From assembly GCA_028688415.1 (NCBI GenBank), contig JAQTYF010000001.1, positions 144,627 through 208,626 of the forward strand: a stretch of DNA of 64,000 nt, written 5' to 3'. Both the position numbers and the translations under genes were made by a program. The DNA is from Candidatus Moraniibacteriota bacterium. GTDB lineage: Bacteria > Patescibacteriota > Minisyncoccia > Moranbacterales > UBA1568. Position 1 is the stretch's first letter. The number at the start of each line of letters is the position of its first letter. Below the pieces are notes generated by a model. It worked only from the letters and a program-made list of their open reading frames with translations. It had not been told where the DNA came from and did no database searches. Of this stretch, positions 1-64,000 are shown piece after piece.

Positions 1-137
1 AGGAGTAAATAATGGTAAAAATCCGACGACTGCTCTTTGTGGGGAGGATCCTTCCTGTTTTAAGTAGTGGATTTCAAATTCAACCTATACGAGTTATTGG
101 TCTATAGATGAGATGTATATATCAAAAGATCTATCTA

Positions 138-1037
138 CTAAAGAAAAGTTACTCTTTCAATACAAAGACGAAAACATTTTTTCTTATGGAGGATGAACTC
201 TTTCATGTCTTTTTTTAGGAATGTAATTGCTGGGATTGTTTCTGGATTTCGGTCGAAAATGGTTACGAAGTTAGTGTGTGAATGTGCATACAGGATATCG
301 TTTTTGTCGCAGACAGTGTAAAACATTTTCTTTTTCTTTTCTATTTGAGCGCGCTTCTTTTTTGTTTCTGTAATATTTGTCACTTTTAGCGTGTTTAAAA
401 GAGTGAAAATAGATGTTGTCGCGATAGGATATTGAGGTAATGCCTCTCGTAGTATTTGTATTGTTTTTTTATTACTAATAATATAGCCAATTCGTTCAGT
501 TTCTAAAGAGAAGAACTTTGAAAATGTACGAAGGATAATGGTATTTTTTTTATGGAGAGCTTGTTGAATCAAGGATATTGGGACATAATCCCCGTATGAT
601 TCATCGATAATACAAAGGTTGCTCTTATTAACTATATGGATTAACTCATTCGAATTGAGATATAATCCGAGCTTATTGTCTGGATTGGTGATGTAGAGTA
701 TGTCGGTAGGATTAGACAGACCAGGCAGGAGAAACTTTCTAACGCCCGAACATACGTCCCAGAAAGTTTTCTGTTCTGTTGCAATTCTTGCATTTTCAGT
801 AATTAGCTGTGTAGCGTAGTGATAATTCAAATCAAGGTATGTAACATTTTTGTCTTTAAGGATTGTTCTTACAAGTGTATGTATAGCAGCATCAGCGCCA
901 TTCGTAAAAAGGATACATTCGTAAGGAATATCTTTTATACTAAAATATCGTGCCAGAGCACCTCTGATATATTGTGATACGGCATTATCCGAGTTAATGT
1001 CGACAAGCTCATTGCTGTTGAGAGATGGTAGATTCAT
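138..1037 (-). CDS. PLP-dependent aminotransferase, class I/II (HisC/CobD-like fold)
   Basis: 299-aa ORF with motif RTFSKFFSLETERIGYII matching the class I/II PLP-lysine region (xSKxxGLxGxRxGY); TNGADAAI resembles the TNGSxEAI segment. Shorter than typical (~350 aa). Confidence 0.55.
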   Translation of the reverse strand: MNLPSLNSNELVDINSDNAVSQYIRGALARYFSIKDIPYECILFTNGADAAIHTLVRTILKDKNVTYLDLNYHYATQLITENARIATEQKTFWDVCSGVRKFLLPGLSNPTDILYITNPDNKLGLYLNSNELIHIVNKSNLCIIDESYGDYVPISLIQQALHKKNTIILRTFSKFFSLETERIGYIISNKKTIQILREALPQYPIATTSIFTLLNTLKVTNITETKKKRAQIEKKKKMFYTVCDKNDILYAHSHTNFVTIFDRNPETIPAITFLKKDMKEFILHKKKCFRLCIERVTFL

Positions 1038-2068
1038 ATTGATTTATTCTGTATCATTGTATCAATCTTAATAAGATCACTAATAATTTTTTCTGCCGAT
1101 TTTGATCGACTAAAATTTGATCCAAATTGTCTTATTTCTATTCCTGGTATTTGATTATTTATCACTCTTGGGCGCATATTGAATGCACTCCATTTCTTGT
1201 AAGCAGTATCAATATCTTTCGTTTTAGCAGTTTTCAAGAGTCTTTTTGTAAACGTGGTAAAGTAGTTAATTGCATTCAATGAATTATTAGGAATTGAAAA
1301 ATTGGCGCCAATTTTTGAAGTATGTACAGAGAGAAACTTCTTTAGGAAGATATTTCGGATATTTTTCTTAAAATGCACCATCTTTCCGTTTCGAAAAAGT
1401 TTTTTGTTACCGCGGTCATATTTTTCGTATCTCGAGATGAGTGTTTGTGTTAGACGGAGTATTTTTATATAATCTTTGAATGAAAACTGGTTTGAATATG
1501 TTGGATGAAATGTGATATGAAATGAGTTGATATGATTGTAGGTCCCAATTACTTTTTCAGATATTCTATTGAAAGACCAGGTAATATCTTTATATTGTTT
1601 GATATATTTTTTATATTTTGGTAATACAATATTTCTCCCGTCTTTTTGATCTGATAAAATTGTAAGATCAGAGCATAAGTATTGGTTTGAAAATGAACTT
1701 CCTTCATCAGAGAGAGCAATCCTATAGTATCTTGCCAGTTTAGGATAGGTTTTCTTTACAAATTTTTGTAGTTTGTTCTCAACAAATAAGTGGAGCTGGT
1801 TGATTTTTTTTAGGCCATCAAATACTTCATTAATGTGGTAAGGTTTTGATATAATCTCAATAAGACACTGGCTATATTCCTCGACAATAATATGATTATG
1901 CGGGAGCTTGGTATTCATAAGAAAAAGAAGGAATTCCTGTGCGAGATTTAAATTATACACTCGATCATCTTTCTTTGAATGAGCTTGTAAGAGAAATTCT
2001 TTCTCAAAGCCAAATTCAATTGGTAGATTAAGCTTCGTTGTAGCCATTTTCAATTCATTAATGTCCAT
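1034..2068 (-). CDS. putative carboxylate-amine ligase (glutamate-cysteine ligase family 2-like)
   Basis: 344 aa; N-terminal LPIEFGFEKEF resembles the GCS2/YbdK xGxEEE start motif. 4-nt overlaps with both neighbours suggest an operon. Family assignment is tentative. Confidence 0.35.
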   Translation of the reverse strand: MDINELKMATTKLNLPIEFGFEKEFLLQAHSKKDDRVYNLNLAQEFLLFLMNTKLPHNHIIVEEYSQCLIEIISKPYHINEVFDGLKKINQLHLFVENKLQKFVKKTYPKLARYYRIALSDEGSSFSNQYLCSDLTILSDQKDGRNIVLPKYKKYIKQYKDITWSFNRISEKVIGTYNHINSFHITFHPTYSNQFSFKDYIKILRLTQTLISRYEKYDRGNKKLFRNGKMVHFKKNIRNIFLKKFLSVHTSKIGANFSIPNNSLNAINYFTTFTKRLLKTAKTKDIDTAYKKWSAFNMRPRVINNQIPGIEIRQFGSNFSRSKSAEKIISDLIKIDTMIQNKSI

Positions 2069-2867
2069 ATTTTTTTCTATATCTTATAAGTCTGCCTTCA
2101 GCTTGTTTTATTAAATTTGTATTATTTCTTATATGAGTAACTCGCCAGATCCAAAAGTCGATACCGGCAAATATAATCCAATCTTTCGCTTCTTTTCCCA
2201 GTGTAAGTGATGTTTGCCCGATTTTATTATATTCATGTATGAAGTGTTTGAGTCCAGTTAAAGTTTGAAGAGGTATTAGTCCAGACCAATAGAGTTTTGC
2301 GATATCAAAATAAGGAGAAGAATATGTTGCTTCATCGAAGTCAATCAGAAAGATTTCCCCTGAAACTTTGCGTAAATTGGAGAGGGTTATATCGCCATGC
2401 GTTAAAGAAGATGTACTTTTTGATTTTGTATAGCGACTGATACGTTTGATAAGTTGATGAATATCTATATCTATTATTTTTTTGATATCTGTGGCGTGTT
2501 GTTGTAAATGTCGAAATCTCTTTTCAATGAGTCTTCGAGGAGTCTGTTTTTTGATTTTGTGTAAACGAGAGAGCGTTTGAGCCAAAGATGTTACATCGTT
2601 TTTTGTGAAAGATCGGAGTCCTGTTCCTACAGATGTCATAATGATGTAGGGCCTTCCTTCTGTCGATCCATTTTTGATAAATTTTGGCATGTAATCAAAT
2701 CCAGAATTGAAAGCAGAAATTTCAGATTTATAGTAGGATTTTTCGGAATAAATTTTAAGGATAAGGCCATGTTTTTTGTCTTGATAGACATCGTTAGCGA
2801 AGCCACCTTTACGCACGGTGAAGCCCTCCGGTATGTGAGATATATTTGTTAGGTTATTTGCTTTCAT
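2058..2867 (-). CDS. aminoglycoside/choline-kinase-like phosphotransferase (APH family)
   Basis: HGDITLSNL catalytic loop (HGDxxxxN) and LIDFDEA (Mg-binding DxD-like) typical of APH/ChoK protein-kinase-like fold. Confidence 0.6.
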   Translation of the reverse strand: MKANNLTNISHIPEGFTVRKGGFANDVYQDKKHGLILKIYSEKSYYKSEISAFNSGFDYMPKFIKNGSTEGRPYIIMTSVGTGLRSFTKNDVTSLAQTLSRLHKIKKQTPRRLIEKRFRHLQQHATDIKKIIDIDIHQLIKRISRYTKSKSTSSLTHGDITLSNLRKVSGEIFLIDFDEATYSSPYFDIAKLYWSGLIPLQTLTGLKHFIHEYNKIGQTSLTLGKEAKDWIIFAGIDFWIWRVTHIRNNTNLIKQAEGRLIRYRKKYGH

Positions 2868-2917
2868 TGGTTTTTTATTATAGTATATACGTATTATTAT
2901 ATAATAAATACAGAATT

Positions 2918-3472
2918 ATGAATACGTCACTTTTTCATAGAATTCAGCAAGAAAAGGCTCCTGAGATCTTATTCCTCTTGGTTGAGATCAGTCAGGGTGA
3001 TTACAATAAATATGAGTATAACCATGATATTGGTGTCCTTGAAGTTGATCGTGTGCTCTATGGACCAATGTTTTACCCAATTAATTACTGCGATGTTCCA
3101 GGAACTTGGAACGATGGGGATAAAGACCCTCTTGATGCCCTTCTCTTTAGCAGCAAACCGATTGTTCCGGGCGCTATGGTTACAGGAAGAGTTATTGGTG
3201 CAATGGAGATGATCGATAATGGCGAAATTGATCATAAGATTGTTTGTGTAAATGCAAAAGATCCTCGCTTTGATCACGTGAAGAAGATTGAAGATCTGAC
3301 ACCGTATCAACGCAAAGATGTCGTAACCTTTTTTGAGCTTTACAAAATTCCTCAGACAGGTAAAGATACCACGACAGTTGGAAAGTTTATGGATTTTGAT
3401 GAGGCTGCTGTATTTATTCAGAAATGTATAGATGCATATAAAGAGAAATTCGGAAACATACAAGGTAATTAG
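2918..3472 (+). CDS. ppa: inorganic pyrophosphatase (family I)
   Basis: DYNKYEYNHDIG...YPINYCDVPGTWNDGDKDPLDALLF matches soluble PPase active-site signature (DGDPLDVLV region). Start chosen at ATG 2918, since the longer ORF overlaps the convergent kinase gene. Confidence 0.85.
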   Translation: MNTSLFHRIQQEKAPEILFLLVEISQGDYNKYEYNHDIGVLEVDRVLYGPMFYPINYCDVPGTWNDGDKDPLDALLFSSKPIVPGAMVTGRVIGAMEMIDNGEIDHKIVCVNAKDPRFDHVKKIEDLTPYQRKDVVTFFELYKIPQTGKDTTTVGKFMDFDEAAVFIQKCIDAYKEKFGNIQGN

Positions 3473-3480
3473 AATTCTTT

Positions 3481-4854
3481 ATGAACAGCGCTGACTTGCT
3501 TGATTTAGAGAAGAAGTATTGTTCTTACGGAGACACTGTTCATTACGCTGAAAATCCGAAGATTTTTTCACGATGTGAAGGATCATATCTTTTTGATGAA
3601 AAAGATATGAGATATTTTGATTTGCAAATGTGGTATTCCGCCGTTAACCTTGGTTATGCAAACAAGAATATAAACACCGCGGTGAAAAAACAGATTGATA
3701 CTTTACCCCAAATTGCATCACAATATCTTCATCAGGGAAAAATTGAACTCGCCGCACGCTTGTGTACGGAAACAGAAAAGCGATTTGGTGTGAAAGGACG
3801 GGTCCATTTTAACGTTGGTGGTGCGCAAGCTATTGAAGATGCTCTGAAACTTGTTCGAATGCGAACAAAAGCAAATGGAGTATTTGCTTTTATGGGAGGA
3901 TATCATGGGAGAACAATTGCAGCCTCCGCAATTACTTCTAGCTATCGATATCGAAGTCGTTTCGGTCACTTTGGTGATCGTGCATTTTTCGTTGAATTTC
4001 CTTACGCTTTTCGTTGTCCAGAAAAAGGTGTAGACATAACTGATTATTATATCAGCAAGTTCAAACGATTGTTTGAGACAGAATATCATGGCATTTATGA
4101 TAGCAGAGATGGCGCGTGTGAATATCGTGCATTTTTTGCTGAACCGATCCAGGGGACAGGTGGTTATATCATTCCTCCGAAAAATTTCTTTAAAGAATTA
4201 AAAAAAGTACTCGACCAATACGGCATTCTTCTTGTTGTTGATGAAATTCAGATGGGGTTTTATCGTACTGGAAAACTTTGGAGCATTGAACATTTTGACG
4301 TTGTTCCAGATATTATTGTTTTTGGTAAGGCACTTACAAATGGGTTAAATCCGCTCTCTGGGATTTGGGCAAAGGAAGGACTTATTGAACCAAGTGTATT
4401 TCCACCGGGTTCTACTCATTCAACTTTCGCTTCTAATCCTCTTGGTACTACAGCAGGATTAGCTACTCTTGAAGCTTTTGATAATTGGACTGATCGAGAG
4501 CGTGATATTGAAGGAAAGGGTAAATATTTTTTGAATAAGTTAAAACAACTGAAAGAGAAATTCCCACAGATTATTGGGGATGTAGATGGATTAGGACTTG
4601 CTCTTAGAATTGAGTTATGTGGAGATGATGGTCAGGTTCCGAGTAAAAAACGTGCTGATTTTATATTCAATGAGGGATTAAGGGGAGATCTTATATATGA
4701 CGGAAAACCAATTGGGCTTATTCTTGATATTGGTGGTTATTATAAGAATATAATAACTCTTGCACCGAACTTACTTATAACAGAAGACGAAATTGATATG
4801 GTGTCAGAGTTGCTTTCTCAATTGTTTGATAGAGTTAAAAAGAATGGGATATAA
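3481..4854 (+). CDS. class III PLP aminotransferase (acetylornithine/GABA aminotransferase family)
   Basis: VVDEIQMGFYRTGKLWSIEHFDVVPDIIVFGKALTNG matches class III signature (DEVQTGxGRTGxxxA...DIxxxxKxL) including the PLP-lysine. Confidence 0.8.
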   Translation: MNSADLLDLEKKYCSYGDTVHYAENPKIFSRCEGSYLFDEKDMRYFDLQMWYSAVNLGYANKNINTAVKKQIDTLPQIASQYLHQGKIELAARLCTETEKRFGVKGRVHFNVGGAQAIEDALKLVRMRTKANGVFAFMGGYHGRTIAASAITSSYRYRSRFGHFGDRAFFVEFPYAFRCPEKGVDITDYYISKFKRLFETEYHGIYDSRDGACEYRAFFAEPIQGTGGYIIPPKNFFKELKKVLDQYGILLVVDEIQMGFYRTGKLWSIEHFDVVPDIIVFGKALTNGLNPLSGIWAKEGLIEPSVFPPGSTHSTFASNPLGTTAGLATLEAFDNWTDRERDIEGKGKYFLNKLKQLKEKFPQIIGDVDGLGLALRIELCGDDGQVPSKKRADFIFNEGLRGDLIYDGKPIGLILDIGGYYKNIITLAPNLLITEDEIDMVSELLSQLFDRVKKNGI

Positions 4855-6151
4855 GTTAGTAGATTTTGAATCTTTCAATTCTTTAGCAAAGCAATCACGT
4901 ATTTTGCCAAAGCGATTATGTTTGCCAGGGCAAAATGTTTCTTGGCGCATTGGAAAAGAATCATACCAATTACCTTTTTCTAATAAAATAAGAGAAAGAC
5001 TTGCCTTACTTGGGATGCTCTGTAAGAAATATCATGATGCTGTTGAGGATCTTTTTTTTCATGATACAGAATTTAGGAAAAAAGTGAATATGTATCGAGA
5101 AAAATCATTTCTCGATAATTTTAATCGAGCTAAGGATTTATCATCTGGGAATATTTTTTATCGACCAGACTTGGTTATAACAGAAGATTCACAATTTAAA
5201 ATTGCTGAAATAGATGCTCTTCCTGGGGAGTTGGGTGTCCATAGTTTTTTATTGAATGCTTATGGGAGTTCTGTAAATAAGATTGTTCAATCTTTTGAAG
5301 ATGTATTGAAAAAATTTCAACTTTCACAGAGTATAGATTTTGTTATTGATTCTATAATTTCTGAAGATGAATATGTCGCTGAGTATACGTACCTTGCGAG
5401 CTGTTTGTCCAGATCAGATATTACAATGCGTATATATAATATTAACGAATATTCTGGTCCAGAAAGAGAAGGCGTCTTGGTTTATAGATTTTTTGATATG
5501 GTACGAAATAATCAGGTACAGATACACACTATTCTTGATCGAATTAAAGAAACTAAATCATATTTGTATCCACCAATAAAACATTATCTCGAGGAGAAGT
5601 TTTCATTAAGCTGTGTACACGATAAGAATGTAGAAACAATATTTTTGCGACATTTTACAAATGAAGAGCTGTCTCTTTTTAGAGATCTTCTGCCAAAAGT
5701 TCATTATCTCGATAAACAGAGTCGATTAATTTTTCCGCCGATTCAATATAATGGTAGTTCTGTAGTAAATTTTTCAGATCTGGCTTTGTTGGCGCCAAAT
5801 ATACCATATGTTCTTAAAACGAGTGCTTTCTCAGATCAATTTTCTACATCGAAAGGGGCTATTCTCTTAGAAGGGTTGTCAAAAGAACAGATAAATAGTT
5901 TACTCGAAGAACATATAAACAAGTTTGATGAACACTTTATATTGCAAGAAAAGATTACGCCACTCATTGTTGGCGTACAAGTGGTTGATTCGAATGGCAT
6001 AAACCAAGAAGTGAGGGGATTTTCGCGACTAACTCCTTTCTATTTTGTGCAAAAGAGAAAAATTGCACTTGTATCTTCTCATATAGTAATTCGAGAGAAG
6101 AATTTTGATGTTCATTTTGCTTCAGATTCTGTTGTTATACCGGCGTATTAA
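4844..6151 (+). CDS. hypothetical protein (435 aa), possibly an amide-forming ligase; unassigned
   Basis: Long ORF in frame with coding-like composition; ATG at 4844 overlaps the upstream stop (ATGGGATATAA). No motif recognised. Confidence 0.5.
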   Translation: MGYKLVDFESFNSLAKQSRILPKRLCLPGQNVSWRIGKESYQLPFSNKIRERLALLGMLCKKYHDAVEDLFFHDTEFRKKVNMYREKSFLDNFNRAKDLSSGNIFYRPDLVITEDSQFKIAEIDALPGELGVHSFLLNAYGSSVNKIVQSFEDVLKKFQLSQSIDFVIDSIISEDEYVAEYTYLASCLSRSDITMRIYNINEYSGPEREGVLVYRFFDMVRNNQVQIHTILDRIKETKSYLYPPIKHYLEEKFSLSCVHDKNVETIFLRHFTNEELSLFRDLLPKVHYLDKQSRLIFPPIQYNGSSVVNFSDLALLAPNIPYVLKTSAFSDQFSTSKGAILLEGLSKEQINSLLEEHINKFDEHFILQEKITPLIVGVQVVDSNGINQEVRGFSRLTPFYFVQKRKIALVSSHIVIREKNFDVHFASDSVVIPAY

Positions 6152-6156
6152 GAATT

Positions 6157-6828
6157 TCAAGATTTTTGAATGATTTGAAGTATTTCGTGGAAGTTTCTGA
6201 AAAGACAGGATTTTTTTTTCCTGTCGCGTAATAGTGTGAAAAGTTTCTCTTTTGCAAAAACGGTTGAACAGTGGCGAGCTCCTTCAATATCAGAAATTCC
6301 GTCGCCTATATAGATTGTATCGTTAGGATGAATAGGGATTGTTTTGATAATATGCTTGATAATTTGTGGTTTGCAATTTGCACAGACATTATTATGAATA
6401 CAAGGATATAAATCAGAAGAATCAGATAGTGGTATAAATTTTATCATTTTTTCGGACATAAATTTTATATCATTTGCGTAGATAGAAGTGAAATATATCT
6501 TGTGAATTGTGAGGAATTGTTCGATGAGTGTATTTATTCCATCGCTTATAATAAAGAGAGGGATGCCCTTGTCTTTACAAAATTGCGAGAATTCGATAAA
6601 ACCATTTTCTAGATGCAATTTACCCGCAAGATCAAAAATATCCGTAGCGTTCATTCTAATATTAGAGAATTGTTTTATAAGGCATTCTCTACTACCGATA
6701 GTGCCAGATGACCACTGCAGTTCAATATTTTTCCAGGTGTTGTCCACGCTGAACTGATTCAGTATTAAGTCTGTACTGTCTTCTTTTGCTATTGTCCCGT
6801 CAAAATCACAGAATATAGAATGTAACAT
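6157..6828 (-). CDS. HAD-superfamily phosphatase (subfamily IB, MtnX/phosphoserine-phosphatase-like)
   Basis: N-terminal FCDFDGTI (DxDGT motif I); IGDGISD near C-terminus (motif IV GDGxxD). Confidence 0.65.
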   Translation of the reverse strand: MLHSIFCDFDGTIAKEDSTDLILNQFSVDNTWKNIELQWSSGTIGSRECLIKQFSNIRMNATDIFDLAGKLHLENGFIEFSQFCKDKGIPLFIISDGINTLIEQFLTIHKIYFTSIYANDIKFMSEKMIKFIPLSDSSDLYPCIHNNVCANCKPQIIKHIIKTIPIHPNDTIYIGDGISDIEGARHCSTVFAKEKLFTLLRDRKKKSCLFRNFHEILQIIQKS

Positions 6829-7019
6829 ATACTTGTATTATATCAAAACTGCCCTAAGAAATGAAATAATAATAATTTGTACTGTATGTTAGGATTGATA
6901 TGAGTTTTTATAGTGGCATATTCTAAGGGTTGTTATGGTTCCATAGTATTTTTTGCAAAAAATGGGGATTTGGGGTAGAATATGAGTGTAAGAAGTGCCT
7001 TTTTGAGGTATTTTTTGTA

Positions 7020-7048
7020 TTGACAAATAGTAAAAAAAGTGATATAGT
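7020..7048 (+). promoter_or_regulatory. sigma70-like promoter TTGACA-17-TATAGT upstream of hss
   Basis: TTGACA at 7020-7025, 17-nt spacer, TATAGT at 7043-7048; 30 nt upstream of the 7079 start. Confidence 0.35.
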
Positions 7049-7078
7049 ATAAAATAAATTTATTTTTCGATAAACACT

Positions 7079-8506
7079 ATGATGACACAAGATTTCAAGA
7101 AAGACGTTCGATTCGATAAGAAAATGCTCATAATCGGTGGTGGATTTATCGGACAAGGAGTCTTGCCTCTCATACTGAAACATATCGATATCAAGCCAGA
7201 GCAGATATCAATCATCACTGCTGACGAACGAGGCAAAGAAACAGCTGCCTATTACGGTATACCGTTTTCTATCAATCCGATTTCCAAAGAAAATTATCGA
7301 GAAGTACTTGATCCACTTCTCTCTCCTGGAGATTTCTTGCTCAATCTCTCATCTGATATAGAGAGTACGCTTATCGTGGATTTCTGTAGCGAACGAGGGA
7401 TACTCTATCTCGATACTTGTATCGACTCATGGCTTGGAGAAAGTACCAACCCAGCACTTTCTGTTTCACAGCGATCTCTCTACAAATTGCGAGAACAAGC
7501 TATCAAGCTCAAAGAGAAATGGGGGAATACAAATGCTACTTCGGTACTCGCTCACGGAGCCAATCCTGGTATTGTATCGCACCTCGTGAAACAAGCACTT
7601 CTCAATATTGCAAAAGATGAAGGAAGAGATGTAGTCATCCCACAAACGAGAGAAGAATGGGCACGCCTCTCCCAATCACTCGGGATCCGGGCTATCCATG
7701 TCGCAGAGCGTGATACGCAGATTCCTACAGAACGAAAAAAAGTAGGTGAATTCATCAATACCTGGTCTATCGATGGATTGGTCGGTGAAGGACTCCAGCC
7801 AGCAGAGCTCGGATGGGGATCGCATGAGAAACATCTCCCTGTCGATGGGAGTAGACACACGTTTGGTGATCAGTCTGCTATCTATTTGAACAAACCAGGA
7901 GCATCAGTACGTGTCCGCACCTGGCTCCCTCTCGCTGGTCCACAGATCGGATATCTCATCACACACAATGAAGCTATTTCCCTCGCGAGTTATCTGACTC
8001 TCGGAACAGGGGAGAATCCAGAATATCGTCCGACAGTACACTATGCTTATCACCCTTGTGATGATGCGGTACTTTCGATTACAGAACTCGAAGAATCCAA
8101 TTGGAAAATTCAGGAACAAAAACGATCGATCACTGATGAAATTGTTTCGGGTATAGATGAACTCGGTGTTCTCTTGATCGGGAACAAACAGGGTGTGTAC
8201 TGGTTCGGATCACGACTCGATATCCATACTGCACGACAGCTCGCGCCATACAATTCTGCGACATCACTGCAGGTAGCTGCCGGTGTCGTAGCGGGGATGA
8301 TATGGGCGATGCGTCATCCAGAGAGTGGGATAGTCGAAGCAGAAGAAATGGATTTCAGAGAAGTGCTCGATATTGCTAGTCCATACTGGGGAGAGCTCGT
8401 CGGCGAATACAGTGATTGGGATCCGACGATAGGACGGAACACCCTTTTTCCCGAAGATATCGATACAGAAGATCCCTGGCAGTTCAAGAATTTCCGCGTA
8501 GTATAG
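7079..8506 (+). CDS. hss: homospermidine synthase (saccharopine-dehydrogenase-like NAD enzyme)
   Basis: 475 aa; N-terminal Rossmann motif MLIIGGGFIGQGVLPLILKH and overall length/organisation match bacterial homospermidine synthase. GC (~50%) clearly above neighbours. Confidence 0.65.
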   Translation: MMTQDFKKDVRFDKKMLIIGGGFIGQGVLPLILKHIDIKPEQISIITADERGKETAAYYGIPFSINPISKENYREVLDPLLSPGDFLLNLSSDIESTLIVDFCSERGILYLDTCIDSWLGESTNPALSVSQRSLYKLREQAIKLKEKWGNTNATSVLAHGANPGIVSHLVKQALLNIAKDEGRDVVIPQTREEWARLSQSLGIRAIHVAERDTQIPTERKKVGEFINTWSIDGLVGEGLQPAELGWGSHEKHLPVDGSRHTFGDQSAIYLNKPGASVRVRTWLPLAGPQIGYLITHNEAISLASYLTLGTGENPEYRPTVHYAYHPCDDAVLSITELEESNWKIQEQKRSITDEIVSGIDELGVLLIGNKQGVYWFGSRLDIHTARQLAPYNSATSLQVAAGVVAGMIWAMRHPESGIVEAEEMDFREVLDIASPYWGELVGEYSDWDPTIGRNTLFPEDIDTEDPWQFKNFRVV

Positions 8507-8534
8507 GCATTTATTGAGAATTTATAGAAAAGAA
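8484..8534. repeat. 51-bp perfect direct repeat, copy 1 (covers last 7 codons and stop of hss)
   Basis: ttcaagaatttccgcgtagtataggcatttattgagaatttatagaaaaga is identical at 8484-8534 and 10502-10552. Confidence 0.9.
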
Positions 8535-8586
8535 AAAAGAAGCAATGACGTAGCAATACTTCTTTAATTTCTTAAGTCAGTAGATA

Positions 8587-8865
8587 CTAACTTGAATAAA
8601 TGTGGTTCTTTCTATTGAACCTCGATTCGCTTCCGCAGATACGAACAGACCCATAGTTACCCTTGTTGCGATAATTCATCATTGAATCTGTTATCTCTGG
8701 AAGTTGTATTTTGAAATCAGCACTAAACTGAGTTTCAGCATTTGGTGCCGAAAGCATCATATACAGATTTCTTTCTGCGTAGTGTAAAGGAACGATATTT
8801 CTCATCAGTATTCTCCTGGTTAATTCAGAATTTCGGAAGGATGGCAACTTTCTTATAGCATGCAA
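8587..8865 (-). CDS. hypothetical small protein (92 aa) inside repeat-flanked cassette
   Basis: ORF only; no motif. Confidence 0.2.
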   Translation of the reverse strand: MHAIRKLPSFRNSELTRRILMRNIVPLHYAERNLYMMLSAPNAETQFSADFKIQLPEITDSMMNYRNKGNYGSVRICGSESRFNRKNHIYSS

Positions 8866-8986
8866 TAGTTATTTTGTACAATAGCTAGTAGGGGTATTTG
8901 TAATATTTTCACAGATTGACGAAAAACCGTTCTTATGATATTGTTTTCTTGCCATTATATCAATGGTGTTTTTAGGAGAATATCTC

Positions 8987-9106
8987 ATGAAGCAAGGCCT
9001 TTTCGGTGGTTCTGGTGGTCACGGCAATGGAAATGGTGGCTCTGGTGGCCAACGTGGTGGCGGTGGCGGTAGCACCGGTGGCGGTTCCGGGACTCGTGGC
9101 AAATAA
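8987..9106 (+). CDS. glycine-rich small peptide (39 aa), MKQGLFGGSGGHGNGNGGSGGQRGGGGGSTGGGSGTRGK
   Basis: Not in the ORF track (<60 aa). AGGAGA RBS at 8974-8979, 7 nt before ATG 8987; TAA stop at 9104-9106; lies 55 nt upstream of the M16 peptidase gene. Confidence 0.35.
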   Translation: MKQGLFGGSGGHGNGNGGSGGQRGGGGGSTGGGSGTRGK

Positions 9107-9161
9107 GTTCATCTGCCAAATCGCGTAATCTGCCAGTATGGCCTCGATCATCATTGTGTGA

Positions 9162-10460
9162 TTGAGGCCATTTTATTTTTTCGATAAATACTCTATACTT
9201 CAAACTATGCAAGTATCTCATTTCGAAAATATACTCGAAGGGAAGGGAGGGAAGTTCCTTTCCATACACTGTCCACATCTGCAGGTGTCGATTGCTTCTG
9301 TATGGTTCGAAGCTGGTTCGATATATGATCCTTTGGGCAAAGAAGGATTGGCACATTTTTTCGAACATTTGCTCTTGCAGAAAACAAAAAAAGAGCCTTC
9401 TCGAACACAGAGACTCTATACTCTCGAATCTCGTGGAATAGATTTTTACGCCTACACGAACAAAGACTCAGCTTACTATTACCATATTCAAGAACCAGAG
9501 AAAACAAAAGAAAGCCTCGGATTACTCGCGCTTGGTATTGCAGACTTCGTTTTCGATGAAACCGATATCGAGAAAGAGAGAAATGTGATTCTTTCAGAGA
9601 AAGACACGTATGATGGAAATCGGGATGAGAAAGTGTGGGATTTTCTCTTCGATGGTTTGTATCATGGAAGTGTTTTTGCTCATAATCCGTTCGGAGATGC
9701 CCATTCGATTAGTTCTATTACGAAAGAAGATATAGAAAAATTTTATCGAGAATACTATAATCTCGAGAACGCTGTGTGGGTCATTCTCTCTCCGCAAGTA
9801 TCTGGTGCAGATGAGAAAATACATCTTGAGGAAACCTTACGTCCTTTTGTTGATGCAAGCGAGAAAGTGTCAATCGATCATGATGCGAGAGAAACAATGG
9901 GAAGTGTCCATGATCAGAGGATAGTTGCCTCATCAGAAGATACATCATTTCTCGTAGCTGAAGCATTTCGTACGACGGATATTTTTGATCAAGAAAATAT
10001 TCTTCGTATCGATCTTCTCCGTTCTATCATCGCCTCTGGGTGGATTTCTTGGGCAAATAAAATACTACGTACCGAGAAAAGTCTCATCTATTGGGCACGC
10101 AGTGTTTTCAGTCAATTTCATGATAGGGGATATGTAGCTTTCCTCTTTGATGTGCAAAATTCTTCCAAGACTGAAGCCATCACCCTCTTCGACAGATTGA
10201 TAGAAGATTCGAAGGATATCGAAAAAATGAGTGAACATCTGGATGCACACAAGAACGCTTTTGCAACACGATTTCTCCGCGTGTATCATAACCCAGAAGA
10301 TCTCTTGTGGTGGTATGGATACCCTGCTTTATTTGGTATTGTCAAAGAGTCTCCCAAAGAATATTTGCATCAACTGAAACAATTGAAAGCAGAAGAGCTC
10401 GTTTCTGTCGCAGAAAAAACTTTTACGAAGGAAAAGAGGAGTGTCATAGAGATTAGTTAG
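9162..10460 (+). CDS. M16-family zinc peptidase (pitrilysin/insulinase-like), active-type subunit
   Basis: HFFEH inverted zinc-binding motif (HxxEH) near the N-terminus, plus downstream glutamate-containing region typical of M16. Alternative start at 9207 (MQVSHF). Confidence 0.75.
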   Translation: MRPFYFFDKYSILQTMQVSHFENILEGKGGKFLSIHCPHLQVSIASVWFEAGSIYDPLGKEGLAHFFEHLLLQKTKKEPSRTQRLYTLESRGIDFYAYTNKDSAYYYHIQEPEKTKESLGLLALGIADFVFDETDIEKERNVILSEKDTYDGNRDEKVWDFLFDGLYHGSVFAHNPFGDAHSISSITKEDIEKFYREYYNLENAVWVILSPQVSGADEKIHLEETLRPFVDASEKVSIDHDARETMGSVHDQRIVASSEDTSFLVAEAFRTTDIFDQENILRIDLLRSIIASGWISWANKILRTEKSLIYWARSVFSQFHDRGYVAFLFDVQNSSKTEAITLFDRLIEDSKDIEKMSEHLDAHKNAFATRFLRVYHNPEDLLWWYGYPALFGIVKESPKEYLHQLKQLKAEELVSVAEKTFTKEKRSVIEIS

Positions 10461-10501
10461 TATGTATGGTATTTCTGTGACATATAATCATTACTATGAA
10501 T

Positions 10502-10552
10502 TTCAAGAATTTCCGCGTAGTATAGGCATTTATTGAGAATTTATAGAAAAGA
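10502..10552. repeat. 51-bp perfect direct repeat, copy 2
   Basis: Identical to 8484-8534. Confidence 0.9.
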
Positions 10553-10585
10553 GCCATTGACAAGGCTCTTTTTTTAGTGTATAAT
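10549..10585 (+). promoter_or_regulatory. terminator-like hairpin (agagcc-attgacaa-ggctct + T7) overlapping a TTGACA-17-TATAAT promoter
   Basis: TTGACA at 10557-10562 in the hairpin loop, 17-nt spacer, TATAAT at 10580-10585; upstream of the membrane protein gene. Confidence 0.4.
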
Positions 10586-10643
10586 ATAAATTTGATAGTC
10601 AAATGGGTTGATTATTGAAAGTTTTTTGAAAAAGGAGTCGCAA

Positions 10644-11249
10644 ATGAAAGTAATGAAGAAATTTGTCGCTTTCATGGCGACACATAAAGAGCAGATTGCT
10701 CTCATTGCTACCGGACAAGGTGTGATGAGCGTGATCAATTGGCTCTATGATAATCCTCTTTACATAGGGGTTATCGCGTATTTCGGACCAGTGGTAGGCG
10801 GGGCAATGATGACAGCGGGTTCGCTTGTCATTTGTCTCGGCCTTATCCTCTTCTATAATAAGAAGGGTGTAGACTGGCTTGGAGTAGGAGCACTTGACGC
10901 GGTGAAGGAGATTTCTCTGGAATACGCCAAGAAGCTCGTTGAATGGAGGTCAGATTCGATTTTTGGTAAGATAGCATACTTCGTATTCTATCTTCCGATT
11001 CAGCTGATTTTCATTCTTGCACATCTTGTGAATCACAAGGTGTGGGGTGGTGTAGTAGCATTTGTGTTACTTTCCATCTTCACAGACCCATTCGTGACGA
11101 CTGCCTATTCTCGTCACGGAAATTACGGCCCGATGAAGGTTCGTGATTGGGTGGTATTTTTCGGAAGTGTCGTGCTCAGCAATGGGTACTGGATATTCCG
11201 GACCACAGTGGTCATCGAGGTAGCGAAGGCCATTTGGAAGTTTGTTTGA
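10644..11249 (+). CDS. hypothetical integral membrane protein
   Basis: Several hydrophobic segments; AAAGGAG RBS 7 nt before ATG 10644. Confidence 0.5.
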   Translation: MKVMKKFVAFMATHKEQIALIATGQGVMSVINWLYDNPLYIGVIAYFGPVVGGAMMTAGSLVICLGLILFYNKKGVDWLGVGALDAVKEISLEYAKKLVEWRSDSIFGKIAYFVFYLPIQLIFILAHLVNHKVWGGVVAFVLLSIFTDPFVTTAYSRHGNYGPMKVRDWVVFFGSVVLSNGYWIFRTTVVIEVAKAIWKFV

Positions 11250-11328
11250 GTGGAGGGTGAAACATCATTGATGTATCACCCTTTCATTTCATTTTACGAA
11301 AAACTTATTTTTTGCTAAAATACTTTCT

Positions 11329-12072
11329 ATGAAAGATGTTTTGAATACGAAAATATACACGAATTTGGATGAAGCGAAAGCAGAAATTCAAAGACGTTGG
11401 AAGGACGAAGAATTGAAGAAAAAAGTCTTAGAATATCTCGGGGATATTCCAGAGTTTTTTTGTGATGAACCGAGAGCTATTCTTCATAGACATATTACTT
11501 CTCCAAATATTGAATTTCAACAATTTATTGATCATTCAAGAGATTTCGGACTGAAACCGCTCGGTTTGGAATATACCAATGATATTTTTTTGACGAGAAA
11601 TCATGACAAGCTTGGATTAGGGAAGTTACCCTTTATCTCGGATAACAAAAAAAATGTACATTACAGGAAGGTGATCGATCTGATGGGGTCAGAGAAAAAA
11701 AAGTTTGCAGATATTCAAACATTATGGGGTGAAAATCTCATTGATTTTCATCATAATTTATTGAGAAATGCTTCATTTGACATAGAAACAGCAGATCTTT
11801 CATATTGGTACGGTAGACATGGAGATAATGCTCTCAATCGATATGAAAAATTATTAGCTTTTTTCGTCGCACATGGTGTTTTGTTTGAAAATTTCATTAC
11901 AGACGAGAAAGAATTAGCATTTGCGGAAACAGTTGTTTGTCCAGCTATTGAAAAAATTACTTCTCTTTTCGGAGTAAAACCTCTTATTGTTCCAGTTTTT
12001 GCTCTCGATCAAGAAATGGAGGATTCTTGGTGGTGCTATGAGCAAGAAAAAGAATCTTTCATGAGTCATTAG
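11329..12072 (+). CDS. hypothetical protein (247 aa)
   Basis: ORF with coding composition; no motif recognised. Confidence 0.45.
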   Translation: MKDVLNTKIYTNLDEAKAEIQRRWKDEELKKKVLEYLGDIPEFFCDEPRAILHRHITSPNIEFQQFIDHSRDFGLKPLGLEYTNDIFLTRNHDKLGLGKLPFISDNKKNVHYRKVIDLMGSEKKKFADIQTLWGENLIDFHHNLLRNASFDIETADLSYWYGRHGDNALNRYEKLLAFFVAHGVLFENFITDEKELAFAETVVCPAIEKITSLFGVKPLIVPVFALDQEMEDSWWCYEQEKESFMSH

Positions 12073-12099
12073 GAATAATTCATCATGTATTGTCATCTT

Positions 12100-12137
12100 A
12101 GTCCTGTCTGTTTCGATAACGGCAGGACTTTTTTTAT
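12100..12137 (+). terminator. rho-independent terminator
   Basis: Stem agtcctg/caggact with 16-nt loop, followed by TTTTTTTATTTTT. Confidence 0.6.
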
Positions 12138-12201
12138 TTTTGAAATGTGGTAGAATAAAAAATAGATTAAGAACATTTTGTAATAACATAAACATATTCC
12201 A

Positions 12202-12780
12202 ATGAATAATAAAGACGGATCAATTGATAATACAACTCTTTTTAAAAAATGTGATTTCTCAGATTTCAAGAAAGTACTTATTAGAATAAAACCGTCAGAA
12301 AGATTTGGAGGAATAGGCTTGTTTGCTATGAGGGATCTTGGAAAAGGGATGATGTTCGCAAAATGGGAACTTATGAATGAAGATCTTTTCTTTTCCTGGG
12401 ATGATTTTGAAAAAATTGATGAGGAATCCAAAGAAACTGTTCTGGATTTTTGTGCTGAGGCGGAAAATGGCTTCTATGCACCAACTGATATAAATTATAT
12501 ATCACTCCCTTGGCACATGAACCACTGTTGTGATGGAAACGTAGGATTTAATGAAAATGGTGATTTTATAACTATCAAAGACGTGAAAAAAGGAGAAGAA
12601 CTTTTCTATGATTATGGTTTGGTAATGTCGAATTCGAGATATAAGCTTGATTGTAAGTGCGGATCAGAAAATTGTCGAAAGATAATTACAGGTGATGATT
12701 GGAAAAATATCAATTTTCAGAAAGAAAATTATCAGTATATGTCTCCAGAAATAAAGGAGATGATAGATTCAATAAAATAA
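12202..12780 (+). CDS. SET-domain protein (putative protein-lysine methyltransferase)
   Basis: NHCCDGN (NHSCxPN motif), ELFYDYG (ELxxDY), and post-SET cysteines CKCGSENCRK. Confidence 0.7.
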   Translation: MNNKDGSIDNTTLFKKCDFSDFKKVLIRIKPSERFGGIGLFAMRDLGKGMMFAKWELMNEDLFFSWDDFEKIDEESKETVLDFCAEAENGFYAPTDINYISLPWHMNHCCDGNVGFNENGDFITIKDVKKGEELFYDYGLVMSNSRYKLDCKCGSENCRKIITGDDWKNINFQKENYQYMSPEIKEMIDSIK

Positions 12781-12787
12781 AAAAAAT

Positions 12788-14512
12788 ATGGATTTTAATA
12801 TAATTACGAACAGTGAGATTTGTATTGCGAATACACAACAATACTTAACAGGACTCGTCTATTATTCTCATTTTCCGATGATCATACTGTCTTTATTTTT
12901 TGGATTTTTTGTATTTTTAAAAAATAAAAGTTCGTTAGCGTCAAAATGTTTACTGGGTATTACGTTCTTCTTTTCTTTATGGCTTGTTTTTGATTTTATT
13001 TTGTGGAAAAGTAGCAATAGTAGTTTGCTTATGTTTTCTTGGGCTATACTAGGTGTATTTGAAGCACTCTTTTTCATTCTAGGTTTATATTTTATATATA
13101 CATTCATTGATAAAAAAGATGTTTCCAATAGTATAAAATTCATTTTTTTACTTCTTTCTTTGCCAGTTCTCTTTCTGACTCCAACGACATTTAACTTATC
13201 AAATTTTGATATCATAAATTGTGTTCCCGTTGAATCAGGGATATCTTTGGACTACGTTATTTCTTTGAAATTGATTATTTTATTGTGGATTTTTATTCTG
13301 TTGATAGTGAAATACCGGAAGCCTCCTGTAGACATATCAAGATTACAAATTTTTCTGTTAGGTTTAGGTATAATGTTGTTTCTATCTTCGTATTTTGTTT
13401 TGTCTTACGTTTCTGATTATTTGTACAATGCAGGTTATGAATGGGGGTATCAGGTTGAACAGGGTGGAATTCTCGCTATGGGTATTTTTCTTGGGTTTCT
13501 TAGTTATCTCATCGTTAAATTCAAGGCATTTGATATCAAACTGATCGGAGCACAAGCGTTGGTGTTAACACAATTTGCCCTTATTAGCTCAATGTTCTTT
13601 TTTGCCACGGTACTTATAAGTCGCGTCCTCATTGGAGTGACACTCTTTGGTACGACTATTGCTGGTTGGTATCTGATCCGATCAGTGAAGGCAGAAATCA
13701 AACGCAAGGAAGAGCTCGAAAAGATATCGCATACACTGATGGTGGCGAATGAACGATTGAAAGAGCTCGATGCCGCCAAATCAGAATTCATCTCTATTGC
13801 ATCACACCAGCTCCGTACACCGCTCACGGCTATCAAAGGTTACCTCTCACTCTTGCTCGAGGGCTCCTATGGGCCAGTCTCTCCTCAGGTACTCGATATT
13901 CTGAACAAACTCTACGGTGTGAACAATCGTCTCGTCCATCTCGTGGAGGATCTGCTCAATGTCTCTCGTATCGAAGCAGGGCGTATCCAATACAGTTTTG
14001 CTCCGACACAGATCGAGCCTATCCTCGTTGAACTCGTCGATATGTTCCTTTCTCCAGCTCAAGAAAAGAATCTGACTATTGATATCCATCTCTCCAAGCA
14101 TCCGCTCCCTCTCATCACGATGGATCCAAACAAAATCAAAGAAGTGGTGTCCAACCTCATCGACAATGCAGTGAAATACACCAAAGTAGGTGGTGTGACA
14201 GTCACACTCCAGAACACGCCTGAGGTCGCCCGTATCATCATCTCGGATACTGGTATCGGTATTCACGAAAGTGACAAGAAGAACCTCTTCCAGAAATTCC
14301 TTCGAAGCAAGGAAACAACGAAAATGGTAGTCTCTGGAGCGGGTCTCGGTCTCTACGTCGGCAAGAGTTTTATCGAAGCACACGGAGGCAAGATCTGGGC
14401 AGAATCCGATGGTCCAGATAGAGGCTCTCGCTTCATCATCGAACTCCCGATCAAAAACACTCATATTCAGATCGGTACGTCTGATGAACCTACTTCTGTC
14501 GAAAAAGAGTAA
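12788..14512 (+). CDS. membrane sensor histidine kinase (multi-TM N-terminus, HisKA + HATPase_c)
   Basis: H-box SHQLRTPLTAIKGYLSLL; N, G1 and G2 boxes (DNAVKYT, DTGIGI, GAGLGL). GC rises in the kinase-domain half. Confidence 0.85.
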   Translation: MDFNIITNSEICIANTQQYLTGLVYYSHFPMIILSLFFGFFVFLKNKSSLASKCLLGITFFFSLWLVFDFILWKSSNSSLLMFSWAILGVFEALFFILGLYFIYTFIDKKDVSNSIKFIFLLLSLPVLFLTPTTFNLSNFDIINCVPVESGISLDYVISLKLIILLWIFILLIVKYRKPPVDISRLQIFLLGLGIMLFLSSYFVLSYVSDYLYNAGYEWGYQVEQGGILAMGIFLGFLSYLIVKFKAFDIKLIGAQALVLTQFALISSMFFFATVLISRVLIGVTLFGTTIAGWYLIRSVKAEIKRKEELEKISHTLMVANERLKELDAAKSEFISIASHQLRTPLTAIKGYLSLLLEGSYGPVSPQVLDILNKLYGVNNRLVHLVEDLLNVSRIEAGRIQYSFAPTQIEPILVELVDMFLSPAQEKNLTIDIHLSKHPLPLITMDPNKIKEVVSNLIDNAVKYTKVGGVTVTLQNTPEVARIIISDTGIGIHESDKKNLFQKFLRSKETTKMVVSGAGLGLYVGKSFIEAHGGKIWAESDGPDRGSRFIIELPIKNTHIQIGTSDEPTSVEKE

Positions 14513-14575
14513 TCTATAGAATGAAATTATTGTTGATAGATAATATGAAATAAAGTTCTATATAATAGAAAATAT

Positions 14576-16603
14576 ATGAACATTTGTGATAATTTTGATA
14601 GGATTAGCACACTCTCTAATAGAGATTTAGTGTCGCGTGGAGCGCCGTATTTGTTCAGACTTTTTACTATTGCAATAAAAGAATTCTCAAGTTTGTTTTC
14701 TATTGCTGAAGACGATGAACAAAAATGTTTTTATTTTTATGTTAGTAAAGATAAAAACATAATATTTAAATCAAGTGCGGTTAGTTTTTCGTGCGATAGG
14801 TATATTATAAATGCAGATTCAAAACTTTTTGTTAGTGTAAAGAATGGTGCTTGGAGGACATTTAATTTTGATGATTTTAAGCACTTACTATTAATTATAA
14901 ATAAAAATTATAAAATAAATAAAGATTTTGACATTAATAATCAAATCAAAAAAGTTATCCAACAGACAAGATATTATATTTTTATAACGGAACGTGTCTT
15001 TGATACTAAAATAAACTTAAAGAGATATAGTCGAAATCATGATTTTTTTAGTGACTTACTTTTCAATTCACATAAACGGATTCTGGCTTTTTCATTGGTT
15101 GACGCTTTCGGTGTAACTTACGGACACTTAGATCACCCAACCCCATATCCGTATTCAAGTGGATTGAAACAAAGTCTATTGGGAGCTGATCCTTTTTTAT
15201 CATTTATTAGAGAGATGGATAAGATAATCAAATTGAATGATGACGAATTGAAGTCGATTATTAAAAAACCTGATGTCTTACAGAAGAAATTTGATGTATC
15301 ATCTAATGGAATTAGTCTGATTTTAGTGCCTAGATATTTCTTCGTGGAAGATGAACGCCTGCACCTAGAAGAAATCTCTTCAATCCTTAATTCTACAATT
15401 AAAAATCTTTACGGACGCGAGATTGATTATGATAAAAGTAAGAATTACTTGCTATTTATTCCTGAGATTGAGCGTGGTTTTGCATTATCGAGCAAGTCAC
15501 TTTTATTTCAGGAATGTAAAATATTATCAGAGAGTCTTTTTGGTATTTCCTCAAGTTCGGGAAGAAGCATGATTGTGCCTGTAGTTCTAGAAAATAATAA
15601 GAATAGTTTTCTATTCCTAAAAACATCATGGCCTGATATCATAAAGACAGCCTACAATAGAGGGTTGAGGATTAGTGTAGTTGAATGGTATTTGGTATGT
15701 TACGAAATCTTCAGCTCATTTTCGTCAAATGAGTTTGAATTTTTCTCGGAAGAAATCTTTAGTCCGATTTTAAAAGATCATGATGTAACAAAATATCTAA
15801 CTTTTATTTCAAGAAAACTTTTAATGTTAGAAAGAGATAAAAATGAATTCGTTTTGCCGCTAATAGGGTTGGTTGTTCCTAATCACGCATATCCTTTTGA
15901 TGAAACTCCTCTGGTTCATTTTATGAAGCTGAGTCAAAATCCAGAGCTATTCTTGAGATGTCTAGTAGACTGTATAACGAAAGCAATTATATCGCAGCTT
16001 CTCAGTAAGGGTGTTTATCATAGTTCACATCTTCAGAACTGTTGTATAATTTTCAAAAAAAATGGCAAAGACATCTTGCCAATAAAAGCCCTTTTAAGAG
16101 ATGGAGACATACGGGTTTGCGAAGATTATTCCTCATTACTTTCTATTGAGGAAATTAAGACAATTAGTAATTTGAGGAAAAAAAGAAATAAAATTTATCA
16201 TGAAAAAAAGTTTTATAAGCATCTTTTTCATAACATAATTAATGAAAACTTTGGTAATATTGAGCAGTGTTTATTGATAGATAACCAATTTTCATCAGAG
16301 TTTTTTTGGCGATTAGTCCGTTCTAGTTTTGAAGATGCAATCAAGAGGAATGTAAAAGTTTTGAAAACAAGGAATGAATATAGAAAAATTCACGGAGTTA
16401 TAGTAAAAAATTTTACGGAAACAGTTTTTAAGGGAAGCGGTTACTCAGTGAATTTTTTTCGAATGAGTTTTTTTGGAGTAAAGGAAAACTTTATTAAAGT
16501 ACACAATCCTTTTTTAGGAAGAAAATCTTTTGAATTATACACAGCCAGGAGTCAGAGTATTACGGATACAAAAACCAATGAAGAAGAGTCACTTCGTCTT
16601 TAA
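14576..16603 (+). CDS. hypothetical large protein (675 aa), very AT-rich
   Basis: Uninterrupted ORF at ~30% GC. C-terminal third contains SHLQN...LRDGDIRV, faintly reminiscent of IucA/IucC-type ligase motifs (unconfirmed). Confidence 0.5.
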   Translation: MNICDNFDRISTLSNRDLVSRGAPYLFRLFTIAIKEFSSLFSIAEDDEQKCFYFYVSKDKNIIFKSSAVSFSCDRYIINADSKLFVSVKNGAWRTFNFDDFKHLLLIINKNYKINKDFDINNQIKKVIQQTRYYIFITERVFDTKINLKRYSRNHDFFSDLLFNSHKRILAFSLVDAFGVTYGHLDHPTPYPYSSGLKQSLLGADPFLSFIREMDKIIKLNDDELKSIIKKPDVLQKKFDVSSNGISLILVPRYFFVEDERLHLEEISSILNSTIKNLYGREIDYDKSKNYLLFIPEIERGFALSSKSLLFQECKILSESLFGISSSSGRSMIVPVVLENNKNSFLFLKTSWPDIIKTAYNRGLRISVVEWYLVCYEIFSSFSSNEFEFFSEEIFSPILKDHDVTKYLTFISRKLLMLERDKNEFVLPLIGLVVPNHAYPFDETPLVHFMKLSQNPELFLRCLVDCITKAIISQLLSKGVYHSSHLQNCCIIFKKNGKDILPIKALLRDGDIRVCEDYSSLLSIEEIKTISNLRKKRNKIYHEKKFYKHLFHNIINENFGNIEQCLLIDNQFSSEFFWRLVRSSFEDAIKRNVKVLKTRNEYRKIHGVIVKNFTETVFKGSGYSVNFFRMSFFGVKENFIKVHNPFLGRKSFELYTARSQSITDTKTNEEESLRL

Positions 16604-16710
16604 TTTTTTGAGAATAAAGATAATTGATTAAAAAGCTAGATACGTAGAATTTTTTTTTGAGTTCCGGAAGGAGAAAGTAAGTTGTTAATATATTTTAATG
16701 AATCATTCCT

Positions 16711-17610
16711 ATGACCGAGCTAGAATCAATTAAAAAAATACGGTTTGTCCTTACGGATTTTTGTAATTATCAATGTAGATTTTGTCATAATGAAGGAACT
16801 CCAACAAAGAACACACGGTTTTTGGATAAGGAGAGTATTTTTTCGTTAACGAGTGTGGCTAAAGATTTAGGTATTAAAAAAATTACTCTAACAGGAGGCG
16901 AACCATTACTTCACCCAGAAATTGTAGCTATTGTAGACGGTATCAATGCTATATATCCAGAAGCTATCTTAGGGATGACAACTAATGGGATGTTATTTGA
17001 TAAAAATAAATTTGCTACGATTATTACTAATCTTAGTCGGTTACGTTTAAATTTTCAAAGTTTAGATGAAAAAGTTTTAAAATATATTTGTGGTAATGGC
17101 GCTAATATTAGTAAAGCGCTTTTGATGATTGATGACGTGAGGAAACTGAATCCTGATTTAAATATTTGTTTGAATTTTGTTTTAACAACTTATAACAAAG
17201 AATCACTTTCTGATGTTATAAAATTTGCAATTAAAAATAATCTAGATGTAAAATTGTTAGAGTATATGGCTCTCAATAAAGATCTTTATGTTGAAGTCAA
17301 ATATGCTAAAGATATATTAGAGTCTCTTCGACCTATTAAAAAGTATAAAGACTATCAGGACGATGATATTTATATGTTTACAGGATCTTCAAGTCGGATA
17401 CGTTTATGCTATTCATTTTGCAATGGTTTTAGATGTAAATCTTGTCGTGAATGTGGTGAAATTAGATTGGCACCAGGGTTAACCCTTAAGCACTGTTTTG
17501 ATGAGAGAATTGAAGAGGTTGATATTAGAAAAGAGTTGCTAGAACAGAATCTGGAATCAATAAAAAAGAAGATCATTTCAATTGATCAAATTAAGGGAAG
17601 ATTGCTCTGA
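16711..17610 (+). CDS. radical SAM enzyme, MoaA-like (GTP 3',8-cyclase family)
   Basis: CNYQCRFC (CX3CX2C) in TDFCNYQCRFC context like MoaA TDRCNLRCxYC; ITLTGGEPLL; MTTNGML; C-terminal CRECGEIRLAPGLTLKHC = CX2CX13C auxiliary-cluster motif characteristic of MoaA. Confidence 0.75.
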   Translation: MTELESIKKIRFVLTDFCNYQCRFCHNEGTPTKNTRFLDKESIFSLTSVAKDLGIKKITLTGGEPLLHPEIVAIVDGINAIYPEAILGMTTNGMLFDKNKFATIITNLSRLRLNFQSLDEKVLKYICGNGANISKALLMIDDVRKLNPDLNICLNFVLTTYNKESLSDVIKFAIKNNLDVKLLEYMALNKDLYVEVKYAKDILESLRPIKKYKDYQDDDIYMFTGSSSRIRLCYSFCNGFRCKSCRECGEIRLAPGLTLKHCFDERIEEVDIRKELLEQNLESIKKKIISIDQIKGRLL

Positions 17611-17664
17611 CACGTCTAGTTATTATATGATTTTAGAAATTTCTTTTCTAAAATAAAATTATTT

Positions 17665-18144
17665 ATGACCTCTGTATTTAAGAAGATATTTAACTATGAG
17701 GACGATCTCTCAGTATTCAAAGGAATAGATGCGAATAGAATTGCTTGTAATACGATAGTTTTGTGTGGTAATAAAATACTATTAGGTTGTCGGCGAAAGA
17801 AATATGCAAAAGGGATGTGGTGTTTGCCCGGTGGCCACTTAAACCTTGGGGAGAGTTTAGATAAATGTTTCTCTAGAGAACTTTACGAAGAAGTTGGTGT
17901 CGTCGGTAGTGGACAAGTTCCATTTTTGATAGTAGAAGAAGTTTCTGAAAAATATATATTTTATCACTTTTTTGCGTATTTAAGAATTAAAAGAAAACGA
18001 GCAGGTTGGTTTGTAAATAAAGAACCAAAAAATTTTTCTTGTTGGCTCCTTTTTGATTATAAAGATATTCCTGATGAAATGATTACATCTCATAGATTGG
18101 CTGCTGATTATCTTTTTTCGAAGAATCGTGTTATAAGAATATGA
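17665..18144 (+). CDS. Nudix hydrolase
   Basis: Nudix box GGHLNLGESLDKCFSRELYEEVGV (Gx5Ex7REUxEExGU). Confidence 0.75.
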   Translation: MTSVFKKIFNYEDDLSVFKGIDANRIACNTIVLCGNKILLGCRRKKYAKGMWCLPGGHLNLGESLDKCFSRELYEEVGVVGSGQVPFLIVEEVSEKYIFYHFFAYLRIKRKRAGWFVNKEPKNFSCWLLFDYKDIPDEMITSHRLAADYLFSKNRVIRI

Positions 18145-18216
18145 TGATTAGTTGGAAGGAAATTGTGTAGCCGATTGCTATCGTATAGAGTGATTGTCGC
18201 TTGTTATGTTGAAGAG

Positions 18217-19887
18217 TTATATTAATAAAGATAGTCTGGAGAGAACCCTGTCTTTCCCCATCGTTTGCATAATGGAATACAAGTCAGGGGTCTGTATTTT
18301 TCCTGTTAATAAAACTCGGAAGATCCTTGCTATATCCGTGATATTTCCTTTATATCTTTCTGGATTTTCCTTAAATATCTTCATATTTTCCGCATAATCA
18401 TGGGTTTTGGAAATTTTTTTTATTTTTTCAAACCACTCTTCTTTTGAGTCTTTTTCATTGTAGGATTTAATGAATGAATCTACTACTGTTTTGATGGTGG
18501 CAGAATCAATATTTGAAAGAAGGTGCACTGCAGTATCTTTTGTAATATTAAAATTTTGATCAAAGAAATACTCAATTTCTGTTCTTACATCAAACCATTT
18601 AGCAATATCTTTTCTACCACCTGTTCCACTATTTCTTTCTATGTTTAATATCTTTTTTGTATAATCAGCATCTTTTTTCATTGTTTTAGCAAGCTCTGGA
18701 TCATATTTGTTGGTCCAGCTTAAAGCTTTTTCATAAACTTCTTCAGCTGAATACCTTGCAATAATCCCTTTGCTCGTGTCATTTAGTTTATCAAAATCAA
18801 ATAGGGGACCGCTTGAGCCTGATAGTTTTTTTTGTGTCAGAAGGAATTCACGATTATTTTTATCTGGATTGGCCTTTCGCCAGTTTTCGAAATTTGAATT
18901 CGCTAAATTCAATAAGTATTCTATAACGGCATCTTCAGGGTATCCCTGTTCGGTGTAATATGCAACATTTGCTTCAGGGTCTTTCCTTTTGCTTAATTTT
19001 CTTTTTGAAGAATTCTCGATTTTCTGAATTGGAAATATATGTCCATATTTTGGAGCCTGCCATCCCATAGTTCTAAATAATTGTAAGTGTAATGGTAGCG
19101 AAGAAAACCATTCGTTTCCACGGATTACATGGGTAGTTCTCATTAAATGATCGTCAATGATATGAGCCATGTGGTAGGTTGGTAGACCATCAGATTTTAT
19201 TATTACCATATCTTGGTCATTTTCGGGTAACTCTCTGCCTCCCAATACAATGTCATTAACGAAAATTTTATTATTAATATTGCCACAAGATTTAAATCTA
19301 ATGACAAATTCTCTTTTTCCATCTAATGCTATTAGAATCTCTTGATCAGATTTATCGCGCCATTTCGCCCATTGTTGATAGTATCCAGGCTTAATGCCAC
19401 GAACCGCCTGTATTTTATGTATTTCCTCAAGTTCTTCGTTAGAGCTAAAGCATGGGTAGGCTAATCCTTTTTCTACTAGTAATTTCGCATAGGCCTGATA
19501 TATTTCTGTGCGTTTGCTTTGTTTGTATGGTCCGTAAGAGCCGATTTCTGTCCCTGAGGTTGTTTGTCCTTCGTCTGTGTTAATGTTGTAACTTTTGAGA
19601 GCGGAAGCAATCAGATTTGAAGCACCTTCGACTTCCCTCTTTTTGTCAGTATCTTCGATACGAAGATAAAAAACACCATCTGTCTGATGTGCCAATCTTT
19701 CAGATATTAGAGCAGTGTAGATACCGCCTATATGCATGAATCCCGTTGGACTAGGGGCAATTCGTGTCACCATTGCACCCTCCTTGAGTTTTCTAGGTGG
19801 ATATCGTTTTTCAATAGCCTCTATAGTTGGTAGTTGTTTAGGAAACAACTTCTCAAGAATCGTCCTTTTGTTTTTTTGATTGTTCAT
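18217..19887 (-). CDS. gltX: glutamyl-tRNA synthetase
   Basis: RIAPSPTGFMHIGG (HIGH), FYLRIEDTD, KLSKRK (KMSKS); 556 aa. Confidence 0.9.
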   Translation of the reverse strand: MNNQKNKRTILEKLFPKQLPTIEAIEKRYPPRKLKEGAMVTRIAPSPTGFMHIGGIYTALISERLAHQTDGVFYLRIEDTDKKREVEGASNLIASALKSYNINTDEGQTTSGTEIGSYGPYKQSKRTEIYQAYAKLLVEKGLAYPCFSSNEELEEIHKIQAVRGIKPGYYQQWAKWRDKSDQEILIALDGKREFVIRFKSCGNINNKIFVNDIVLGGRELPENDQDMVIIKSDGLPTYHMAHIIDDHLMRTTHVIRGNEWFSSLPLHLQLFRTMGWQAPKYGHIFPIQKIENSSKRKLSKRKDPEANVAYYTEQGYPEDAVIEYLLNLANSNFENWRKANPDKNNREFLLTQKKLSGSSGPLFDFDKLNDTSKGIIARYSAEEVYEKALSWTNKYDPELAKTMKKDADYTKKILNIERNSGTGGRKDIAKWFDVRTEIEYFFDQNFNITKDTAVHLLSNIDSATIKTVVDSFIKSYNEKDSKEEWFEKIKKISKTHDYAENMKIFKENPERYKGNITDIARIFRVLLTGKIQTPDLYSIMQTMGKDRVLSRLSLLI

Positions 19888-20010
19888 ATTTTATGCTATA
19901 ATTACTTGTCGAGGAATGTTGCAATGATAAGTTGTGTTTATTTTAGATTACATTAAATCCTTGAAAAGTAAAGCTTTGTTCTCGTAGAAGTAGAAATTAG
20001 TCTTATATGA

Positions 20011-20180
20011 GCAAGAGTTTCATCGAAGCACACGGAGGCAAGATCTGGGCAGAATCCGATGGTCCAGACAAAGGATCGCGATTTATCATCGAACTCCCGA
20101 TCAAAAACACTCATATTCAGATCGGTACCTCTGATCAACTAGCAGAAGCGAATGGCAGAGAAGTTGAAAAAGAAAAGTAA
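20011..20180 (+). pseudogene. remnant of a histidine-kinase 3' end (last ~45 codons), homologous to 14361-14488
   Basis: 128 bp ~92% identical to the 3' end of the HK gene; encodes SFIEAHGGKIWAESDGPDKGSRFIIELPIKNTHIQIGTSD with no upstream ORF (stops in frame). Confidence 0.7.
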
Positions 20181-20259
20181 CAGAAGTGAATTTGAAAGGG
20201 ATGTTTTGTTTTTTTCTTTTTTCTGGTAGTATATAGGTAAAGATATGTAATAAAAAAAT

Positions 20260-21090
20260 ATGCCAAAGATTCTTTTCGTCGAAGATGATCCATTTATTGC
20301 TGAAATTTATAAGAAAAAATTTGCGAGCTCTGGTTTTGATGTGCTCAATGTCATAACTGGGAAATCAGCACTCAAGGAAGCTCTCGAACAGAAATTCGAT
20401 TTGATATTGCTTGATCTCGTGATCCCAGAACTGAGCGGTACAGAAGTGCTTCGTGAATTACGTCACAATCCTGAATACGATCCGAATATGAAAATTGTTG
20501 TGTTCAGTAACCTGAGCTCACAAGAAGATCGTGATGAGTGTCTTGGTCTCGGTGCCAATGGATTTATCTCCAAGACAGAATTTTCTCCATCGGAAGTTGT
20601 CGTCGAAGTCAATCGCTTCCTGAGTCAATTCAGTGAACAGGCCAAGAATTCTGCTCGTTTCGAAAAACAAGGTACAGCAGAACATGAAGATGCTCCGGTA
20701 GTAGAGGGAAAAAAGATTCTCTTTGTTGAAGATGAGGCAGTGTTTATCGATATGTTTGGCAAGCGACTCCGAGATGAAGGATATGTCGTGACGACATGTC
20801 GTGACGGTGTCTCTGGACTACAGGCAGCACTTGATGGGACATTTGATCTCGTGATTTCAGATGTGATGATGCCAGGAATGGATGGTCGCGAACTCGTGAT
20901 GAAGTTGAAAGAAGCAGAATCAGAAAACAATACTCCGATATTTCTGTTCTCCGCATCACTCGACGATAGAGATGTTCAGGCACTTATTGATTCCAAGATT
21001 GCCGAGGGAGTATTTCTCAAGACACAAATCACTCCTAGTGAACTCACTTATGCCGTCAATGATTTTTTCAAGGAGCAATCAGAGAAATAA
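20260..21090 (+). CDS. response regulator with tandem receiver domains (REC-REC), no output domain
   Basis: Two CheY-like modules (ILFVEDD...LILLDLVIP and ILFVEDE...LVISDVMMPGMDG) with conserved Asp/Lys positions. Confidence 0.8.
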   Translation: MPKILFVEDDPFIAEIYKKKFASSGFDVLNVITGKSALKEALEQKFDLILLDLVIPELSGTEVLRELRHNPEYDPNMKIVVFSNLSSQEDRDECLGLGANGFISKTEFSPSEVVVEVNRFLSQFSEQAKNSARFEKQGTAEHEDAPVVEGKKILFVEDEAVFIDMFGKRLRDEGYVVTTCRDGVSGLQAALDGTFDLVISDVMMPGMDGRELVMKLKEAESENNTPIFLFSASLDDRDVQALIDSKIAEGVFLKTQITPSELTYAVNDFFKEQSEK

Positions 21091-21164
21091 ATAACGATGT
21101 ACGTATATATTGCGTAGTTATAGTTCCTTATAAATTTTCCACTTTTCAGATACGGAGGTTAAGA

Positions 21165-21835
21165 ATGTATAATCCCGAGTCATTATATGATGTTAGCGAA
21201 GAGTACATCCGAGAGAGTCAGATACTTGATTCAAAAAACAGGCCAATCTGTTTGGTTTGGGTGAACGGTCAACAATTCAATTTTTATGTTGGACCAGACG
21301 CGCATGGATTTATTTTTGAGGATGAGGAGGGCGAGTACATCAACGTTGGGAATGAGAAGAGGTGGTGGCGCGGAACATTAGAGCCAATTCCTAATATTCT
21401 GAGACCCGACAGATTGAATGAGTTTGGGTTTTGTTCTATCAAGCCGGATGCCTTTGAAAGAGGCTTGGCTGAATTCATCAGGGCAGAAATTGAGTCGATG
21501 GGACTTGAAATTATTGGAAAAAAAGCGGTGTTAATTGAAAAGTCAGAATTATTTCGGCTTTACCCGTACTTTTTTGAATCCGAGTGGGAATCAGTTTTGA
21601 TAAAGTACTTTTGCTCGGCACCAACATTGTTTATGATTCTCAGAGGCAATCAGTGACAGAAAATCTTCTCAAGCTGAGAAAAGCAATGAGACTGAAATTT
21701 AGGAAGTCTGAAGAACACCCGATTCGAAACATGTTCCATTGCTCAGATTCACAACTGGAGGCTATTCGCGAAGCGAGTATATTTTTTGGAGCAGAGGAAT
21801 TACTTAAATTGGTCGGTTGTTCCGAAGACCTGTAG
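21165..21835 (+). pseudogene. nucleoside-diphosphate-kinase-like gene with ~90-aa N-terminal extension, interrupted by a -1 frameshift near 21645-21656
   Basis: Frame A has FCSIKPDAFERGL...GLEIIGKK...YFCSAPTLFMILRG (NDK IIKPD, SGP..V.EG). Frame B has PIRNMFHCSDSQLEAIREASIFF (NDK N.IHGSDS...AxREIxxFF). The two frames overlap 21584-21656. Confidence 0.5.
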
Positions 21836-21887
21836 ATAACGTTTAGCTGAAGCAGCTAGACGTTATTTTTAAAATAATATCTTATAT

Positions 21888-23249
21888 ATGGAGAATTTAT
21901 TTTTTCTAATAGGAGGTAGTTTTTTAATTATATCAATATTTTGGCTCTTAAAAATTTTAAAGAGTTTTTTTTGGATTAAAAATAGCGCTGTTAATAATAT
22001 TATTTTTAACAGCGTTGATAATAACATCCGATTCTTTATTTTAATACCCGTACTTGATGAAACAGCCATATTGGAGGATACAGTTAAATATTTTTTAAAG
22101 ATTTCTCGGGTTTTTAAAGGTTCTAAAATAATTATTATTACTACAGAAAAGGAGTATCGATTTAATCACTCTGGAAGTAAGAATGATACTGTTGCTTTAT
22201 CAAAATCATTAGAGGGGCAATTTAAGGATGTAGTACATGTGCATTATCCGGATGTTGATGGCAAAATGGCACATCAGGTAAATTACGCTGTTAATTTCGT
22301 AAAAAATAACTTAGATAAAAAGGACTTTTTTGCTCTTTATAATGCAGACTCTAGGCCTGATATTAGAACATTTAGCTGGATTAATAATTTCCAACTCAAT
22401 AAACGGCATGGCAATTCTTCAGAAGTATTTCAACAGTATGGGAATTACCTTGGAAACTATTTAAAAATTGTGTCTATGCCCAATTTTTTTGAGAAAGCAA
22501 TTTTAGTCTCTGCATCATTGTGGCAAAATAGATGGAGCATTGGTTTTGAAATACCACATTCCTTGAATCAACTCAAAAAAAGAGAGAGGGGCAATTTTTT
22601 CTCCTTTCCAATGAATTATTGTATTGGGCACGGACTCTTTTTCTCGTGCAGAATTTACGATAAGGTTAGGGGTTTTTCTGAGAATATGCACAATGAAGAT
22701 GCTATTTTTGGTCTGAAGTTAAGTTATTATCAAGATACCATTGTCCCAATTCCATTTTTTGATGAAGCCTTCTCCCCGGAGAGTGTAAAGAGTTTATTTT
22801 TCCAAAAAGTCAACTGGTTTTTTGGACCACTGCAATCTTTTGAATACTATTCCCAAATAATAAAAGATGATCATTCGGTGAGAAAGAGTCGTTTGTTAGT
22901 GCTTACTTTAAAACTATTTAGCCATGCTGTTTATTGGATTTTCGGGCCGCTTATGATGATGTTTCTTTTTATCTATGCATTATTGTCAGAAACAGCGGCA
23001 ATTTGGCTTTTCTTTAATTTAACTTTTATTTCCTTTTTTATAATTCCAAATTTCTTTTCTTGGTTAATTACGCGGAATAGAATAATTGCCAGTGAGATAC
23101 CAGCAATTATTTTTTATTTATTTGTGGGGAGCCTTTTTTTCTATGCGTTGCACGGTCTCGCCGGATGTTTATCCCTATGGCGCTATCTCGGTCACATAAT
23201 GTTTGGGCAACCACTTATTCAAAAGAATAAAACTGCGTTGTACAAGTAA
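21888..23249 (+). CDS. membrane-embedded family-2 glycosyltransferase (processive, QxxRW type)
   Basis: N-terminal TM, LIPVLDE, NADSRPD (DxD), QNRW (QxxRW), several C-terminal TM helices. Confidence 0.7.
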   Translation: MENLFFLIGGSFLIISIFWLLKILKSFFWIKNSAVNNIIFNSVDNNIRFFILIPVLDETAILEDTVKYFLKISRVFKGSKIIIITTEKEYRFNHSGSKNDTVALSKSLEGQFKDVVHVHYPDVDGKMAHQVNYAVNFVKNNLDKKDFFALYNADSRPDIRTFSWINNFQLNKRHGNSSEVFQQYGNYLGNYLKIVSMPNFFEKAILVSASLWQNRWSIGFEIPHSLNQLKKRERGNFFSFPMNYCIGHGLFFSCRIYDKVRGFSENMHNEDAIFGLKLSYYQDTIVPIPFFDEAFSPESVKSLFFQKVNWFFGPLQSFEYYSQIIKDDHSVRKSRLLVLTLKLFSHAVYWIFGPLMMMFLFIYALLSETAAIWLFFNLTFISFFIIPNFFSWLITRNRIIASEIPAIIFYLFVGSLFFYALHGLAGCLSLWRYLGHIMFGQPLIQKNKTALYK

Positions 23250-23687
23250 TTATTTTTGGCTGTAACCTACTAAATGGTGACTATTTTTTTTGAGGATAGC
23301 GAAAAGGCTAGGAAGATATTCAACAGTTTTTATGTTGATAGGTATTTTATCTATAGATACCCATTGATGCTGGTCGTGATCTTCTTTATTTAAGAGTATA
23401 TTAGTCTCATTGCATACGCCAATAAATATAAGACGAATAAATTGTTTGTTCTTTTTTCTATCGATATTTGATGTGTAATGAAACAGGCTAAGGTTTTGAA
23501 TATCAATCCCTGTTTCTTCTTTGGTTTCTCGAATAGCTCCTTCTTCTGGATCTTCCCCGTCGTCAAGTGTTCCTCCTGGGATATCCCAAAGACCAGGTAG
23601 AGTGTCCTCGCTAAGTGATCTCCGAATAAGGAGCACCTCTCGGTTCCCATTGAAGAGAACAGCATGTACAATTATTCCTTTGTCCAT
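23250..23687 (-). CDS. Nudix hydrolase
   Basis: Nudix box GGTLDDGEDPEEGAIRETKEETGI. Confidence 0.75.
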   Translation of the reverse strand: MDKGIIVHAVLFNGNREVLLIRRSLSEDTLPGLWDIPGGTLDDGEDPEEGAIRETKEETGIDIQNLSLFHYTSNIDRKKNKQFIRLIFIGVCNETNILLNKEDHDQHQWVSIDKIPINIKTVEYLPSLFAILKKNSHHLVGYSQK

Positions 23688-23776
23688 ATTAGTTAAAATT
23701 ATTTTTATTACACTATTAATTCATTGACTTTATTCATAAACTATAGCATAGTGTAGAGTATCCTGGAATAAACCAA

Positions 23777-24130
23777 ATGGATATTGATTTAGCAAGAAAT
23801 TTTTGTAAGGAGGCATTTATAAAATTTGAATTGTGGGGCTTTTTCGACAGAAGTGGTAATGTCAAAAAGTTTTCAAATGATGTACACAAAGAAGTTGTCT
23901 ATGGATGTGAACAGCGACGGCCCTTAGAAAGGATGCATATAAATTTTAAGGGAGATGTTATTTTGTGCTGTATGGATTGGAAATGGCAGCATAAATTAGG
24001 AAATGTGAACGAGAGGTCTTTAGAAGAAATATGGAATTCTGAGATTTATAATGAATATCGTAAGTCTATTTACAATAATGGATCAGGAACACGAACAGGT
24101 CTATGTAAGAAATGCAAGTTATCGTTATGA
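23777..24130 (+). CDS. SPASM-domain-only fragment (C-terminal part of a radical-SAM maturase); possible gene remnant
   Basis: CEQRRPLERMHINFKGDVILCCMDWKWQHKLGNVNERSLEEIWNSEIY...GLCKKCK matches the SPASM pattern (C..G.v.pC...lGNi...sl.eIW...C..C). No radical-SAM core upstream. Confidence 0.45.
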   Translation: MDIDLARNFCKEAFIKFELWGFFDRSGNVKKFSNDVHKEVVYGCEQRRPLERMHINFKGDVILCCMDWKWQHKLGNVNERSLEEIWNSEIYNEYRKSIYNNGSGTRTGLCKKCKLSL

Positions 24131-24768
24131 TGATTTCATTTGATGGCAATGTTTATGTGGGAAAAACGACTTTAATTAAGTCATTATCTCAGAGATATGG
24201 TTTTTCTACCATTGATGAACACTCTTTTTTTATTAATGATATTCAACAGAAAGATTATTATGAGAATGAGTATGTTAACACGCAGGCACGATATCTTGAT
24301 GTAGATATCCAGAGAGGAAAACTTCTTAGAAATGGCATCAATCTTTTAGACAGGAGTTTTGTTTCTGTAAGTGCCCATGTTTATGCTATTTATAAATTGG
24401 GGTTGGTTGATATAAGAAGTTCATATCTTGAACTCTTGGTATCTAAGGTGGGGGAAATATTAATACCAGACATATTCGTTTTTGTAAGTTGTGAGTATGA
24501 GACTTCGCGTGCAAGATGTTTTGAGAGTGGTAATAGAAAACAAACGGGGGATTTATATCTTTCCGAACAATATTTCAGGTTCGTGAAAATATTTAATGTT
24601 AATTTTATCTCGATGGTTAATGGCCATGTTATTGATACAGAGAGCATCTTTACGGATACATCGTGTGTTGATATGTACAATCGAATTGTTCTCAATTCAA
24701 GAAATAAAAAAATAACAAAAGACACAGTAGCGATGATTGATAACATTCGAAACTGTCTTGATCTATAA
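24112..24768 (+). CDS. P-loop kinase, deoxynucleoside/nucleotide-kinase-like
   Basis: Walker A FDGNVYVGKTTLIKSL; LLDRSFVS resembles the dNK/dGK ERS motif. Confidence 0.5.
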   Translation: MQVIVMMISFDGNVYVGKTTLIKSLSQRYGFSTIDEHSFFINDIQQKDYYENEYVNTQARYLDVDIQRGKLLRNGINLLDRSFVSVSAHVYAIYKLGLVDIRSSYLELLVSKVGEILIPDIFVFVSCEYETSRARCFESGNRKQTGDLYLSEQYFRFVKIFNVNFISMVNGHVIDTESIFTDTSCVDMYNRIVLNSRNKKITKDTVAMIDNIRNCLDL

Positions 24769-24861
24769 GGATTTATAATAGAAACTGTTGCTATTATAAT
24801 GCTTTTGTGATATAAATGTATGTTACCAAGTTTGAAGTAACAATTGAACTTTACCAATTGA

Positions 24862-26145
24862 ATGAAGGAGAAAATCATGAGTATAACCTTTGGACTTGAT
24901 TTTGGAACTACGAACTCTGTTTTGGCAATTTTGCAAAATGGCCAAGTAAAAGTTGCGAGTATTGATCCGAGCGGGGCTGTAGAAGAAACCCTGAAATCAG
25001 TTCTTTTCTTCGACGAAGAAAATTATGTGGCCGTTGGTCAAGAGGCTATCAACCAATACGTTGGTTACGGTGGTGTGTACGGTCGCTTCATGCAGTCGAT
25101 TAAGGCGTTTTTGCCAAACAAAAGTTTCACTGAGACATATGTTTTTGGTAAGCGTTACGAGATTGAAGATCTGATAGCCTTAATTTTGAAAGCTATCAAA
25201 CATCATGGTGAGCTTTATGTCGGTCACGTTGTGGACACAGTAATGATGGGACGTCCTGTTATTTTTTCGGAGGACAAGGAGTTAGATCTTTTGGCCGAAG
25301 AAAGATTGCGAGCCGCCGCCCTGCGTTCTGGGTTTACGAATATCCATTTCGTATATGAGCCTATTGCTGCTACGCTTGCTTACGAATCACAACTCAAGTC
25401 AGGTGAGGAAAAACTTGTTCTTATGGGTGATTTTGGTGGTGGCACCTCGGATTTTGTTGTTATGCGTCTTTGCGGCCGTGACACGCCGAAAAACAATCGG
25501 AAGGATGATATTCTCTCCATTGGGGGGGTGTATATTGCTGGTGATGCTTTCGATGCTTCTATCATGTGGCACAAAATAGCTAAACACTTCGGCAAAGGGG
25601 CAAAAGTCTATGGTGCCTCGAATCGTCAAATTCTTGATATGCCGATTTGGATTCCGCAGACACTTTGTCGGTGGCATATGATTCCGCAGCTTCGTAGCAA
25701 GAAAACACTTCAGATTATCCAATCTCTTCATGGTGTATCTGACGAAGATCGGAAGGCTTTGGAGAATCTGCGTACGCTCATTATGGAAAATCTTGGGTAC
25801 TTGCTGTTTAGGGCCATTGAAAAAGCGAAGCGGGAGTTGTCTGATAACGAATCTGCCATTATTGAATTTTCCGAGAAGGGGGTTGTAATTCACGAGGAAA
25901 TTACAAGGGAGGAATTTGAAATCATGGCTGACGATAACTTTCAGAAGATTAACGCTTGTGTAGATGAAACATTGGTTCGCGCAGGCGTGTCTTTGTCAGA
26001 TATCGATACCGTCCTGTTGACCGGCGGGTCATCGTTTATTCCAAGAATCCGAAGAATTTTTTCGAGTAAATTCGGAGAGGAAAAAATAATATCGATTGAT
26101 GCGTTTATGAGCGTAGCCTATGGGCTCGGCCTCTGCGCATCATAG
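24862..26145 (+). CDS. Hsp70-family ATPase, nucleotide-binding domain only (YegD-like)
   Basis: FGLDFGTTNS (phosphate 1), GDFGGGTSDF (phosphate 2), LLTGGSSFIPRIRR (adenosine motif); no substrate-binding domain. Confidence 0.65.
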   Translation: MKEKIMSITFGLDFGTTNSVLAILQNGQVKVASIDPSGAVEETLKSVLFFDEENYVAVGQEAINQYVGYGGVYGRFMQSIKAFLPNKSFTETYVFGKRYEIEDLIALILKAIKHHGELYVGHVVDTVMMGRPVIFSEDKELDLLAEERLRAAALRSGFTNIHFVYEPIAATLAYESQLKSGEEKLVLMGDFGGGTSDFVVMRLCGRDTPKNNRKDDILSIGGVYIAGDAFDASIMWHKIAKHFGKGAKVYGASNRQILDMPIWIPQTLCRWHMIPQLRSKKTLQIIQSLHGVSDEDRKALENLRTLIMENLGYLLFRAIEKAKRELSDNESAIIEFSEKGVVIHEEITREEFEIMADDNFQKINACVDETLVRAGVSLSDIDTVLLTGGSSFIPRIRRIFSSKFGEEKIISIDAFMSVAYGLGLCAS

Positions 26146-26161
26146 TGCTGATTTCTGTTTG

Positions 26162-26199
26162 AGTCTTGGTTGTTGTAATAATGACCAAGACTTTTTTTA
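26162..26199 (+). terminator. rho-independent terminator
   Basis: agtcttggt...accaagact hairpin followed by TTTTTTT. Confidence 0.6.
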
Positions 26200-26263
26200 T
26201 GATTTGAGTTATGGTAGAATGATATATTATTGATTCGTTGTTTTTAATTTAATCGTATGAAAG

Positions 26264-26389
26264 ATGGATCGTATCATCGTCATCGAAGATGGAAAAATTG
26301 TCGAGTCTGGTTCACACAAAGAACTCATTGCCAAACAAGGAAGTTATTGTCATTTCTGGCAACAGCAAACTGACGGATTTATTGAATAA
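26264..26389 (+). pseudogene. remnant encoding the last 41 aa of an ABC exporter ATPase (MsbA-like C-terminus)
   Basis: [41 protein letters not shown] matches the characteristic ABC exporter tail (DRIxVxxxGxIxExGTHxELLxxxGxYxxLxxxQ). In-frame stop immediately upstream; no NBD or TMD present. Confidence 0.55.
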
Positions 26390-26461
26390 AAATAGGATGC
26401 TTGTTTTTCGGAAGCCTTTTTGTTATGATAAAGTTATATTTAAGCCATTGTCATAACATCT

Positions 26462-27871
26462 ATGGAAGCCAAGAAACGTGTTCTCATCGCTGAAGCATCA
26501 AAATATATTGGAAAAGAGGTGAAACTGTCTGGTTGGATAGATGTACGCCGTGATCATGGTAAACTCATCTTTCTCGATTTGCGCGATATGAGCGGTAAAG
26601 TGCAGATGGTAGTCCTCCCGAATCATCCAGAGGCCATAGCAGTCGCACAGACCCTCCGTTCTGAGTGGGTGGTGGAAATAGTAGGGAGTGTGAATCCTCG
26701 CCCAGAGAAACTTGTGAATAGCGAGCAGGAGAATGGTGCTATCGAAATAGAAGTGCTCTCGGTGACTGTTCTCAATACTGCCGAGACACCAGCATTCGAT
26801 GTGTCTTCTGATGGCAAAGAAATCAGTGAAGAACTCCGTCTCAAATATCGCTATCTCGATTTGCGTCGTGATCGGATGCAGAAGAATATGCGGAACCGTC
26901 ATCTCGTGACGAATTTCGTCCGCAATTTCTATACCCAAGAAGGATTCGTAGAAATCGAAACGCCCAATATGACCAAGTCGACTCCGGAAGGATCACGTGA
27001 CTATATCGTTCCTTCTCGTATTGATAAAGGAAAATTCTATGCCTTGCCACAATCCCCACAACAGTACAAGCAACTGCTGATGGCCGCTGGTTTCGAGAGA
27101 TATTTCCAAGTGGCTCGCTGTTTCCGTGATGAAGATACCCGCGGTGATCGTCAGCCAGAGTTCACGCAGATTGATATGGAAATGAGTTTCGTCACGCAGG
27201 AGGATGTGATGCAGATCAACGAAAAACTCATCACAGAATTGGTACAAAAAATCTATCCCGAGAAAAAAATCCAGGAACTTCCTTTTCCACGTTTGACATA
27301 CCAAGAAGCAATGGAGAAATATGGCTCAGACAAACCAGATATCCGTACCGATAAGAATGATCCAAATCTTCTTGCTTTTTGTTGGGTGATAGACTTTCCT
27401 TTTTTTGAGAAAGATGATAAAGGTGGCTGGACATTTACACACAATCCATTCTCCGCTCCGAAACCTGAGTTTATGAATGACTTGATGGAGAAGAAAAACA
27501 TCGAAAGTATCGGAGCAGCACAATATGATATGGTACTCAATGGCTACGAAATCGGTGGTGGAGGAATACGAAATCATAACCCGGAAGCTCTCAAAAAAGT
27601 GTTTGAAGTGATGGGATATTCCGCCGAAAGAATTGAGAAAAATTTTCATCATATGCTCGAGGCTCTCGCTTCGGGGACACCACCGCACGGAGGACTGGCA
27701 TTCGGATTTGATCGATTGATGATGCTCCTTCAGAATGAACCGAACATTCGTGAAGTTATTCCTTTTGCAAAAACTGGTGAAGGACGTGATCCAATGATGG
27801 AATCACCATCCGAAGTCTCTCTTGACCAGCTCATCGAACTCGGCCTCCGTATCACGAAAGAAGAGAAGTAG
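26462..27871 (+). CDS. aspS: aspartyl-tRNA synthetase, bacterial type lacking the GAD insertion domain
   Basis: Class II motifs: FVEIETP, QSPQQYKQLLM, FRDEDTRGDRQPEFTQIDMEMSF, GGGGIRNHN; 469 aa. Confidence 0.9.
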   Translation: MEAKKRVLIAEASKYIGKEVKLSGWIDVRRDHGKLIFLDLRDMSGKVQMVVLPNHPEAIAVAQTLRSEWVVEIVGSVNPRPEKLVNSEQENGAIEIEVLSVTVLNTAETPAFDVSSDGKEISEELRLKYRYLDLRRDRMQKNMRNRHLVTNFVRNFYTQEGFVEIETPNMTKSTPEGSRDYIVPSRIDKGKFYALPQSPQQYKQLLMAAGFERYFQVARCFRDEDTRGDRQPEFTQIDMEMSFVTQEDVMQINEKLITELVQKIYPEKKIQELPFPRLTYQEAMEKYGSDKPDIRTDKNDPNLLAFCWVIDFPFFEKDDKGGWTFTHNPFSAPKPEFMNDLMEKKNIESIGAAQYDMVLNGYEIGGGGIRNHNPEALKKVFEVMGYSAERIEKNFHHMLEALASGTPPHGGLAFGFDRLMMLLQNEPNIREVIPFAKTGEGRDPMMESPSEVSLDQLIELGLRITKEEK

Positions 27872-27895
27872 TTTCGGCTCTTAAAGAGAATCTTT

Positions 27896-28633
27896 ATGAA
27901 GACTATCGTCGCTATTGGAGGAGGGGAAATAGGAGAATTGGAAACTCTCTCTATTGATCGTGCGATTGTGAAACTTACAAAAAAGGATCATCCGAATGTG
28001 CTTTTCATCCCAACGGCGAGTAGCGATTCTACTGGATATGCAGAAACTTTTCAGAAAGTGTACGGGAAGAAACTCGGTTGCGATATCGATGTCCTCTATC
28101 TTTTGAAAGAAAAACTTTCTAAAAAAGAAATTGAGAAGAAAATTCTCTCAGCTGATATTATTTATGTCGGCGGTGGAAACACGCTCCGGATGATGAAAGC
28201 TTGGCGAAAAAATGGTGTGGATGGATTGCTCAGAAAAGCTCATAAAAAAGGGATAATTTTGGCAGGTCTCAGTGCAGGATCCATTTGTTGGTTCCGTTAT
28301 GGATCGAGCGATGCTCGGAGATTTGCAAATCCGAAAGATACTTCTTTTATGCGGGTACGTGGTCTTGGTATCATTCCACTGACTGTCAGCCCACACCATA
28401 TTCGCGAGAAAAAACTCCGAGATGCTGGATTGGTAAAATTGATAAAGAGAACTCCTGGTATCGGACTTGCTCTTGATGATTATACAGCGATTCTTATTCA
28501 AGATGATCGATACGAGATATTGAAATCAAAAAAAGATGTTGGAATCGTCAAAGTGTTCCGGAATAAGGGAAAGATAGAACAGATTCCTCTCAAATCATCA
28601 GGAACACTCGTGGAATTATTGGAGAAGAAATAA
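27896..28633 (+). CDS. peptidase E / S51 family (cyanophycinase-like dipeptidase)
   Basis: VGGGNT...ILAGLSAGSICW (Ser nucleophile context) and overall ~240-aa organisation. Confidence 0.65.
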   Translation: MKTIVAIGGGEIGELETLSIDRAIVKLTKKDHPNVLFIPTASSDSTGYAETFQKVYGKKLGCDIDVLYLLKEKLSKKEIEKKILSADIIYVGGGNTLRMMKAWRKNGVDGLLRKAHKKGIILAGLSAGSICWFRYGSSDARRFANPKDTSFMRVRGLGIIPLTVSPHHIREKKLRDAGLVKLIKRTPGIGLALDDYTAILIQDDRYEILKSKKDVGIVKVFRNKGKIEQIPLKSSGTLVELLEKK

Positions 28634-28637
28634 ATAT

Positions 28638-29213
28638 ATGAATATCGAATATGAAGCGACGTTTCCTGATATTGAGAAGGAAGAGATGCGTCTTATATTA
28701 GAAAAATCAGGGGCGACGCTGATACGACCAGAGTTTCTTCAGAAGCGAGTCGTATTTGCTCTCCCGACAGGACATGAAATCACAGGTGGGTGGGCGCGTG
28801 TACGTAATGAGGGAAACAAAATAACGATGAGTCTCAAAATAGTCGATGGAGACAAGATCGAGAATCAACGAGAGATCTGTCTGACTGTCGATAGTTTCGA
28901 GCAAGCAGAACTGTTTCTCACCACTATCGGATGCAGGAAGAAGTCATACCAAGAAACCAAGAGAGAATTGTGGATGATGGGTGACACCGAAATCACTATC
29001 GATGAATGGCCTTTTCTCCGACCGTTTCTGGAAATTGAAGGGAAGTCTGAGGAGGTTGTGAAACAAGTGACAGAGAAACTTGGTTTGGATTATAGAGAGG
29101 CGCTTTTTGGCGCAGTCGATATCATCTACATACATCAGTATCCCCATCTCACTTTTGATCGTATCAACAAGACGCCTCGTATCGTATTTGAAGGTGAGAA
29201 TCCTTTTTTATGA
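28638..29213 (+). CDS. CYTH-domain protein (triphosphate tunnel metalloenzyme / class IV adenylate-cyclase-like)
   Basis: N-terminal IEYEATF (ExExK-type start), REICLTVD, LEIEG acidic beta-strand pattern. Confidence 0.5.
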   Translation: MNIEYEATFPDIEKEEMRLILEKSGATLIRPEFLQKRVVFALPTGHEITGGWARVRNEGNKITMSLKIVDGDKIENQREICLTVDSFEQAELFLTTIGCRKKSYQETKRELWMMGDTEITIDEWPFLRPFLEIEGKSEEVVKQVTEKLGLDYREALFGAVDIIYIHQYPHLTFDRINKTPRIVFEGENPFL

Positions 29214-29557
29214 AAAACTATGCGACGAAATTCATCGGGAGTATAGTTGATATACAAATCGACAGACCTCTGGGTTCGAAACATCCAAAACACGGATTTG
29301 TGTACGAAGTGAATTACGGATTTGTTCCTGATACTCTGGCACCAGATGGAGAAGAAATCGACGCGTATTTCCTCGGAATAAACGAACCCGTAGAGAAACA
29401 GAAGGGGAAATGTATCGCTGTTATCCATCGGACCAATGATGACGATGATAAACTCGTCATGATCCCTCAGTCGATGAATGATATGAGTGATGAAGATATC
29501 GAAAAGCTCACCCATTTCCAAGAGCAGTTTTTCACATCAGAAATAGTGAGGAAATAA
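29210..29557 (+). CDS. inorganic-pyrophosphatase-like mini protein (N-terminally truncated family I PPase fold)
   Basis: EVNYGFVPDTLAPDGEEIDAYFLG aligns to PPase NYGFIPQTLxxDGDPLDVLV; TNDDDDKLV aligns to TDEAGEDAKL. Lacks the first ~50 aa that carry several catalytic residues. Confidence 0.45.
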   Translation: MKNYATKFIGSIVDIQIDRPLGSKHPKHGFVYEVNYGFVPDTLAPDGEEIDAYFLGINEPVEKQKGKCIAVIHRTNDDDDKLVMIPQSMNDMSDEDIEKLTHFQEQFFTSEIVRK

Positions 29558-29563
29558 ATCTCA

Positions 29564-30499
29564 GTGAATCTATCGATAATTATGAATAATTCAGATTTTC
29601 AGACAAGACTGTGTGGTCGTATTGAAGAGAAACTTAAAATACGAATTGTCGATATGCACATTCCTCCACAAGGAATGTCGAGCAAAGTATTTTTTGTGAA
29701 ATCTGATACAGAGAAGAAATACGCTATTAAATACGGCAATGACGTAACGAAAGATGTTTCTGCTTTGAAATTGATTATGAAGGAGGGTATTGATATCCCT
29801 GTTCCACGATTGTATGCGTCATTCCTTTTTGAAGAAACTCCCATAATTATTCTAGAAAAAATAAACTTTCCTTTGCTAGAATCGGTCTCAAAAGATCAAA
29901 TGCCAAAGTACATTCCATCGATGATTGGAAACTTGAGGAAATTGCATTCAATAAAATTTGATAGATCAGGGTCGCTCATTGATTCAAAAAGTGAAAAATC
30001 GTGGAAGGAGATGTTGTCCGCGATATTTGATGGTGATGAATTTGATTGGAATGAAATTGCCAAGCGAGAAGGGCTCGATACGGAGTTGGTCCTGTCATCA
30101 GTGGAAAAAATAAGAGAAAAAATAAACAACACGGTTTTTGAAGAAGGAAATTATTCTCTTCTTCATACGGATTTTAATCAGAGAAATTTATTTGTTGATC
30201 CGAAAAGTGATGAAATAACAGGAATTATTGATTGGGAGGAGGCTTTATTTGGTGACCCTCTCTATGATTTTGCTCGAGTACGTATGTTTATGTGGCATTT
30301 TGGCTTTGATAACTCGTCTATTCAAGCCTACTATGATTTGATGAACTATACAGATGAACAGAAAGCGCTCGAAAATCTATATCGGCTTGTCCTGGTTATT
30401 CAGTATCTCGCATGGTATTCTGAAGATCTAAGTGAGTTTGCTCGAGGAAGAATCAAATTGCATCAGGATTATTTGCGGACGTATAATTGGGAAAAATAG
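29564..30499 (+). CDS. aminoglycoside-phosphotransferase-like kinase (APH/ChoK fold)
   Basis: LLHTDFNQRNLFVD (HxDxxxxN) and GIIDWEEALFGDPLYD (DWE). Confidence 0.6.
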   Translation: MNLSIIMNNSDFQTRLCGRIEEKLKIRIVDMHIPPQGMSSKVFFVKSDTEKKYAIKYGNDVTKDVSALKLIMKEGIDIPVPRLYASFLFEETPIIILEKINFPLLESVSKDQMPKYIPSMIGNLRKLHSIKFDRSGSLIDSKSEKSWKEMLSAIFDGDEFDWNEIAKREGLDTELVLSSVEKIREKINNTVFEEGNYSLLHTDFNQRNLFVDPKSDEITGIIDWEEALFGDPLYDFARVRMFMWHFGFDNSSIQAYYDLMNYTDEQKALENLYRLVLVIQYLAWYSEDLSEFARGRIKLHQDYLRTYNWEK

Positions 30500-30990
30500 A
30501 AATGGAAAATATGATTATTTTTGTAAATGGATCAATAAATTCTGGGAAAAGTACGGTGGCAAAGTTACTTGCTTTGAAATTGCCTAGAACAGCTTTGCTC
30601 GAGATTGATGCATTATGTGAATGTATCGCATGGATGCCTCTTGCAGAGGCGATTCCTATCAATTTAGAAAATGCCATTTCTGTGATTAAAAATTTTGTAA
30701 AAAGGGATATAAATGTTGTTGTTCCTTATCCTCTTTCACAAAAGAATTATGATTTTCTTATTCAGGAATTGAAATTATTGAATCAAGATATTTTTGTTTT
30801 TACTCTGAATCCGCCACTAGAAATAGCTTTAACGAACAGAGGAGAACGAGAACTGACCGTAGAAGAGCAAGAAAGAATCAAATATCATTATGAAATCGGA
30901 ATCAATAAGCCAAACTTTGGTACAATTATTGATAACTCCAAACAAACACCAGAAGAAACAGTTGGAATAATTATGAAATCTATTGTATGA
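30487..30990 (+). CDS. small P-loop kinase (chloramphenicol-phosphotransferase-like / AAA_33-type)
   Basis: Walker A VNGSINSGKSTVAKLL; ~165 aa. Confidence 0.5.
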   Translation: MGKIEMENMIIFVNGSINSGKSTVAKLLALKLPRTALLEIDALCECIAWMPLAEAIPINLENAISVIKNFVKRDINVVVPYPLSQKNYDFLIQELKLLNQDIFVFTLNPPLEIALTNRGERELTVEEQERIKYHYEIGINKPNFGTIIDNSKQTPEETVGIIMKSIV

Positions 30991-31694
30991 AAAAGTATCC
31001 AGAAGTGACACTTGTGATTGATGTAGAAAAAGATATTGAGAACGCTACTTATTTTCTGAAGTATGAAAAGAATCAATTCTTTCGAGACTGCTTTTTTCGT
31101 GGCGATTTGAATTTTATTTTGAGTGAAAAGTTTTCGAAGAAGGAACAGGGAAAAGTTATCGAAGCATACGTACGAAATTTCTTCAAAGAACATAAGAAAG
31201 AAATCGAAAAAGGACTACTTCTCGTAAAGCGAGACTGGAAAAAGAAAGAAAAGAAATATCTCGCGCTTATCGAGAAGATGTTCCGTGGACGTAAATGGCT
31301 AGAAGGGGAATATAGAGGTATTGTAAGTATTTTCAGGATGTATCCCAGGTGGATAGAACAAAAAACATTTTTCTTTCCTTATGCCCACCAGAAACCAGGA
31401 TTTGCAAACGGTGTCATCGCGCACGAGATGCTTCATTTTTTCTTCTTTGATTATATCTTTGAGAAGTATGGCCTCAAAGAGGGTTCAAAAATAAAAGGAA
31501 AAGAATCAGACTATATCTGGAAAGTTTCAGAAGTATTCAATGTTGTGATGGAAAATTGGAAGCCGTATACGGATATCATCGGACGTGCAGGGAAGCCGTA
31601 TCCTGGACAAGAGAAAATGTATAAAAAAATGCAGAAGCAATGGTTTAAAAATCAGGATATTGATTGGTTACTCGATCAGTGGCTTCAGAAATAG
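30987..31694 (+). CDS. hypothetical protein with HExxH motif (possible zinc metallohydrolase)
   Basis: VIAHEMLHFFF contains HEMLH. Confidence 0.4.
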   Translation: MKKYPEVTLVIDVEKDIENATYFLKYEKNQFFRDCFFRGDLNFILSEKFSKKEQGKVIEAYVRNFFKEHKKEIEKGLLLVKRDWKKKEKKYLALIEKMFRGRKWLEGEYRGIVSIFRMYPRWIEQKTFFFPYAHQKPGFANGVIAHEMLHFFFFDYIFEKYGLKEGSKIKGKESDYIWKVSEVFNVVMENWKPYTDIIGRAGKPYPGQEKMYKKMQKQWFKNQDIDWLLDQWLQK

Positions 31695-31756
31695 AAAAAA
31701 ATCCCTCGGTACAGTTTTGTACACGAGGGATGTTTCTTGATGGAGGTGAAACGAGA

Positions 31757-32359
31757 TCAATGGCTCAGATGTATCTGAACGGGAATGAATTGATCAGCCC
31801 CTTTACGCTTGATCGTTGTTGCGGTGAGCCTCTCGAAATATTCTTTTCCAAATATCTTGTCGAGCCGTTCTTCCAGGTAGACCTTGCGAATGGTCGCAAA
31901 TACCTTTCGGAACCCACCCGTTTTGGCGTAGGTGTATACGGCCAAGTGAAGGGCGAAGAACACGAGCTTACTCCCAGATGTATTGATCATCCGAGAAATT
32001 TCGATGGCATCCCGAGGGATGGCTATCTGCTCAAATTGACTCAATCCTTCTTCCATAGGGAGGGGATTGCCGAGCAAGAGTTTTTTGTGGATGATACGAC
32101 ATCCAGCCACCGCTCGATCACCCTTCATCACAACAATGAAGATTGATGCGAGGTCGTAGCGATCCCGCTCCTCACCCCGTGGTTCTTCCCAATGATGCTT
32201 CTTGGCGAAGACATCATCACGAAGCTCATAAAAGAGCTTTGCTAGTTTCCGATCCCTTGGTGCGACCGGATTGACACGGATGATCCTCATTCCCAAAAGG
32301 ACGAGAATCATAGCCAGTATCTTGCTGATAGTCACAAATGACCCAATGAAGAATTTCAC
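31757..32359 (-). CDS. LuxI-family acyltransferase (autoinducer-synthase / N-acyl amino acid synthase-like GNAT)
   Basis: LRDDVFAKKHHWEEPRGEERDRYD fits LuxI block RxxVFxxxxGWxx(n)ExDxYD; AGCRII and EISR also conserved. Likely start at MRIIRV (32290). ~50% GC. Confidence 0.5.
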   Translation of the reverse strand: MKFFIGSFVTISKILAMILVLLGMRIIRVNPVAPRDRKLAKLFYELRDDVFAKKHHWEEPRGEERDRYDLASIFIVVMKGDRAVAGCRIIHKKLLLGNPLPMEEGLSQFEQIAIPRDAIEISRMINTSGSKLVFFALHLAVYTYAKTGGFRKVFATIRKVYLEERLDKIFGKEYFERLTATTIKRKGADQFIPVQIHLSH

Positions 32360-32562
32360 GATTTCACCTCCAGGTTGTTAAAGTACTAAACCATACATTA
32401 TACACCAAAAACGCATAAAAGTCAAGTCTTTTTTCATGCGGAAAGAAGGGAAAATATGACACATAAACGTTCTTTTTCTGTAGGGGGTTGCTTAAATATC
32501 GTGTTTGAGATAAGATAATTCAAGTACCGAAGAGGCATATAATAGATTAGAAGATTAGCGTT

Positions 32563-33003
32563 ATGAAAGTGATACTTTTGCAGGATGTAGAAAAATTGGG
32601 AAAAGCAGGGGAAATCAAAGAAGTGCGTAGTGGATACGGATTCAATTTCTTGTTGCCTGAGGGACTGGCAGAGTTTGCTACCCCAACAGCTATCAAAGAA
32701 ACGGAAAAAATGGTCGCAAGACAGAAGAAAGAGACTGAATCAATGCTCGCAGTGTCCAAAGAAACTGCGGGAGCATTGGCAGGCAAGAAAATAACTATCA
32801 AGACCAAGGCAGAAAATGGAAAACTGTTTGGTTCTATTGGTCGTGAAGAAATCGCTTTGGCACTGGAAGCAGCTGGTACAAAGATCGATGCCAAGCACAT
32901 CGTTCTCGAAAAAGGTTTCAAGGAAGTTGGTGTATTTACTGTCGAAGCTCATTTCGGACATGGAGTGAAAGCTTCTTTTGAAGTGACGATCAAGTCAGAA
33001 TAG
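32563..33003 (+). CDS. rplI: 50S ribosomal protein L9
   Basis: MKVILLQDVEKLGKAGEIKEVRSGYGFNFLLPEG, the classic L9 N-terminus. Confidence 0.9.
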   Translation: MKVILLQDVEKLGKAGEIKEVRSGYGFNFLLPEGLAEFATPTAIKETEKMVARQKKETESMLAVSKETAGALAGKKITIKTKAENGKLFGSIGREEIALALEAAGTKIDAKHIVLEKGFKEVGVFTVEAHFGHGVKASFEVTIKSE

Positions 33004-33096
33004 AACATCCCCGTGTTACTTCACAAGAGCCGCTCCCAGTTCATCACCGGTAGCGGCTCTTTCTCTATAAAATAATTTTTTCCTTTCTCTTTTATT

Positions 33097-34749
33097 ATGG
33101 CAAAACAAACAAAGAAGACGAAGTATATTTTTGTGGTAGGTGGAGTGATGAGTGGTGTCGGAAAAGGTATTACCACTTCTTCTATCGGAAAAATCTTGCA
33201 GTCGCGTGGTCTCTCTGTAACAGCATTCAAGATCGATCCGTATATCAATGTCGATGCTGGAACGATGAATCCAACAGAGCACGGTGAAGTGTTCGTCCTC
33301 AAAGATGGCTATGAAACGGATCAGGATATGGGGAATTATGAGCGTTTCCTCAATATTGAGCTGAACCGAGACCACTATATGACGACAGGAATGGTCTACA
33401 AGTCAGTGATCGAACGTGAACGCAATCTCGAATACGCTGGCAAATGTGTCCAGGTCGTGCCTCATATCCCTCTCGAAGTCATATCTCGTATCAAGAAAAC
33501 CGCCAAGAAAGACAATGCTGATGTGGCTATCATCGAAATCGGAGGGACAGTTGGAGAATACGAAAACATTCTATTTTTAGAGGCAATTCGGATGATGAAA
33601 ATCGCCAGTCCGAAAGATGTTGCAACAGTGATGGTGAGTTTCATACCGACTCCATCGACGATTGGTGAAATGAAGACCAAGCCGACACAGCACGCCGTTC
33701 GGACGCTCAACGGTGCTGGTGTACAGGCAGATATCATCGTGGCTCGTGCCAGTCGACCGCTCGATGAGAAGCGCAAAGAAAAAATCGCTGTTTTCTGCAG
33801 TGTCCGGAAGGAGGATGTCATCAGTGCTCCAGATATAGAGAGTATTTATGACGTGCCACTCAATTTTGAAAAAGACCATCTCGGTATTATTCTTCTCGCA
33901 AAACTCGGACTGAAAACGAAGAAGCGAACACAAGATTTGAAAGAATGGGAGAAGGTGGTAGAGCGTATCCATCATGCGACTGACGCAGTCCATATTGGTG
34001 TCGTAGGGAAATATTTCAAGACAGGGGACTATGTACTGAGTGATGCCTATATCAGCGTCATCGAATCACTGAAACATGCTGCCTGCCAGATCGGCAAGAA
34101 AGCAGTACTTACGTGGATCGACAGTACCGATTTCGAAGAAAATGCTGGGGCTTTGTCAGGACTGAAACAGTATGATGGCATTATCATCCCGGGAGGTTTT
34201 GGTACACGTGGTGTCGAAGGAAAAATCGCGGTAGTAGAATATTGTCGCGAAAACAAAATCCCATATTTTGGGTTGTGTTATGGTATGCAACTCCTCGTGG
34301 TGGAATATGCTCGTCATATCCTCGATCTTGCAGATGCACACACGACCGAAGTCGCACCACAGACCAAGAATCCTGTTGTCGACATCATGCCCGAGCAGAA
34401 AGAGAATATGCGAAAGAAAAACTATGGTGCGACGATGCGTCTCGGACAGTATCTGGCGCATATCGTTCCGAAAACTATTGCGAGAGAGTCCTACGGTACC
34501 GATATGATACTTGAGCGTCATCGTCATCGCTATGAGGTCAATCCTGCTTATGTGGCGTCACTTCAAGAAGCAGGGCTCATCTTCTCTGCGACGTCTCCAG
34601 ACGGTGTGCTGATGGAAATAGCAGAACTTCCCAAGAAGCAACATCCATTTTTCCTCGCCACGCAGTTTCATCCAGAGTTCCAGTCTTCTCTCCTCCATCC
34701 TCATCCTTTGTTTGTTGCTTTTCTCAAAGCATGTATCAAGAAGAAATAA
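33097..34749 (+). CDS. pyrG: CTP synthase
   Basis: KYIFVVGGVMSGVGKGITTSSIG...DPYINVDAGTMNP...GNYERFL; glutaminase domain GLCYGMQ; 550 aa. Confidence 0.95.
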   Translation: MAKQTKKTKYIFVVGGVMSGVGKGITTSSIGKILQSRGLSVTAFKIDPYINVDAGTMNPTEHGEVFVLKDGYETDQDMGNYERFLNIELNRDHYMTTGMVYKSVIERERNLEYAGKCVQVVPHIPLEVISRIKKTAKKDNADVAIIEIGGTVGEYENILFLEAIRMMKIASPKDVATVMVSFIPTPSTIGEMKTKPTQHAVRTLNGAGVQADIIVARASRPLDEKRKEKIAVFCSVRKEDVISAPDIESIYDVPLNFEKDHLGIILLAKLGLKTKKRTQDLKEWEKVVERIHHATDAVHIGVVGKYFKTGDYVLSDAYISVIESLKHAACQIGKKAVLTWIDSTDFEENAGALSGLKQYDGIIIPGGFGTRGVEGKIAVVEYCRENKIPYFGLCYGMQLLVVEYARHILDLADAHTTEVAPQTKNPVVDIMPEQKENMRKKNYGATMRLGQYLAHIVPKTIARESYGTDMILERHRHRYEVNPAYVASLQEAGLIFSATSPDGVLMEIAELPKKQHPFFLATQFHPEFQSSLLHPHPLFVAFLKACIKKK

Positions 34750-34768
34750 AAAAATATACAATCCATAT

Positions 34769-36487
34769 ATGTCAAAAAACATACGGAATTTTATCGGAGT
34801 ATTGTTCCTGAGTTTTTTCATCTTCTCGCCGTCAGTACAGGCACGAGAGAATGTGACGGATTGGTATGTGAAAGATTTTCGGGAAGAATTTGTCCTTTCG
34901 ACTGATTCTACAATGACGGTGACAGAATGGATTACGGCAGATTGTGGTCAGGCAATCGGAAAACATGGTATTTTTCGTGTGGTTCCGACGAAAACAACAC
35001 TCGTTTCAGGAGAGATCATCGATCATCCTGTGACACTTATCGGTATCACGGATTTCCAGGGACATCCTTACAAATTTGAGACCACAAACGATCGAAGCAA
35101 CGGAACGGTTACCTGGAAGATTGGTGACAAAGAAAGAACGGTTACTGGAGAGAATACATACAAAATTGTTTATACAGTAGAAAATATCATTCGATTTTCG
35201 AATCAGGCATTCGACGAATTCTACTGGAATGTTGTCGGAAATTTCTGGGTCATGGATATCGATGCTTTCGAGGCAACGATCATTTTTCCTGAAACAATCA
35301 AACAAGATGTTATTAATCTCTCATATTATACCGGAATGCGTGGATCCAAAGATTCTCGTCTCGTACGGTCTTCTTGGAAAAATGACCACTCACTTTCTCT
35401 GATAGCGAACCAATCATTTGCCCCGGGCAACGGTGTCACTCTCTCTGCGAGCGTACCAAAGAATCTTTTTGTTCCGTACCAGTTTGGTTTCTGGAAATTG
35501 TACGGTGAATATTTCTGGCTTTTCCTCCCTCTTTCTGTTTTTCTTTTCTGTTACCGTCTTTGGAGAAAGTATGGCGATGATCCGACGTGGAATAAGGTTG
35601 TCATACCGGAATATGAAATGCCAGAAAATTTGGGCGTGTTTGAGATGGGGATGCTTATGGATAATGGCATTTTCGATAATAAGTTCGTAACAGCAAGTAT
35701 CATCGAACTTGCAGTGAAGGGGGCTCTCAAAATACAAGAACAAGAGAATAAGATTCTTTTCTTTACAATAAAAGAGTTCGTGTTGGAGAAACAACCAACA
35801 GCAGGAATCACTCTTCATTCGTATCAAAAAATTCTTTTTGATACACTCTTCAAATCTGGTGATCAAGTGAAGCTTTCATCGCTCAAAAATACATTTTATC
35901 AAGCACTGGATATTCTGCAAAAAACAGTGATTCATTCACTGACAACAAAAGGACTTATCGAGAAGAAAGGACTTTCATATCGGACATGGTTCGTGATGGG
36001 AGGAGCATTTCTTTTTGTAATTTTTTATGGAGCGTTTTCTGGTCTAGCTCTTTTTTCTGGAATTGCAAGTGGTGTTCTTTTGATTTTTTTTGCAAGAATT
36101 ATGCCGAAGCGAACAGAAAAAGGAGTGGAAGTAAACTGGAGGATCCAAGGTCTGAAATTGTACATGAACACAGCAGAGAAACATCGACAACAATTTTACG
36201 AAAAAGAAAATATCTTTGAAACACTGCTTCCATGTGCCATCGCTTTCGGTATGACCAAAGAGTGGGTCAAAAAAATGCAAGATATCTATGGTGAAACATA
36301 TTTCTCAGAGTATCATCCGGCATGGTTTGTTTCGAGTACTATCGGAAATTTTGATGTAGAGAGTTTTCATTCCTCTCTCGCAACACTCTCATCGAGTATC
36401 GCTTCGAATACAGGCGGTTCTTCGGGATCAGGGGGATCGGGTTCTTCAGGCGGAGGAAGTGGTGGTGGAGGCGGTGGAGGATGGTAA
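34769..36487 (+). CDS. DUF2207-like membrane protein with signal peptide and C-terminal Gly/Ser-rich tail
   Basis: Signal-like MSKNIRNFIGVLFLSFFIFSPSVQA; TM segments mid-protein; tail GGSSGSGGSGSSGGGSGGGGGGGW. Confidence 0.55.
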   Translation: MSKNIRNFIGVLFLSFFIFSPSVQARENVTDWYVKDFREEFVLSTDSTMTVTEWITADCGQAIGKHGIFRVVPTKTTLVSGEIIDHPVTLIGITDFQGHPYKFETTNDRSNGTVTWKIGDKERTVTGENTYKIVYTVENIIRFSNQAFDEFYWNVVGNFWVMDIDAFEATIIFPETIKQDVINLSYYTGMRGSKDSRLVRSSWKNDHSLSLIANQSFAPGNGVTLSASVPKNLFVPYQFGFWKLYGEYFWLFLPLSVFLFCYRLWRKYGDDPTWNKVVIPEYEMPENLGVFEMGMLMDNGIFDNKFVTASIIELAVKGALKIQEQENKILFFTIKEFVLEKQPTAGITLHSYQKILFDTLFKSGDQVKLSSLKNTFYQALDILQKTVIHSLTTKGLIEKKGLSYRTWFVMGGAFLFVIFYGAFSGLALFSGIASGVLLIFFARIMPKRTEKGVEVNWRIQGLKLYMNTAEKHRQQFYEKENIFETLLPCAIAFGMTKEWVKKMQDIYGETYFSEYHPAWFVSSTIGNFDVESFHSSLATLSSSIASNTGGSSGSGGSGSSGGGSGGGGGGGW

Positions 36488-36529
36488 GAATCTGAACCCC
36501 CTTTCTCTTTTTTCTTTTGAACAATATCA

Positions 36530-36560
36530 AAAAACTCTCCTTTCGGAGAGTTTTTATTCT
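36530..36560. terminator. bidirectional terminator between convergent genes
   Basis: actctcc-tttc-ggagagt hairpin flanked by A-run and T-run. Confidence 0.6.
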
Positions 36561-36580
36561 TTTTCAGATCGAAATGATAT

Positions 36581-36889
36581 CTATTTCTTGGCCGCTTCTT
36601 TCTTTACAGTCTTTGTCGGAAGTACATGAACGAATGTGCGGGCGACAAGTTTTCCAGTGAAATCCTTCACTTTTTTGGCTTGGAATTCGACAACTCCGCT
36701 GATCAGAGCGAAAAGAGTATCGTCTTCACCTTGCGCAACATTTTTCCCTGCATGGAATTTGGTACCACGTTGACGGATGATGATATTTGCTGTTTCGACC
36801 ATCTGACCACCAAAAATCTTGACGCCGAGGCGTTTGGAAATCGAATCACGACCGAGGGCGGTAGTCCCGCCTGCTTTTTTATGTGCCAT
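36581..36889 (-). CDS. rpmA: 50S ribosomal protein L27
   Basis: [10 protein letters not shown]...KIFGGQ...[23 protein letters not shown]. Confidence 0.9.
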
Positions 36890-36942
36890 ACAAGAAGAGC
36901 TTACAAATTATTTGATGATTTGATATACTGCATATCATAGCA

Positions 36943-37380
36943 ATGATAACTGTCTTTGTCAACCGAATCGATACTCTTATGCTCGATACTCTCCGCCAAT
37001 GGTTCGTGAATCATAAGCAGAATATTGCCCTTTTTGGAGGGATTTTGCTTGTGGGCGTACTCAGTTTTGAGGGAGGGTTCCTCCGTGGTCAGATTTCTCA
37101 ATCAGCACCGATGATCATCTCTCTTCCTGCAAATGTCGAATCAGCAATTCCTGTTGTTTCCGCGGGTACAGATGATGCTACACGTCAGACGATATCTGAT
37201 GGAACAATATCTACCAAGGAAATCGAGGGGAATTGTCCGTTGGTAGGGAGTCGGAATTCTGATAAATACCATCTCTTTACGTGTGCGGTGGTCAAGAGAA
37301 TCAAGACAGAGAACAGAGTTTGTTTCTTGTCAAAAGAAGATGCAGAGAAACGGGGCTATGTAGCTGGTTGTACGAAATAA
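36943..37380 (+). CDS. hypothetical membrane-anchored protein with C-terminal Ada-like Cys4 metal-binding motif
   Basis: N-terminal TM; C-terminus CPLVGSRNSDKYHLFTCAVVKRIKTENRVCFLSKEDAEKRGYVAGC resembles the Ada N-terminal Zn-binding domain pattern. Confidence 0.35.
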   Translation: MITVFVNRIDTLMLDTLRQWFVNHKQNIALFGGILLVGVLSFEGGFLRGQISQSAPMIISLPANVESAIPVVSAGTDDATRQTISDGTISTKEIEGNCPLVGSRNSDKYHLFTCAVVKRIKTENRVCFLSKEDAEKRGYVAGCTK

Positions 37381-37408
37381 CAGAATAGTACTCGTCAAAA
37401 GAAAGTAA

Positions 37409-38617
37409 ATGTGGCATACTAAAAGAAAAATGCACAAAGAAAATTTCAATCCCAAAAAAATATTCTATCTCAGCCTCGTTTCGTTTGTGCTTGGTTTTGT
37501 CGACGCTTTCTGGATCTATACTATCTCGACCTATTTTGCAGAAATATCTGGGACGAATAATGTCGGTATTTTTTATCTTGTAGCCTTTACCAGCGTACTC
37601 ATTTCTCTTTTTTACGTACAGTCAATCGTGAGTCGTATAGGGAGATCGAGATTGCTTTATTTCTCACTCGGACTTTCTATCCTTCTCCTGACCTTATTGA
37701 CACATGTTTCTCCTTCTTGGTTTTCTATCGGTCTCTTTCTGCTTTTTATGGTGATGAATAGTATCGTCTGGGTAGCTCTCGATATCCTTATTGAGGGTTT
37801 CTCATCTGATACGATGGCTGGGAGGATTCGAGGATTACATCTCACTATTATGAATAGCGGTGTTCTTGTAGCGCCTTTCTTGGCTTCCAAGGTACTCGAT
37901 CTCTTTCATTTCGAAGGGATATTTTTTATCCTCGGTATCGGATATATGATTGTTTTCCTTATAGCACTTCTAGCCTTTCGTAATGACAATGCTACTTTTC
38001 ACGAGCATCTAAAACCCTGGCAGACCATACGAAGAATGATACACGAGAAGAACATCTTTTTTATTTATGTGATATCGTTCGCATTGGACTTTTTTTATGC
38101 CATGATGATCGTCTATACTTCGCTCTATCTCTTGAGTATAGGGTTTTTGTGGACTGAAATCGGTATTATTTTTACTGTCATGCTTGTTCCTTTTGTATTG
38201 TTGCAATATCCTCTCGGTATCATCGCTGACAAGAGACTTGGAGAAAAAGAACTGCTCATCGTGAGTATTATGATCATTATTTTTTCTACAGGGAGTCTGC
38301 CGTTCATTCATACACACAGTATATGGGTCTGGAGTGCCATACTTTTTCTGACACGTGTCGGAGCAGCTGGTATCGAAGTACTGCGTGATGCCTATTTCTA
38401 TAAACAAATTGATGGAAACAACCCTGATCTCATCGCTTTTTTCCGAACATCGCGACCAATCGGAAATATCTTTGGAGCTGGTATCGCGAGTCTTTTACTT
38501 ATTTTTTTGCCTCTCCAGAGTGTTTTCTTCGCTGTTGTCCTAGTGATGGTGATAGCTCTTATTGCTACCCTCTTTCTTGAAGATACCAAGGGTGAATCCG
38601 AAGAATGCTCTGCCTAG
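37409..38617 (+). CDS. MFS transporter
   Basis: ~12 predicted TM helices with a two-halves organisation. Confidence 0.65.
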   Translation: MWHTKRKMHKENFNPKKIFYLSLVSFVLGFVDAFWIYTISTYFAEISGTNNVGIFYLVAFTSVLISLFYVQSIVSRIGRSRLLYFSLGLSILLLTLLTHVSPSWFSIGLFLLFMVMNSIVWVALDILIEGFSSDTMAGRIRGLHLTIMNSGVLVAPFLASKVLDLFHFEGIFFILGIGYMIVFLIALLAFRNDNATFHEHLKPWQTIRRMIHEKNIFFIYVISFALDFFYAMMIVYTSLYLLSIGFLWTEIGIIFTVMLVPFVLLQYPLGIIADKRLGEKELLIVSIMIIIFSTGSLPFIHTHSIWVWSAILFLTRVGAAGIEVLRDAYFYKQIDGNNPDLIAFFRTSRPIGNIFGAGIASLLLIFLPLQSVFFAVVLVMVIALIATLFLEDTKGESEECSA

Positions 38618-38746
38618 GTATTACAAAGAGGTTGTTTGGAAGATTTCTCGAAAAATGGTACACTAATGAGGAAAAGAAGGCCTTTTTTCCTTGTGTTATT
38701 TGTGGAAAAAGACAATGGCTGGAGATTGATTATTTTCGTGAAAAAA

Positions 38747-39454
38747 ATGGCGTATCAGATACATCTTGATCAATTCGAAGGTCCGCTCGACCTTTTGCTT
38801 TCTCTCATCGAGAAAGAAAAACTTGATATTACTATAGTAAGTCTTTCTCGCGTGACCGATCAGTATCTCGAATATCTCAAGAGTGAAGAATCTGTCTCGC
38901 TCGCGGACCTTTCTTCTTTCCTTTCTGTTGCTGTGAGACTTCTCCTTATTAAATCGCGTGCACTTTTACCTGTTCTCGAATTTACCGAAGAGGAAGAAGA
39001 GTCGATGGACGATCTCGAAATACGACTCAAAGAATACAAGCGATTTCGTGAAGGAGCTGTTCGACTCGGGACGTTGATCGATCAAGGAAAGAGCATCTCT
39101 ATACGTGAGAGTTTTCTCGGGACACGTATCGTGTTCTATCCACCGAGCGGACTCACTGTCGACGACATACAGCTTCATTTTTCCAATGTCCTAGGTGAGA
39201 TCCCTCTTGTCGAAGTATTGCCGGAGAAAGAACTTTTGGCCGTCATTACATTGGAAGAGAAAATAAATGAGCTCAAGCGTACGCTTCGAGAACGAGCGGA
39301 ATCTTCTTTCACTGATCTTGTGCAGTCCGGATCTTCACGTGTCGAAATCATTGTTTCTTTCTTGGCTCTGCTCGAAATGGTCAAACAGCGTATTGTCTCT
39401 GTTGATCAAGAAAAGTTTTTTAGTAATATTCGTATCAATCGTATTGCTCCATAA
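38747..39454 (+). CDS. scpA: segregation and condensation protein A
   Basis: MAYQIHLDQFEGPLDLLLSLIEKEKLDI, the canonical ScpA N-terminus. Confidence 0.8.
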   Translation: MAYQIHLDQFEGPLDLLLSLIEKEKLDITIVSLSRVTDQYLEYLKSEESVSLADLSSFLSVAVRLLLIKSRALLPVLEFTEEEEESMDDLEIRLKEYKRFREGAVRLGTLIDQGKSISIRESFLGTRIVFYPPSGLTVDDIQLHFSNVLGEIPLVEVLPEKELLAVITLEEKINELKRTLRERAESSFTDLVQSGSSRVEIIVSFLALLEMVKQRIVSVDQEKFFSNIRINRIAP

Positions 39455-39465
39455 TATATCGTTCT

Positions 39466-40071
39466 ATGTCATCACTTCATATTCTCTCATCACTAGAATC
39501 CCTCCTTTTTATCAGTGGAGAACCTATTTCGTTTGCTCGTCTTGCCAAAATACTCGAAGTTGATGAAGAAACTATCAAACAATCCCTCGAGACACTCGCT
39601 TTGAAATATTCAGAAGATGCTTCGAGCGGACTCATGCTCGTGATGAAGGAAAAAGAAGTTGTCATGGGTACGAAACCAGAAAATGCGACACTGGTCGAAT
39701 TGTTGACCAAGAGTTCTATGCAGGAAAATCTCAGTCGAGTCGCACTTGAAGTACTTTCTATTGTTGCGTATCGGGCGCCGATTTCTCGAGTAGCTATAGA
39801 AGCGATTCGCGGTGTGAATTGTAGTTTTACTTTGCGTAATCTCCTTCTCCGTGATTTGATCGAGAGACAAACCAATCCGACAGATACTCGTGAATATGTT
39901 TATTCCCCGACGTTTCGTTTTCTGCAGTTACTCGGACTACATAGTGTGCAAGAACTCCCTGATTACGAGACGATGTCTGTCGATGGACGATTGAAAACGC
40001 TTATTGATTTTCCTCTCGAACAAGAAACACCAGATCCATCTGATATCAATACACAAAAAACGTCTGAATAA
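39466..40071 (+). CDS. scpB: segregation and condensation protein B
   Basis: LESLLFISGEPISFARLAKIL and winged-helix repeats typical of ScpB; immediately downstream of scpA. Confidence 0.8.
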   Translation: MSSLHILSSLESLLFISGEPISFARLAKILEVDEETIKQSLETLALKYSEDASSGLMLVMKEKEVVMGTKPENATLVELLTKSSMQENLSRVALEVLSIVAYRAPISRVAIEAIRGVNCSFTLRNLLLRDLIERQTNPTDTREYVYSPTFRFLQLLGLHSVQELPDYETMSVDGRLKTLIDFPLEQETPDPSDINTQKTSE

Positions 40072-40074
40072 AAT

Positions 40075-41103
40075 ATGCACAAAGCTATCGTCTTTCTCAC
40101 TTCTGTAATCATTATTCTCTTCCTCACCATTTCTGATGGAGAACATTTCTTGGCTCGAGGAGAGAGCTTTCTTGGTTTGTTTCGTATGGAAGATACACGT
40201 TTTTCTGATACTTCTTTCGAATCGCGTCAAATAGCCGATACTGTTTATGTGACAGAGGATCGAAGTTTTGCGTGTGGCTTTGTCCCTGAACTCAAGACGT
40301 ATGCACCGAACCTGAGTATTGTTTCTGCTCATGCCTCAGTCATTCTCGACGTCGATTCTGGAAATGTATTGTATGAGAAAAATGCAAATGAAGAACGGCA
40401 AATAGCATCACTTACGAAACTTTTTACAGCGACAATAGTAATGGAACGGGTGAAGAATCTCGATGAACTCGTAACTATCGACGAAGAAGCGGTCTATGCT
40501 GAAGGGACTCGTATCGGTTGCCCTCGTTCGGGTTTCTGTAATAGTGTACGTCTCAAAGTGGGGGAGAAAATTTCTGTCAAAAATCTTTTGAAAGCAGCGC
40601 TCATGAATAGTGCCAATGATTCTGCCATCGCACTCGGAAAACATATCGGAAAAACACAAGCAGGATTTGCGAATATCATGAATGCACGAGCCAAAGAACT
40701 CGGGTTGGAACATTCTCATTTTTGCACACCATCCGGTCTCGAACTCGATGGACGTGAGGCTGAGTGTTATTCTTCTGCTCTTGATATGGCCAAAATTACT
40801 GTACACGCTCTTTCTTTTCCAGAGATTTGGGAGATAATGCGTATAGAAAAGGATTTCATTGCCTCTTCTGATGGAGTGTATGAACACGAGATTTTCAACA
40901 CCAATAAGTTACTTGGTCAATTGCCAAATCTGGTTGGAACAAAGACTGGATTTACTCCGCTCGCAGGATATTCTTTGTTGGCAGTTGCTACTGATGAGAG
41001 TCGATCACATAGAGTAGTAGCAGTACTTCTCGATGATCCTAATCGTTGGCAAAGTATTCGATCGATGTTTGATTGGAGTTTCCAATCGGTGAGCTGGAGA
41101 TAA
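40075..41103 (+). CDS. D-alanyl-D-alanine carboxypeptidase (S11, PBP5/6-like)
   Basis: SLTKL (SxxK), SANDSA (SxN), KTGFT (KTG). Confidence 0.8.
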   Translation: MHKAIVFLTSVIIILFLTISDGEHFLARGESFLGLFRMEDTRFSDTSFESRQIADTVYVTEDRSFACGFVPELKTYAPNLSIVSAHASVILDVDSGNVLYEKNANEERQIASLTKLFTATIVMERVKNLDELVTIDEEAVYAEGTRIGCPRSGFCNSVRLKVGEKISVKNLLKAALMNSANDSAIALGKHIGKTQAGFANIMNARAKELGLEHSHFCTPSGLELDGREAECYSSALDMAKITVHALSFPEIWEIMRIEKDFIASSDGVYEHEIFNTNKLLGQLPNLVGTKTGFTPLAGYSLLAVATDESRSHRVVAVLLDDPNRWQSIRSMFDWSFQSVSWR

Positions 41104-41121
41104 TAATTATGTAATTTTTCT

Positions 41122-42237
41122 ATGGATATCCAAATTGCTCAAGTGCAGAATATTCCGATGGTGATCAATGTGCTCAAAGTTCTTTTTACCGGATTTTTAG
41201 CATTTCTTTTGGCATTTTTTCTCACACCGATCTGGACACATATCCTCTATAAATATAAAATTGGTATCAAAATAAAATCGAAATCAGTCGACGGGGAAAC
41301 ATTGACATTTGTCGGTAAACTCCATGCCAAAAAACAGGGGACACCAACCATGGGTGGAGTGATTATTTGGGTAACGGTATTGATGTTGGCGTATCTTTCG
41401 CATTATCTGTTTCCACTTATTGCAGAATGGCTCGGTATCAATTTCATCGCTCGATTGGATTTTCTCAGTCATTCACAGGTATGGTTGCCTCTTTTTGTAC
41501 TGGTAACTGCTGGTATACTCGGATTGTTTGATGATTATATGAGTATCCGTGGATGTGGCACAAACAAGGGTGGAGGAATGCGATTTGCTTTACGTTTTTG
41601 GTGGCTTTTCACTATTGCAGGCATAGGTGCTTGGTGGTTTTATTCCAAACTCGGATGGGATGAGATACATATCCCTGCTCTGGGTGATTTTTCGATGGGG
41701 CTTTGGTATATCCCACTTTTTATCTTTGTCATTCTTTTTTCGGCTATTTCATCCAATGAAACAGATGGTCTCGATGGTCTGAATGGAGGAGTGCTCCTTA
41801 TCGCTTTCAGTTCTTTCACGCTCATTGCTTTTATGCAAAACAGTTTGGACCTCGCATCTTTTTGTGCAGCCCTCTCAGGAGCCCTCCTTGCTTTTTTGTG
41901 GTTCAATATTCCTCCCGCGAGATTTTTTATGGGTGATACTGGTGCTATTTCACTCGGTACGACACTCGGCGTCGTAGCGATGCTCACGAATTCGTCTTTG
42001 ATTCTTTTCTTTATTGTTTTTATCTATATCTTGGAATCAGGAAGTGCTGCTCTCCAACTGTTGAGTAAACGATTTTTGAAACGAAAAATATTTTTGTCAG
42101 CACCGCTCCATCATCATTTTGAAGCCAAAGGTTGGGAAGAACCAAAAATAGTGATGCGAGCATGGATATTTACTGCACTCACGGCGCTTATTGGTCTCAT
42201 GATCGGTATTCTCGGCATGGGAAAAATACATTTGTAA
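41122..42237 (+). CDS. mraY: phospho-N-acetylmuramoyl-pentapeptide transferase
   Basis: NETDGLDGL, multi-TM, PPARFFMGDTG. Confidence 0.9.
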   Translation: MDIQIAQVQNIPMVINVLKVLFTGFLAFLLAFFLTPIWTHILYKYKIGIKIKSKSVDGETLTFVGKLHAKKQGTPTMGGVIIWVTVLMLAYLSHYLFPLIAEWLGINFIARLDFLSHSQVWLPLFVLVTAGILGLFDDYMSIRGCGTNKGGGMRFALRFWWLFTIAGIGAWWFYSKLGWDEIHIPALGDFSMGLWYIPLFIFVILFSAISSNETDGLDGLNGGVLLIAFSSFTLIAFMQNSLDLASFCAALSGALLAFLWFNIPPARFFMGDTGAISLGTTLGVVAMLTNSSLILFFIVFIYILESGSAALQLLSKRFLKRKIFLSAPLHHHFEAKGWEEPKIVMRAWIFTALTALIGLMIGILGMGKIHL

Positions 42238-42258
42238 ATCACTAAGAGGAAATGATAT

Positions 42259-43311
42259 ATGATTTTAAAAAGTATCGAAGAAGCATCGCTGGAGAACGCT
42301 CGAGTGCTCGTACGAGTGGATTTTAATGTCGAATTCAAGAACGTGTCTGAAGTGGCAGAACATTTCCGTTTTGATATCGTGAAAAAAACCATTGATTTTC
42401 TTGCGCAATTTCCTGGTGTGAAAATAGCTTTGCTCACTCATCTGGGTCGTCCCGAAGCTCAGGATAAGATGTTTTCTACAGAACGCATCATCTCTGCTGT
42501 AGAGCAATCTCTCAAGCGTAAAGTAGTATTTGTCCCAGACTGTATCGGAGACAAGGTGTCTCAGGCTCTTGATACGTTACCATCGGATGCGGTACTCCTT
42601 TTGGAGAATGTCCGGTTCTATGCTGAGGAAGAATCCAATGATATACTCTTCACACAGAAATTGGCAGAACCATTCAGTGTCTTTGTCAATGAGGCGTTTA
42701 GTGCATGTCACCGGGAACACGCTTCTATTGTCGGTATTCCACAACTGCTTCCTGCGTATGCCGGTTTCCGACTGATCGAAGAAGTGGAAACGCTCGATCG
42801 AGTGAAATATGAACCGAAACATCCAGCTATTGCCGTGATTGGTGGTGCCAAAATAGAGACCAAGTTGCCTCTTATTCATGCATTTGAAGAAAATTACGAT
42901 GCTATTTTGGTGGGAGGGAAGATCGCCAATGAAGCTCTTGATCAGAACATCGTTTTTTCTGAAAAAGTATTGCTTCCACAAGATTTCGGCTCTCCTGATC
43001 GATTCGATATCGGACCAAAAACGATTGCATTTTTTATACAAATGATCAAATTAGCCAAGACTGTAATATGGAATGGGCCAATGGGAAAGTTTGAAGAAAA
43101 ACCATACGATATGGGAACGGACGCTATCCTCCATGCTCTTCTCGAGAGTTCCGCGTACGTCGTTATTGGAGGAGGAGAATCACTCTCTGTATTGGAGAAA
43201 GCGGATGCGATGAACAAAATCGGATTTGTTTCTTCGGGTGGCGGAGCGATGCTCGAGTTTCTCGGTGGAAACACTTTGCCAGGACTCGAAGTGCTCAAAA
43301 GCGAAGAATGA
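42259..43311 (+). CDS. pgk: phosphoglycerate kinase (compact 350-aa form)
   Basis: RVDFNV, THLGRP, LLENVRFY, NEAFSACHREHAS, GGAKIETK, GGGAMLEFL. Confidence 0.85.
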   Translation: MILKSIEEASLENARVLVRVDFNVEFKNVSEVAEHFRFDIVKKTIDFLAQFPGVKIALLTHLGRPEAQDKMFSTERIISAVEQSLKRKVVFVPDCIGDKVSQALDTLPSDAVLLLENVRFYAEEESNDILFTQKLAEPFSVFVNEAFSACHREHASIVGIPQLLPAYAGFRLIEEVETLDRVKYEPKHPAIAVIGGAKIETKLPLIHAFEENYDAILVGGKIANEALDQNIVFSEKVLLPQDFGSPDRFDIGPKTIAFFIQMIKLAKTVIWNGPMGKFEEKPYDMGTDAILHALLESSAYVVIGGGESLSVLEKADAMNKIGFVSSGGGAMLEFLGGNTLPGLEVLKSEE

Positions 43312-43410
43312 GAGAGTGTGGTATAATAAACCAGAAGATGATTGTGTATCAATCAAAGAAAAGTGACTTTGAAAAAAAGAAAATATCAAAAAATAATTTT
43401 CCTGGAACGT

Positions 43411-44439
43411 ATGTTTTTCACTACTCCATCGTATAAAGTTATCTGTGTTGGTTCGACCTCCAAAGATGTTTTTTTCCCTACCGACGAAGGAATTATTATC
43501 GAAACACCGGAGGATATTCTCTCGAAAGAGAAGATTGCTTTTGAATTGGGTGGAAAAATCCGTGTCGAGAATCGTTTTGAAGCTGTCGGAGGTGTCGCTG
43601 CCAATGTCGCACACGGATTGACTCGTCTCGGGCATCGTGTCGGTTGTTATAGTAAGATAGGCAAGGACGAAACTGGAGACTGGATTTTAGATGAATTTCG
43701 GAGCGAGTCTGTACCGACCGATCTTTTGTCTATTGATGCAACCGCCAAGACAGATCTCTCTGCTATTATCGTGATGATGCAAAACGGAGAACGGACTATT
43801 TTTCATAATCGAGATGCCAATGAAAAATTGGAGATCAAAACTGAAAAACTGAAAAACACTGAATGGATTTTTGTCAGTGCTCTCAATGGTGATTGGGAGA
43901 ACAATCTCAGTATCCTCACTGATTTCAAAGAAAAGAAGGGTCTTTCTCTGGCACTCAATCCAGGTCAACACAATATCAAAAGTAACGTCTCAGCTGTTCT
44001 CAAGGCCGTAGCGGTCAGTGATGTCTTGATGCTTAACAAAGATGAAGCGATCGAACTTGTGATACAAATCAAAAAAGATATACCTCGGGAAAAACTCGAT
44101 GATGAATTTTTCCTTCTCGAAGCATTGCACCTTTTTGGCGCAAAAATTATCAGTATGACAGACGGAAAACGAGGTGCTTGGAGTTTTGATGGCACAGCGT
44201 ATTGGTTTTGTCCGATACATACGAAATCAAGCGTGGTAGATAGTACTGGATGTGGTGATGCGTTTGCATCAGGCTTCTTTGGAGCTATTCTCGAAGGACA
44301 TTCTATAGAAAAAGCCCTTTGTTATGGTACAGCGAATAGCGGAAGTGTGATTGGTGAGTATGGGGCAATCAGTGGTCTCTTGCACAAGGATATAATGGAA
44401 CAGTCTCTCGGAGATATTCTCCCAGAACGTTTAAACTAA
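43411..44439 (+). CDS. PfkB-family carbohydrate/nucleoside kinase
   Basis: DSTGCGDAFASGFFGAI (anion hole DTxGAGD) and GG dipeptide region. Confidence 0.75.
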   Translation: MFFTTPSYKVICVGSTSKDVFFPTDEGIIIETPEDILSKEKIAFELGGKIRVENRFEAVGGVAANVAHGLTRLGHRVGCYSKIGKDETGDWILDEFRSESVPTDLLSIDATAKTDLSAIIVMMQNGERTIFHNRDANEKLEIKTEKLKNTEWIFVSALNGDWENNLSILTDFKEKKGLSLALNPGQHNIKSNVSAVLKAVAVSDVLMLNKDEAIELVIQIKKDIPREKLDDEFFLLEALHLFGAKIISMTDGKRGAWSFDGTAYWFCPIHTKSSVVDSTGCGDAFASGFFGAILEGHSIEKALCYGTANSGSVIGEYGAISGLLHKDIMEQSLGDILPERLN

Positions 44440-44457
44440 AAGCATCATTTATACAGT

Positions 44458-45729
44458 ATGGGTATTTTTTCGAAACTTCCATGGGGCGGTGATTCAGATC
44501 TTTTTCTGGCACTGGATATAGGGACAGAAGTGGTAAAAGCCCTTATTTTTCGTATTGATAAACAAAAAAATCAGGGTATTATTATTGGGGTTGGTAGAGC
44601 ACCTCAGAAAATCGGTAATATGCAAAGTGGTGCAGTATCGGATATTAGTCGCGTGATCGAGTCTTGTCGAGAGGCTATTGTTCTTGCCAAGGAGCAGGCT
44701 CATATCAAACATATCAAAAAAAGCATCATCGGTATCGCAGGAGAACTCGTGAAAGGCACAACAACGACGGTACATTATGAACGAGTCAATCCTGAAATGC
44801 ATATCGGTGTTGCGGAATTGAAAACAATTATTCAGAAAGTACAGGATAAAGCATATCAGCGTATCAAAAAACAATTGGAATGGGAAACGGGACAAAGTGA
44901 TATCGATGTCAAACTCATCAACGCAGCTATAGTCGATGTGCGCATCGATGGATACCATATTGCTACCCCTGTGAATTTTCAGGGAAGAGATGTTTCTATG
45001 AGTGTATTCAATGCTTACGCACCAATGATTCATCTCGGAGCTATCGAGACTATTGCGGACGAACTTGATCTCGATCTTCTTTCGGTTGCTGCTGAACCGT
45101 ATGCTGTAGCACGTTCTGTCGAAGTGAAAGACATGATGGATTTCAACGCAATCTTTATTGATATCGGTGGTGGTACAACGGATATTGCCGTTGTCCGTAA
45201 TGGTGGATTGGAGGGAACAAAGATGTTTGCTCTTGGTGGACGAGCTTTCACGAAACATCTGGCCCAAGAGTTCAATCTGAGTTTTGAGGTTGCAGAAAAA
45301 ATGAAAATTGATTATACCAATGGACAAATACGGAAAGAAGATGCCGAGCGCCTTTCACTTTTGTTCGCCGATGACTGTCGTGTGTGGCTTGGTGGTGTAG
45401 AGTTATCACTCCTCGAATTTGCAGAAACAGATATCTTGCCATCGCGTATATTTCTTTGTGGTGGTGGATCGGCTTTGCCAGGAATTCAGAAGGCGTTACT
45501 CTCTCCAGATTGGTGGAAACAAAGTCTCCCATTTGCCAAACAGCCCCAAGTCGGATTTTTGCAACCGCGTGACATTGTGCACATTGTTGATGCAACCGGC
45601 GAATTGAACAATCCGCAAGACATCACTCCTATCGGATTGGCCAATCTCGCTCTCCTCAGTCATTTGGATGAAGAGAAAATGCTCTCCAGTATTTTACAGA
45701 GAAGTGTCGAAACTATAGAGAGACGATAA
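44458..45729 (+). CDS. ftsA: actin-like ATPase, FtsA-like
   Basis: LALDIGTEVVKA, IFIDIGGGTTDIAV, LCGGGSALPGI; downstream of mraY/dac genes. Not followed by ftsZ in this window. Confidence 0.6.
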   Translation: MGIFSKLPWGGDSDLFLALDIGTEVVKALIFRIDKQKNQGIIIGVGRAPQKIGNMQSGAVSDISRVIESCREAIVLAKEQAHIKHIKKSIIGIAGELVKGTTTTVHYERVNPEMHIGVAELKTIIQKVQDKAYQRIKKQLEWETGQSDIDVKLINAAIVDVRIDGYHIATPVNFQGRDVSMSVFNAYAPMIHLGAIETIADELDLDLLSVAAEPYAVARSVEVKDMMDFNAIFIDIGGGTTDIAVVRNGGLEGTKMFALGGRAFTKHLAQEFNLSFEVAEKMKIDYTNGQIRKEDAERLSLLFADDCRVWLGGVELSLLEFAETDILPSRIFLCGGGSALPGIQKALLSPDWWKQSLPFAKQPQVGFLQPRDIVHIVDATGELNNPQDITPIGLANLALLSHLDEEKMLSSILQRSVETIERR

Positions 45730-45766
45730 ATCACAATACGTTCGATTTTTTACACACATTTTATTA

Positions 45767-47734
45767 TTGCTTATGGCACAAACTTTTTATATCGAGTCAG
45801 ACGAAGAAATTATTTCCGTGATCAGTCACTTACGGAAGTCTCTCGATGAAGAGAATATTTTTGTGTTTCCCAAACGTGCACTCGTACTACAAAGTATCAT
45901 CAATTTGCGTCTTTTGGAACGAGAAGCGATAAAATGCAATAAAAAAATTATCATTGTGACACAAGATGAAGCAGGGAAGATGCTTGCTGAGAAGGCGGGT
46001 ATCGAGACACAAGACTATCTGGAAGAGTCTCTGAAAAAAGAGACGCATATCGAGTTTTCATCGCGTAATTCTGAAGCAGCCGATATTTCCAGAGAACAAT
46101 ATGGTACATCATTCTCTGATGACGAAGAAGAATCTCATTCTCTTATTTCTGCTGATACCATAGGAAGTACTGCATTTAATATGAAAAAAGAACCGAACCT
46201 TGCTTCAAAAAATATTGCCGTTGCACCATTTTCTTCTTTTGCTTCCAATACTTCATCTCCTGTAGAGAAGAAAATATCTATACGCAACGCTTCCCCAGAG
46301 AAATTGACTTCCCTCAACTCAAAGCGTACAGATATGAGTGCTCCGAGAGTCTCTGTCCGTCCTACTTTACTGCAACCAATGCGTACCGCTCTTGTCGACA
46401 ATACAAAAAAACCACTCTCACCGACTATGAGAACAACACAAGAGGAACAATTTCCTGCTCAGACACGAGAATATGGTGAACGATTGAAAAATTTTTATAC
46501 ACATACGGATACGAATCCACAGCCACAAAGAAAACAAGATACAAAGGAAAAAATACAATCTGCTACCGTCAATAAAAACGCCCGCGTTTTCTTTTTCGCG
46601 TTAGGAGGTATCTCCCTTCTTTCTGTCGTTTTTGTTGGCCTCTTCTTTCTTTTTCCGAAAGCGGATGTTCATGTGACGCCATTCAAAGATCTCCAATCTT
46701 TTGAGAAAGAATTCAACGGCAAGCTGGGTGATGATGCTCGTAATGACATAGCAATTCGTATGATCGAGAATGAGCAAGAAGTATCAGTGACCGTTGCGAC
46801 GACTGGAAAATCAGGAGGAACAGACCAGAAGTCTCATGGCACAGTCACTCTCTATAATGCTTTCAGTACAGAGCCACAATCTCTTGTTGCTACGACGAGA
46901 CTGGAAACTCCAGATGGGAAAATATTTCGATTGGAGAGTGGCATCACCCTTCCAGGGATGAAAGAAATAGATGGAAAACAAGTGCCAGGAGAAATAACCG
47001 TAGAGGTGACCGCTGATCGGGCCGGTGAAGAATATAATATTGAAGCCTCTCGTTTTTCCGTTCCTGGTTTCAAAGGAAGTCCAAAATATGAGAAATTTTC
47101 TGCTCAGTCTTCCAAAGCAATGACGGGAGGTGGAAAAAGTGGTATTTCTGATGTCTCTGTCGTGACCAAACTCGATCAGGATACTGCTTTGCGTGAGGCA
47201 AGTACGAAAGCGAAAGAAATGTTTTTAAATGACACCCGTGGAGAAATCGATGCTTCAGAAAAGATACTCCAAGAACAGATTGAGACAACTCCAACATTCA
47301 CCCCCGTATTTCCTTCTGTCGGCACGGTCGCAAATATGATCGAATACAAAGGGGTTTTCAAAGTGAAAGCTATCGTATTTTCAGAAAAGACTGTACAGCA
47401 AAAAATAGAGGATATAGTCGTACAAAATAATGAAAACGTGAAATATCGAGTCGCATCATCCAATATCACGTATGATGACTCTCTTGTGGACTTTACCATT
47501 GGGACAGTGCGTATCAAAGCGAGTGCTCGTGTGACCAAAGAATCGGTTATTGATATCGAGAAATTGCGTTCGATGCTTGCTGGCAAAGATATGCCAAGTA
47601 TCGAACAGTCACTGAAAGATTTTCCTGAACTGAAGAGTATTCGCATCACGTTTTATCCGAAATGGTTTGTCAGTCACATACCAAAATCTGAAGAAAAAAT
47701 ATCCCTTACTGTCGATCCAGCAGAAAATCGGTAG
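45767..47734 (+). CDS. hypothetical membrane-anchored protein (655 aa): cytoplasmic N-domain, S/T/P-rich linker, one TM, large C-terminal domain
   Basis: TM ARVFFFALGGISLLSVVFVGLFFLF at ~aa 275; low-complexity linker aa 110-270. Confidence 0.5.
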   Translation: MLMAQTFYIESDEEIISVISHLRKSLDEENIFVFPKRALVLQSIINLRLLEREAIKCNKKIIIVTQDEAGKMLAEKAGIETQDYLEESLKKETHIEFSSRNSEAADISREQYGTSFSDDEEESHSLISADTIGSTAFNMKKEPNLASKNIAVAPFSSFASNTSSPVEKKISIRNASPEKLTSLNSKRTDMSAPRVSVRPTLLQPMRTALVDNTKKPLSPTMRTTQEEQFPAQTREYGERLKNFYTHTDTNPQPQRKQDTKEKIQSATVNKNARVFFFALGGISLLSVVFVGLFFLFPKADVHVTPFKDLQSFEKEFNGKLGDDARNDIAIRMIENEQEVSVTVATTGKSGGTDQKSHGTVTLYNAFSTEPQSLVATTRLETPDGKIFRLESGITLPGMKEIDGKQVPGEITVEVTADRAGEEYNIEASRFSVPGFKGSPKYEKFSAQSSKAMTGGGKSGISDVSVVTKLDQDTALREASTKAKEMFLNDTRGEIDASEKILQEQIETTPTFTPVFPSVGTVANMIEYKGVFKVKAIVFSEKTVQQKIEDIVVQNNENVKYRVASSNITYDDSLVDFTIGTVRIKASARVTKESVIDIEKLRSMLAGKDMPSIEQSLKDFPELKSIRITFYPKWFVSHIPKSEEKISLTVDPAENR

Positions 47735-47787
47735 ACTTGTCGGAAAGAAACATTTTTGTTAGAATACTTTTTTGATGAAGATACCCT

Positions 47788-48057
47788 ATGTCCAATGATA
47801 TAATGGCAGATAAATCCGATCGAGTACGAGCAGTGCGTGAAGCTCAGTTTAATCTTTTTGATCTGCAATCCAGCGAGAAGAAATTTGAACGATCATGTGC
47901 TGATTTGGAACAAGAAATACACAGAATAGAGATTCAGATGTCTCGACTCAAAGCAGAGCTCGAACACAAGCAGTCTCTTCTTAAATCAGCGAAACAGAAA
48001 CTGCAGTCAGCCCAAGAAGCATCGGCGCAAGCGAAGAAAAAAATGAATAGTTTGTAA
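47788..48057 (+). CDS. small coiled-coil protein (ZapB-like, speculative)
   Basis: 89 aa, heptad-rich (EQEIHRIEIQMSRLKAELEHKQSLLKSAKQKLQSAQE). Confidence 0.35.
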   Translation: MSNDIMADKSDRVRAVREAQFNLFDLQSSEKKFERSCADLEQEIHRIEIQMSRLKAELEHKQSLLKSAKQKLQSAQEASAQAKKKMNSL

Positions 48058-48098
48058 CTGAGAGTATCAGAGAAATACCGTAATCAGAAAAAAAGGCT

Positions 48099-49982
48099 AT
48101 GAAAGATATCCGTACAATTTATTTGGAATTTTTTGAATCGAAAAACCATAAACAAGTTCCTTCGTCACCACTCGTTCCAGAGAACGATCCGACGACACTT
48201 TTCACGGGTTCTGGTATGCAACCGATTCTCCCATATCTCCTCGGAGCAAAGCATCCGATGGGTTCTCGTATTACTGATGCTCAAAAATGTTTTCGTGCTC
48301 AGGATATTGAAGAAGCGGGGGATAATCGTCACACGACTTTTTTTGAAATGCTCGGAAATTGGTCATTTGGTGATCCGACTGCAACCGATGCTATTGGTGA
48401 ACAGGGTTATTTCAAACAGGAGCAGATTACCTGGATGTGGCAATTTCTGACAGAAGGCATTGGTCTCGATCCGAAAAATCTCTACTTTACATGTTTTCGA
48501 GGAAACGAAGATCTCAATATTCCCAGGGATATAGAATCGGCTCTCCTCTGGCAGAAACTCTTTCGAGAAAAGGGTATTGAGGCAATGATAGGGGAAGATC
48601 CGGAAAAAAACGGAATACGAACAGGTGAAAAAATATTTTATTATTCTGAAAAGAAAAACTGGTGGAGTCGTGCGGGTGTACCAGGAAATATGCCGGTCGG
48701 TGAACCAGGAGGACCAGACACGGAAATGTTCTGGGATTTTGGTGAATCACAAGGGCTCCACGAACAATCCATTTGGAAAGATGAACCGTGTCATGTGAAT
48801 TGCGATTGTGGTCGATTTATGGAAATCGGCAACAATGTGTTTATGGAGTACAAAAAAACGACGACTGGTTTCGAAAAACTCGCTCAGAAAAATGTCGATT
48901 TTGGTGGAGGTCTCGAACGGCTTGTCGCAGCGCAGGGGAATAATCCAGATATGTTTCTCGGATATATCTTTGATACGCTTCGTCAGACTATCGAAGAACT
49001 TTCTTCGAAGAAATATGGTGAAAATAAAGAATACACGTATGCTTTCCGCGTCGTGATGGATCATATTCGTGCTTCGATATTTCTCATTGCAGACGGAGTA
49101 GTGCCCTCCAACACTGATCAGGGATATGTTCTTCGCAGACTCTTGCGACGAGCGGTGCGGTATGCTGATATACTCGGAATTTCTCCTCAATCACTGTCAC
49201 GATGTGTCCCGGCTATTATCAAAGAATATGCACAAGCATATGGATATCTGGAAGAGAAGAAAGGGTATATTGTTACCATCATAGATGGAGAAGAATCAAA
49301 ATTTCGAGAAACGCTGACACGTGGTATGAGAGAGCTCGAAAAACGTCTCGAAAAAAAGAGTCTGACAGGAAAAGATGCTTTTGAACTTTTTTCAACATAC
49401 GGATTCCCTCTCGAAATGACAGAAGAAATGGTGAATGAAAAAGGTGTGACTCTTAATCGAGAAGAATTCAAAAAAGAATTTACGAAACATCAAGAACTCT
49501 CACGTTCTGCAAGTGCCGGGAAGTTCAAGGGTGGACTTGCCGATCACAGTGAAATGTCAGTGAAATACCATACGGCGACACATCTCCTTCAGCAAGCATT
49601 GAGAACTGTCCTCGGCAATCATGTTACTCAGAAAGGAAGCAATATTACATCAGAACGTATGCGATTCGACTTTTCTCATCCTGAAAAAATGACTGATGAA
49701 CAAAAAAAAGAAGTGGAGAATATTGTGAATGAAAAAATCGCCGAGAAACTTCTAGTGAGTTATGAAGATTTGCCAAAAGAAGAGGCAGAAAAACTCGGTG
49801 CCATCGGACTTTTTGAGGAGAAATATGGTGATAAAGTGCGTGTGTATAAAATAGGAGCATTCAGTCTTGAGTTTTGTGGTGGCCCTCACGTAGCCAATAC
49901 GGGTGATTTGGGGCATTTCAAGATTATGAAAGAAGAGGCTTGCTCAGCTGGAGTACGTCGTATCAAAGCCATTCTTGAATAA
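48099..49982 (+). CDS. alaS: alanyl-tRNA synthetase, short form (catalytic + editing domains, no C-Ala domain)
   Basis: TGSGMQP, FEMLGNWSFGD, editing HTATHLLQQAL...C at aa ~600. Confidence 0.9.
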   Translation: MKDIRTIYLEFFESKNHKQVPSSPLVPENDPTTLFTGSGMQPILPYLLGAKHPMGSRITDAQKCFRAQDIEEAGDNRHTTFFEMLGNWSFGDPTATDAIGEQGYFKQEQITWMWQFLTEGIGLDPKNLYFTCFRGNEDLNIPRDIESALLWQKLFREKGIEAMIGEDPEKNGIRTGEKIFYYSEKKNWWSRAGVPGNMPVGEPGGPDTEMFWDFGESQGLHEQSIWKDEPCHVNCDCGRFMEIGNNVFMEYKKTTTGFEKLAQKNVDFGGGLERLVAAQGNNPDMFLGYIFDTLRQTIEELSSKKYGENKEYTYAFRVVMDHIRASIFLIADGVVPSNTDQGYVLRRLLRRAVRYADILGISPQSLSRCVPAIIKEYAQAYGYLEEKKGYIVTIIDGEESKFRETLTRGMRELEKRLEKKSLTGKDAFELFSTYGFPLEMTEEMVNEKGVTLNREEFKKEFTKHQELSRSASAGKFKGGLADHSEMSVKYHTATHLLQQALRTVLGNHVTQKGSNITSERMRFDFSHPEKMTDEQKKEVENIVNEKIAEKLLVSYEDLPKEEAEKLGAIGLFEEKYGDKVRVYKIGAFSLEFCGGPHVANTGDLGHFKIMKEEACSAGVRRIKAILE

Positions 49983-50061
49983 GGAATATAACTTATCTGA
50001 AAAAGAAAAAACCCTACGATGCAGTTGCATAATAGGGTCTTGTTGTCTTAGGCCTTAGACC

Positions 50062-50811
50062 TTAGGCACACGAGTGAGAAAGGATACTGAACGCTTGTTG
50101 ATATCCTTTGACTCCAATCCAAACGGGGAGAAAATATTCTTTATTCCCTGTCCGACTTGTTTTCTCGAGAGCCTTTCCAGGGAGTGTCTCATAGCAATCG
50201 AAACCGCTATGCCGATATCGCTCCAATAGACGTCGCCGTATGGTGACGTAAAAGCCTGTCACTCCTCGTTCATGAAGATACGTGAGGAGATGGCCGAGGA
50301 ACTCGAGAGAATGCTTTGCAGACTCGGGAGTCCCTGTGATTCTGGAGATCTCGACGGAACCGAGTGGTACCGATTGAGAATTATCCAGGAGTTTGCTGAT
50401 GGGCAAATCGAGTGTGGGTGTGCTCCAAATGAGACGACACCCAGCACCTACTTGCCCTAGAGCATTGGCGAGGAGAACATAATCGCATCGACCGAAACGG
50501 TCGTAGCCATCCTGTTCCATGCCATCAGCACGTACTTCTTCCCACCCGTATTTGATGGCGAATTGTTCGTGTCGACGCCGGTAGTGGTCCTCTACCAAAC
50601 ATGTTTCCCGATCGGTTTTGAGACCCGATCGGATGATGAATGGTGTATAGTGTGTTGCCACTATAGAAGGACCCTCGTTTTTTTCGTTTGTTTCTTTGAA
50701 ACAATGCATGATATGACTCCAATGTAAGCTGTATGCCTTCCCCGGGTAAGGGGATACGAAAAAATATGGCTCACCGGGAGCAGTTTTGTTAAGAAACTGA
50801 CTATACATCAT
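50062..50811 (-). CDS. LuxI-family acyltransferase paralogue (autoinducer-synthase / N-acyl amino acid synthase-like)
   Basis: RRRHEQFAIKYGWEEVRADGMEQDGYD (RxxxFxxxxGW...ExDxYD), AGCRLI, EISR; start taken at MMYSQ (50811). ~52% GC. Confidence 0.5.
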   Translation of the reverse strand: MMYSQFLNKTAPGEPYFFVSPYPGKAYSLHWSHIMHCFKETNEKNEGPSIVATHYTPFIIRSGLKTDRETCLVEDHYRRRHEQFAIKYGWEEVRADGMEQDGYDRFGRCDYVLLANALGQVGAGCRLIWSTPTLDLPISKLLDNSQSVPLGSVEISRITGTPESAKHSLEFLGHLLTYLHERGVTGFYVTIRRRLLERYRHSGFDCYETLPGKALEKTSRTGNKEYFLPVWIGVKGYQQAFSILSHSCA

Positions 50812-50918
50812 ACTCCTTTTATAGCGTTTTGTCAATAGGACAATACAAATATAACACATTTTTTGCCTTTTATAAAGGGAAATAATACGTATGATGTACA
50901 GTACTGTTCCAATGCTGG

Positions 50919-50947
50919 TTGACAGTTTTCGAGGAATAGCGTATAGT
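50919..50947 (+). promoter_or_regulatory. sigma70-like promoter TTGACA-17-TATAGT upstream of rplU
   Basis: TTGACA 50919-50924, 17-nt spacer, TATAGT 50942-50947. Confidence 0.4.
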
Positions 50948-50992
50948 GGACAAGTAAACAAATGGCTTGTTAATAGTATTTATTTTTGGCAT

Positions 50993-51301
50993 ATGCTCGC
51001 GATTATCAGAACTGGCGGAAAGCAGTACAAAGTTTCCGAAGGACAGAAAGTGAAAATTGAAAAATTGGAAAAAGAAATCGGTGATACGATTGCTTTTGAA
51101 GTATTGTTTGTTGGTGATGAGAAGTCCGTACAGGTTGGTACTCCAGTTTTGGAAAAGGCTGTTGTCGAAGGAAAAGTGATCGATCAAGATCGTCATGACA
51201 AAGTAAAAGGTATCAAACACAAGGCCAAGAAGCGTTATCTCGTACGTTTTGGTCATCGTCAACCATATACCGAAGTAGAAATTACCAAGATTACTGCATA
51301 A
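50993..51301 (+). CDS. rplU: 50S ribosomal protein L21
   Basis: MLAIIRTGGKQYKVSEGQKVKIEKL...RFGHRQPYT. Confidence 0.9.
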   Translation: MLAIIRTGGKQYKVSEGQKVKIEKLEKEIGDTIAFEVLFVGDEKSVQVGTPVLEKAVVEGKVIDQDRHDKVKGIKHKAKKRYLVRFGHRQPYTEVEITKITA

Positions 51302-51323
51302 AAGTTTCTCCTATAAAATTTCA

Positions 51324-51360
51324 AAGCCCGTCTGGATGTTACCTGACGGGCTTTTTTTTG
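51324..51360. terminator. rho-independent terminator after rplU
   Basis: aagcccgtc...gacgggctt hairpin followed by TTTTTTTT. Confidence 0.7.
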
Positions 51361-51365
51361 AGTTT

Positions 51366-51518
51366 TCACTCACTATTTTTTTGTTCCTGTGAAGAATCAC
51401 CTTGTGTAGGCTGTTGTTGCTGGTCATCATCACTGATGACAACCAGACCTTCTTCCACGGCTTCGTAGGGGACAAAGTGCCCCTCCATGCCTGGTTCAAA
51501 CGGCACAAAAGCTGTCAT
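51366..51518 (-). CDS. possible small acidic protein (50 aa) MTAFVPFEPGMEGHFVPYEAVEEGLVVISDDDQQQQPTQGDSSQEQKNSE
   Basis: GGAG 8 nt upstream of ATG. Alternative to the 65-aa track ORF 51311..51508 in another frame; neither is certain. Confidence 0.25.
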   Translation of the reverse strand: MTAFVPFEPGMEGHFVPYEAVEEGLVVISDDDQQQQPTQGDSSQEQKNSE

Positions 51519-51598
51519 TTTCTTGCTCCTCGGTTGGTTGAAAAAAAGAAAAACGGGTGATATTACTCGTTTTGAAAGTGCTCCTACTCACAATGATA

Positions 51599-52195
51599 TT
51601 ATACCAGTTCCTTGCGATTTGTCAAGGAGGCAGTAAGGGTCATTTCATCGGCATATTCGATATCGCCACCGGTCGCCATACCACGAGCGATACGGGTCAC
51701 TTTGATATGGAGGGGCTCGAGCTTCTTCTTGAGGTAGAGAGCAGTCATATCGCCTTCGGTGGTAGGATTGGTAGCAAGGATCACTTCTGTGATGTGTTCG
51801 TCTGCGACACGATGGAGGAGTTCGCTGATACGGAGGTTGTTGCTGTTATCATTCTTCCCGCTTTCGATAAGTCCACCGAGTACGTGATAAAGACCGTTGT
51901 AGGTGCCGGTACGTTCGATGGCGATGACATCGAGTGGTTCTTCCACGAGACAGAGAACATCTGAGATACGCTTGGTATCAGCACAGATCATACAGAGATC
52001 GCTTTCGGCGATATGAAAACAACGAGTACAACTTTTCAGATGATGGAGTGCTTCGAGACTCTCTGCAAAACCCTGCAGCCGTTCCTCATCCTGTTTGAAC
52101 AGATAGAGTACGATACGTTCGGCCATTTTCGGTCCCACGGAAGGAAGGGAAGAGAAGTGTGCGATGAGTGACTGAAAAACTTTTGGATAATGCAT
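51599..52195 (-). CDS. recR: recombination protein RecR
   Basis: LPSVGPKMAERI (HhH), C4 zinc finger CTRCFHIAESDLCMIC, Toprim region. Confidence 0.9.
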   Translation of the reverse strand: MHYPKVFQSLIAHFSSLPSVGPKMAERIVLYLFKQDEERLQGFAESLEALHHLKSCTRCFHIAESDLCMICADTKRISDVLCLVEEPLDVIAIERTGTYNGLYHVLGGLIESGKNDNSNNLRISELLHRVADEHITEVILATNPTTEGDMTALYLKKKLEPLHIKVTRIARGMATGGDIEYADEMTLTASLTNRKELV

Positions 52196-52291
52196 AAAAA
52201 CAAGATGCTAGATAAGAGATAATGGATGTAAGATAAAAAAGAAAAGGGGAAAATAAGAATTTGACATCACTTATCAATTATCCCTCATCAT

Positions 52292-53653
52292 TTATCTATC
52301 ATCGTGTAGTTTCTCGAGTGATCGGAACGCAGCAGAATTGTCATCGAAGAAAAGTTGCACTTTACCGACTGGTCCATTACGGTGTTTGGCGATGATGATA
52401 TCAGCAATATTTTTGTTTGGTGTATCTGGTTTCACGCGGTCTTCACGATAGAGGAAAAGTACGACGTCAGCATCCTGTTCGATAGAACCAGACTCACGCA
52501 AGTCAGACAGTTTTGGTATCTGATCAGGACGGGATTCGACCGCACGAGACAGCTGTGAGAGAGCGATGACCGGAATATTGAGTTCGCGTGCGAGTTGCTT
52601 GAGTCCGCGAGATATTTCTGAGATTTCTTGGACACGATTGTCGCCTTTGCTACTTCGTCCTTCCATCAGCTGGAGGTAGTCGATGATGATGAGTCCGAGA
52701 TTGTGTTCTGCTTGGAGGCGTCTGGCCATTGTTCTCATTTCCATAATGTTGAGTGATCCAGAGTCATCGATGAAAATAGAGGCTTCAGAAAGCACTCCCA
52801 TAGCATCCGAGATACGCTCGAAATCATTGTCAGGACCTTCGCTTGAGAGCTTGCCCGTACGGAGTTTCCAGAGATCGACACCGGCCTGTGAAGCGATCAT
52901 ACGATCGACGAGCTGGTCAGAACCCATTTCAAGAGAGAATATACCGACAGGAACTTTGGAGTGAATACCGACTTGACGGGCGATATCGAGCGCGAGAGAT
53001 GTTTTTCCGACAGATGGACGGGCGGCGAGAATGATGAGATCGGATTTCTGGAGTCCTGCCAAAATATTATCGAGATCAGGGAAATGTGTCTGTACGCCAC
53101 GAAAGGTATTGTCGCTTTTATGGAGTTCATCGATACGATTGAAAGCTACTTCAAGAATGGATTTGATTGGTATGAAATCCTGCTTGATATAATTCTGAGA
53201 GATGGCAAATATTTTTTGTTCAGCTTGATCGAGGAGTTTCTGAATATCTTCTGATTCATCATAACCGAGTTCCACGATGTCGTTTGCCGAACTGATGAGT
53301 CTACGAAGGAGAACCTTTTTCTGCACTACTTTGGCATAATGAACGACATTTGAAGACGAAGGAACAGAATTGACGAGACTGGCGAGATAGTTCGATCCAC
53401 CAATTTCTTCGAGTTTGCTTTTTTCTTCGAGTTTGTTGGCAAGAGAGAGAACATCAATCGGCTCACGTTCTTCGTAGAGAGTGAGCATAGTCTCGTAGAT
53501 GAGATTGTGAGCGTCCTTGTAGAAATCTCCGACCTTGAGAAGGTCTGCGATTTTGATCACAGCATCTTTGTCGAGCATAAGAGAACCGAGGACAGATGTC
53601 TCAGCTTCGAGGTTGTGAGGGGGAACTCGGAGATGTTCGGTCGTTTTTGCCAT
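52292..53653 (-). CDS. dnaB: replicative DNA helicase
   Basis: Walker A ARPSVGKTSLALDIA; DnaB N-domain; RecA-like core. Confidence 0.9.
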   Translation of the reverse strand: MAKTTEHLRVPPHNLEAETSVLGSLMLDKDAVIKIADLLKVGDFYKDAHNLIYETMLTLYEEREPIDVLSLANKLEEKSKLEEIGGSNYLASLVNSVPSSSNVVHYAKVVQKKVLLRRLISSANDIVELGYDESEDIQKLLDQAEQKIFAISQNYIKQDFIPIKSILEVAFNRIDELHKSDNTFRGVQTHFPDLDNILAGLQKSDLIILAARPSVGKTSLALDIARQVGIHSKVPVGIFSLEMGSDQLVDRMIASQAGVDLWKLRTGKLSSEGPDNDFERISDAMGVLSEASIFIDDSGSLNIMEMRTMARRLQAEHNLGLIIIDYLQLMEGRSSKGDNRVQEISEISRGLKQLARELNIPVIALSQLSRAVESRPDQIPKLSDLRESGSIEQDADVVLFLYREDRVKPDTPNKNIADIIIAKHRNGPVGKVQLFFDDNSAAFRSLEKLHDDR

Positions 53654-53791
53654 GAAAGTGAAGTATGTATTTAGAGCAGTTGTTTTAGTATACTCGAGTA
53701 TTAGAGAGAATTCAACTTGACGAAAGTGATATTTTAGTATATATGTAAAGTGTGATGAAATGGTGTTTGTATTGTTCTTTAGGAGGTTTCA

Positions 53792-53989
53792 ATGAGTAGT
53801 ATAACGCTGAAGGGAACGGTGACTTCTGTCCAATTTGAATTCGCTCGTTGGATGGAAAAGGAGACAGAAGGATATGAGAAAGAAATCACAAATAGTCGAT
53901 TGACTATTTTGTCAGGTGATACCATATCACTAGAAATTTTTTTTGAAACAAAGGAAAAGGAGAAGAAAAAAGTGTGTGAAGCAGAATAA
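53792..53989 (+). CDS. hypothetical small protein (65 aa)
   Basis: Strong AGGAGG RBS 6 nt upstream of ATG. Confidence 0.35.
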   Translation: MSSITLKGTVTSVQFEFARWMEKETEGYEKEITNSRLTILSGDTISLEIFFETKEKEKKKVCEAE

Positions 53990-54030
53990 AGGGGTGGTCG
54001 TGTGAATATACGACTACCCCTTTTCATTTT

Positions 54031-55443
54031 TTAGATTTTTTTGATCTGGTAGTTATCAGCGATATCTTCTATTTTGTATCCGTGAGCGAGGATGGTATCA
54101 CGGAGACGATCGGATTCAGCAAAGTTTTTCTCTTTTCGTGCGTGCTTGCGTGCCTCGGCAAGAATAGTGACTTCTTCTGGTATAACGGTTATTTCCTGTT
54201 TCAGGCCGAAAAAGAAAAATATTTTTTCAAAAACGAGTAGAAGCGCAGACTGATTTACAGGTTCATTCCGATCCAGAATCGTATTTATTTGTTTGGTGAG
54301 TTCGAGTGCGAGAGAGAGTGCTTCTGGAGAATTGAGATCATCTTGCATGGAAAAACGTATGCGTTCGATCAGGTCTTGTCCATCAAATGCTGTGTCGATA
54401 TTTTTTTCTTTTGGAAGAGCAGAGAGACGATCAAATGTCGTGAAGAGCGTTTCTCTATTTTTCTTGGCTTGTTCGAGGGATTCCCAGGTGAAGTTCATCT
54501 GACTGCGATAATGAGCACTGAGAAGAAGAATGCGAAAATCCATCGGAGAAAATCCTTTTTCAACGACATCTTCGAGCGTGTAGAAATTACCCTTGGATTT
54601 GGACATTTTCTCGCCACTTACGAGTATGTGACGCGTGTGCATCCAGTATCGTACGAAAGGTTGTTCGGTCACACCTTCTGATTGGACGATTTCTGCTTCG
54701 TGATGAGGGAAGATATTGTCTTCTCCGCCAGTGTGAATATCGATTGTATTACCGAGATATTCCATGCTCATCGCACTACACTCGATGTGCCATCCAGGAT
54801 ACCCTTCACTCCAAGGAGAGGTCCAGTGCATGAGATGTCCCTCTGGTGCTTTGAGCCAGAGAGCGAAATCCCATGGATTTTTCTTGTCAGGATGTTCTTC
54901 GAGACGTGCGCCGACTTTCAGATTGACCAGTGTGTTACCAGACAATTTACCGTAATCAGGGAATGTCGTCACATCGAGAAAAACATTACCATTTTTTTCA
55001 TAGGCATGACCTTTTTTTATGAGTTCTTCGATGAGGTGAACCATCTGCTTTACATGAGCTGTCGCTCGAGGAAAATAGTGAGCAGGGAGGATATTCATTA
55101 CATCTTCTGTTTGGTGAAAATATGCTTCGTAGAAAAGAGCTATTTCTCCAGGTGTTTTCTTTTCTGCGCGAGCTTTCTTCTCGATTTTGTCTTCACCACT
55201 GTCACCCTGAGCGACATCATCGGAAGTGAGGTGTCCGACGTCGGTGATGTTTTTGATCATTCGTACTTCATAGCCCGCATCTTCGAGCACACGACGCAGA
55301 GTATCTGAGAACGTATAAGCACGAATATTGCCAATATGAATATATCCGTAGACGGTTGGTCCACAGATGTACATCCCGACCTTTCCGGGATTGAGAGGTT
55401 CGAATTCTTCTTTGGATTTTGTGAGAGTATTGTAGAAACGCAT
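54031..55443 (-). CDS. cysS: cysteinyl-tRNA synthetase
   Basis: CGPTVYGYIHIGN (HIGH), KMSKSKGN, zinc-binding Cys/His context. Confidence 0.9.
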   Translation of the reverse strand: MRFYNTLTKSKEEFEPLNPGKVGMYICGPTVYGYIHIGNIRAYTFSDTLRRVLEDAGYEVRMIKNITDVGHLTSDDVAQGDSGEDKIEKKARAEKKTPGEIALFYEAYFHQTEDVMNILPAHYFPRATAHVKQMVHLIEELIKKGHAYEKNGNVFLDVTTFPDYGKLSGNTLVNLKVGARLEEHPDKKNPWDFALWLKAPEGHLMHWTSPWSEGYPGWHIECSAMSMEYLGNTIDIHTGGEDNIFPHHEAEIVQSEGVTEQPFVRYWMHTRHILVSGEKMSKSKGNFYTLEDVVEKGFSPMDFRILLLSAHYRSQMNFTWESLEQAKKNRETLFTTFDRLSALPKEKNIDTAFDGQDLIERIRFSMQDDLNSPEALSLALELTKQINTILDRNEPVNQSALLLVFEKIFFFFGLKQEITVIPEEVTILAEARKHARKEKNFAESDRLRDTILAHGYKIEDIADNYQIKKI

Positions 55444-55520
55444 AGCGATAGATTATCAACAAAAAGCCATTCCACAATAACACAAAAACAAACTCCGAGA
55501 CAAATGAGCTGTTTTTTACT

Positions 55521-56429
55521 TTAGAGCCATTTTTTGAATTTGAAAATGGCGATAGTGATGACAGAGAGGAGTGCCATAAATCCTGAATGAATCCAAAAGG
55601 CAAAAGGACTGTGTCCGAATGGGATTTGCGCACTCATCGCGAGCATATTGGAATAGACGCTCATCGGCAGAAGAACAGCAGAAAAAATAGTGAGCACTTT
55701 CATCGTTAGATCGAGCTTGTTGGACAGAAGAGAATTATTGGTTGCTTCGAGTGCCTCGATAGTTTCTTTCTGACTTTCGAGAATGTTCCAGAGACGGATG
55801 TTCGTACCGATGAGATCTTGGAAATAAATTTTTATCTCAGTCGGTATGAAAGGATGATTTTTCTGAATCATTGATTCGAGAATAGAGCGTTGTGGTTTGA
55901 GTGTTCGACGAAAATTGAGAATATCTCGTTTGAGGACAGAAATTTCAAATACCATTTCTTTTTCTTGACCCGCAAAAACCTGTGTTTCGACAGAATCGAG
56001 TTTTTTCCCGATATGATTGAGTCGAGGAAAACAGGAATCGAGCAAGATCTCTATGAGATTATGAAGAAGATAGGTAGGGGTTTTTCCGAGAGAGATTCGT
56101 TTCTTCCCCTCATGTTGTTCGAGGTCTTCGAAAAATTTGTTGATTTGATAGATGCTTTGTTTGTGACTGGTGATGAGGTGATGTTCGGTAAGGATAATAT
56201 CGAGTTCTCCTGGATATGTGGTCCGATGTTCTACGTCGAAGAGAGGAATATGAATAGACAAAAAGAGACAACTGTCATATTGGACGACTTTTGGTTGATA
56301 GGTTGGTGTGATGAGTTCTTCTATTGCAAGGGGATGAATGTTGAAATTTTCTTGCAAGTAAGTGATATCATCCGTTCCTGGATCTTCGAAATCTATCCAG
56401 GTTATTTCTTTGTATTTGAGAGTTTTCAT
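55521..56429 (-). CDS. CorA-like divalent cation transporter (degenerate GMN motif)
   Basis: Two C-terminal TM helices with LLPMSVYSNML in place of the canonical YGMNF; ~300 aa soluble N-domain. Confidence 0.55.
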   Translation of the reverse strand: MKTLKYKEITWIDFEDPGTDDITYLQENFNIHPLAIEELITPTYQPKVVQYDSCLFLSIHIPLFDVEHRTTYPGELDIILTEHHLITSHKQSIYQINKFFEDLEQHEGKKRISLGKTPTYLLHNLIEILLDSCFPRLNHIGKKLDSVETQVFAGQEKEMVFEISVLKRDILNFRRTLKPQRSILESMIQKNHPFIPTEIKIYFQDLIGTNIRLWNILESQKETIEALEATNNSLLSNKLDLTMKVLTIFSAVLLPMSVYSNMLAMSAQIPFGHSPFAFWIHSGFMALLSVITIAIFKFKKWL

Positions 56430-56434
56430 TTTTT

Positions 56435-56490
56435 TGTCATCGTCGCTTGCTTGTCATATCGTTTCGCGAACGACAATGATGAGCAATAGG
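56435..56490. repeat. imperfect palindromic element centred on TTCGCGAA (copy A; inverted relative to copy B)
   Basis: tgtcatcgtcgcttgcttgtcatatcgtttcgcgaacgacaatgatgagc is ~80% identical to the reverse complement of 58148-58206. Confidence 0.5.
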
Positions 56491-56574
56491 ATGTTTCTAT
56501 TTATTTTCTTTCCCTCAGTATACCAAGCAAAAAGAAAATTGACAAAGTTGTTCTCCTGATACTATGCTGTCGAT

Positions 56575-56850
56575 ATGATAAAAAAAATATTACTAGCATC
56601 GATTCGACTCTATCAGAAAACCCTTTCGCTCGAACATGGGTTTATGGGGAGGGTATTTGGTGAACGGTTTTGTCGATTTTATCCGACGTGTAGTGCTTAT
56701 ACGTACGAAGCCATAGAACGATATGGTGTTCCGCGTGGAGGTTTTATGGGACTGAAACGTATCCTTCGTTGTCATCCGTGGAACGATGGAGGATATGACC
56801 CTGTGAGAAAGAAGTCGTCACAAGCGACTGAAGTCGTGCCAAAGGCGTGA
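56575..56850 (+). CDS. yidD: membrane protein insertion efficiency factor YidD
   Basis: YQKTLS...[17 protein letters not shown]...G..R..RC. Confidence 0.85.
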
Positions 56851-56917
56851 TGTTCTTGTCCTATAGAAGAGAGTGAGTAAGGGTAGTTTGTTTAACAACG
56901 GAAAAGGAGATTGAAAA

Positions 56918-57130
56918 ATGACAGCTAAGAAAAAGCCTGATGGGAAACAGCTAAAGGTTGTTCCATCCAAGCCATCGACACACATCGTGTGTCACATCTT
57001 TTTATCGACTCTCGGTTTGAATCCTGAAGAGGGAAAAAACCGGACTATTCCCGTCCTTTGGGCGAGACGTGATCACTTCTGCAAAGGGAATCGTGTCTGT
57101 GAACAGAATTGTCGCAATCAGTGTCAATGA
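56918..57130 (+). CDS. hypothetical small protein (70 aa)
   Basis: AAAAGGAG RBS upstream; no motif. Confidence 0.3.
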   Translation: MTAKKKPDGKQLKVVPSKPSTHIVCHIFLSTLGLNPEEGKNRTIPVLWARRDHFCKGNRVCEQNCRNQCQ

Positions 57131-57226
57131 AGAATTTATAAAGCGCGTTCAGGTGAACGCTTGTGGTATTGCCACACAAGAATAGGAGGTCTGAAATAAG
57201 CCTCCTTTTTCATTGTCTTTTTTGAA

Positions 57227-57267
57227 TTGGCACTCTACTTGACAGAGTGCCAATTCGTATTTATAAT
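57227..57267 (+). promoter_or_regulatory. CIRCE-like HrcA operator (TTGGCACTC-N9-GAGTGCCAA) overlapping a TTGACA-17-TATAAT promoter
   Basis: Inverted repeat 57227-57253 matches CIRCE consensus TTAGCACTC-N9-GAGTGCTAA at 16/18. TTGACA 57239-57244, TATAAT 57262-57267; immediately upstream of hrcA. Confidence 0.7.
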
Positions 57268-57318
57268 GTATATAAGAGTTATTTATCTCTTATCAATTAT
57301 CACTTATCTTTTTCTGAA

Positions 57319-58113
57319 ATGAACAATCGTCAAGAAAAAATTCTCTCAGCTATCGTCGATATCTATACGAGGACAGCATTGCCAGTAGGATCGCAAGCTC
57401 TCCTTGAAGAATATGATTTTGGTGTGAGCTCTGCGACACTGCGAAGTGATATGGTAATCCTCGAGGAAGAAGGATATCTCTATCAACCACATGTCTCTGC
57501 TGGACGTATCCCGACCGATGTAGGGTATCGGAAATATGTCGAAGAGATGATGGGGGAAAAAACGCTCTCACATAAAGATCAAGAACGGTTACAAACAGAA
57601 CTCCTCATGCTCAAGGCCAAACATCTTCGTCTCGGTCGTACGACAGCCAAACTTCTTTCGGCACTCTCTGGCAATCTCGCCGTTTCGGGTGTGTGGAAAA
57701 AGCCTGCCCGCCACACTTCTGATTCCGCTGAAACGGGAGAGGATGTGGGAGGGGATGAATTCTATGATTTCGGGATGAAGGAGATGATCGAGAAACCGGA
57801 ATTCAAAGAAATCGATGAACTCTGTCGTCTCGTAGAAACACTCGATTCGCTCGACGAGAAACTCGATGGCATTATGCTCAAACTGAAAGACGGAGAGACA
57901 CAGATATTTATCGGCAATGAAAATCCGATTCGTGGTATAGACAACTGTTCGATGGTCGTCGCCCCGTATCAGAACAAAGAAGGGGAACGAGGAATGCTCG
58001 CTATCATCGGTCCGAAACGAATGGATTATGCGAAGAATAAATCCCTCATCGAATATATGAAAAAATTGTTGTCTTCCTCGCTCGTCGTCATCGTCTTTAT
58101 TTCTCTCTCATAA
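57319..58113 (+). CDS. hrcA: heat-inducible transcription repressor HrcA
   Basis: MNNRQEKILSAIVDIYTRTALPVGSQALLEEY, winged-helix N-terminus typical of HrcA; followed by grpE-dnaK. Confidence 0.85.
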   Translation: MNNRQEKILSAIVDIYTRTALPVGSQALLEEYDFGVSSATLRSDMVILEEEGYLYQPHVSAGRIPTDVGYRKYVEEMMGEKTLSHKDQERLQTELLMLKAKHLRLGRTTAKLLSALSGNLAVSGVWKKPARHTSDSAETGEDVGGDEFYDFGMKEMIEKPEFKEIDELCRLVETLDSLDEKLDGIMLKLKDGETQIFIGNENPIRGIDNCSMVVAPYQNKEGERGMLAIIGPKRMDYAKNKSLIEYMKKLLSSSLVVIVFISLS

Positions 58114-58125
58114 ACGAAACAAATA

Positions 58126-58302
58126 TGACGATGGAAAAGAATTCATCACCGTCGCTCGCCACCGTCGTTTCGCGAACGACGTGGCAAGCGAGCGACGTGA
58201 CAAGAGAAAAAGAAGAAGAGAGAAAGAATAAGGAACTCTCAGAAGCAGAAAAACAAGAACAATTCGAACTCGCAAAAAATAGACTAACCCGTTCATCGTA
58301 AT
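58126..58302 (+). pseudogene. grpE 5'-end pseudo-start: near-duplicate of grpE codons 1-25 interrupted by a ~30-bp palindromic insert
   Basis: atgacgatggaaaagaattcatcaccgtcgctcgcc...gagcgacgtgacaagagaa parallels the grpE start atgacgaataaaaaaaagaattcatcaccatcgctcgcgagcgacgtgacaagagaa; encodes MTMEKNSSPSLA...DVTRE. Confidence 0.45.
58148..58206. repeat. imperfect palindromic element centred on TTCGCGAA (copy B)
   Basis: accgtcgctcgccaccgtcgtttcg|cgaacgacgtggcaagcgagcgacgt; the arms are near-perfect reverse complements of each other. Confidence 0.55.
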
Positions 58303-58308
58303 AAAAAT

Positions 58309-58896
58309 ATGACGAATAAAAAAAAGAATTCATCACCATCGCTCGCGAGCGACGTGACAAGAGAACAGGAAGAAATAAACAAGGATCAAGAACCAACAGA
58401 GATCACTGAAGAAATGGAAGAGAAATCAGAATGGCAAGTGAAGGCAGAGGAATACCTCGAAGACCTGAAAAGAACGCAAGCAGACTTCGAAAACTACAAG
58501 AAACGACAGGTAGAATCACAGAAGGAGTTGCGCGGGATGCTCATAGAAAAACTGGTACTCGATATTGTCCCTGTTCTCGATAATTTCCGTTCTGCGACAT
58601 CTCATGTACCACCTGAACAGTCGAGTAGTCCGTGGGTCGTCGGTATCCAATATATCGAGAAACAACTCGAAACAGTACTGACCGATAATGGAATGCAAGT
58701 GATGGAAACGAAAGAAGGAGATGTATTTGATCCGAGTATCCACGAAGCGATTGATACAGAAAAAAATACTGAAGAAAATGTAGAAAGCGATGAGGCAAAG
58801 AAGAATGATGAACAGCACACGGTAGCCAAAGTTATTCAGAAAGGATACAAGTTTGGAGAAAGAGTCGTGAGGCCAGCGAAGGTAATCGTTAAATAA
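58309..58896 (+). CDS. grpE: nucleotide exchange factor GrpE
   Basis: LEDLKRTQADFENYKKR, VLDNFRSA, and C-terminal beta-domain signature. Confidence 0.85.
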   Translation: MTNKKKNSSPSLASDVTREQEEINKDQEPTEITEEMEEKSEWQVKAEEYLEDLKRTQADFENYKKRQVESQKELRGMLIEKLVLDIVPVLDNFRSATSHVPPEQSSSPWVVGIQYIEKQLETVLTDNGMQVMETKEGDVFDPSIHEAIDTEKNTEENVESDEAKKNDEQHTVAKVIQKGYKFGERVVRPAKVIVK

Positions 58897-59022
58897 GAAG
58901 ATGTATTATGTATTAAGTATAACGTATACTGTATGGAAATACATGATACAGAATACGTGATACGGTATACGACCAGTTAAATTAATTAAGTAAATATATT
59001 GTAACAAATTAACATTAATATT

Positions 59023-60963
59023 ATGAGCAAGATATTAGGTATCGATCTCGGAACAACCAATTCAGCAATGGCATTTGTCGAAGGTGGTACTCCGTCGATC
59101 ATCGAAAATAAAGAAGGGAATCGTACGACACCATCGATGGTAGCCGTATCAAAGACAGGAGAACGCCTCGTCGGACTCCTCGCCAAGCGTCAGGGAGTGA
59201 CCAATCCGGAAAATACACTCTACTCAGTGAAGCGTCTCATCGGACGACATTTCAACGATGACGAAGTGAAGCGTGATATGAAAACGCTTCCGTACAAAGT
59301 CATTCAGTCAGGTGAAGGTGTGAAAATTGTGATGAGTGGCAAAGAATACACGCCACAAGAAGTGAGTGCAATGATCCTCTCCAAGCTCAAGGCTGATGCC
59401 GAAGAAAAACTTGGTGAGAAAATTACCGATGCAGTCATCACAGTGCCTGCGTACTTCGATGATTCTCAACGCAAAGCGACCAAAGAAGCTGGAGAAATCG
59501 CTGGATTCAATGTTCGTCGTATTATCAACGAACCAACAGCAGCCGCTCTCGCCTACGGATTCAATAAAAAGAAAGATGAGAAAATCGCTGTCTATGACCT
59601 TGGTGGTGGAACATTCGATATTTCCATTCTCGAAGTTGCAGAAGATACTGTCGAAGTGAAATCAACGAATGGTGATACACACCTCGGAGGTGATGATTTT
59701 GATCAACGCATCATCCACTGGATTTTGGATGAATTCAAGAAACAAGAAGGCATCGATCTTTCCAAAGATCCTCTCTCACTCCAGCGTATCAAAGAAGCTG
59801 CTGAGAAGGCCAAGATTGAGCTCTCAACTGCCAACGAAACAGAAATCAATCAACCGTTCATCACGGCTGATGCGTCTGGACCAAAACACATGCTCATCAA
59901 GCTTTCTCGATCCAAGCTCGAAGAACTCGTCGGCGATCTTGTGACCGCATCATTCGAACCAGTCAAGAAAGCTCTCGCTGATGCAAAACTTGATGTGAAA
60001 GACATCAGTGAGGTCGTGCTTGTTGGTGGTATGACTCGTATGCCACTCGTCCTCGCTGAAGTAGAGAAATTCTTCGGTAAGAAACCAAACATTACGGTGA
60101 ACCCTGATGAAGTAGTAGCACTCGGTGCTGCTATCCAGGGAGGTGTGCTCGAAGGATCAGTGAAAGACGTGCTTCTCCTCGATGTCACTCCACTGACATT
60201 CGGTATTGAAACAATGGGAGGTGTCCGTACGCCACTTATTGATCGCAATACGACCGTTCCAGTTTCTCGATCACAAGTGTTCTCGACCGCTGCTGACAAT
60301 CAGCCATCTGTCCAGATTCATGTCCTCCAAGGGGAGCGTGAAATGGCCGGAGATAACAAATCACTCGGACAGTTTATTCTCGATGGTATTATGCCGGCAC
60401 CACGTGGTATCCCACAGATCGAAGTGACTTTTGATATCGATGCCTCTGGTATTCTCACGGTATCTGCCAAGGACAAGGCGACGGGCAAGAGTCAGAATAT
60501 CCGTATCGAATCATCGACAGGACTTTCCAAAGATGAAATCGAACGTATGAAGAAAGATGCTGAGATGCATGCCGATGAAGACAAACGAAAGAAAGAACTC
60601 ATCGAGGCACGCAATATGGCAGACAGTCTTTCTTACACGACTGAAAAGTCGATGAAAGATGCAGGGGACAAACTCACCGCTGAAGAGAAGAAACCAGTTG
60701 AAGAAGCCATCACTGAACTCAACAAAGTGAAGAACGGTGATGACCTCGAAGCCATCAAGAAAGCAACTGAAACACTTTCTCAGTCAGCTCAAAAGATTGG
60801 TGAGAAACTCTACAAGGCCGCACAAGAGGCTGAAGCAGCTAAGGCGAGTGCTACAGGCGCACAGCCAGGTGCTGAAGGCGCTACTGGTACGACCGAAGCT
60901 CCAAAAGAAGCCGAGACCGAACCTGTTTCAGAAGAAACCAAGCCTGAAGAAGAAAAGAAGTAA
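59023..60963 (+). CDS. dnaK: molecular chaperone DnaK
   Basis: [29 protein letters not shown], acidic C-terminal tail; 646 aa. Confidence 0.95.
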
Positions 60964-61033
60964 GGAAAAATGTAGTATAATAAAAGCGGGACAGAATGTC
61001 CCGCTTTTATGGTAAATACGCATTGAAAATTCT

Positions 61034-61642
61034 ATGGAAAAATTTTTTGAACAAGAGAGACCGAAGATTATTGATACACTCGAGATCGCTTCTGGGAATA
61101 TTTCTTTGATACATGAAATGGATAGGGTAGCTACTTTGGAGGGAAAAGAAATAAACTGGGGTGATGCTGTCGTCATTTCCGATATCTCACAGAGAGACCT
61201 CGTTGATGAAAAAACCGCTTTATCTCGAGAAGCTGTCCGTGAAGGAAAGACTCCTTCAAAAGAAATGTACGTTGCTTTTGACAATATCTCGATGCCATTT
61301 TCTGATAATTCTGTAAAGAGAATCATTTGTCGAAATTTCTTTAGCTCCTTCTCTGATATGAGTACGAACGATGGGAGTCAGATAGATACTGAAAAAGTAA
61401 AGAAATATAGAGATGAAATATACAGAGTGCTTGTACCAGGCGGATATCTTTTTATCCACGATACCCTGAGTCCCAAAGTGTCAGATCAGATTTTCGATGA
61501 AAAACTTTTTAATGATCGATTTGATGAAGTTTCCGTCGATGCTACGAATGATCTCAATATTTCTGTTGATTTTGTTTCAAAGATAGAGAATAAATTTGGA
61601 GAAAAAGGTGATCGTGGCATGAGAATCTTTAGGAAGAGGTAG
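61034..61642 (+). CDS. putative class I SAM-dependent methyltransferase (degenerate motif I)
   Basis: DNSVKRIIC (motif II-like) and LVPGGYLFI (motif III LxPGG); motif I glycine loop is degenerate (IIDTLEIASGNIS). Confidence 0.35.
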   Translation: MEKFFEQERPKIIDTLEIASGNISLIHEMDRVATLEGKEINWGDAVVISDISQRDLVDEKTALSREAVREGKTPSKEMYVAFDNISMPFSDNSVKRIICRNFFSSFSDMSTNDGSQIDTEKVKKYRDEIYRVLVPGGYLFIHDTLSPKVSDQIFDEKLFNDRFDEVSVDATNDLNISVDFVSKIENKFGEKGDRGMRIFRKR

Positions 61643-61769
61643 CTATAAAATCCTTACAGATCAGAGTGAATTTCTCTGTTGGATTTTTCATTAAAAATAT
61701 CAATAACTTCTATTTGGAAGCAAGGTTTCTAAGTATTTTCGAAGAATATATTTGATCAAATTATTTATT

Positions 61770-62585
61770 ATGAAAGTAACTATTATTGGGACTGGATTTC
61801 TCGGAGAGGCTATCTATCAAGTTCTGAAGAAACAAGATATTGATATTGTCACGACATATCATACGCACAAGAAATTTGATACTTCTCTCGAGTATGATTT
61901 TTTGAATGATGATCCAGAGAAAGTATTTTCAGAGAACAAAGGAGATGTGGTTATTATGACCGCTATGGTTGAATTCACTGATGACTCAGCACTGCTTCAG
62001 AAATCGATGGAGCGTTTCGTGCAGTTCTTCCATCATTCGAGAATCATCTATATATCGAGTGATGGTATTTTTGATGGAGAACGTGGGGAATATACAGAGA
62101 ATGATATCCCTCACCCAGTCACTTTGTATGGAAAGAATCTGCGCATTTGTGAAGAAGCGGTACGAAAGTATTCAAAAGATTATTGTATCGTCCGTCCCAG
62201 TTATATGTATGGTTTCGTGAATAACGTTCTTGATAATCGACTCAAAACAGCAAAAGAACTGCTCGAGAGAGGTGAAACCGTATCTCGATTTACTGATATG
62301 TATAAGTCGCCACTCAGTTATGCTGAGGCTGCTCAGGTCATCGATGTATTGATATCTTCTGGCTATATTGGAATTGTACATATTTCTGGAGAAAGGATGA
62401 GCGTGTATGATTTCACGAAAAATGGTATGAAATCGCTCGGTATATCAACAAGCACTCTCATAGGTGAACCTATGCCGATACCCAGACCAGTTGGACTTCT
62501 TCCAGACACTTCGCTTCGTTATGATTTGATGGAGCAATTGACACACATAAAACCAAAAAGCATACAGGATGAATTGCAGGTATAA
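61770..62585 (+). CDS. dTDP-4-dehydrorhamnose-reductase-like (RmlD substrate-binding family) NAD(P)-dependent sugar-nucleotide reductase/epimerase
   Basis: MKVTIIGTGFLGEAI Rossmann start; YxxxK-type region LYGKNLRICEEAV; IVRPSYMYG resembles RmlD RTSWVYG. Confidence 0.55.
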   Translation: MKVTIIGTGFLGEAIYQVLKKQDIDIVTTYHTHKKFDTSLEYDFLNDDPEKVFSENKGDVVIMTAMVEFTDDSALLQKSMERFVQFFHHSRIIYISSDGIFDGERGEYTENDIPHPVTLYGKNLRICEEAVRKYSKDYCIVRPSYMYGFVNNVLDNRLKTAKELLERGETVSRFTDMYKSPLSYAEAAQVIDVLISSGYIGIVHISGERMSVYDFTKNGMKSLGISTSTLIGEPMPIPRPVGLLPDTSLRYDLMEQLTHIKPKSIQDELQV

Positions 62586-62617
62586 AATTTCAAATTTTGA
62601 AATATATCGACAAAAAG

Positions 62618-62653
62618 AAAAAAGCCCGACGAATGTTATCGTGCGGGCTTTCT
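62618..62653. terminator. bidirectional terminator hairpin (copy 1 of a repeated terminator element)
   Basis: A-run, agcccgac-gaatgttatc-gtgcgggct, T-rich; sits between convergent genes. Confidence 0.55.
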
Positions 62654-62669
62654 GCATATCAAGGGAGAG

Positions 62670-62975
62670 TCATATTCCATAGGACGTATTCATCAATTCA
62701 TTGAAGCTCTTTTGCCCAACGATAGGAATGTTACTCGGCGCAAAGAGATATTCCTGGCGACATGTTTCGCAGTATGGGACGCTATAAATGTAGTCAAAGG
62801 ATGTTGCTCCACGAATCCGTTTGACGATATGTCCATTGCATCCTTCCTTTATGCATTTCCCGTCTTTCCCGGATCTTTCGAGTAAATATCTTGCAATGAA
62901 TGCTTTCTTCTCAGGGTTTTCAGTGAAAGCTTTTACTCGAGCAATCAAGTCTTCTAACGGCAGTTGACTCGCCAT
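62670..62975 (-). CDS. hypothetical protein with Cys/His zinc-ribbon-like motif
   Basis: CIKEGCNGH...CETC pattern; 101 aa. Confidence 0.3.
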   Translation of the reverse strand: MASQLPLEDLIARVKAFTENPEKKAFIARYLLERSGKDGKCIKEGCNGHIVKRIRGATSFDYIYSVPYCETCRQEYLFAPSNIPIVGQKSFNELMNTSYGI

Positions 62976-63077
62976 GATGTTTACCTCAGTTGTTAAAGAT
63001 ACTCAAAGAGTATAAGATATAGAATTTTTGGTCAAGAATCAGTGATCTTCTTCGTATATTGCATTGAAAGGAAAGAA

Positions 63078-63113
63078 AAAGCCCAGACGAATGTTATCGT
63101 GTGGGCTTTTTTT
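63078..63113. terminator. terminator hairpin (copy 2; ~90% identical to 62618-62653)
   Basis: aaaaagcccagacgaatgttatcgtgtgggcttttttt. Confidence 0.55.
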
Positions 63114-63155
63114 GTAGAGGGGAGCAGTGGCTCATTTGTGTGGTGGCGACTGGTG

Positions 63156-63650
63156 TTACACTGTTATGGCAATGTATTGCCACGAAGGAATGAGATAACT
63201 CCATGGTTTGAGAGACCATATCTGAAGCAATTTCTCGCCACTCACCGCCCGATTGCCGACAGGAAGTGTCGTATCTGAATCAGCGAGCACACTCGGATCA
63301 TAGAGACAATACATATCCTTGTTTCGGCCACACAGTACTACCCAATGTGGGAAGAGTCGACCTCTCACAAAGAGCACTACTGGTCTATGGGTTTTCAAGA
63401 GAAGATTGACTCCGCGCAATAGCTGAACCTTGTCCCCGTACATTTGTATGAAACGGGGAGAAAAACCGTGAGCTACGAAAATTTTGAGCATCGAAGATGG
63501 AGATACTGATTTGTGCTCCAATCCGTCATCTTCCTTATACGTAAGACCGATGGCGTTGATCGCCCATCGGGCACTATGCGGACCACACGCCTTTCTTGGC
63601 ATACGTGAAAAGTTTGTTGGATTTTTCACCAGATATCCCTCCTGTAGCAA
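63156..63650 (-). CDS. stand-alone papain-like cysteine peptidase, C39-like (bacteriocin-leader-peptidase fold)
   Basis: ACGPHSARWAINAIG (Q/xCGxxSxxM...G Cys context) and FPHWVVLCG (HxVVL His context) resemble C39 catalytic motifs; no fused ABC transporter. Confidence 0.45.
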   Translation of the reverse strand: MLQEGYLVKNPTNFSRMPRKACGPHSARWAINAIGLTYKEDDGLEHKSVSPSSMLKIFVAHGFSPRFIQMYGDKVQLLRGVNLLLKTHRPVVLFVRGRLFPHWVVLCGRNKDMYCLYDPSVLADSDTTLPVGNRAVSGEKLLQIWSLKPWSYLIPSWQYIAITV

Positions 63651-63652
63651 TT

Positions 63653-63988
63653 TCAGTAGTAACTGAGGCAGTTGTGAAACTCTATTTTTTGGTGGTTAGT
63701 ACGATCACCAGAAACAGGCTTCGTTTCAAAAGGGACTGAAGCGTCTTCCTCATCCCGTAGGCGCTGATTTTCTTTCTTCAGCACCAGGTAGTACTTGTTG
63801 TACGCCTGAGCCACGCGCTCCTGATGATTCACGCTGGAACCACCGAAACGACGAAGGAATTCCTCCCAGTGCATCTGGTGAGAAGATTCGGCGTATTTCA
63901 GAAACTCGCTACCTGGATCTTTCAAAACGAGCTTTTTCGCTTCATCAAAAGCCAGATTTTTGGTCACAATAATTTGTGGATCATGCAT
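63653..63988 (-). CDS. hypothetical protein (111 aa)
   Basis: ORF only. Confidence 0.3.
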   Translation of the reverse strand: MHDPQIIVTKNLAFDEAKKLVLKDPGSEFLKYAESSHQMHWEEFLRRFGGSSVNHQERVAQAYNKYYLVLKKENQRLRDEEDASVPFETKPVSGDRTNHQKIEFHNCLSYY

Positions 63989-64000
63989 GTCATACTCCTG

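Follow-up and report, generated by a model that had tools for sequence, protein, structure and literature searches.

A conserved 115-residue pyrophosphatase-fold protein in a candidate accessory enzyme patch of a Moranbacteria genome

Introduction

Canonical family I inorganic pyrophosphatases (PPases) carry about 14 conserved polar active-site residues, which in Escherichia coli numbering are E20, K29, E31, R43, Y51, Y55, D65, D67, D70, D97, D102, K104, Y141 and K142. Their natural substrate, pyrophosphate (PPi), is released by the house-cleaning NTP pyrophosphatases NUDIX/MutT, Ham1/RdgB and Maf. A variant of the fold, the InPase domain, has the PPase OB-fold core without an extra beta-hairpin and keeps acidic metal ligands; related hairpin-less domains adjoin or are fused to NUDIX, GNAT and TmrB domains, according to passages of Iyer, Burroughs, Anand, de Souza and Aravind (2017, J Bacteriol, PMC5512222). 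In the plant proteins TTM1 and TTM2, a uridine/cytidine-kinase-like P-loop domain is fused to a CYTH tunnel domain and weak pyrophosphatase activity has been reported; the tunnel domain of AtTTM1 is catalytically dead and regulatory (PMC9582702).

Here we analyzed a 64,000-nt stretch of a Candidatus Moraniibacteriota genome (hereafter the window) that contains a block of five genes, the second of which encodes a 115-aa PPase-fold protein (mini-PPase). The protein shares with the InPase domains of those passages the hairpin-less core, the retained acidic metal ligands and, for the related clade, NUDIX, GNAT and TmrB/CPT-like P-loop partners; S51/S66 peptidases, APH-fold kinases and CYTH proteins are partners beyond those given there. 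It differs in not reaching the InPase model PF18823 (13.7 bits, cut-off 26.8) and in occurring mostly as a separate cellular protein instead of within phage polyvalent proteins.

Results

Layout of the block

Five consecutive co-directional ORFs on the plus strand with overlapping or abutting ends (28638–31694), as described in an earlier note on this DNA, were confirmed together with their junctions (Table 1). Domain searches and sequence motifs also upheld the identities assigned there (CYTH, PPase-like, APH-fold, CPT-like P-loop and HExxH), the CPT score of the P-loop kinase lying just below the cut-off. Junctions within the block measure −4, +6, −13 (+11 with the P-loop kinase start of the NCBI gene model, 30511, 159 aa) and −4 nt, and a gap of 4 nt separates the preceding S51 peptidase gene from CYTH. 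Five successive junctions of ≤10 nt are denser than usual but not extraordinary for the window, where 14 of 46 co-directional junctions (30%) are this short. The entire co-directional run comprises ten genes (23777–31694), with a 316-nt gap 5′ of AspRS. A hairpin 3′ of the Hsp70-like gene is a probable 5′ boundary of the transcription unit, and the one beyond the HExxH gene, which none of 200 shuffled sequences equaled in stability, is probably a bidirectional terminator. AspRS, the S51 peptidase and the five block genes are thus probably co-transcribed as a single unit. PADLOC defence models matched none of the five block genes, S51 or GNAT.

Table 1 Features of the window discussed in the text
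Feature	Coordinates	Strand	Remarks
Canonical full-length family I inorganic pyrophosphatase (Ppa)	2846..3472 (probable start 2918)	+	PF00719, 157 bits
Terminator-like hairpin 3′ of Hsp70-like gene	26161..26193	+	15-bp stem, then T run
Aspartyl-tRNA synthetase (AspRS), constant backbone gene	26462..27871	+	syntenic with CYTH in L081, L085, L088
S51-family serine peptidase (PepE/cyanophycinase-like), variable slot	27896..28633	+	PF03575, 163 bits; outside the 28638–31694 block
CYTH/triphosphate-tunnel metalloenzyme	28638..29213	+	191 aa; PF01928
Mini family-I-PPase-fold protein, hairpin-less, InPase-like	29210..29557	+	115 aa; PF00719
Segment absent from L088 (mini-PPase, APH, P-loop, HExxH, GNAT)	29239..32483	.	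3.2 kb; blastn break
APH-fold small-molecule kinase	29564..30499	+	311 aa; PF01636
CPT/TmrB-like P-loop kinase	30487..30990	+	167 aa; probable true start 30511, giving 159 aa
HExxH...E (gluzincin-like) protein	30987..31694	+	235 aa; no Pfam model
Stable hairpin between convergent HExxH and GNAT genes	31701..31731	.	−21.8 kcal/mol, z=−5.07
GNAT-type acyltransferase (autoinducer-synthase/exosortase-acyltransferase-like)	31757..32359	−	convergent with block; PF00765 E=1e-4, TIGR03694 E=7e-7

GC content is uneven across the block, with 0.41–0.45 for AspRS, CYTH and mini-PPase (CYTH, at 0.436, resembling core genes) versus 0.32–0.36 for the APH-fold kinase (0.358), the P-loop kinase (0.319) and the HExxH gene. 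This heterogeneity and the overall frequency of short junctions in the window would suit pure juxtaposition, in which unrelated dispensable genes happen to collect in a zone of a compact genome prone to recombination and deletion and their tight spacing reflects genome streamlining. We consider this explanation rather unlikely in view of the partner data given below.

The mini-PPase is a conserved core of the PPase fold

The mini-PPase matched PF00719 with 37 bits (cut-off 23.5) over profile positions 31–111 of 153 and had 3,754 homologues, with 58–87% identity among those examined. Its AF2 model (pLDDT 94.7) shows a complete five-stranded barrel and one helix, and the top PDB matches in Foldseek were all family I PPases (TM-scores 0.6–0.72). 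The protein corresponds to the central core of the fold, and not to its C-terminal two thirds as described in the earlier note; about 35 N-terminal residues, where E20, K29 and E31 would lie, are missing, as is the C-terminal region of strand and helix B. Conservation and the predicted structure mark the 115-aa ORF as a complete, highly conserved protein rather than a fragment. The objection that it might be a nonconserved fragment, foreseen in the same note, falls away because the ORF is strongly conserved, with thousands of homologues and a confident model.

Alignment to E. coli Ppa agreed with the earlier description of partially retained Asp ligands and lost N-terminal catalytic residues. 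D46, E48 and D51 are equivalent to D65, D67 (here replaced by Glu) and D70, and D77/D79/D80 match the D97/D102 cluster. Further equivalents are K81 for K104, R19 for R43 and Y32/Y36 for Y51/Y55, while a manual alignment placed Phe-Phe at the Y141/K142 positions. In HMM alignments, D18-R19 fell on canonical D42-R43 and residues 20–33 had no counterpart; since positions 1–17 contain no conserved charged residue, E20, K29 and E31 are absent. With five of the approximately 14 classical residues missing, activity on PPi is uncertain. Unlike E. coli Ppa (about 175 aa), the mini-PPase lacks helix B and has gained invariant S23-K24-H25-P26 and H73-R74 motifs, with K27 nearly invariant. It scored 30.4 bits against the NCBIfam equivalog for bacterial Ppa (NF002317), well short of the cut-off of 200. 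PHROG families gave no match, and viral occurrences were confined to one IMG/VR locus and five of 50,697 phage records. A literature search found no published biochemistry for any family member.

Many metagenome-assembled genomes of the candidate phyla radiation (CPR) annotate the protein as inorganic diphosphatase, and its very high conservation would be in keeping with a minimal housekeeping PPase of the cell. We regard this role as scarcely credible. A tblastn search with E. coli Ppa (E=1.5e-20) uncovered a canonical Ppa 26 kb upstream that spans PF00719 positions 2–153 of 153 and displays all classical active-site motifs in its translation. Because of this gene at 2918–3472, the mini-PPase is a second PPase-fold paralogue that is not needed for disposal of the cell's PPi. 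Family members are found in large genomes too, Poribacteria among them. Together with the missing E20, K29, E31, Y141 and K142 and the deletion of the gene in a close relative (L088), the canonical Ppa largely refutes the housekeeping role.

Two kinases and an HExxH protein

The APH-fold kinase scored 70.7 bits against PF01636 and carries the catalytic motifs HTDFNQRN (HxDxxxxN) and IIDWEE. Its closest PDB match was hygromycin B 4-O-kinase (E=8e-8), and its best PDB relatives are hygromycin, macrolide and spectinomycin kinases; with APH(4)-Ia, Mph and APH(9), it shares the fold and the Brenner HxDxxxxN and DxD motifs. The P-loop kinase resembles CPT, TmrB and Gar in fold and Walker A motif (GSINSGKST). 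It had 687 homologues, the best 120 of which were 63–70% identical, and scored 20.1 bits against the CPT family PF07931, just below the cut-off of 22; many of its orthologues at 63–70% identity bear a precomputed PF07931 call.

These affinities raise the question of an antibiotic or xenobiotic patch, as the earlier note had considered. The APH-fold kinase, the CPT/TmrB/Gar-like kinase and GNAT would inactivate foreign small molecules, the S51/S66 peptidases would be MccF-like and the mini-PPase would act on a nucleotide-like moiety. AspRS, the target of microcin-C-type compounds, lies directly upstream of the S51/CYTH run, and the best NCBIfam/Pfam matches of the P-loop kinase are Gar/GrdA and CPT. 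The TmrB neighbours described in passages of Iyer et al. (PMC5512222) point the same way. Both kinases, however, scored far below every curated resistance cut-off: the APH-fold kinase reached none of the families, with APH(3′) best at 29.3 bits (cut-off 205), and the P-loop kinase obtained 21 bits for Gar/GrdA (cut-off 170) and fits the phage ‘thymidylate kinase’ family phrog_761 better (E=7e-9). Mobile-element signatures were not seen. We therefore judge improbable a patch that modifies antibiotics or xenobiotics such as aminoglycosides, macrolides, and nucleoside or aminoacyl-nucleotide antibiotics.

The HExxH protein belongs to a small family of 57 homologues, named only from Patescibacteria/CPR records, with an invariant HEMLH motif at 146–150 (H146, E147, H150) and an invariant E182. 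It had no Pfam, NCBIfam or PDB sequence match. Searches with its AF2 model (pLDDT 94.8) in PDB and BFVD gave no significant match, the weak ones being M1 aminopeptidase cores (E about 0.8, TM 0.26–0.3), and no relation to DUF2268 was found. Nor was there a consistent link between this protein and the other block genes.

Variability among Moranbacteria relatives

In close Moranbacteria relatives, only AspRS-CYTH was constant, and each genome at 68–87% nucleotide identity lacked a different subset of the block, a pattern that also favors juxtaposition. The blastn alignment with L088 stops at window position 29238 and restarts at 32484; the deletion scar retains the first ~10 mini-PPase codons (MKNYATKFIG), followed by L9. 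Another close relative has a mini-PPase–NUDIX arrangement and a third has CYTH–HExxH. The S51 slot is likewise variable, being occupied by an S66 peptidase in L081, absent in L085 and split in L088. The same gene set was not kept across related and distant genomes, as a conserved operon would be, and a reading of the block as a fixed phosphoryl-transfer or triphosphate module fails on this evidence.

Fusion partners and neighbourhoods of the mini-PPase

Among 150 diverse mini-PPase representatives, the partners belonged to 62 Pfam families. NUDIX was the most common partner (22 fusions), followed by GNAT (11) and AAA_33 (6), with further fusions to S51, APH, GrpB, Pol-beta NTase, LigT, glyoxalase and HAD. 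In 80 mini-PPase loci, we compared 297 genes within two positions to 695 farther away. NUDIX was significantly enriched near the mini-PPase (25/297 versus 17/695; odds ratio 3.7, p=5e-5), and the 80 loci held 12 NUDIX::mini-PPase fusions in addition. NUDIX genes are multicopy in these genomes, which inflates their raw counts. Fusions of S51 and mini-PPase occurred in L023 and L067. An orthologue of the block P-loop kinase (65% identity) was fused to the mini-PPase in P0444, located between an S66 peptidase gene and a NUDIX gene; this Rosetta-stone fusion bears out the earlier linking of the PPase fold and the P-loop kinase within one gene set. Independent fusions to NUDIX, GNAT, P-loop kinase, S51 and APH argue against pure juxtaposition, as does the enrichment of NUDIX.

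The association of the P-loop kinase with the PPase-fold domain, by fusion (P0444, L069, L046) or by proximity with CYTH nearby, resembles TTM1/TTM2 in pairing a nucleoside-kinase-like P-loop with a polyphosphate/PPi-binding module. The modules themselves differ (a TTM tunnel versus an OB-fold PPase, with no homology beyond the P-loop class), and the mini-PPase, with its metal ligands retained, contrasts with the catalytically dead AtTTM1 tunnel domain.

Absolute co-occurrence in the 80 loci amounted to eight for CYTH, seven for S51, five for S66 and one for APH. A distant Patescibacteria genome (L171) contains APH, CYTH, S66, P-loop, NUDIX::mini-PPase and S51, in an order and orientation different from the window, a recurrence that speaks against juxtaposition. 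L013 contains S51-CYTH-APH-mini-PPase, and L007, L168, L172, L174 and L176 show partial recurrence. The neighbourhood conservation that the earlier note proposed to check holds in reshuffled and partial form (L171, L013, L007) and breaks down for the intact set in close relatives.

Across the family, house-cleaning NTP pyrophosphatases were the most common neighbours or fusion partners of both the mini-PPase and the P-loop kinase; none occurs in the window's own block, which is linked to them through family-wide context only. Neighbours such as Ham1, Maf, PNP_UDP, ASCH and TMK point to nucleotide metabolism, away from a xenobiotic patch. The latter would be consistent with partners that mirror the folds of resistance enzymes (GNAT, APH, Pol-beta NTase/GrpB, CPT-like, glyoxalase/bleomycin-resistance fold and S66).

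CYTH and its pairing with the mini-PPase

CYTH matched PF01928 (28.8 bits, cut-off 23.2) and is probably catalytically competent, judging from its full set of invariant tunnel residues (E4, E6, R54, R56, E79, R109, E110, E118, D122, E132 and E134). The Lys of its ExExK motif is replaced by Thr in the window's clade and present in L085 and L007. It scored 36.3 bits for the class IV adenylate cyclase CyaB (TIGR00318), below the equivalog cut-off of 57.95.

The earlier note had highlighted the CYTH/mini-PPase pairing. In a two-step pathway, CYTH would convert PPPi or NTP to PPi, which the mini-PPase would split into two Pi. The two reading frames overlap by 4 nt both in the window and in L081, suggestive of translational coupling, and CYTH–mini-PPase adjacency recurs in L007, L008 and L013, with one ORF between them in L012. 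Such pairing was nevertheless rare, with adjacency in about four to five of 80 mini-PPase loci and no significant enrichment (4/297 genes within two positions versus 4/695 farther; p=0.25). Among 76 CYTH-centred loci, none had an adjacent mini-PPase and one had it elsewhere within 5 kb; that CYTH loci almost never hold other block genes agrees with juxtaposition. The 80 mini-PPase loci contained no CYTH fusion, CYTH ranked outside the 25 most common fusion partner families in the 150 representatives, and L085 and L088 retain CYTH without the mini-PPase. On balance, a dedicated two-step pathway appears very improbable.

A proposed reshuffled accessory enzyme patch

We favor, while granting it an even chance, the interpretation that the five genes constitute a dispensable, reshuffled accessory enzyme patch rather than a dedicated pathway operon, with the mini-PPase as a putative auxiliary pyrophosphate-bond hydrolase. 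The patch would occupy a plasticity zone behind the constant AspRS-CYTH backbone of Moranbacteria, where small stand-alone enzymes may be gained, lost and swapped. Across distant Patescibacteria, a loose guild appears to gather around the mini-PPase, with NUDIX most frequent, joined by GNAT, S51/S66, CPT-like P-loop, APH-fold and CYTH proteins and occasionally by Ham1, Maf and nucleotidyltransferases. Both kinases and the HExxH protein would belong to this accessory pool independently of one another.

Some observations weigh against this interpretation. The canonical Ppa already removes PPi, absolute co-occurrence of the mini-PPase with guild members is low, and small accessory genes may simply pile up in compact CPR genomes. 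Moreover, fusions of the mini-PPase to kinases and GNATs are not accounted for by PPi clearing, as these enzymes release no PPi.

As a member of such an accessory patch, the mini-PPase may hydrolyse pyrophosphate bonds in a Mg2+-dependent way, with a leaving-group pocket that would have been remodelled. It could clear PPi or cleave substituted pyrophosphates from neighbouring NUDIX, Ham1, Maf, NTase or CYTH enzymes, in a setting of nucleotide house-cleaning and salvage or of detoxification of nucleotide-like compounds in a scavenging organism. The same two functional proposals were offered for related InPase domains in passages of Iyer et al. (PMC5512222).

A tightly packed run with a mosaic composition

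The window derives from a Patescibacteria (Candidatus Moranbacteria) genome. The five ORFs reported in the earlier note exist as described there, and the NCBI models PHH40_00795 and PHH40_00800, encoded on a 939-kb contig, are identical to two of the encoded proteins over 159 and 235 residues. Junctions within the block measure -4, +6, -13 and -4 nt, the third becoming +11 nt with NCBI's start for a 159-aa P-loop protein. The tight run begins upstream of the block, with 24 nt between the end of AspRS and an S51 peptidase gene and 4 nt between the latter and CYTH. Because hairpins bound this run on both sides, a predicted transcription unit comprising AspRS-S51-CYTH-miniPPase-APH-Ploop-HExxH is likely. 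Packing is dense, yet typical for such genomes, with 30% of co-directional junctions in the window at ≤10 nt. An integron-like cassette array was ruled out, since junctions of -13 to +6 nt leave no space for attC sites. GC contents of 0.45 (AspRS), 0.44 (CYTH), 0.41 (mini-PPase), 0.36 (APH), 0.32 (P-loop) and 0.36 (HExxH) agree with a mosaic.

Features of the window and of compared loci. L numbers denote genome or metagenome loci, P numbers homologous proteins from searches; a double colon marks a fusion.
Feature	Location	Strand	Description
Canonical full-length family I pyrophosphatase (Ppa)	2846-3472	+	Probable start 2918; 26 kb upstream of mini-PPase
NDK-like gene, first ORF	21165-21656	+	Profile positions 4-77
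NDK-like gene, overlapping ORF	21584-21835	+	Other frame; catalytic-His motif NMFHCSDS
dNK/thymidylate-kinase-like P-loop gene	24112-24768	+	GC 0.32; 19-nt overlap with radical-SAM/SPASM gene end
Hsp70/YegD-like ATPase	24862-26145	+	427 aa
Strong terminator-like hairpin	26161-26193		Upstream of AspRS
Five-gene block	28638-31694	+	CYTH, mini-PPase, APH-fold, P-loop, HExxH
Mini-PPase	29210-29557	+	115 aa
HExxH protein	30987-31694	+	Homologues P0121-P0177
Very stable hairpin	31701-31731		3' of HExxH stop; -21.8 kcal/mol, z=-5.07
DUF2207 membrane protein	34712-36487	+	Long Gly/Ser tail; missing at L088 syntenic position
Close relative, 85-87% nucleotide identity	L081		Response regulator-AspRS-S66 peptidase-CYTH-miniPPase-NUDIX; without S51, APH, P-loop, HExxH
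Close relative, 68-74% nucleotide identity	L085		Response regulator-AspRS-CYTH-HExxH-MreB
Close relative, ~80% nucleotide identity	L088		Aligned across AspRS, S51, CYTH to window 29238; resumes at 32484 with L9, CTP synthase
Distant Patescibacterium	L171 1239-6565 (GCA_018971045.1, JAGWVF010000003.1)		APH(-), CYTH, S66, P-loop, NTase-like 194-aa ORF, NUDIX::miniPPase, S51, within 5.5 kb
Partial set	L013		S51-CYTH-APH-miniPPase
Partial set	L007		S51-CYTH-NTase::miniPPase-NUDIX-Maf
NUDIX::miniPPase	L010
miniPPase::NUDIXx2	L045
P-loop::miniPPase	L069, L046
miniPPase::P-loop	L050, L062
S51::miniPPase(::C39)	L023, L067		C39 peptidase version, L023 7356-8837
miniPPase::glyoxalase	L064
Pol-beta NTase::miniPPase	P0178		Pfam
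N-terminal extension of Pol-beta NTase kind	L007 (7158-7886), L009		Motif only
miniPPase with ParB-like (DGLHRL) tail	L041 1731-2483		Motif only
Transglutaminase-like N-domain::miniPPase	L057 7500-8351		Motif only

The block does not travel as a unit. Three close Moranbacteria relatives hold different subsets of the genes, and partial sets reappear, reshuffled, in L171, L013 and L007. What the relative L088 retains of mini-PPase is a stretch of ~10 codons from the start of the gene (MKNYATKFIG), running directly into the upstream region of L9, as seen by comparing L088 5513-5700 with window 29150-29300 and 32400-32570. This is a clean deletion scar, from which 3.2 kb carrying mini-PPase, APH, P-loop, HExxH and a convergent GNAT gene is gone. 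The block is, thus, an ordinary lineage-specific mosaic and not a conserved module. The mini-PPase that the earlier note singled out belongs to a real family. What the note observed is borne out in full, and its reading in part. The synteny series formed by the window and the three relatives shows cleanly how the content of a CPR plasticity zone changes gene by gene. As a separate observation, the S51 gene of L088 is broken into ORFs of 98 and 162 aa.

A widespread short protein with a pyrophosphatase fold

Searches with the 115-aa mini-PPase yielded 3,754 homologues, the best 120 of which measure 104-144 aa and nearly all 112-131 aa. Relatives at 58-87% identity occur in Moranbacteria, Paceibacteria, Saccharibacteria, Gracilibacteria, gut Clostridia and Alphaproteobacteria MAGs, Poribacteria, a Woesearchaeote and others, and among 1.84 billion cluster representatives, searched exhaustively, 183 reach E<=1e-30 and 1,194 reach E<=1e-10. 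Twenty-five diverse sequences share 29 invariant alignment columns. The AF2 model (pLDDT 94.7) combines five strands with one helix and ends in a short strand. The 50 Foldseek matches listed from the PDB are family I PPases without exception, most query TM-scores being 0.6-0.72. The number of homologues and the confident model indicate a conserved protein and not a fragment.

We mapped its residues to E. coli Ppa from sequence and profile alignments (E. coli numbering). Y32, N35 and Y36 correspond to Y51, N54 and Y55; D46, E48 and D51 to D65, D67 and D70; K81 to K104; D18-R19 to D42-R43; and D77/D79/D80 to the D97/D102 loop, which is two residues shorter in mini-PPase. Equivalents of E20, K29 and E31 are absent, because positions 1-17 contain no conserved charged residue in the 25-sequence alignment. 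Helix B is also missing, and a manual helix alignment (HFQEQFF vs HFFEHYK) places F107/F108 at Y141/K142. The loss of N-terminal catalytic residues with retention of Asp ligands was, therefore, correctly noted before; the description as the 'C-terminal two thirds' of the fold was wrong, because the C-terminus is trimmed too. Novel invariants are S23-K24-H25-P26 and H73-R74, with K27 nearly invariant.

The same window encodes a canonical Ppa, located by tblastn with an E. coli Ppa query. It covers the full PF00719 profile (157 bits), and its translation contains every classical motif (VEIS, NKYEY, VDRV, FYPINY, DKDPLD, IDNGEIDHK and FFELYK). The genome has, therefore, two genes of the PPase fold, mini-PPase being the second paralogue. 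The idea that mini-PPase is the housekeeping PPase is rejected as highly improbable, since the canonical gene is present.

Type I 'InPase' domains without the beta-hairpin of solved PPases are described by Iyer et al. 2017 (PMC5512222), who propose processing of a nucleotide-like substrate or clearance of inhibitory PPi. The mini-PPase family fits their 'related' clade, whose members adjoin or are fused to NUDIX, GNAT and TmrB (PMC5512222). It differs from InPase in scoring under the PF18823 threshold and in being essentially absent from phages. The family is, thus, genuine and already noticed, and the window protein is a new member. Searches of the literature turned up no biochemical characterisation and, on characterised short PPases, NUDIX-PPase fusions or CPR-specific PPase work, nothing besides PMC5512222. 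A phage origin was rejected, with one IMG/VR locus and relatives in 5 of 50,697 phage records.

The accompanying block proteins

The CYTH protein scores above the Pfam cut-off and below the CyaB equivalog cut-off, and it keeps tunnel residues E4, E6, R54, R56, E118, D122, E132 and E134. The APH-fold protein carries the catalytic motifs HTDFNQRN and IDWE; its closest solved structures are hygromycin, macrolide and spectinomycin kinases (E=1e-7 to 1e-4), and it lies far under all curated resistance-family cut-offs. A Walker A motif is present in the P-loop protein, whose nearest families are CPT (20.1 bits vs a cut-off of 22), Gar/GrdA (21 vs 170) and a phage 'thymidylate kinase' (E=7e-9). The last, a weak match, is the only PHROG hit over the block. 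Its family numbers 687, the best 120 being ~159 aa long and 63-70% identical. With these drug-kinase resemblances and subthreshold scores in view, we consider an antibiotic or xenobiotic modification patch unlikely. PADLOC returned no match for any block gene, and a reading as a defence system was dropped on that basis.

The HExxH...E proteins constitute a putative metallohydrolase family without a Pfam model. Among its 57 members, the few named organisms are all Patescibacteria/CPR, and the invariant H146, E147, H150 and E182 form a gluzincin-like signature. The window protein has no sequence match in Pfam, NCBIfam or PDB. Its confident AF2 model (pLDDT 94.8) gave no significant Foldseek match in PDB or BFVD, the weak ones being M1 aminopeptidase cores, and hhalign against a neighbouring DUF2268 protein gave a probability of 0.2.

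Neighbours and fusion partners

We examined 80 mini-PPase-centred loci from GTDB species genomes, counting NUDIX neighbours with HMMs built from the loci. NUDIX genes are enriched within two genes of mini-PPase (25/297 vs 17/695 farther genes; odds ratio 3.7, p=5e-5), and 12 of the 80 loci contain a NUDIX fusion. Pfam assignments of 124 direct neighbours included NUDIX (14), GNAT (8) and S66 (4). CYTH, by comparison, lies within two genes in four of the 80 loci (4/297 near vs 4/695 farther genes, p=0.25), and only one of 76 CYTH-centred metagenome loci (57-85% identity) has mini-PPase within 5 kb, not adjacent. The CYTH/mini-PPase pairing that had stood out in the earlier note is, thus, hardly special, and these counts make a two-step pathway from CYTH to PPase very unlikely.

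Among the 150 most diverse mini-PPase representatives, the majority are multidomain proteins. The partner domains comprise NUDIX (22), GNAT (11), AAA_33 (6), AAA_18 (3), GrpB (2), LigT-type (2-3), Zeta-like (2), glyoxalase (2) and, once each, S51, APH, HAD and Pol-beta NTase. In the 288-aa fusion P0444, the N-terminal 159 residues are 65% identical to the window P-loop kinase and mini-PPase is C-terminal; its gene is flanked by an S66 peptidase gene and a NUDIX gene. A comparable combination is known from plant TTM1/2, where a uridine-kinase-like P-loop domain is joined to CYTH with weak PPase activity, so that a small kinase is likewise paired with a PPi/polyphosphate-binding module (PMC9582702).

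L171 makes the strongest case for a recurrent guild: its APH, CYTH, P-loop and mini-PPase are 47%, 39%, 67% and 59% identical to the window proteins. All seven P-loop-centred loci have NUDIX nearby, variously with GNAT, S66, APH, Ham1, ASCH, His_Phos_1, PNP_UDP and HD_4. In L176, the APH adjoining the P-loop gene is only 21% identical to the window APH, and the adjacency therefore links families, not orthologues. Guild partners other than NUDIX each appear in a few to ~10% of loci. The picture is of a loose, fluid guild and not an operon. Mere co-accumulation of dispensable genes, to be weighed with both the deletion in L088 and the NUDIX enrichment in view, appears rather improbable.

An Hsp70/YegD-like ATPase gene precedes the run in the window, and such a gene lies together with B12-radical-SAM and SPASM genes no more than a few kb from mini-PPase in several CPR and DPANN loci (L003, L006, L052, L074, L076 and L082-L084).

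A possible role for mini-PPase

The retained Asp cluster and Lys/Arg/Tyr set argue that mini-PPase would be a metal-dependent P-O-P bond hydrolase, and the loss of K29, E31, Y141 and K142 with the new SKHPK and HR motifs that its leaving-group site may be remodelled. The dominant partners, NUDIX together with Ham1, Maf, NTases and CYTH, are enzymes that release or handle PPi. In the simplest model, mini-PPase would act as an auxiliary PPase pulling partner reactions or as a hydrolase of a substituted pyrophosphate, in nucleotide house-cleaning, salvage or detoxification. We give this sequence-derived mechanism about an even chance, because it leaves the kinase and GNAT fusions unexplained and the genome already has a canonical Ppa.

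A bolder reading, which we offer tentatively as possible, would make mini-PPase a distinct class. It would be the smallest PPase-fold hydrolase, acting on a pyrophosphate-containing nucleotide-like compound instead of free PPi, and NUDIX, GNAT and kinase-type enzymes would have it as a portable helper, either as subunit or as domain. With them it would form a conserved yet fluid guild for 'nucleotide sanitation / nucleoside-antibiotic detoxification', of particular importance in scavenging CPR bacteria and reduced gut lineages.

The five-gene 'module' is no discovery in itself but points to a large family, spread at 58-87% identity across CPR, Clostridia, Alphaproteobacteria, Poribacteria and DPANN and promiscuously fused to enzymes. 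Its members are usually annotated 'inorganic diphosphatase', although one third of the canonical active site is missing and they share the genome with a genuine Ppa. If the substrate were known, thousands of annotations would be put right and the PPase fold would have a defined minimal catalytic core. It would also become clear why NUDIX, GNAT and small kinases so frequently carry or adjoin mini-PPase, a question that bears on how ultra-small symbionts salvage and sanitise nucleotides. The significance would grow with a non-PPi substrate or a helper-subunit function.

Other genes in the window

GC content is mostly 0.30-0.39 over positions 1-24000 (0.42 at 8-10 kb) and ~0.40-0.45 over the remainder (0.37 at 30-32 kb), which suggests that the first ~24 kb is a compositionally distinct region. 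The nucleoside-diphosphate-kinase-like gene is seemingly split by a frameshift; pseudogenisation, recoding or an error of assembly could each account for this. The dNK/thymidylate-kinase-like P-loop gene matches phrog_761 and the PADLOC candidate model VakA (E=2e-8).

Follow-up and report, generated by a model that had tools for sequence, protein, structure and literature searches.

The 64,000 nucleotides of a Candidatus Moraniibacteriota contig analysed here (hereafter the window) contain two paralogous genes, type A and type B, whose products, protein 1 and protein 2 respectively, are almost certainly divergent but intact homologues of the LuxI family. On the balance of the sequence comparisons, both enzymes probably make acyl-homoserine lactones (acyl-HSLs). 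The genes are genuine, divergent additions to a family already known, here in a lineage of the candidate phyla radiation (CPR), and automated annotation was already right, since both proteins are named acyl-homoserine-lactone synthase by NCBI (type A via an identical protein). The context added here is that there are two paralogues, that a genomic slot is conserved and that no LuxR was found in the window.

Comparison of the type A and type B proteins indicates 29% identity over ~180 residues (BLASTP E 3e-12; phmmer E ~1e-10), and a search of all six-frame ORFs of the window with phmmer and the family HMM identified no third paralogue. Both proteins carry the motif block R47..VF51.....W57......E64.D66.YD69, then AGCR85-88(I/L)I and E120-I-S122-R123 (protein 1 numbering), which is invariant across 14 orthologues. 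In a joint alignment, R47, F51, W57, E64, D66, D69, R88, E120, S122 and R123 of both proteins occupy the same columns as in RpaI, BjaI, LasI and EsaI (10/10 positions), the signature set of the characterised enzymes being R, F, W, E/D, D, D, R, E, S and R (R24, F28, W34, D45, D48, R68, E97, S99 and R100 for the EsaI/LasI type). Among 70 relatives, E120, S122 and R123 are invariant and R47, D66, D69, G86 and R88 are at least 90% conserved. Likely functional LuxI synthases have been told from look-alikes by whether they possess all of the conserved residues (PMC7862692, PMC7567580). A previous sequence-only reading of this DNA had proposed two LuxI/autoinducer-synthase paralogues, and both the relationship between the proteins and their family-specific residues bear this out; the motif block that it described is likewise present in both, except that the W-to-E spacing is 6 residues in protein 1 and not 7-8.

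Searches against curated families place the two proteins close to, though below, the formal limits of the family. As single sequences, type A scores 22.4 bits (E 1e-4) and type B 21.0-21.6 bits (E 2e-4) against Pfam Autoind_synth (PF00765), so that this check, which the sequence-only reading had proposed, returns matches that fall 1.6-3 bits short of the gathering cut-off of 24 bits, itself an operational rule. The same model is matched at E<=0.01 by 14/14 close orthologues (best 1.7e-7), as opposed to 0/14 for FeeM, and several orthologues carry precomputed PF00765 matches. Against the NCBIfam AHL-synthase models (NF010408 TraI and NF052393) the scores are 27, 25.6 and 19.5 bits for cut-offs of 292 and 250, and the window genes are not orthologues of TraI-type enzymes. 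Relatives are few: a search of 5.8 billion proteins recovered only 5 of type A and 9 of type B, two of these 14 being named by NCBI as acyl-homoserine-lactone synthase of Candidatus Moranbacteria/Moraniibacteriota, and the three species representatives that a scan of a genome collection recovered, and no others, all belong to Moraniibacteriota. When 1.84 billion representatives were searched exhaustively with HMMER, 640 relatives emerged at E<=1e-3. A third word-indexed homologue search, with a 70-sequence profile, added little. When the PDB was searched with a profile of the 14 orthologues (A1), BjaI, RpaI, LasI, EsaI, MesI and TofI were matched at 2.4e-10 to 8e-4. With a profile of 70 of the 640 relatives (A2), the same six acyl-HSL synthases were matched far more strongly (RpaI 2.6e-18, BjaI 2.9e-18, LasI 4e-16, EsaI 8e-16, MesI 1e-14 and TofI 4e-12), followed by a generic GNAT at 5e-7.

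Modelled confidently with AlphaFold2 from the family alignments (protein 1, pLDDT 87.9 and pTM 0.85; protein 2, pLDDT 88.5 and pTM 0.83), both proteins are predicted to adopt the LuxI-type GNAT fold. In Foldseek comparisons with the PDB, ranks 1-8 for the protein 1 model are acyl-HSL synthases, led by RpaI, BjaI, LasI and MesI, and so are ranks 1-10 for the protein 2 model, led by TofI, LasI, BjaI, MesI and EsaI. The leading matches have TM 0.58-0.68 and an E-value margin of ~1-3 orders of magnitude over generic GNATs, which begin at rank 9 for protein 1 and rank 11 for protein 2, with FeeM at rank 13 or 15; identity to the solved enzymes is only 16-21% among the fold matches of both models. 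Beyond the common fold, protein 1 has an extra N-terminal helix (residues 2-21) that is hydrophobic/amphipathic and conserved among type A relatives, the LuxI core beginning at ~residue 24, and protein 2 has a disordered N-terminus of 16 residues and an extra C-terminal helix (200-214). In summary, signature residues, profiles and fold all favour acyl-HSL synthases over a generic GNAT family lacking LuxI-specific residues.

By analogy with the solved LuxI enzymes, the N-terminal block of R47, F51, W57, E64, D66, D69 and R88 in protein 1 would form an S-adenosylmethionine (SAM) pocket, and the GNAT-type cleft would accept an acyl-phosphopantetheine thioester, that is, acyl-CoA or acyl-ACP. The E120-x-S122-R123 strand would support N-acylation of the SAM amino group, after which lactonisation would release the acyl-HSL and methylthioadenosine. 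The two paralogues presumably yield two different acyl products, and the recipient of the signal would be the host, neighbouring cells or a receptor of a non-LuxR kind. What the data show is homology to the family, the signature residues, the fold, purifying selection, vertical inheritance and the anatomy of the genes; from the likeness to the solved enzymes we infer the use of SAM, the acyl-HSL product and a signalling role. Counted in favour of an acyl-HSL product are the signature residues, the profile and fold rankings, dN/dS values of 0.08-0.12, the anatomy of the genes, their inheritance and the precedent of a functional solo LuxI synthase (PMC7862692); counted against it are the Pfam and NCBIfam scores below cut-off, the identity of 16-21%, the families co-matched among the relatives (see below), a window in which no LuxR, metK, MTA nucleosidase, ACP or acyl-CoA ligase was seen, and the usual lack of fatty-acid synthesis in CPR bacteria, a matter of general knowledge that obscures the acyl donor.

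Given these opposing points, it might be argued that the proteins are LuxI-fold N-acyltransferases whose acceptor is not SAM but an amino acid (FeeM/NasY-like or TIGR03694 type) or a lipid or peptidoglycan amine, in which case the product would be a membrane or surface lipid and not a diffusible lactone. The sub-threshold Pfam and NCBIfam scores are consistent with this, as is the fact that TIGR03694, at 29 bits, is the best NCBIfam match of protein 1. Many of the wider relatives co-match Acetyltransf_5 (48/70) or FeeM (17/70), which places the clade near the border with the N-acyl amino acid synthases. The window holds no LuxR, the conserved hydrophobic helix of type A could anchor the protein at the membrane and, as a matter of general knowledge, a lipid-scavenging CPR cell obviously needs acyl-transfer chemistry. 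Nevertheless, a non-SAM acceptor is unlikely, though well short of negligible, on several grounds. The TIGR03694 score of protein 1 is far below the cut-off of 111.95, protein 2 does not match that model, and the surroundings of either synthase gene, out to 10 kb, contain no exosortase or PEP-CTERM genes. FeeM (PF21926) and Acetyltransf_5 are matched by neither window protein at E<=1 in Pfam, and FeeM (2g0b) is absent at E<=1 from the search of the PDB with the A2 profile, in which the six acyl-HSL synthases stand at 1e-12 to 1e-18; in the fold searches FeeM ranks no higher than given above. Finally, the N-terminal residue set that is characteristic of acyl-HSL synthases is wholly invariant. 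Although FeeM/NasY and the TIGR03694 acyltransferase have a LuxI-like GNAT fold in common with the window proteins, assignment to the PEP-CTERM-associated or the FeeM-like branch, as the sequence-only reading had proposed, is therefore not supported. Should N-acyl amino acids or lipids be made after all, the genes would mark a switch of acceptor among LuxI-fold enzymes.

Each synthase gene forms, as read from its flanking sequence, its own transcription unit with a predicted promoter, Shine-Dalgarno sequence and terminator, divergent from a ribosomal-protein gene. As had been described, each is the sole minus-strand gene between two plus-strand genes. The type A gene (31757..32359, minus strand; 200 aa from a GTG start at 32359 by ORF call) diverges from rplI (32563-33003) and converges on an ORF of 235 aa with an HExxH motif (30987-31694). 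A Shine-Dalgarno sequence, GGAGG, can be read at 32367..32371 (minus strand), 7 nt 5' of the GTG, and upstream of it is a promoter-like site, TTGACT-17 nt-TATAAT (32397..32425, minus strand; 11/12 consensus matches), of which the -35 TTGAC and the extended -10 region TTTTTGGTGTATAAT are kept in the orthologous upstream region of locus L005. An imperfect palindrome around the -35 box, CGCATGAAAA...TTTTATGCG, was considered as an operator and dropped because it is not conserved in that region. A predicted intrinsic-terminator hairpin followed by U7 lies 3' of the stop codon (31695..31731, minus strand; RNA fold -22.3 kcal/mol, z -7.2, 0/200 shuffles as stable). Opposite the type A gene there is also an antisense ORF of 160 aa (31664-32146, plus strand), which is probably spurious.

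The type B gene diverges from rplU (50993-51301) and converges on alaS (48099-49982), and its start required a choice, given that the ORF is open to 50811 and to 50961. The gene is taken as 50062..50709 (minus strand), encoding 215 aa from the ATG at 50709, because the NCBI record of the product is the 215-aa version, the homologues are 180-225 aa long, a GGAG lies 7 nt 5' of this ATG and the other ATG, at 50811, shares nucleotides with the -10 element of a promoter-like site. The ATG at 50811 is thus probably too far upstream, and of the two minus-strand ORFs originally delimited, 31757-32359 and 50062-50811, the first stands as it was and the second is to be shortened at its start. The promoter-like site of type B, TTGACA-17 nt-TATGAT (50807..50835, minus strand; 11/12 matches), is back to back with one for rplU (50919-50947, plus strand; 11/12 matches), the function of both being putative. 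Between the convergent alaS and type B genes lies a predicted terminator hairpin with a U-run (50000..50041, minus strand; RNA fold -20.3 kcal/mol, z -3.5, 0/200 shuffles as stable).

The composition of the genes does not mark them as recent arrivals. The GC content, which the sequence-only reading had put at 50-52%, is 48.1% for both genes as there delimited and 48.9% for the 215-aa version of type B, in a window of 39.5% GC. The mean of the 37 putative genes located beyond 25 kb is 42.4 +/- 3.5%, and recR has 48.6%; the synthase genes are thus at the high end of the local range (~+1.7 sd) without standing outside it. Across orthologous loci the LuxI-like gene has a GC content of 45-58% where the host locus has 36-57%, and in the GC-rich locus L019 it is GC-poorer than its surroundings (52% vs 57%). 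Given this behaviour, the GC excess belongs to the gene family, seen here against the background of an AT-rich host, and does not point to a recent import. Along the window as a whole there is a step in GC from ~33-37% in the first ~25 kb to ~42% in the remainder, with local peaks of 45-49% over the saccharopine dehydrogenase (7200-8400) and over the part that encodes the catalytic half of a histidine kinase (13800-14400).

The genomic position of type B is strongly conserved. A LuxI-like gene occupies the alaS-rplU slot in seven distinct and diverged Moranbacteria genomes (the window, equivalent to L018, and L009, L011, L013, L019, L020 and L022), with proteins 29-75% identical to type B of the window, and the surrounding block reads CorA-cysS-dnaB-recR-rplU-[gene]-alaS-...-ftsA-pfkB-eno-pgk. 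The locations of type A are more variable: it is next to rplI-pyrG in the window and, with a protein of 80% identity, in L005, lies in the rplX (L24)/rplE (L5) interval of the spc ribosomal-protein cluster in L007 (10001-10600, plus strand; 50% identity), occupies the rplU-alaS slot in L019 and is found elsewhere in L021. A LuxI-like gene therefore adjoins a ribosomal-protein gene (rplI, rplU or rplX/rplE) in every context seen except L021, and the clade lies in Moranbacteria-type housekeeping neighbourhoods in every genome with visible context. A rough tree obtained by neighbour joining (178 columns, 100 bootstraps) joins types A and B with their relatives in a clade of 100% bootstrap (type A 94%, type B 67%), to which neither the LasI-like group nor BjaI/RpaI belongs, and types A and B are each other's closest relatives. 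The dN/dS of 0.08-0.12 was obtained against orthologues, with dS near saturation. Because of the synteny, the 100%-bootstrap clade and a dN/dS of ~0.1, these comparisons indicate an old duplication inside a Moranbacteria-centred lineage, followed by vertical inheritance under purifying selection.

The sequence-only reading had instead regarded both genes as GC-rich insertions between core genes, probably acquired by horizontal transfer. A recent event of this kind would fit their 48-49% GC in a window averaging 39.5%, their orientation opposite to both neighbours, the mainly proteobacterial distribution of LuxI genes (general knowledge) and the absence from L005 of a block of ~six genes beside type A. 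However, it is very improbable, given the slot filled in seven genomes at such divergent identities, the rplI slot common to the window and L005, the monophyly of the clade and its distinctness from LasI-like and BjaI/RpaI sequences, the equal GC of recR and the GC-poorer gene of L019; furthermore, the window contains no tRNA genes. A transfer of ancient date, into the ancestor of the whole clade, may have taken place. The block in question lies between asnS and type A (about 26500-31700), is absent at that position in L005 and comprises a peptidase S51, a CYTH protein, a pyrophosphatase, an APH/fructosamine kinase, a P-loop kinase-like ORF and the 235-aa HExxH ORF, which has no Pfam match; a second APH and pyrophosphatase pair is present in the window at 2058-3472.

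Decay does occur in the family. The related contig L019, metagenomic and Moranbacteria-like, carries beside its type A-like gene a second LuxI-like ORF in tandem (8939-9619, plus strand; 226 aa, matched by the family HMM at E 6e-15). In this ORF the E.D..D block is gone, as are the Arg of AGCR and the Glu of EISR, and it is therefore a degenerate or neofunctionalised paralogue. It is scarcely credible, however, that the window genes are themselves decaying or non-enzymatic relics with no present catalytic role, a reading to which this copy and the partner genes not found in the window might lead, since both retain every signature residue as intact ORFs with conserved promoter and terminator, their dN/dS is ~0.1 and their models are confident and compact.

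If the two proteins are acyl-HSL synthases, as is preferred here, the nature of the acyl donor is the next consideration. CoA-dependent enzymes come first with the family profiles and with the protein 1 model, the ACP-dependent TofI and LasI with the protein 2 model. ACP-type enzymes bear a basic surface helix (LasI 146-173) that is absent in the CoA clade (Christensen et al., PMC4234381). In the corresponding segment, where the alignment is uncertain, 5-7 K/R are counted in the window proteins and their relatives, 1-2 in BjaI/RpaI and 2-3 in LasI/EsaI, and the basic residues of the window proteins are not at the columns of LasI K150/R154, subject to the same uncertainty. Given that the CoA-type and ACP-type indicators contradict each other, no donor is named. 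As a matter of general knowledge, CPR bacteria are mostly considered to be without type II fatty-acid synthesis, a point of difference from the hosts of ACP-dependent enzymes.

The CoA-dependent BjaI, RpaI and MesI (PDB 5w8a, 6wn0 and 6wns) have all signature residues in common with the window proteins and group with the window clade at 78% bootstrap in the rough tree; BjaI and RpaI are the best profile matches (2.9e-18 and 2.6e-18), and CoA-type enzymes are the best fold matches of protein 1. They differ in that the window proteins are only 16-21% identical to them, have no adjacent LuxR and possess the extra N-terminal (type A) or C-terminal (type B) helix, and in that the ACP-docking-type helix is nearly uncharged in BjaI/RpaI but strongly basic in the window proteins (criterion of PMC4234381). 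The ACP-dependent LasI, TofI and EsaI (PDB 1ro5, 3p2f and 1kzf) have the fold, the signature residues and a basic helix in common with the window proteins, and TofI and LasI lead the fold matches of protein 2, whereas their profile scores are weaker than those of the CoA type.

The sequence-only reading had looked to a LuxR-type or acyl-ACP partner as a check, and neither is found within the 64-kb window. No gene there has the Autoind_bind and GerE domains of a LuxR-type receptor in Pfam, none was seen within +/-7-10 kb of the gene in nine related loci, and the genes of the window likewise showed no metK, MTA nucleosidase, ACP or acyl-CoA ligase. Because no LuxR was found in the window, the proteins are predicted to be 'solo' synthases. 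A functional precedent is AgpI of Archangium gephyra, a solo LuxI synthase from a genome with no LuxR, which made C8- and C9-AHL in E. coli (PMC7862692). Like the window proteins, AgpI has all conserved residues, no cognate LuxR and a host outside the classical LuxI/LuxR set; unlike the window genes, which are deeply divergent and vertically inherited, it is close to proteobacterial LuxI, is thought to be horizontally acquired and occurs in one species only (PMC7862692).

AHL synthases are overwhelmingly proteobacterial, and the CPR, or Patescibacteria, are ultra-small, mostly uncultured episymbionts. The sequence-only reading had regarded a signalling or lipid-amino-acid capability in a reduced genome as unexpected. 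The surprise is weakened by the existing NCBI names and by a 2020 survey in which LuxI homologues with conserved key residues are predicted in reduced CPR genomes, some of them beside sensor kinases, and interspecies signalling is proposed (Bernard et al. 2020, PMC7567580). The LuxI taxa of that survey, in the portions of its text and supplement consulted, are Tagabacteria, Portnoybacteria, Vogelbacteria, Giovannonibacteria, WWE3 and Kerfeldbacteria; these portions contain no Moranbacteria LuxI entry and describe neither a paralogue pair nor the rplU-alaS slot, and the window genes differ from some of its examples in not being kinase-adjacent (PMC7567580). Further literature searches returned nothing specific. 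If acyl-HSLs are made, the LuxI family would be extended to a deep bacterial lineage in which the gene is ancestral rather than borrowed, and two clonable 200-aa genes would offer a testable handle on symbiont-to-host signalling.

A more far-reaching proposal can be entertained tentatively, with the odds against it: that this is a Moranbacteria-wide, vertically inherited LuxI-type clade, long kept in a fixed slot adjacent to ribosomal-protein genes and duplicated into two specificities, which would turn scavenged acyl-CoA or acyl-ACP into acyl-HSLs, or into a novel acyl signal derived from SAM, in cells without fatty-acid synthesis. The signal would address the host or neighbouring bacteria, or else a receptor other than LuxR would detect it, for instance the histidine kinase encoded at 12788-14512. 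Were this reading true, functional AHL-type signalling would be established for the CPR for the first time.

The kinase named here (plus strand, 574 aa) has a polytopic membrane domain without a Pfam match in its first ~300 residues, and the window also encodes a response regulator of 276 aa with two receiver domains and no output domain (20260-21090, plus strand). In L005 this pair is accompanied by SET-domain and saccharopine-dehydrogenase genes, and its distance from type A is 3-8 kb, as compared with 11-19 kb in the window; the pair is absent near type B in six other loci. A conserved linkage of kinase and synthase was rejected on account of this variable distance and of the absence near type B, and the kinase is for the same reasons only a lead as a candidate non-LuxR receptor. 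Opposite the histidine-kinase gene lies an antisense ORF of 205 aa (13847-14464, minus strand), which has no Pfam match and is probably spurious.
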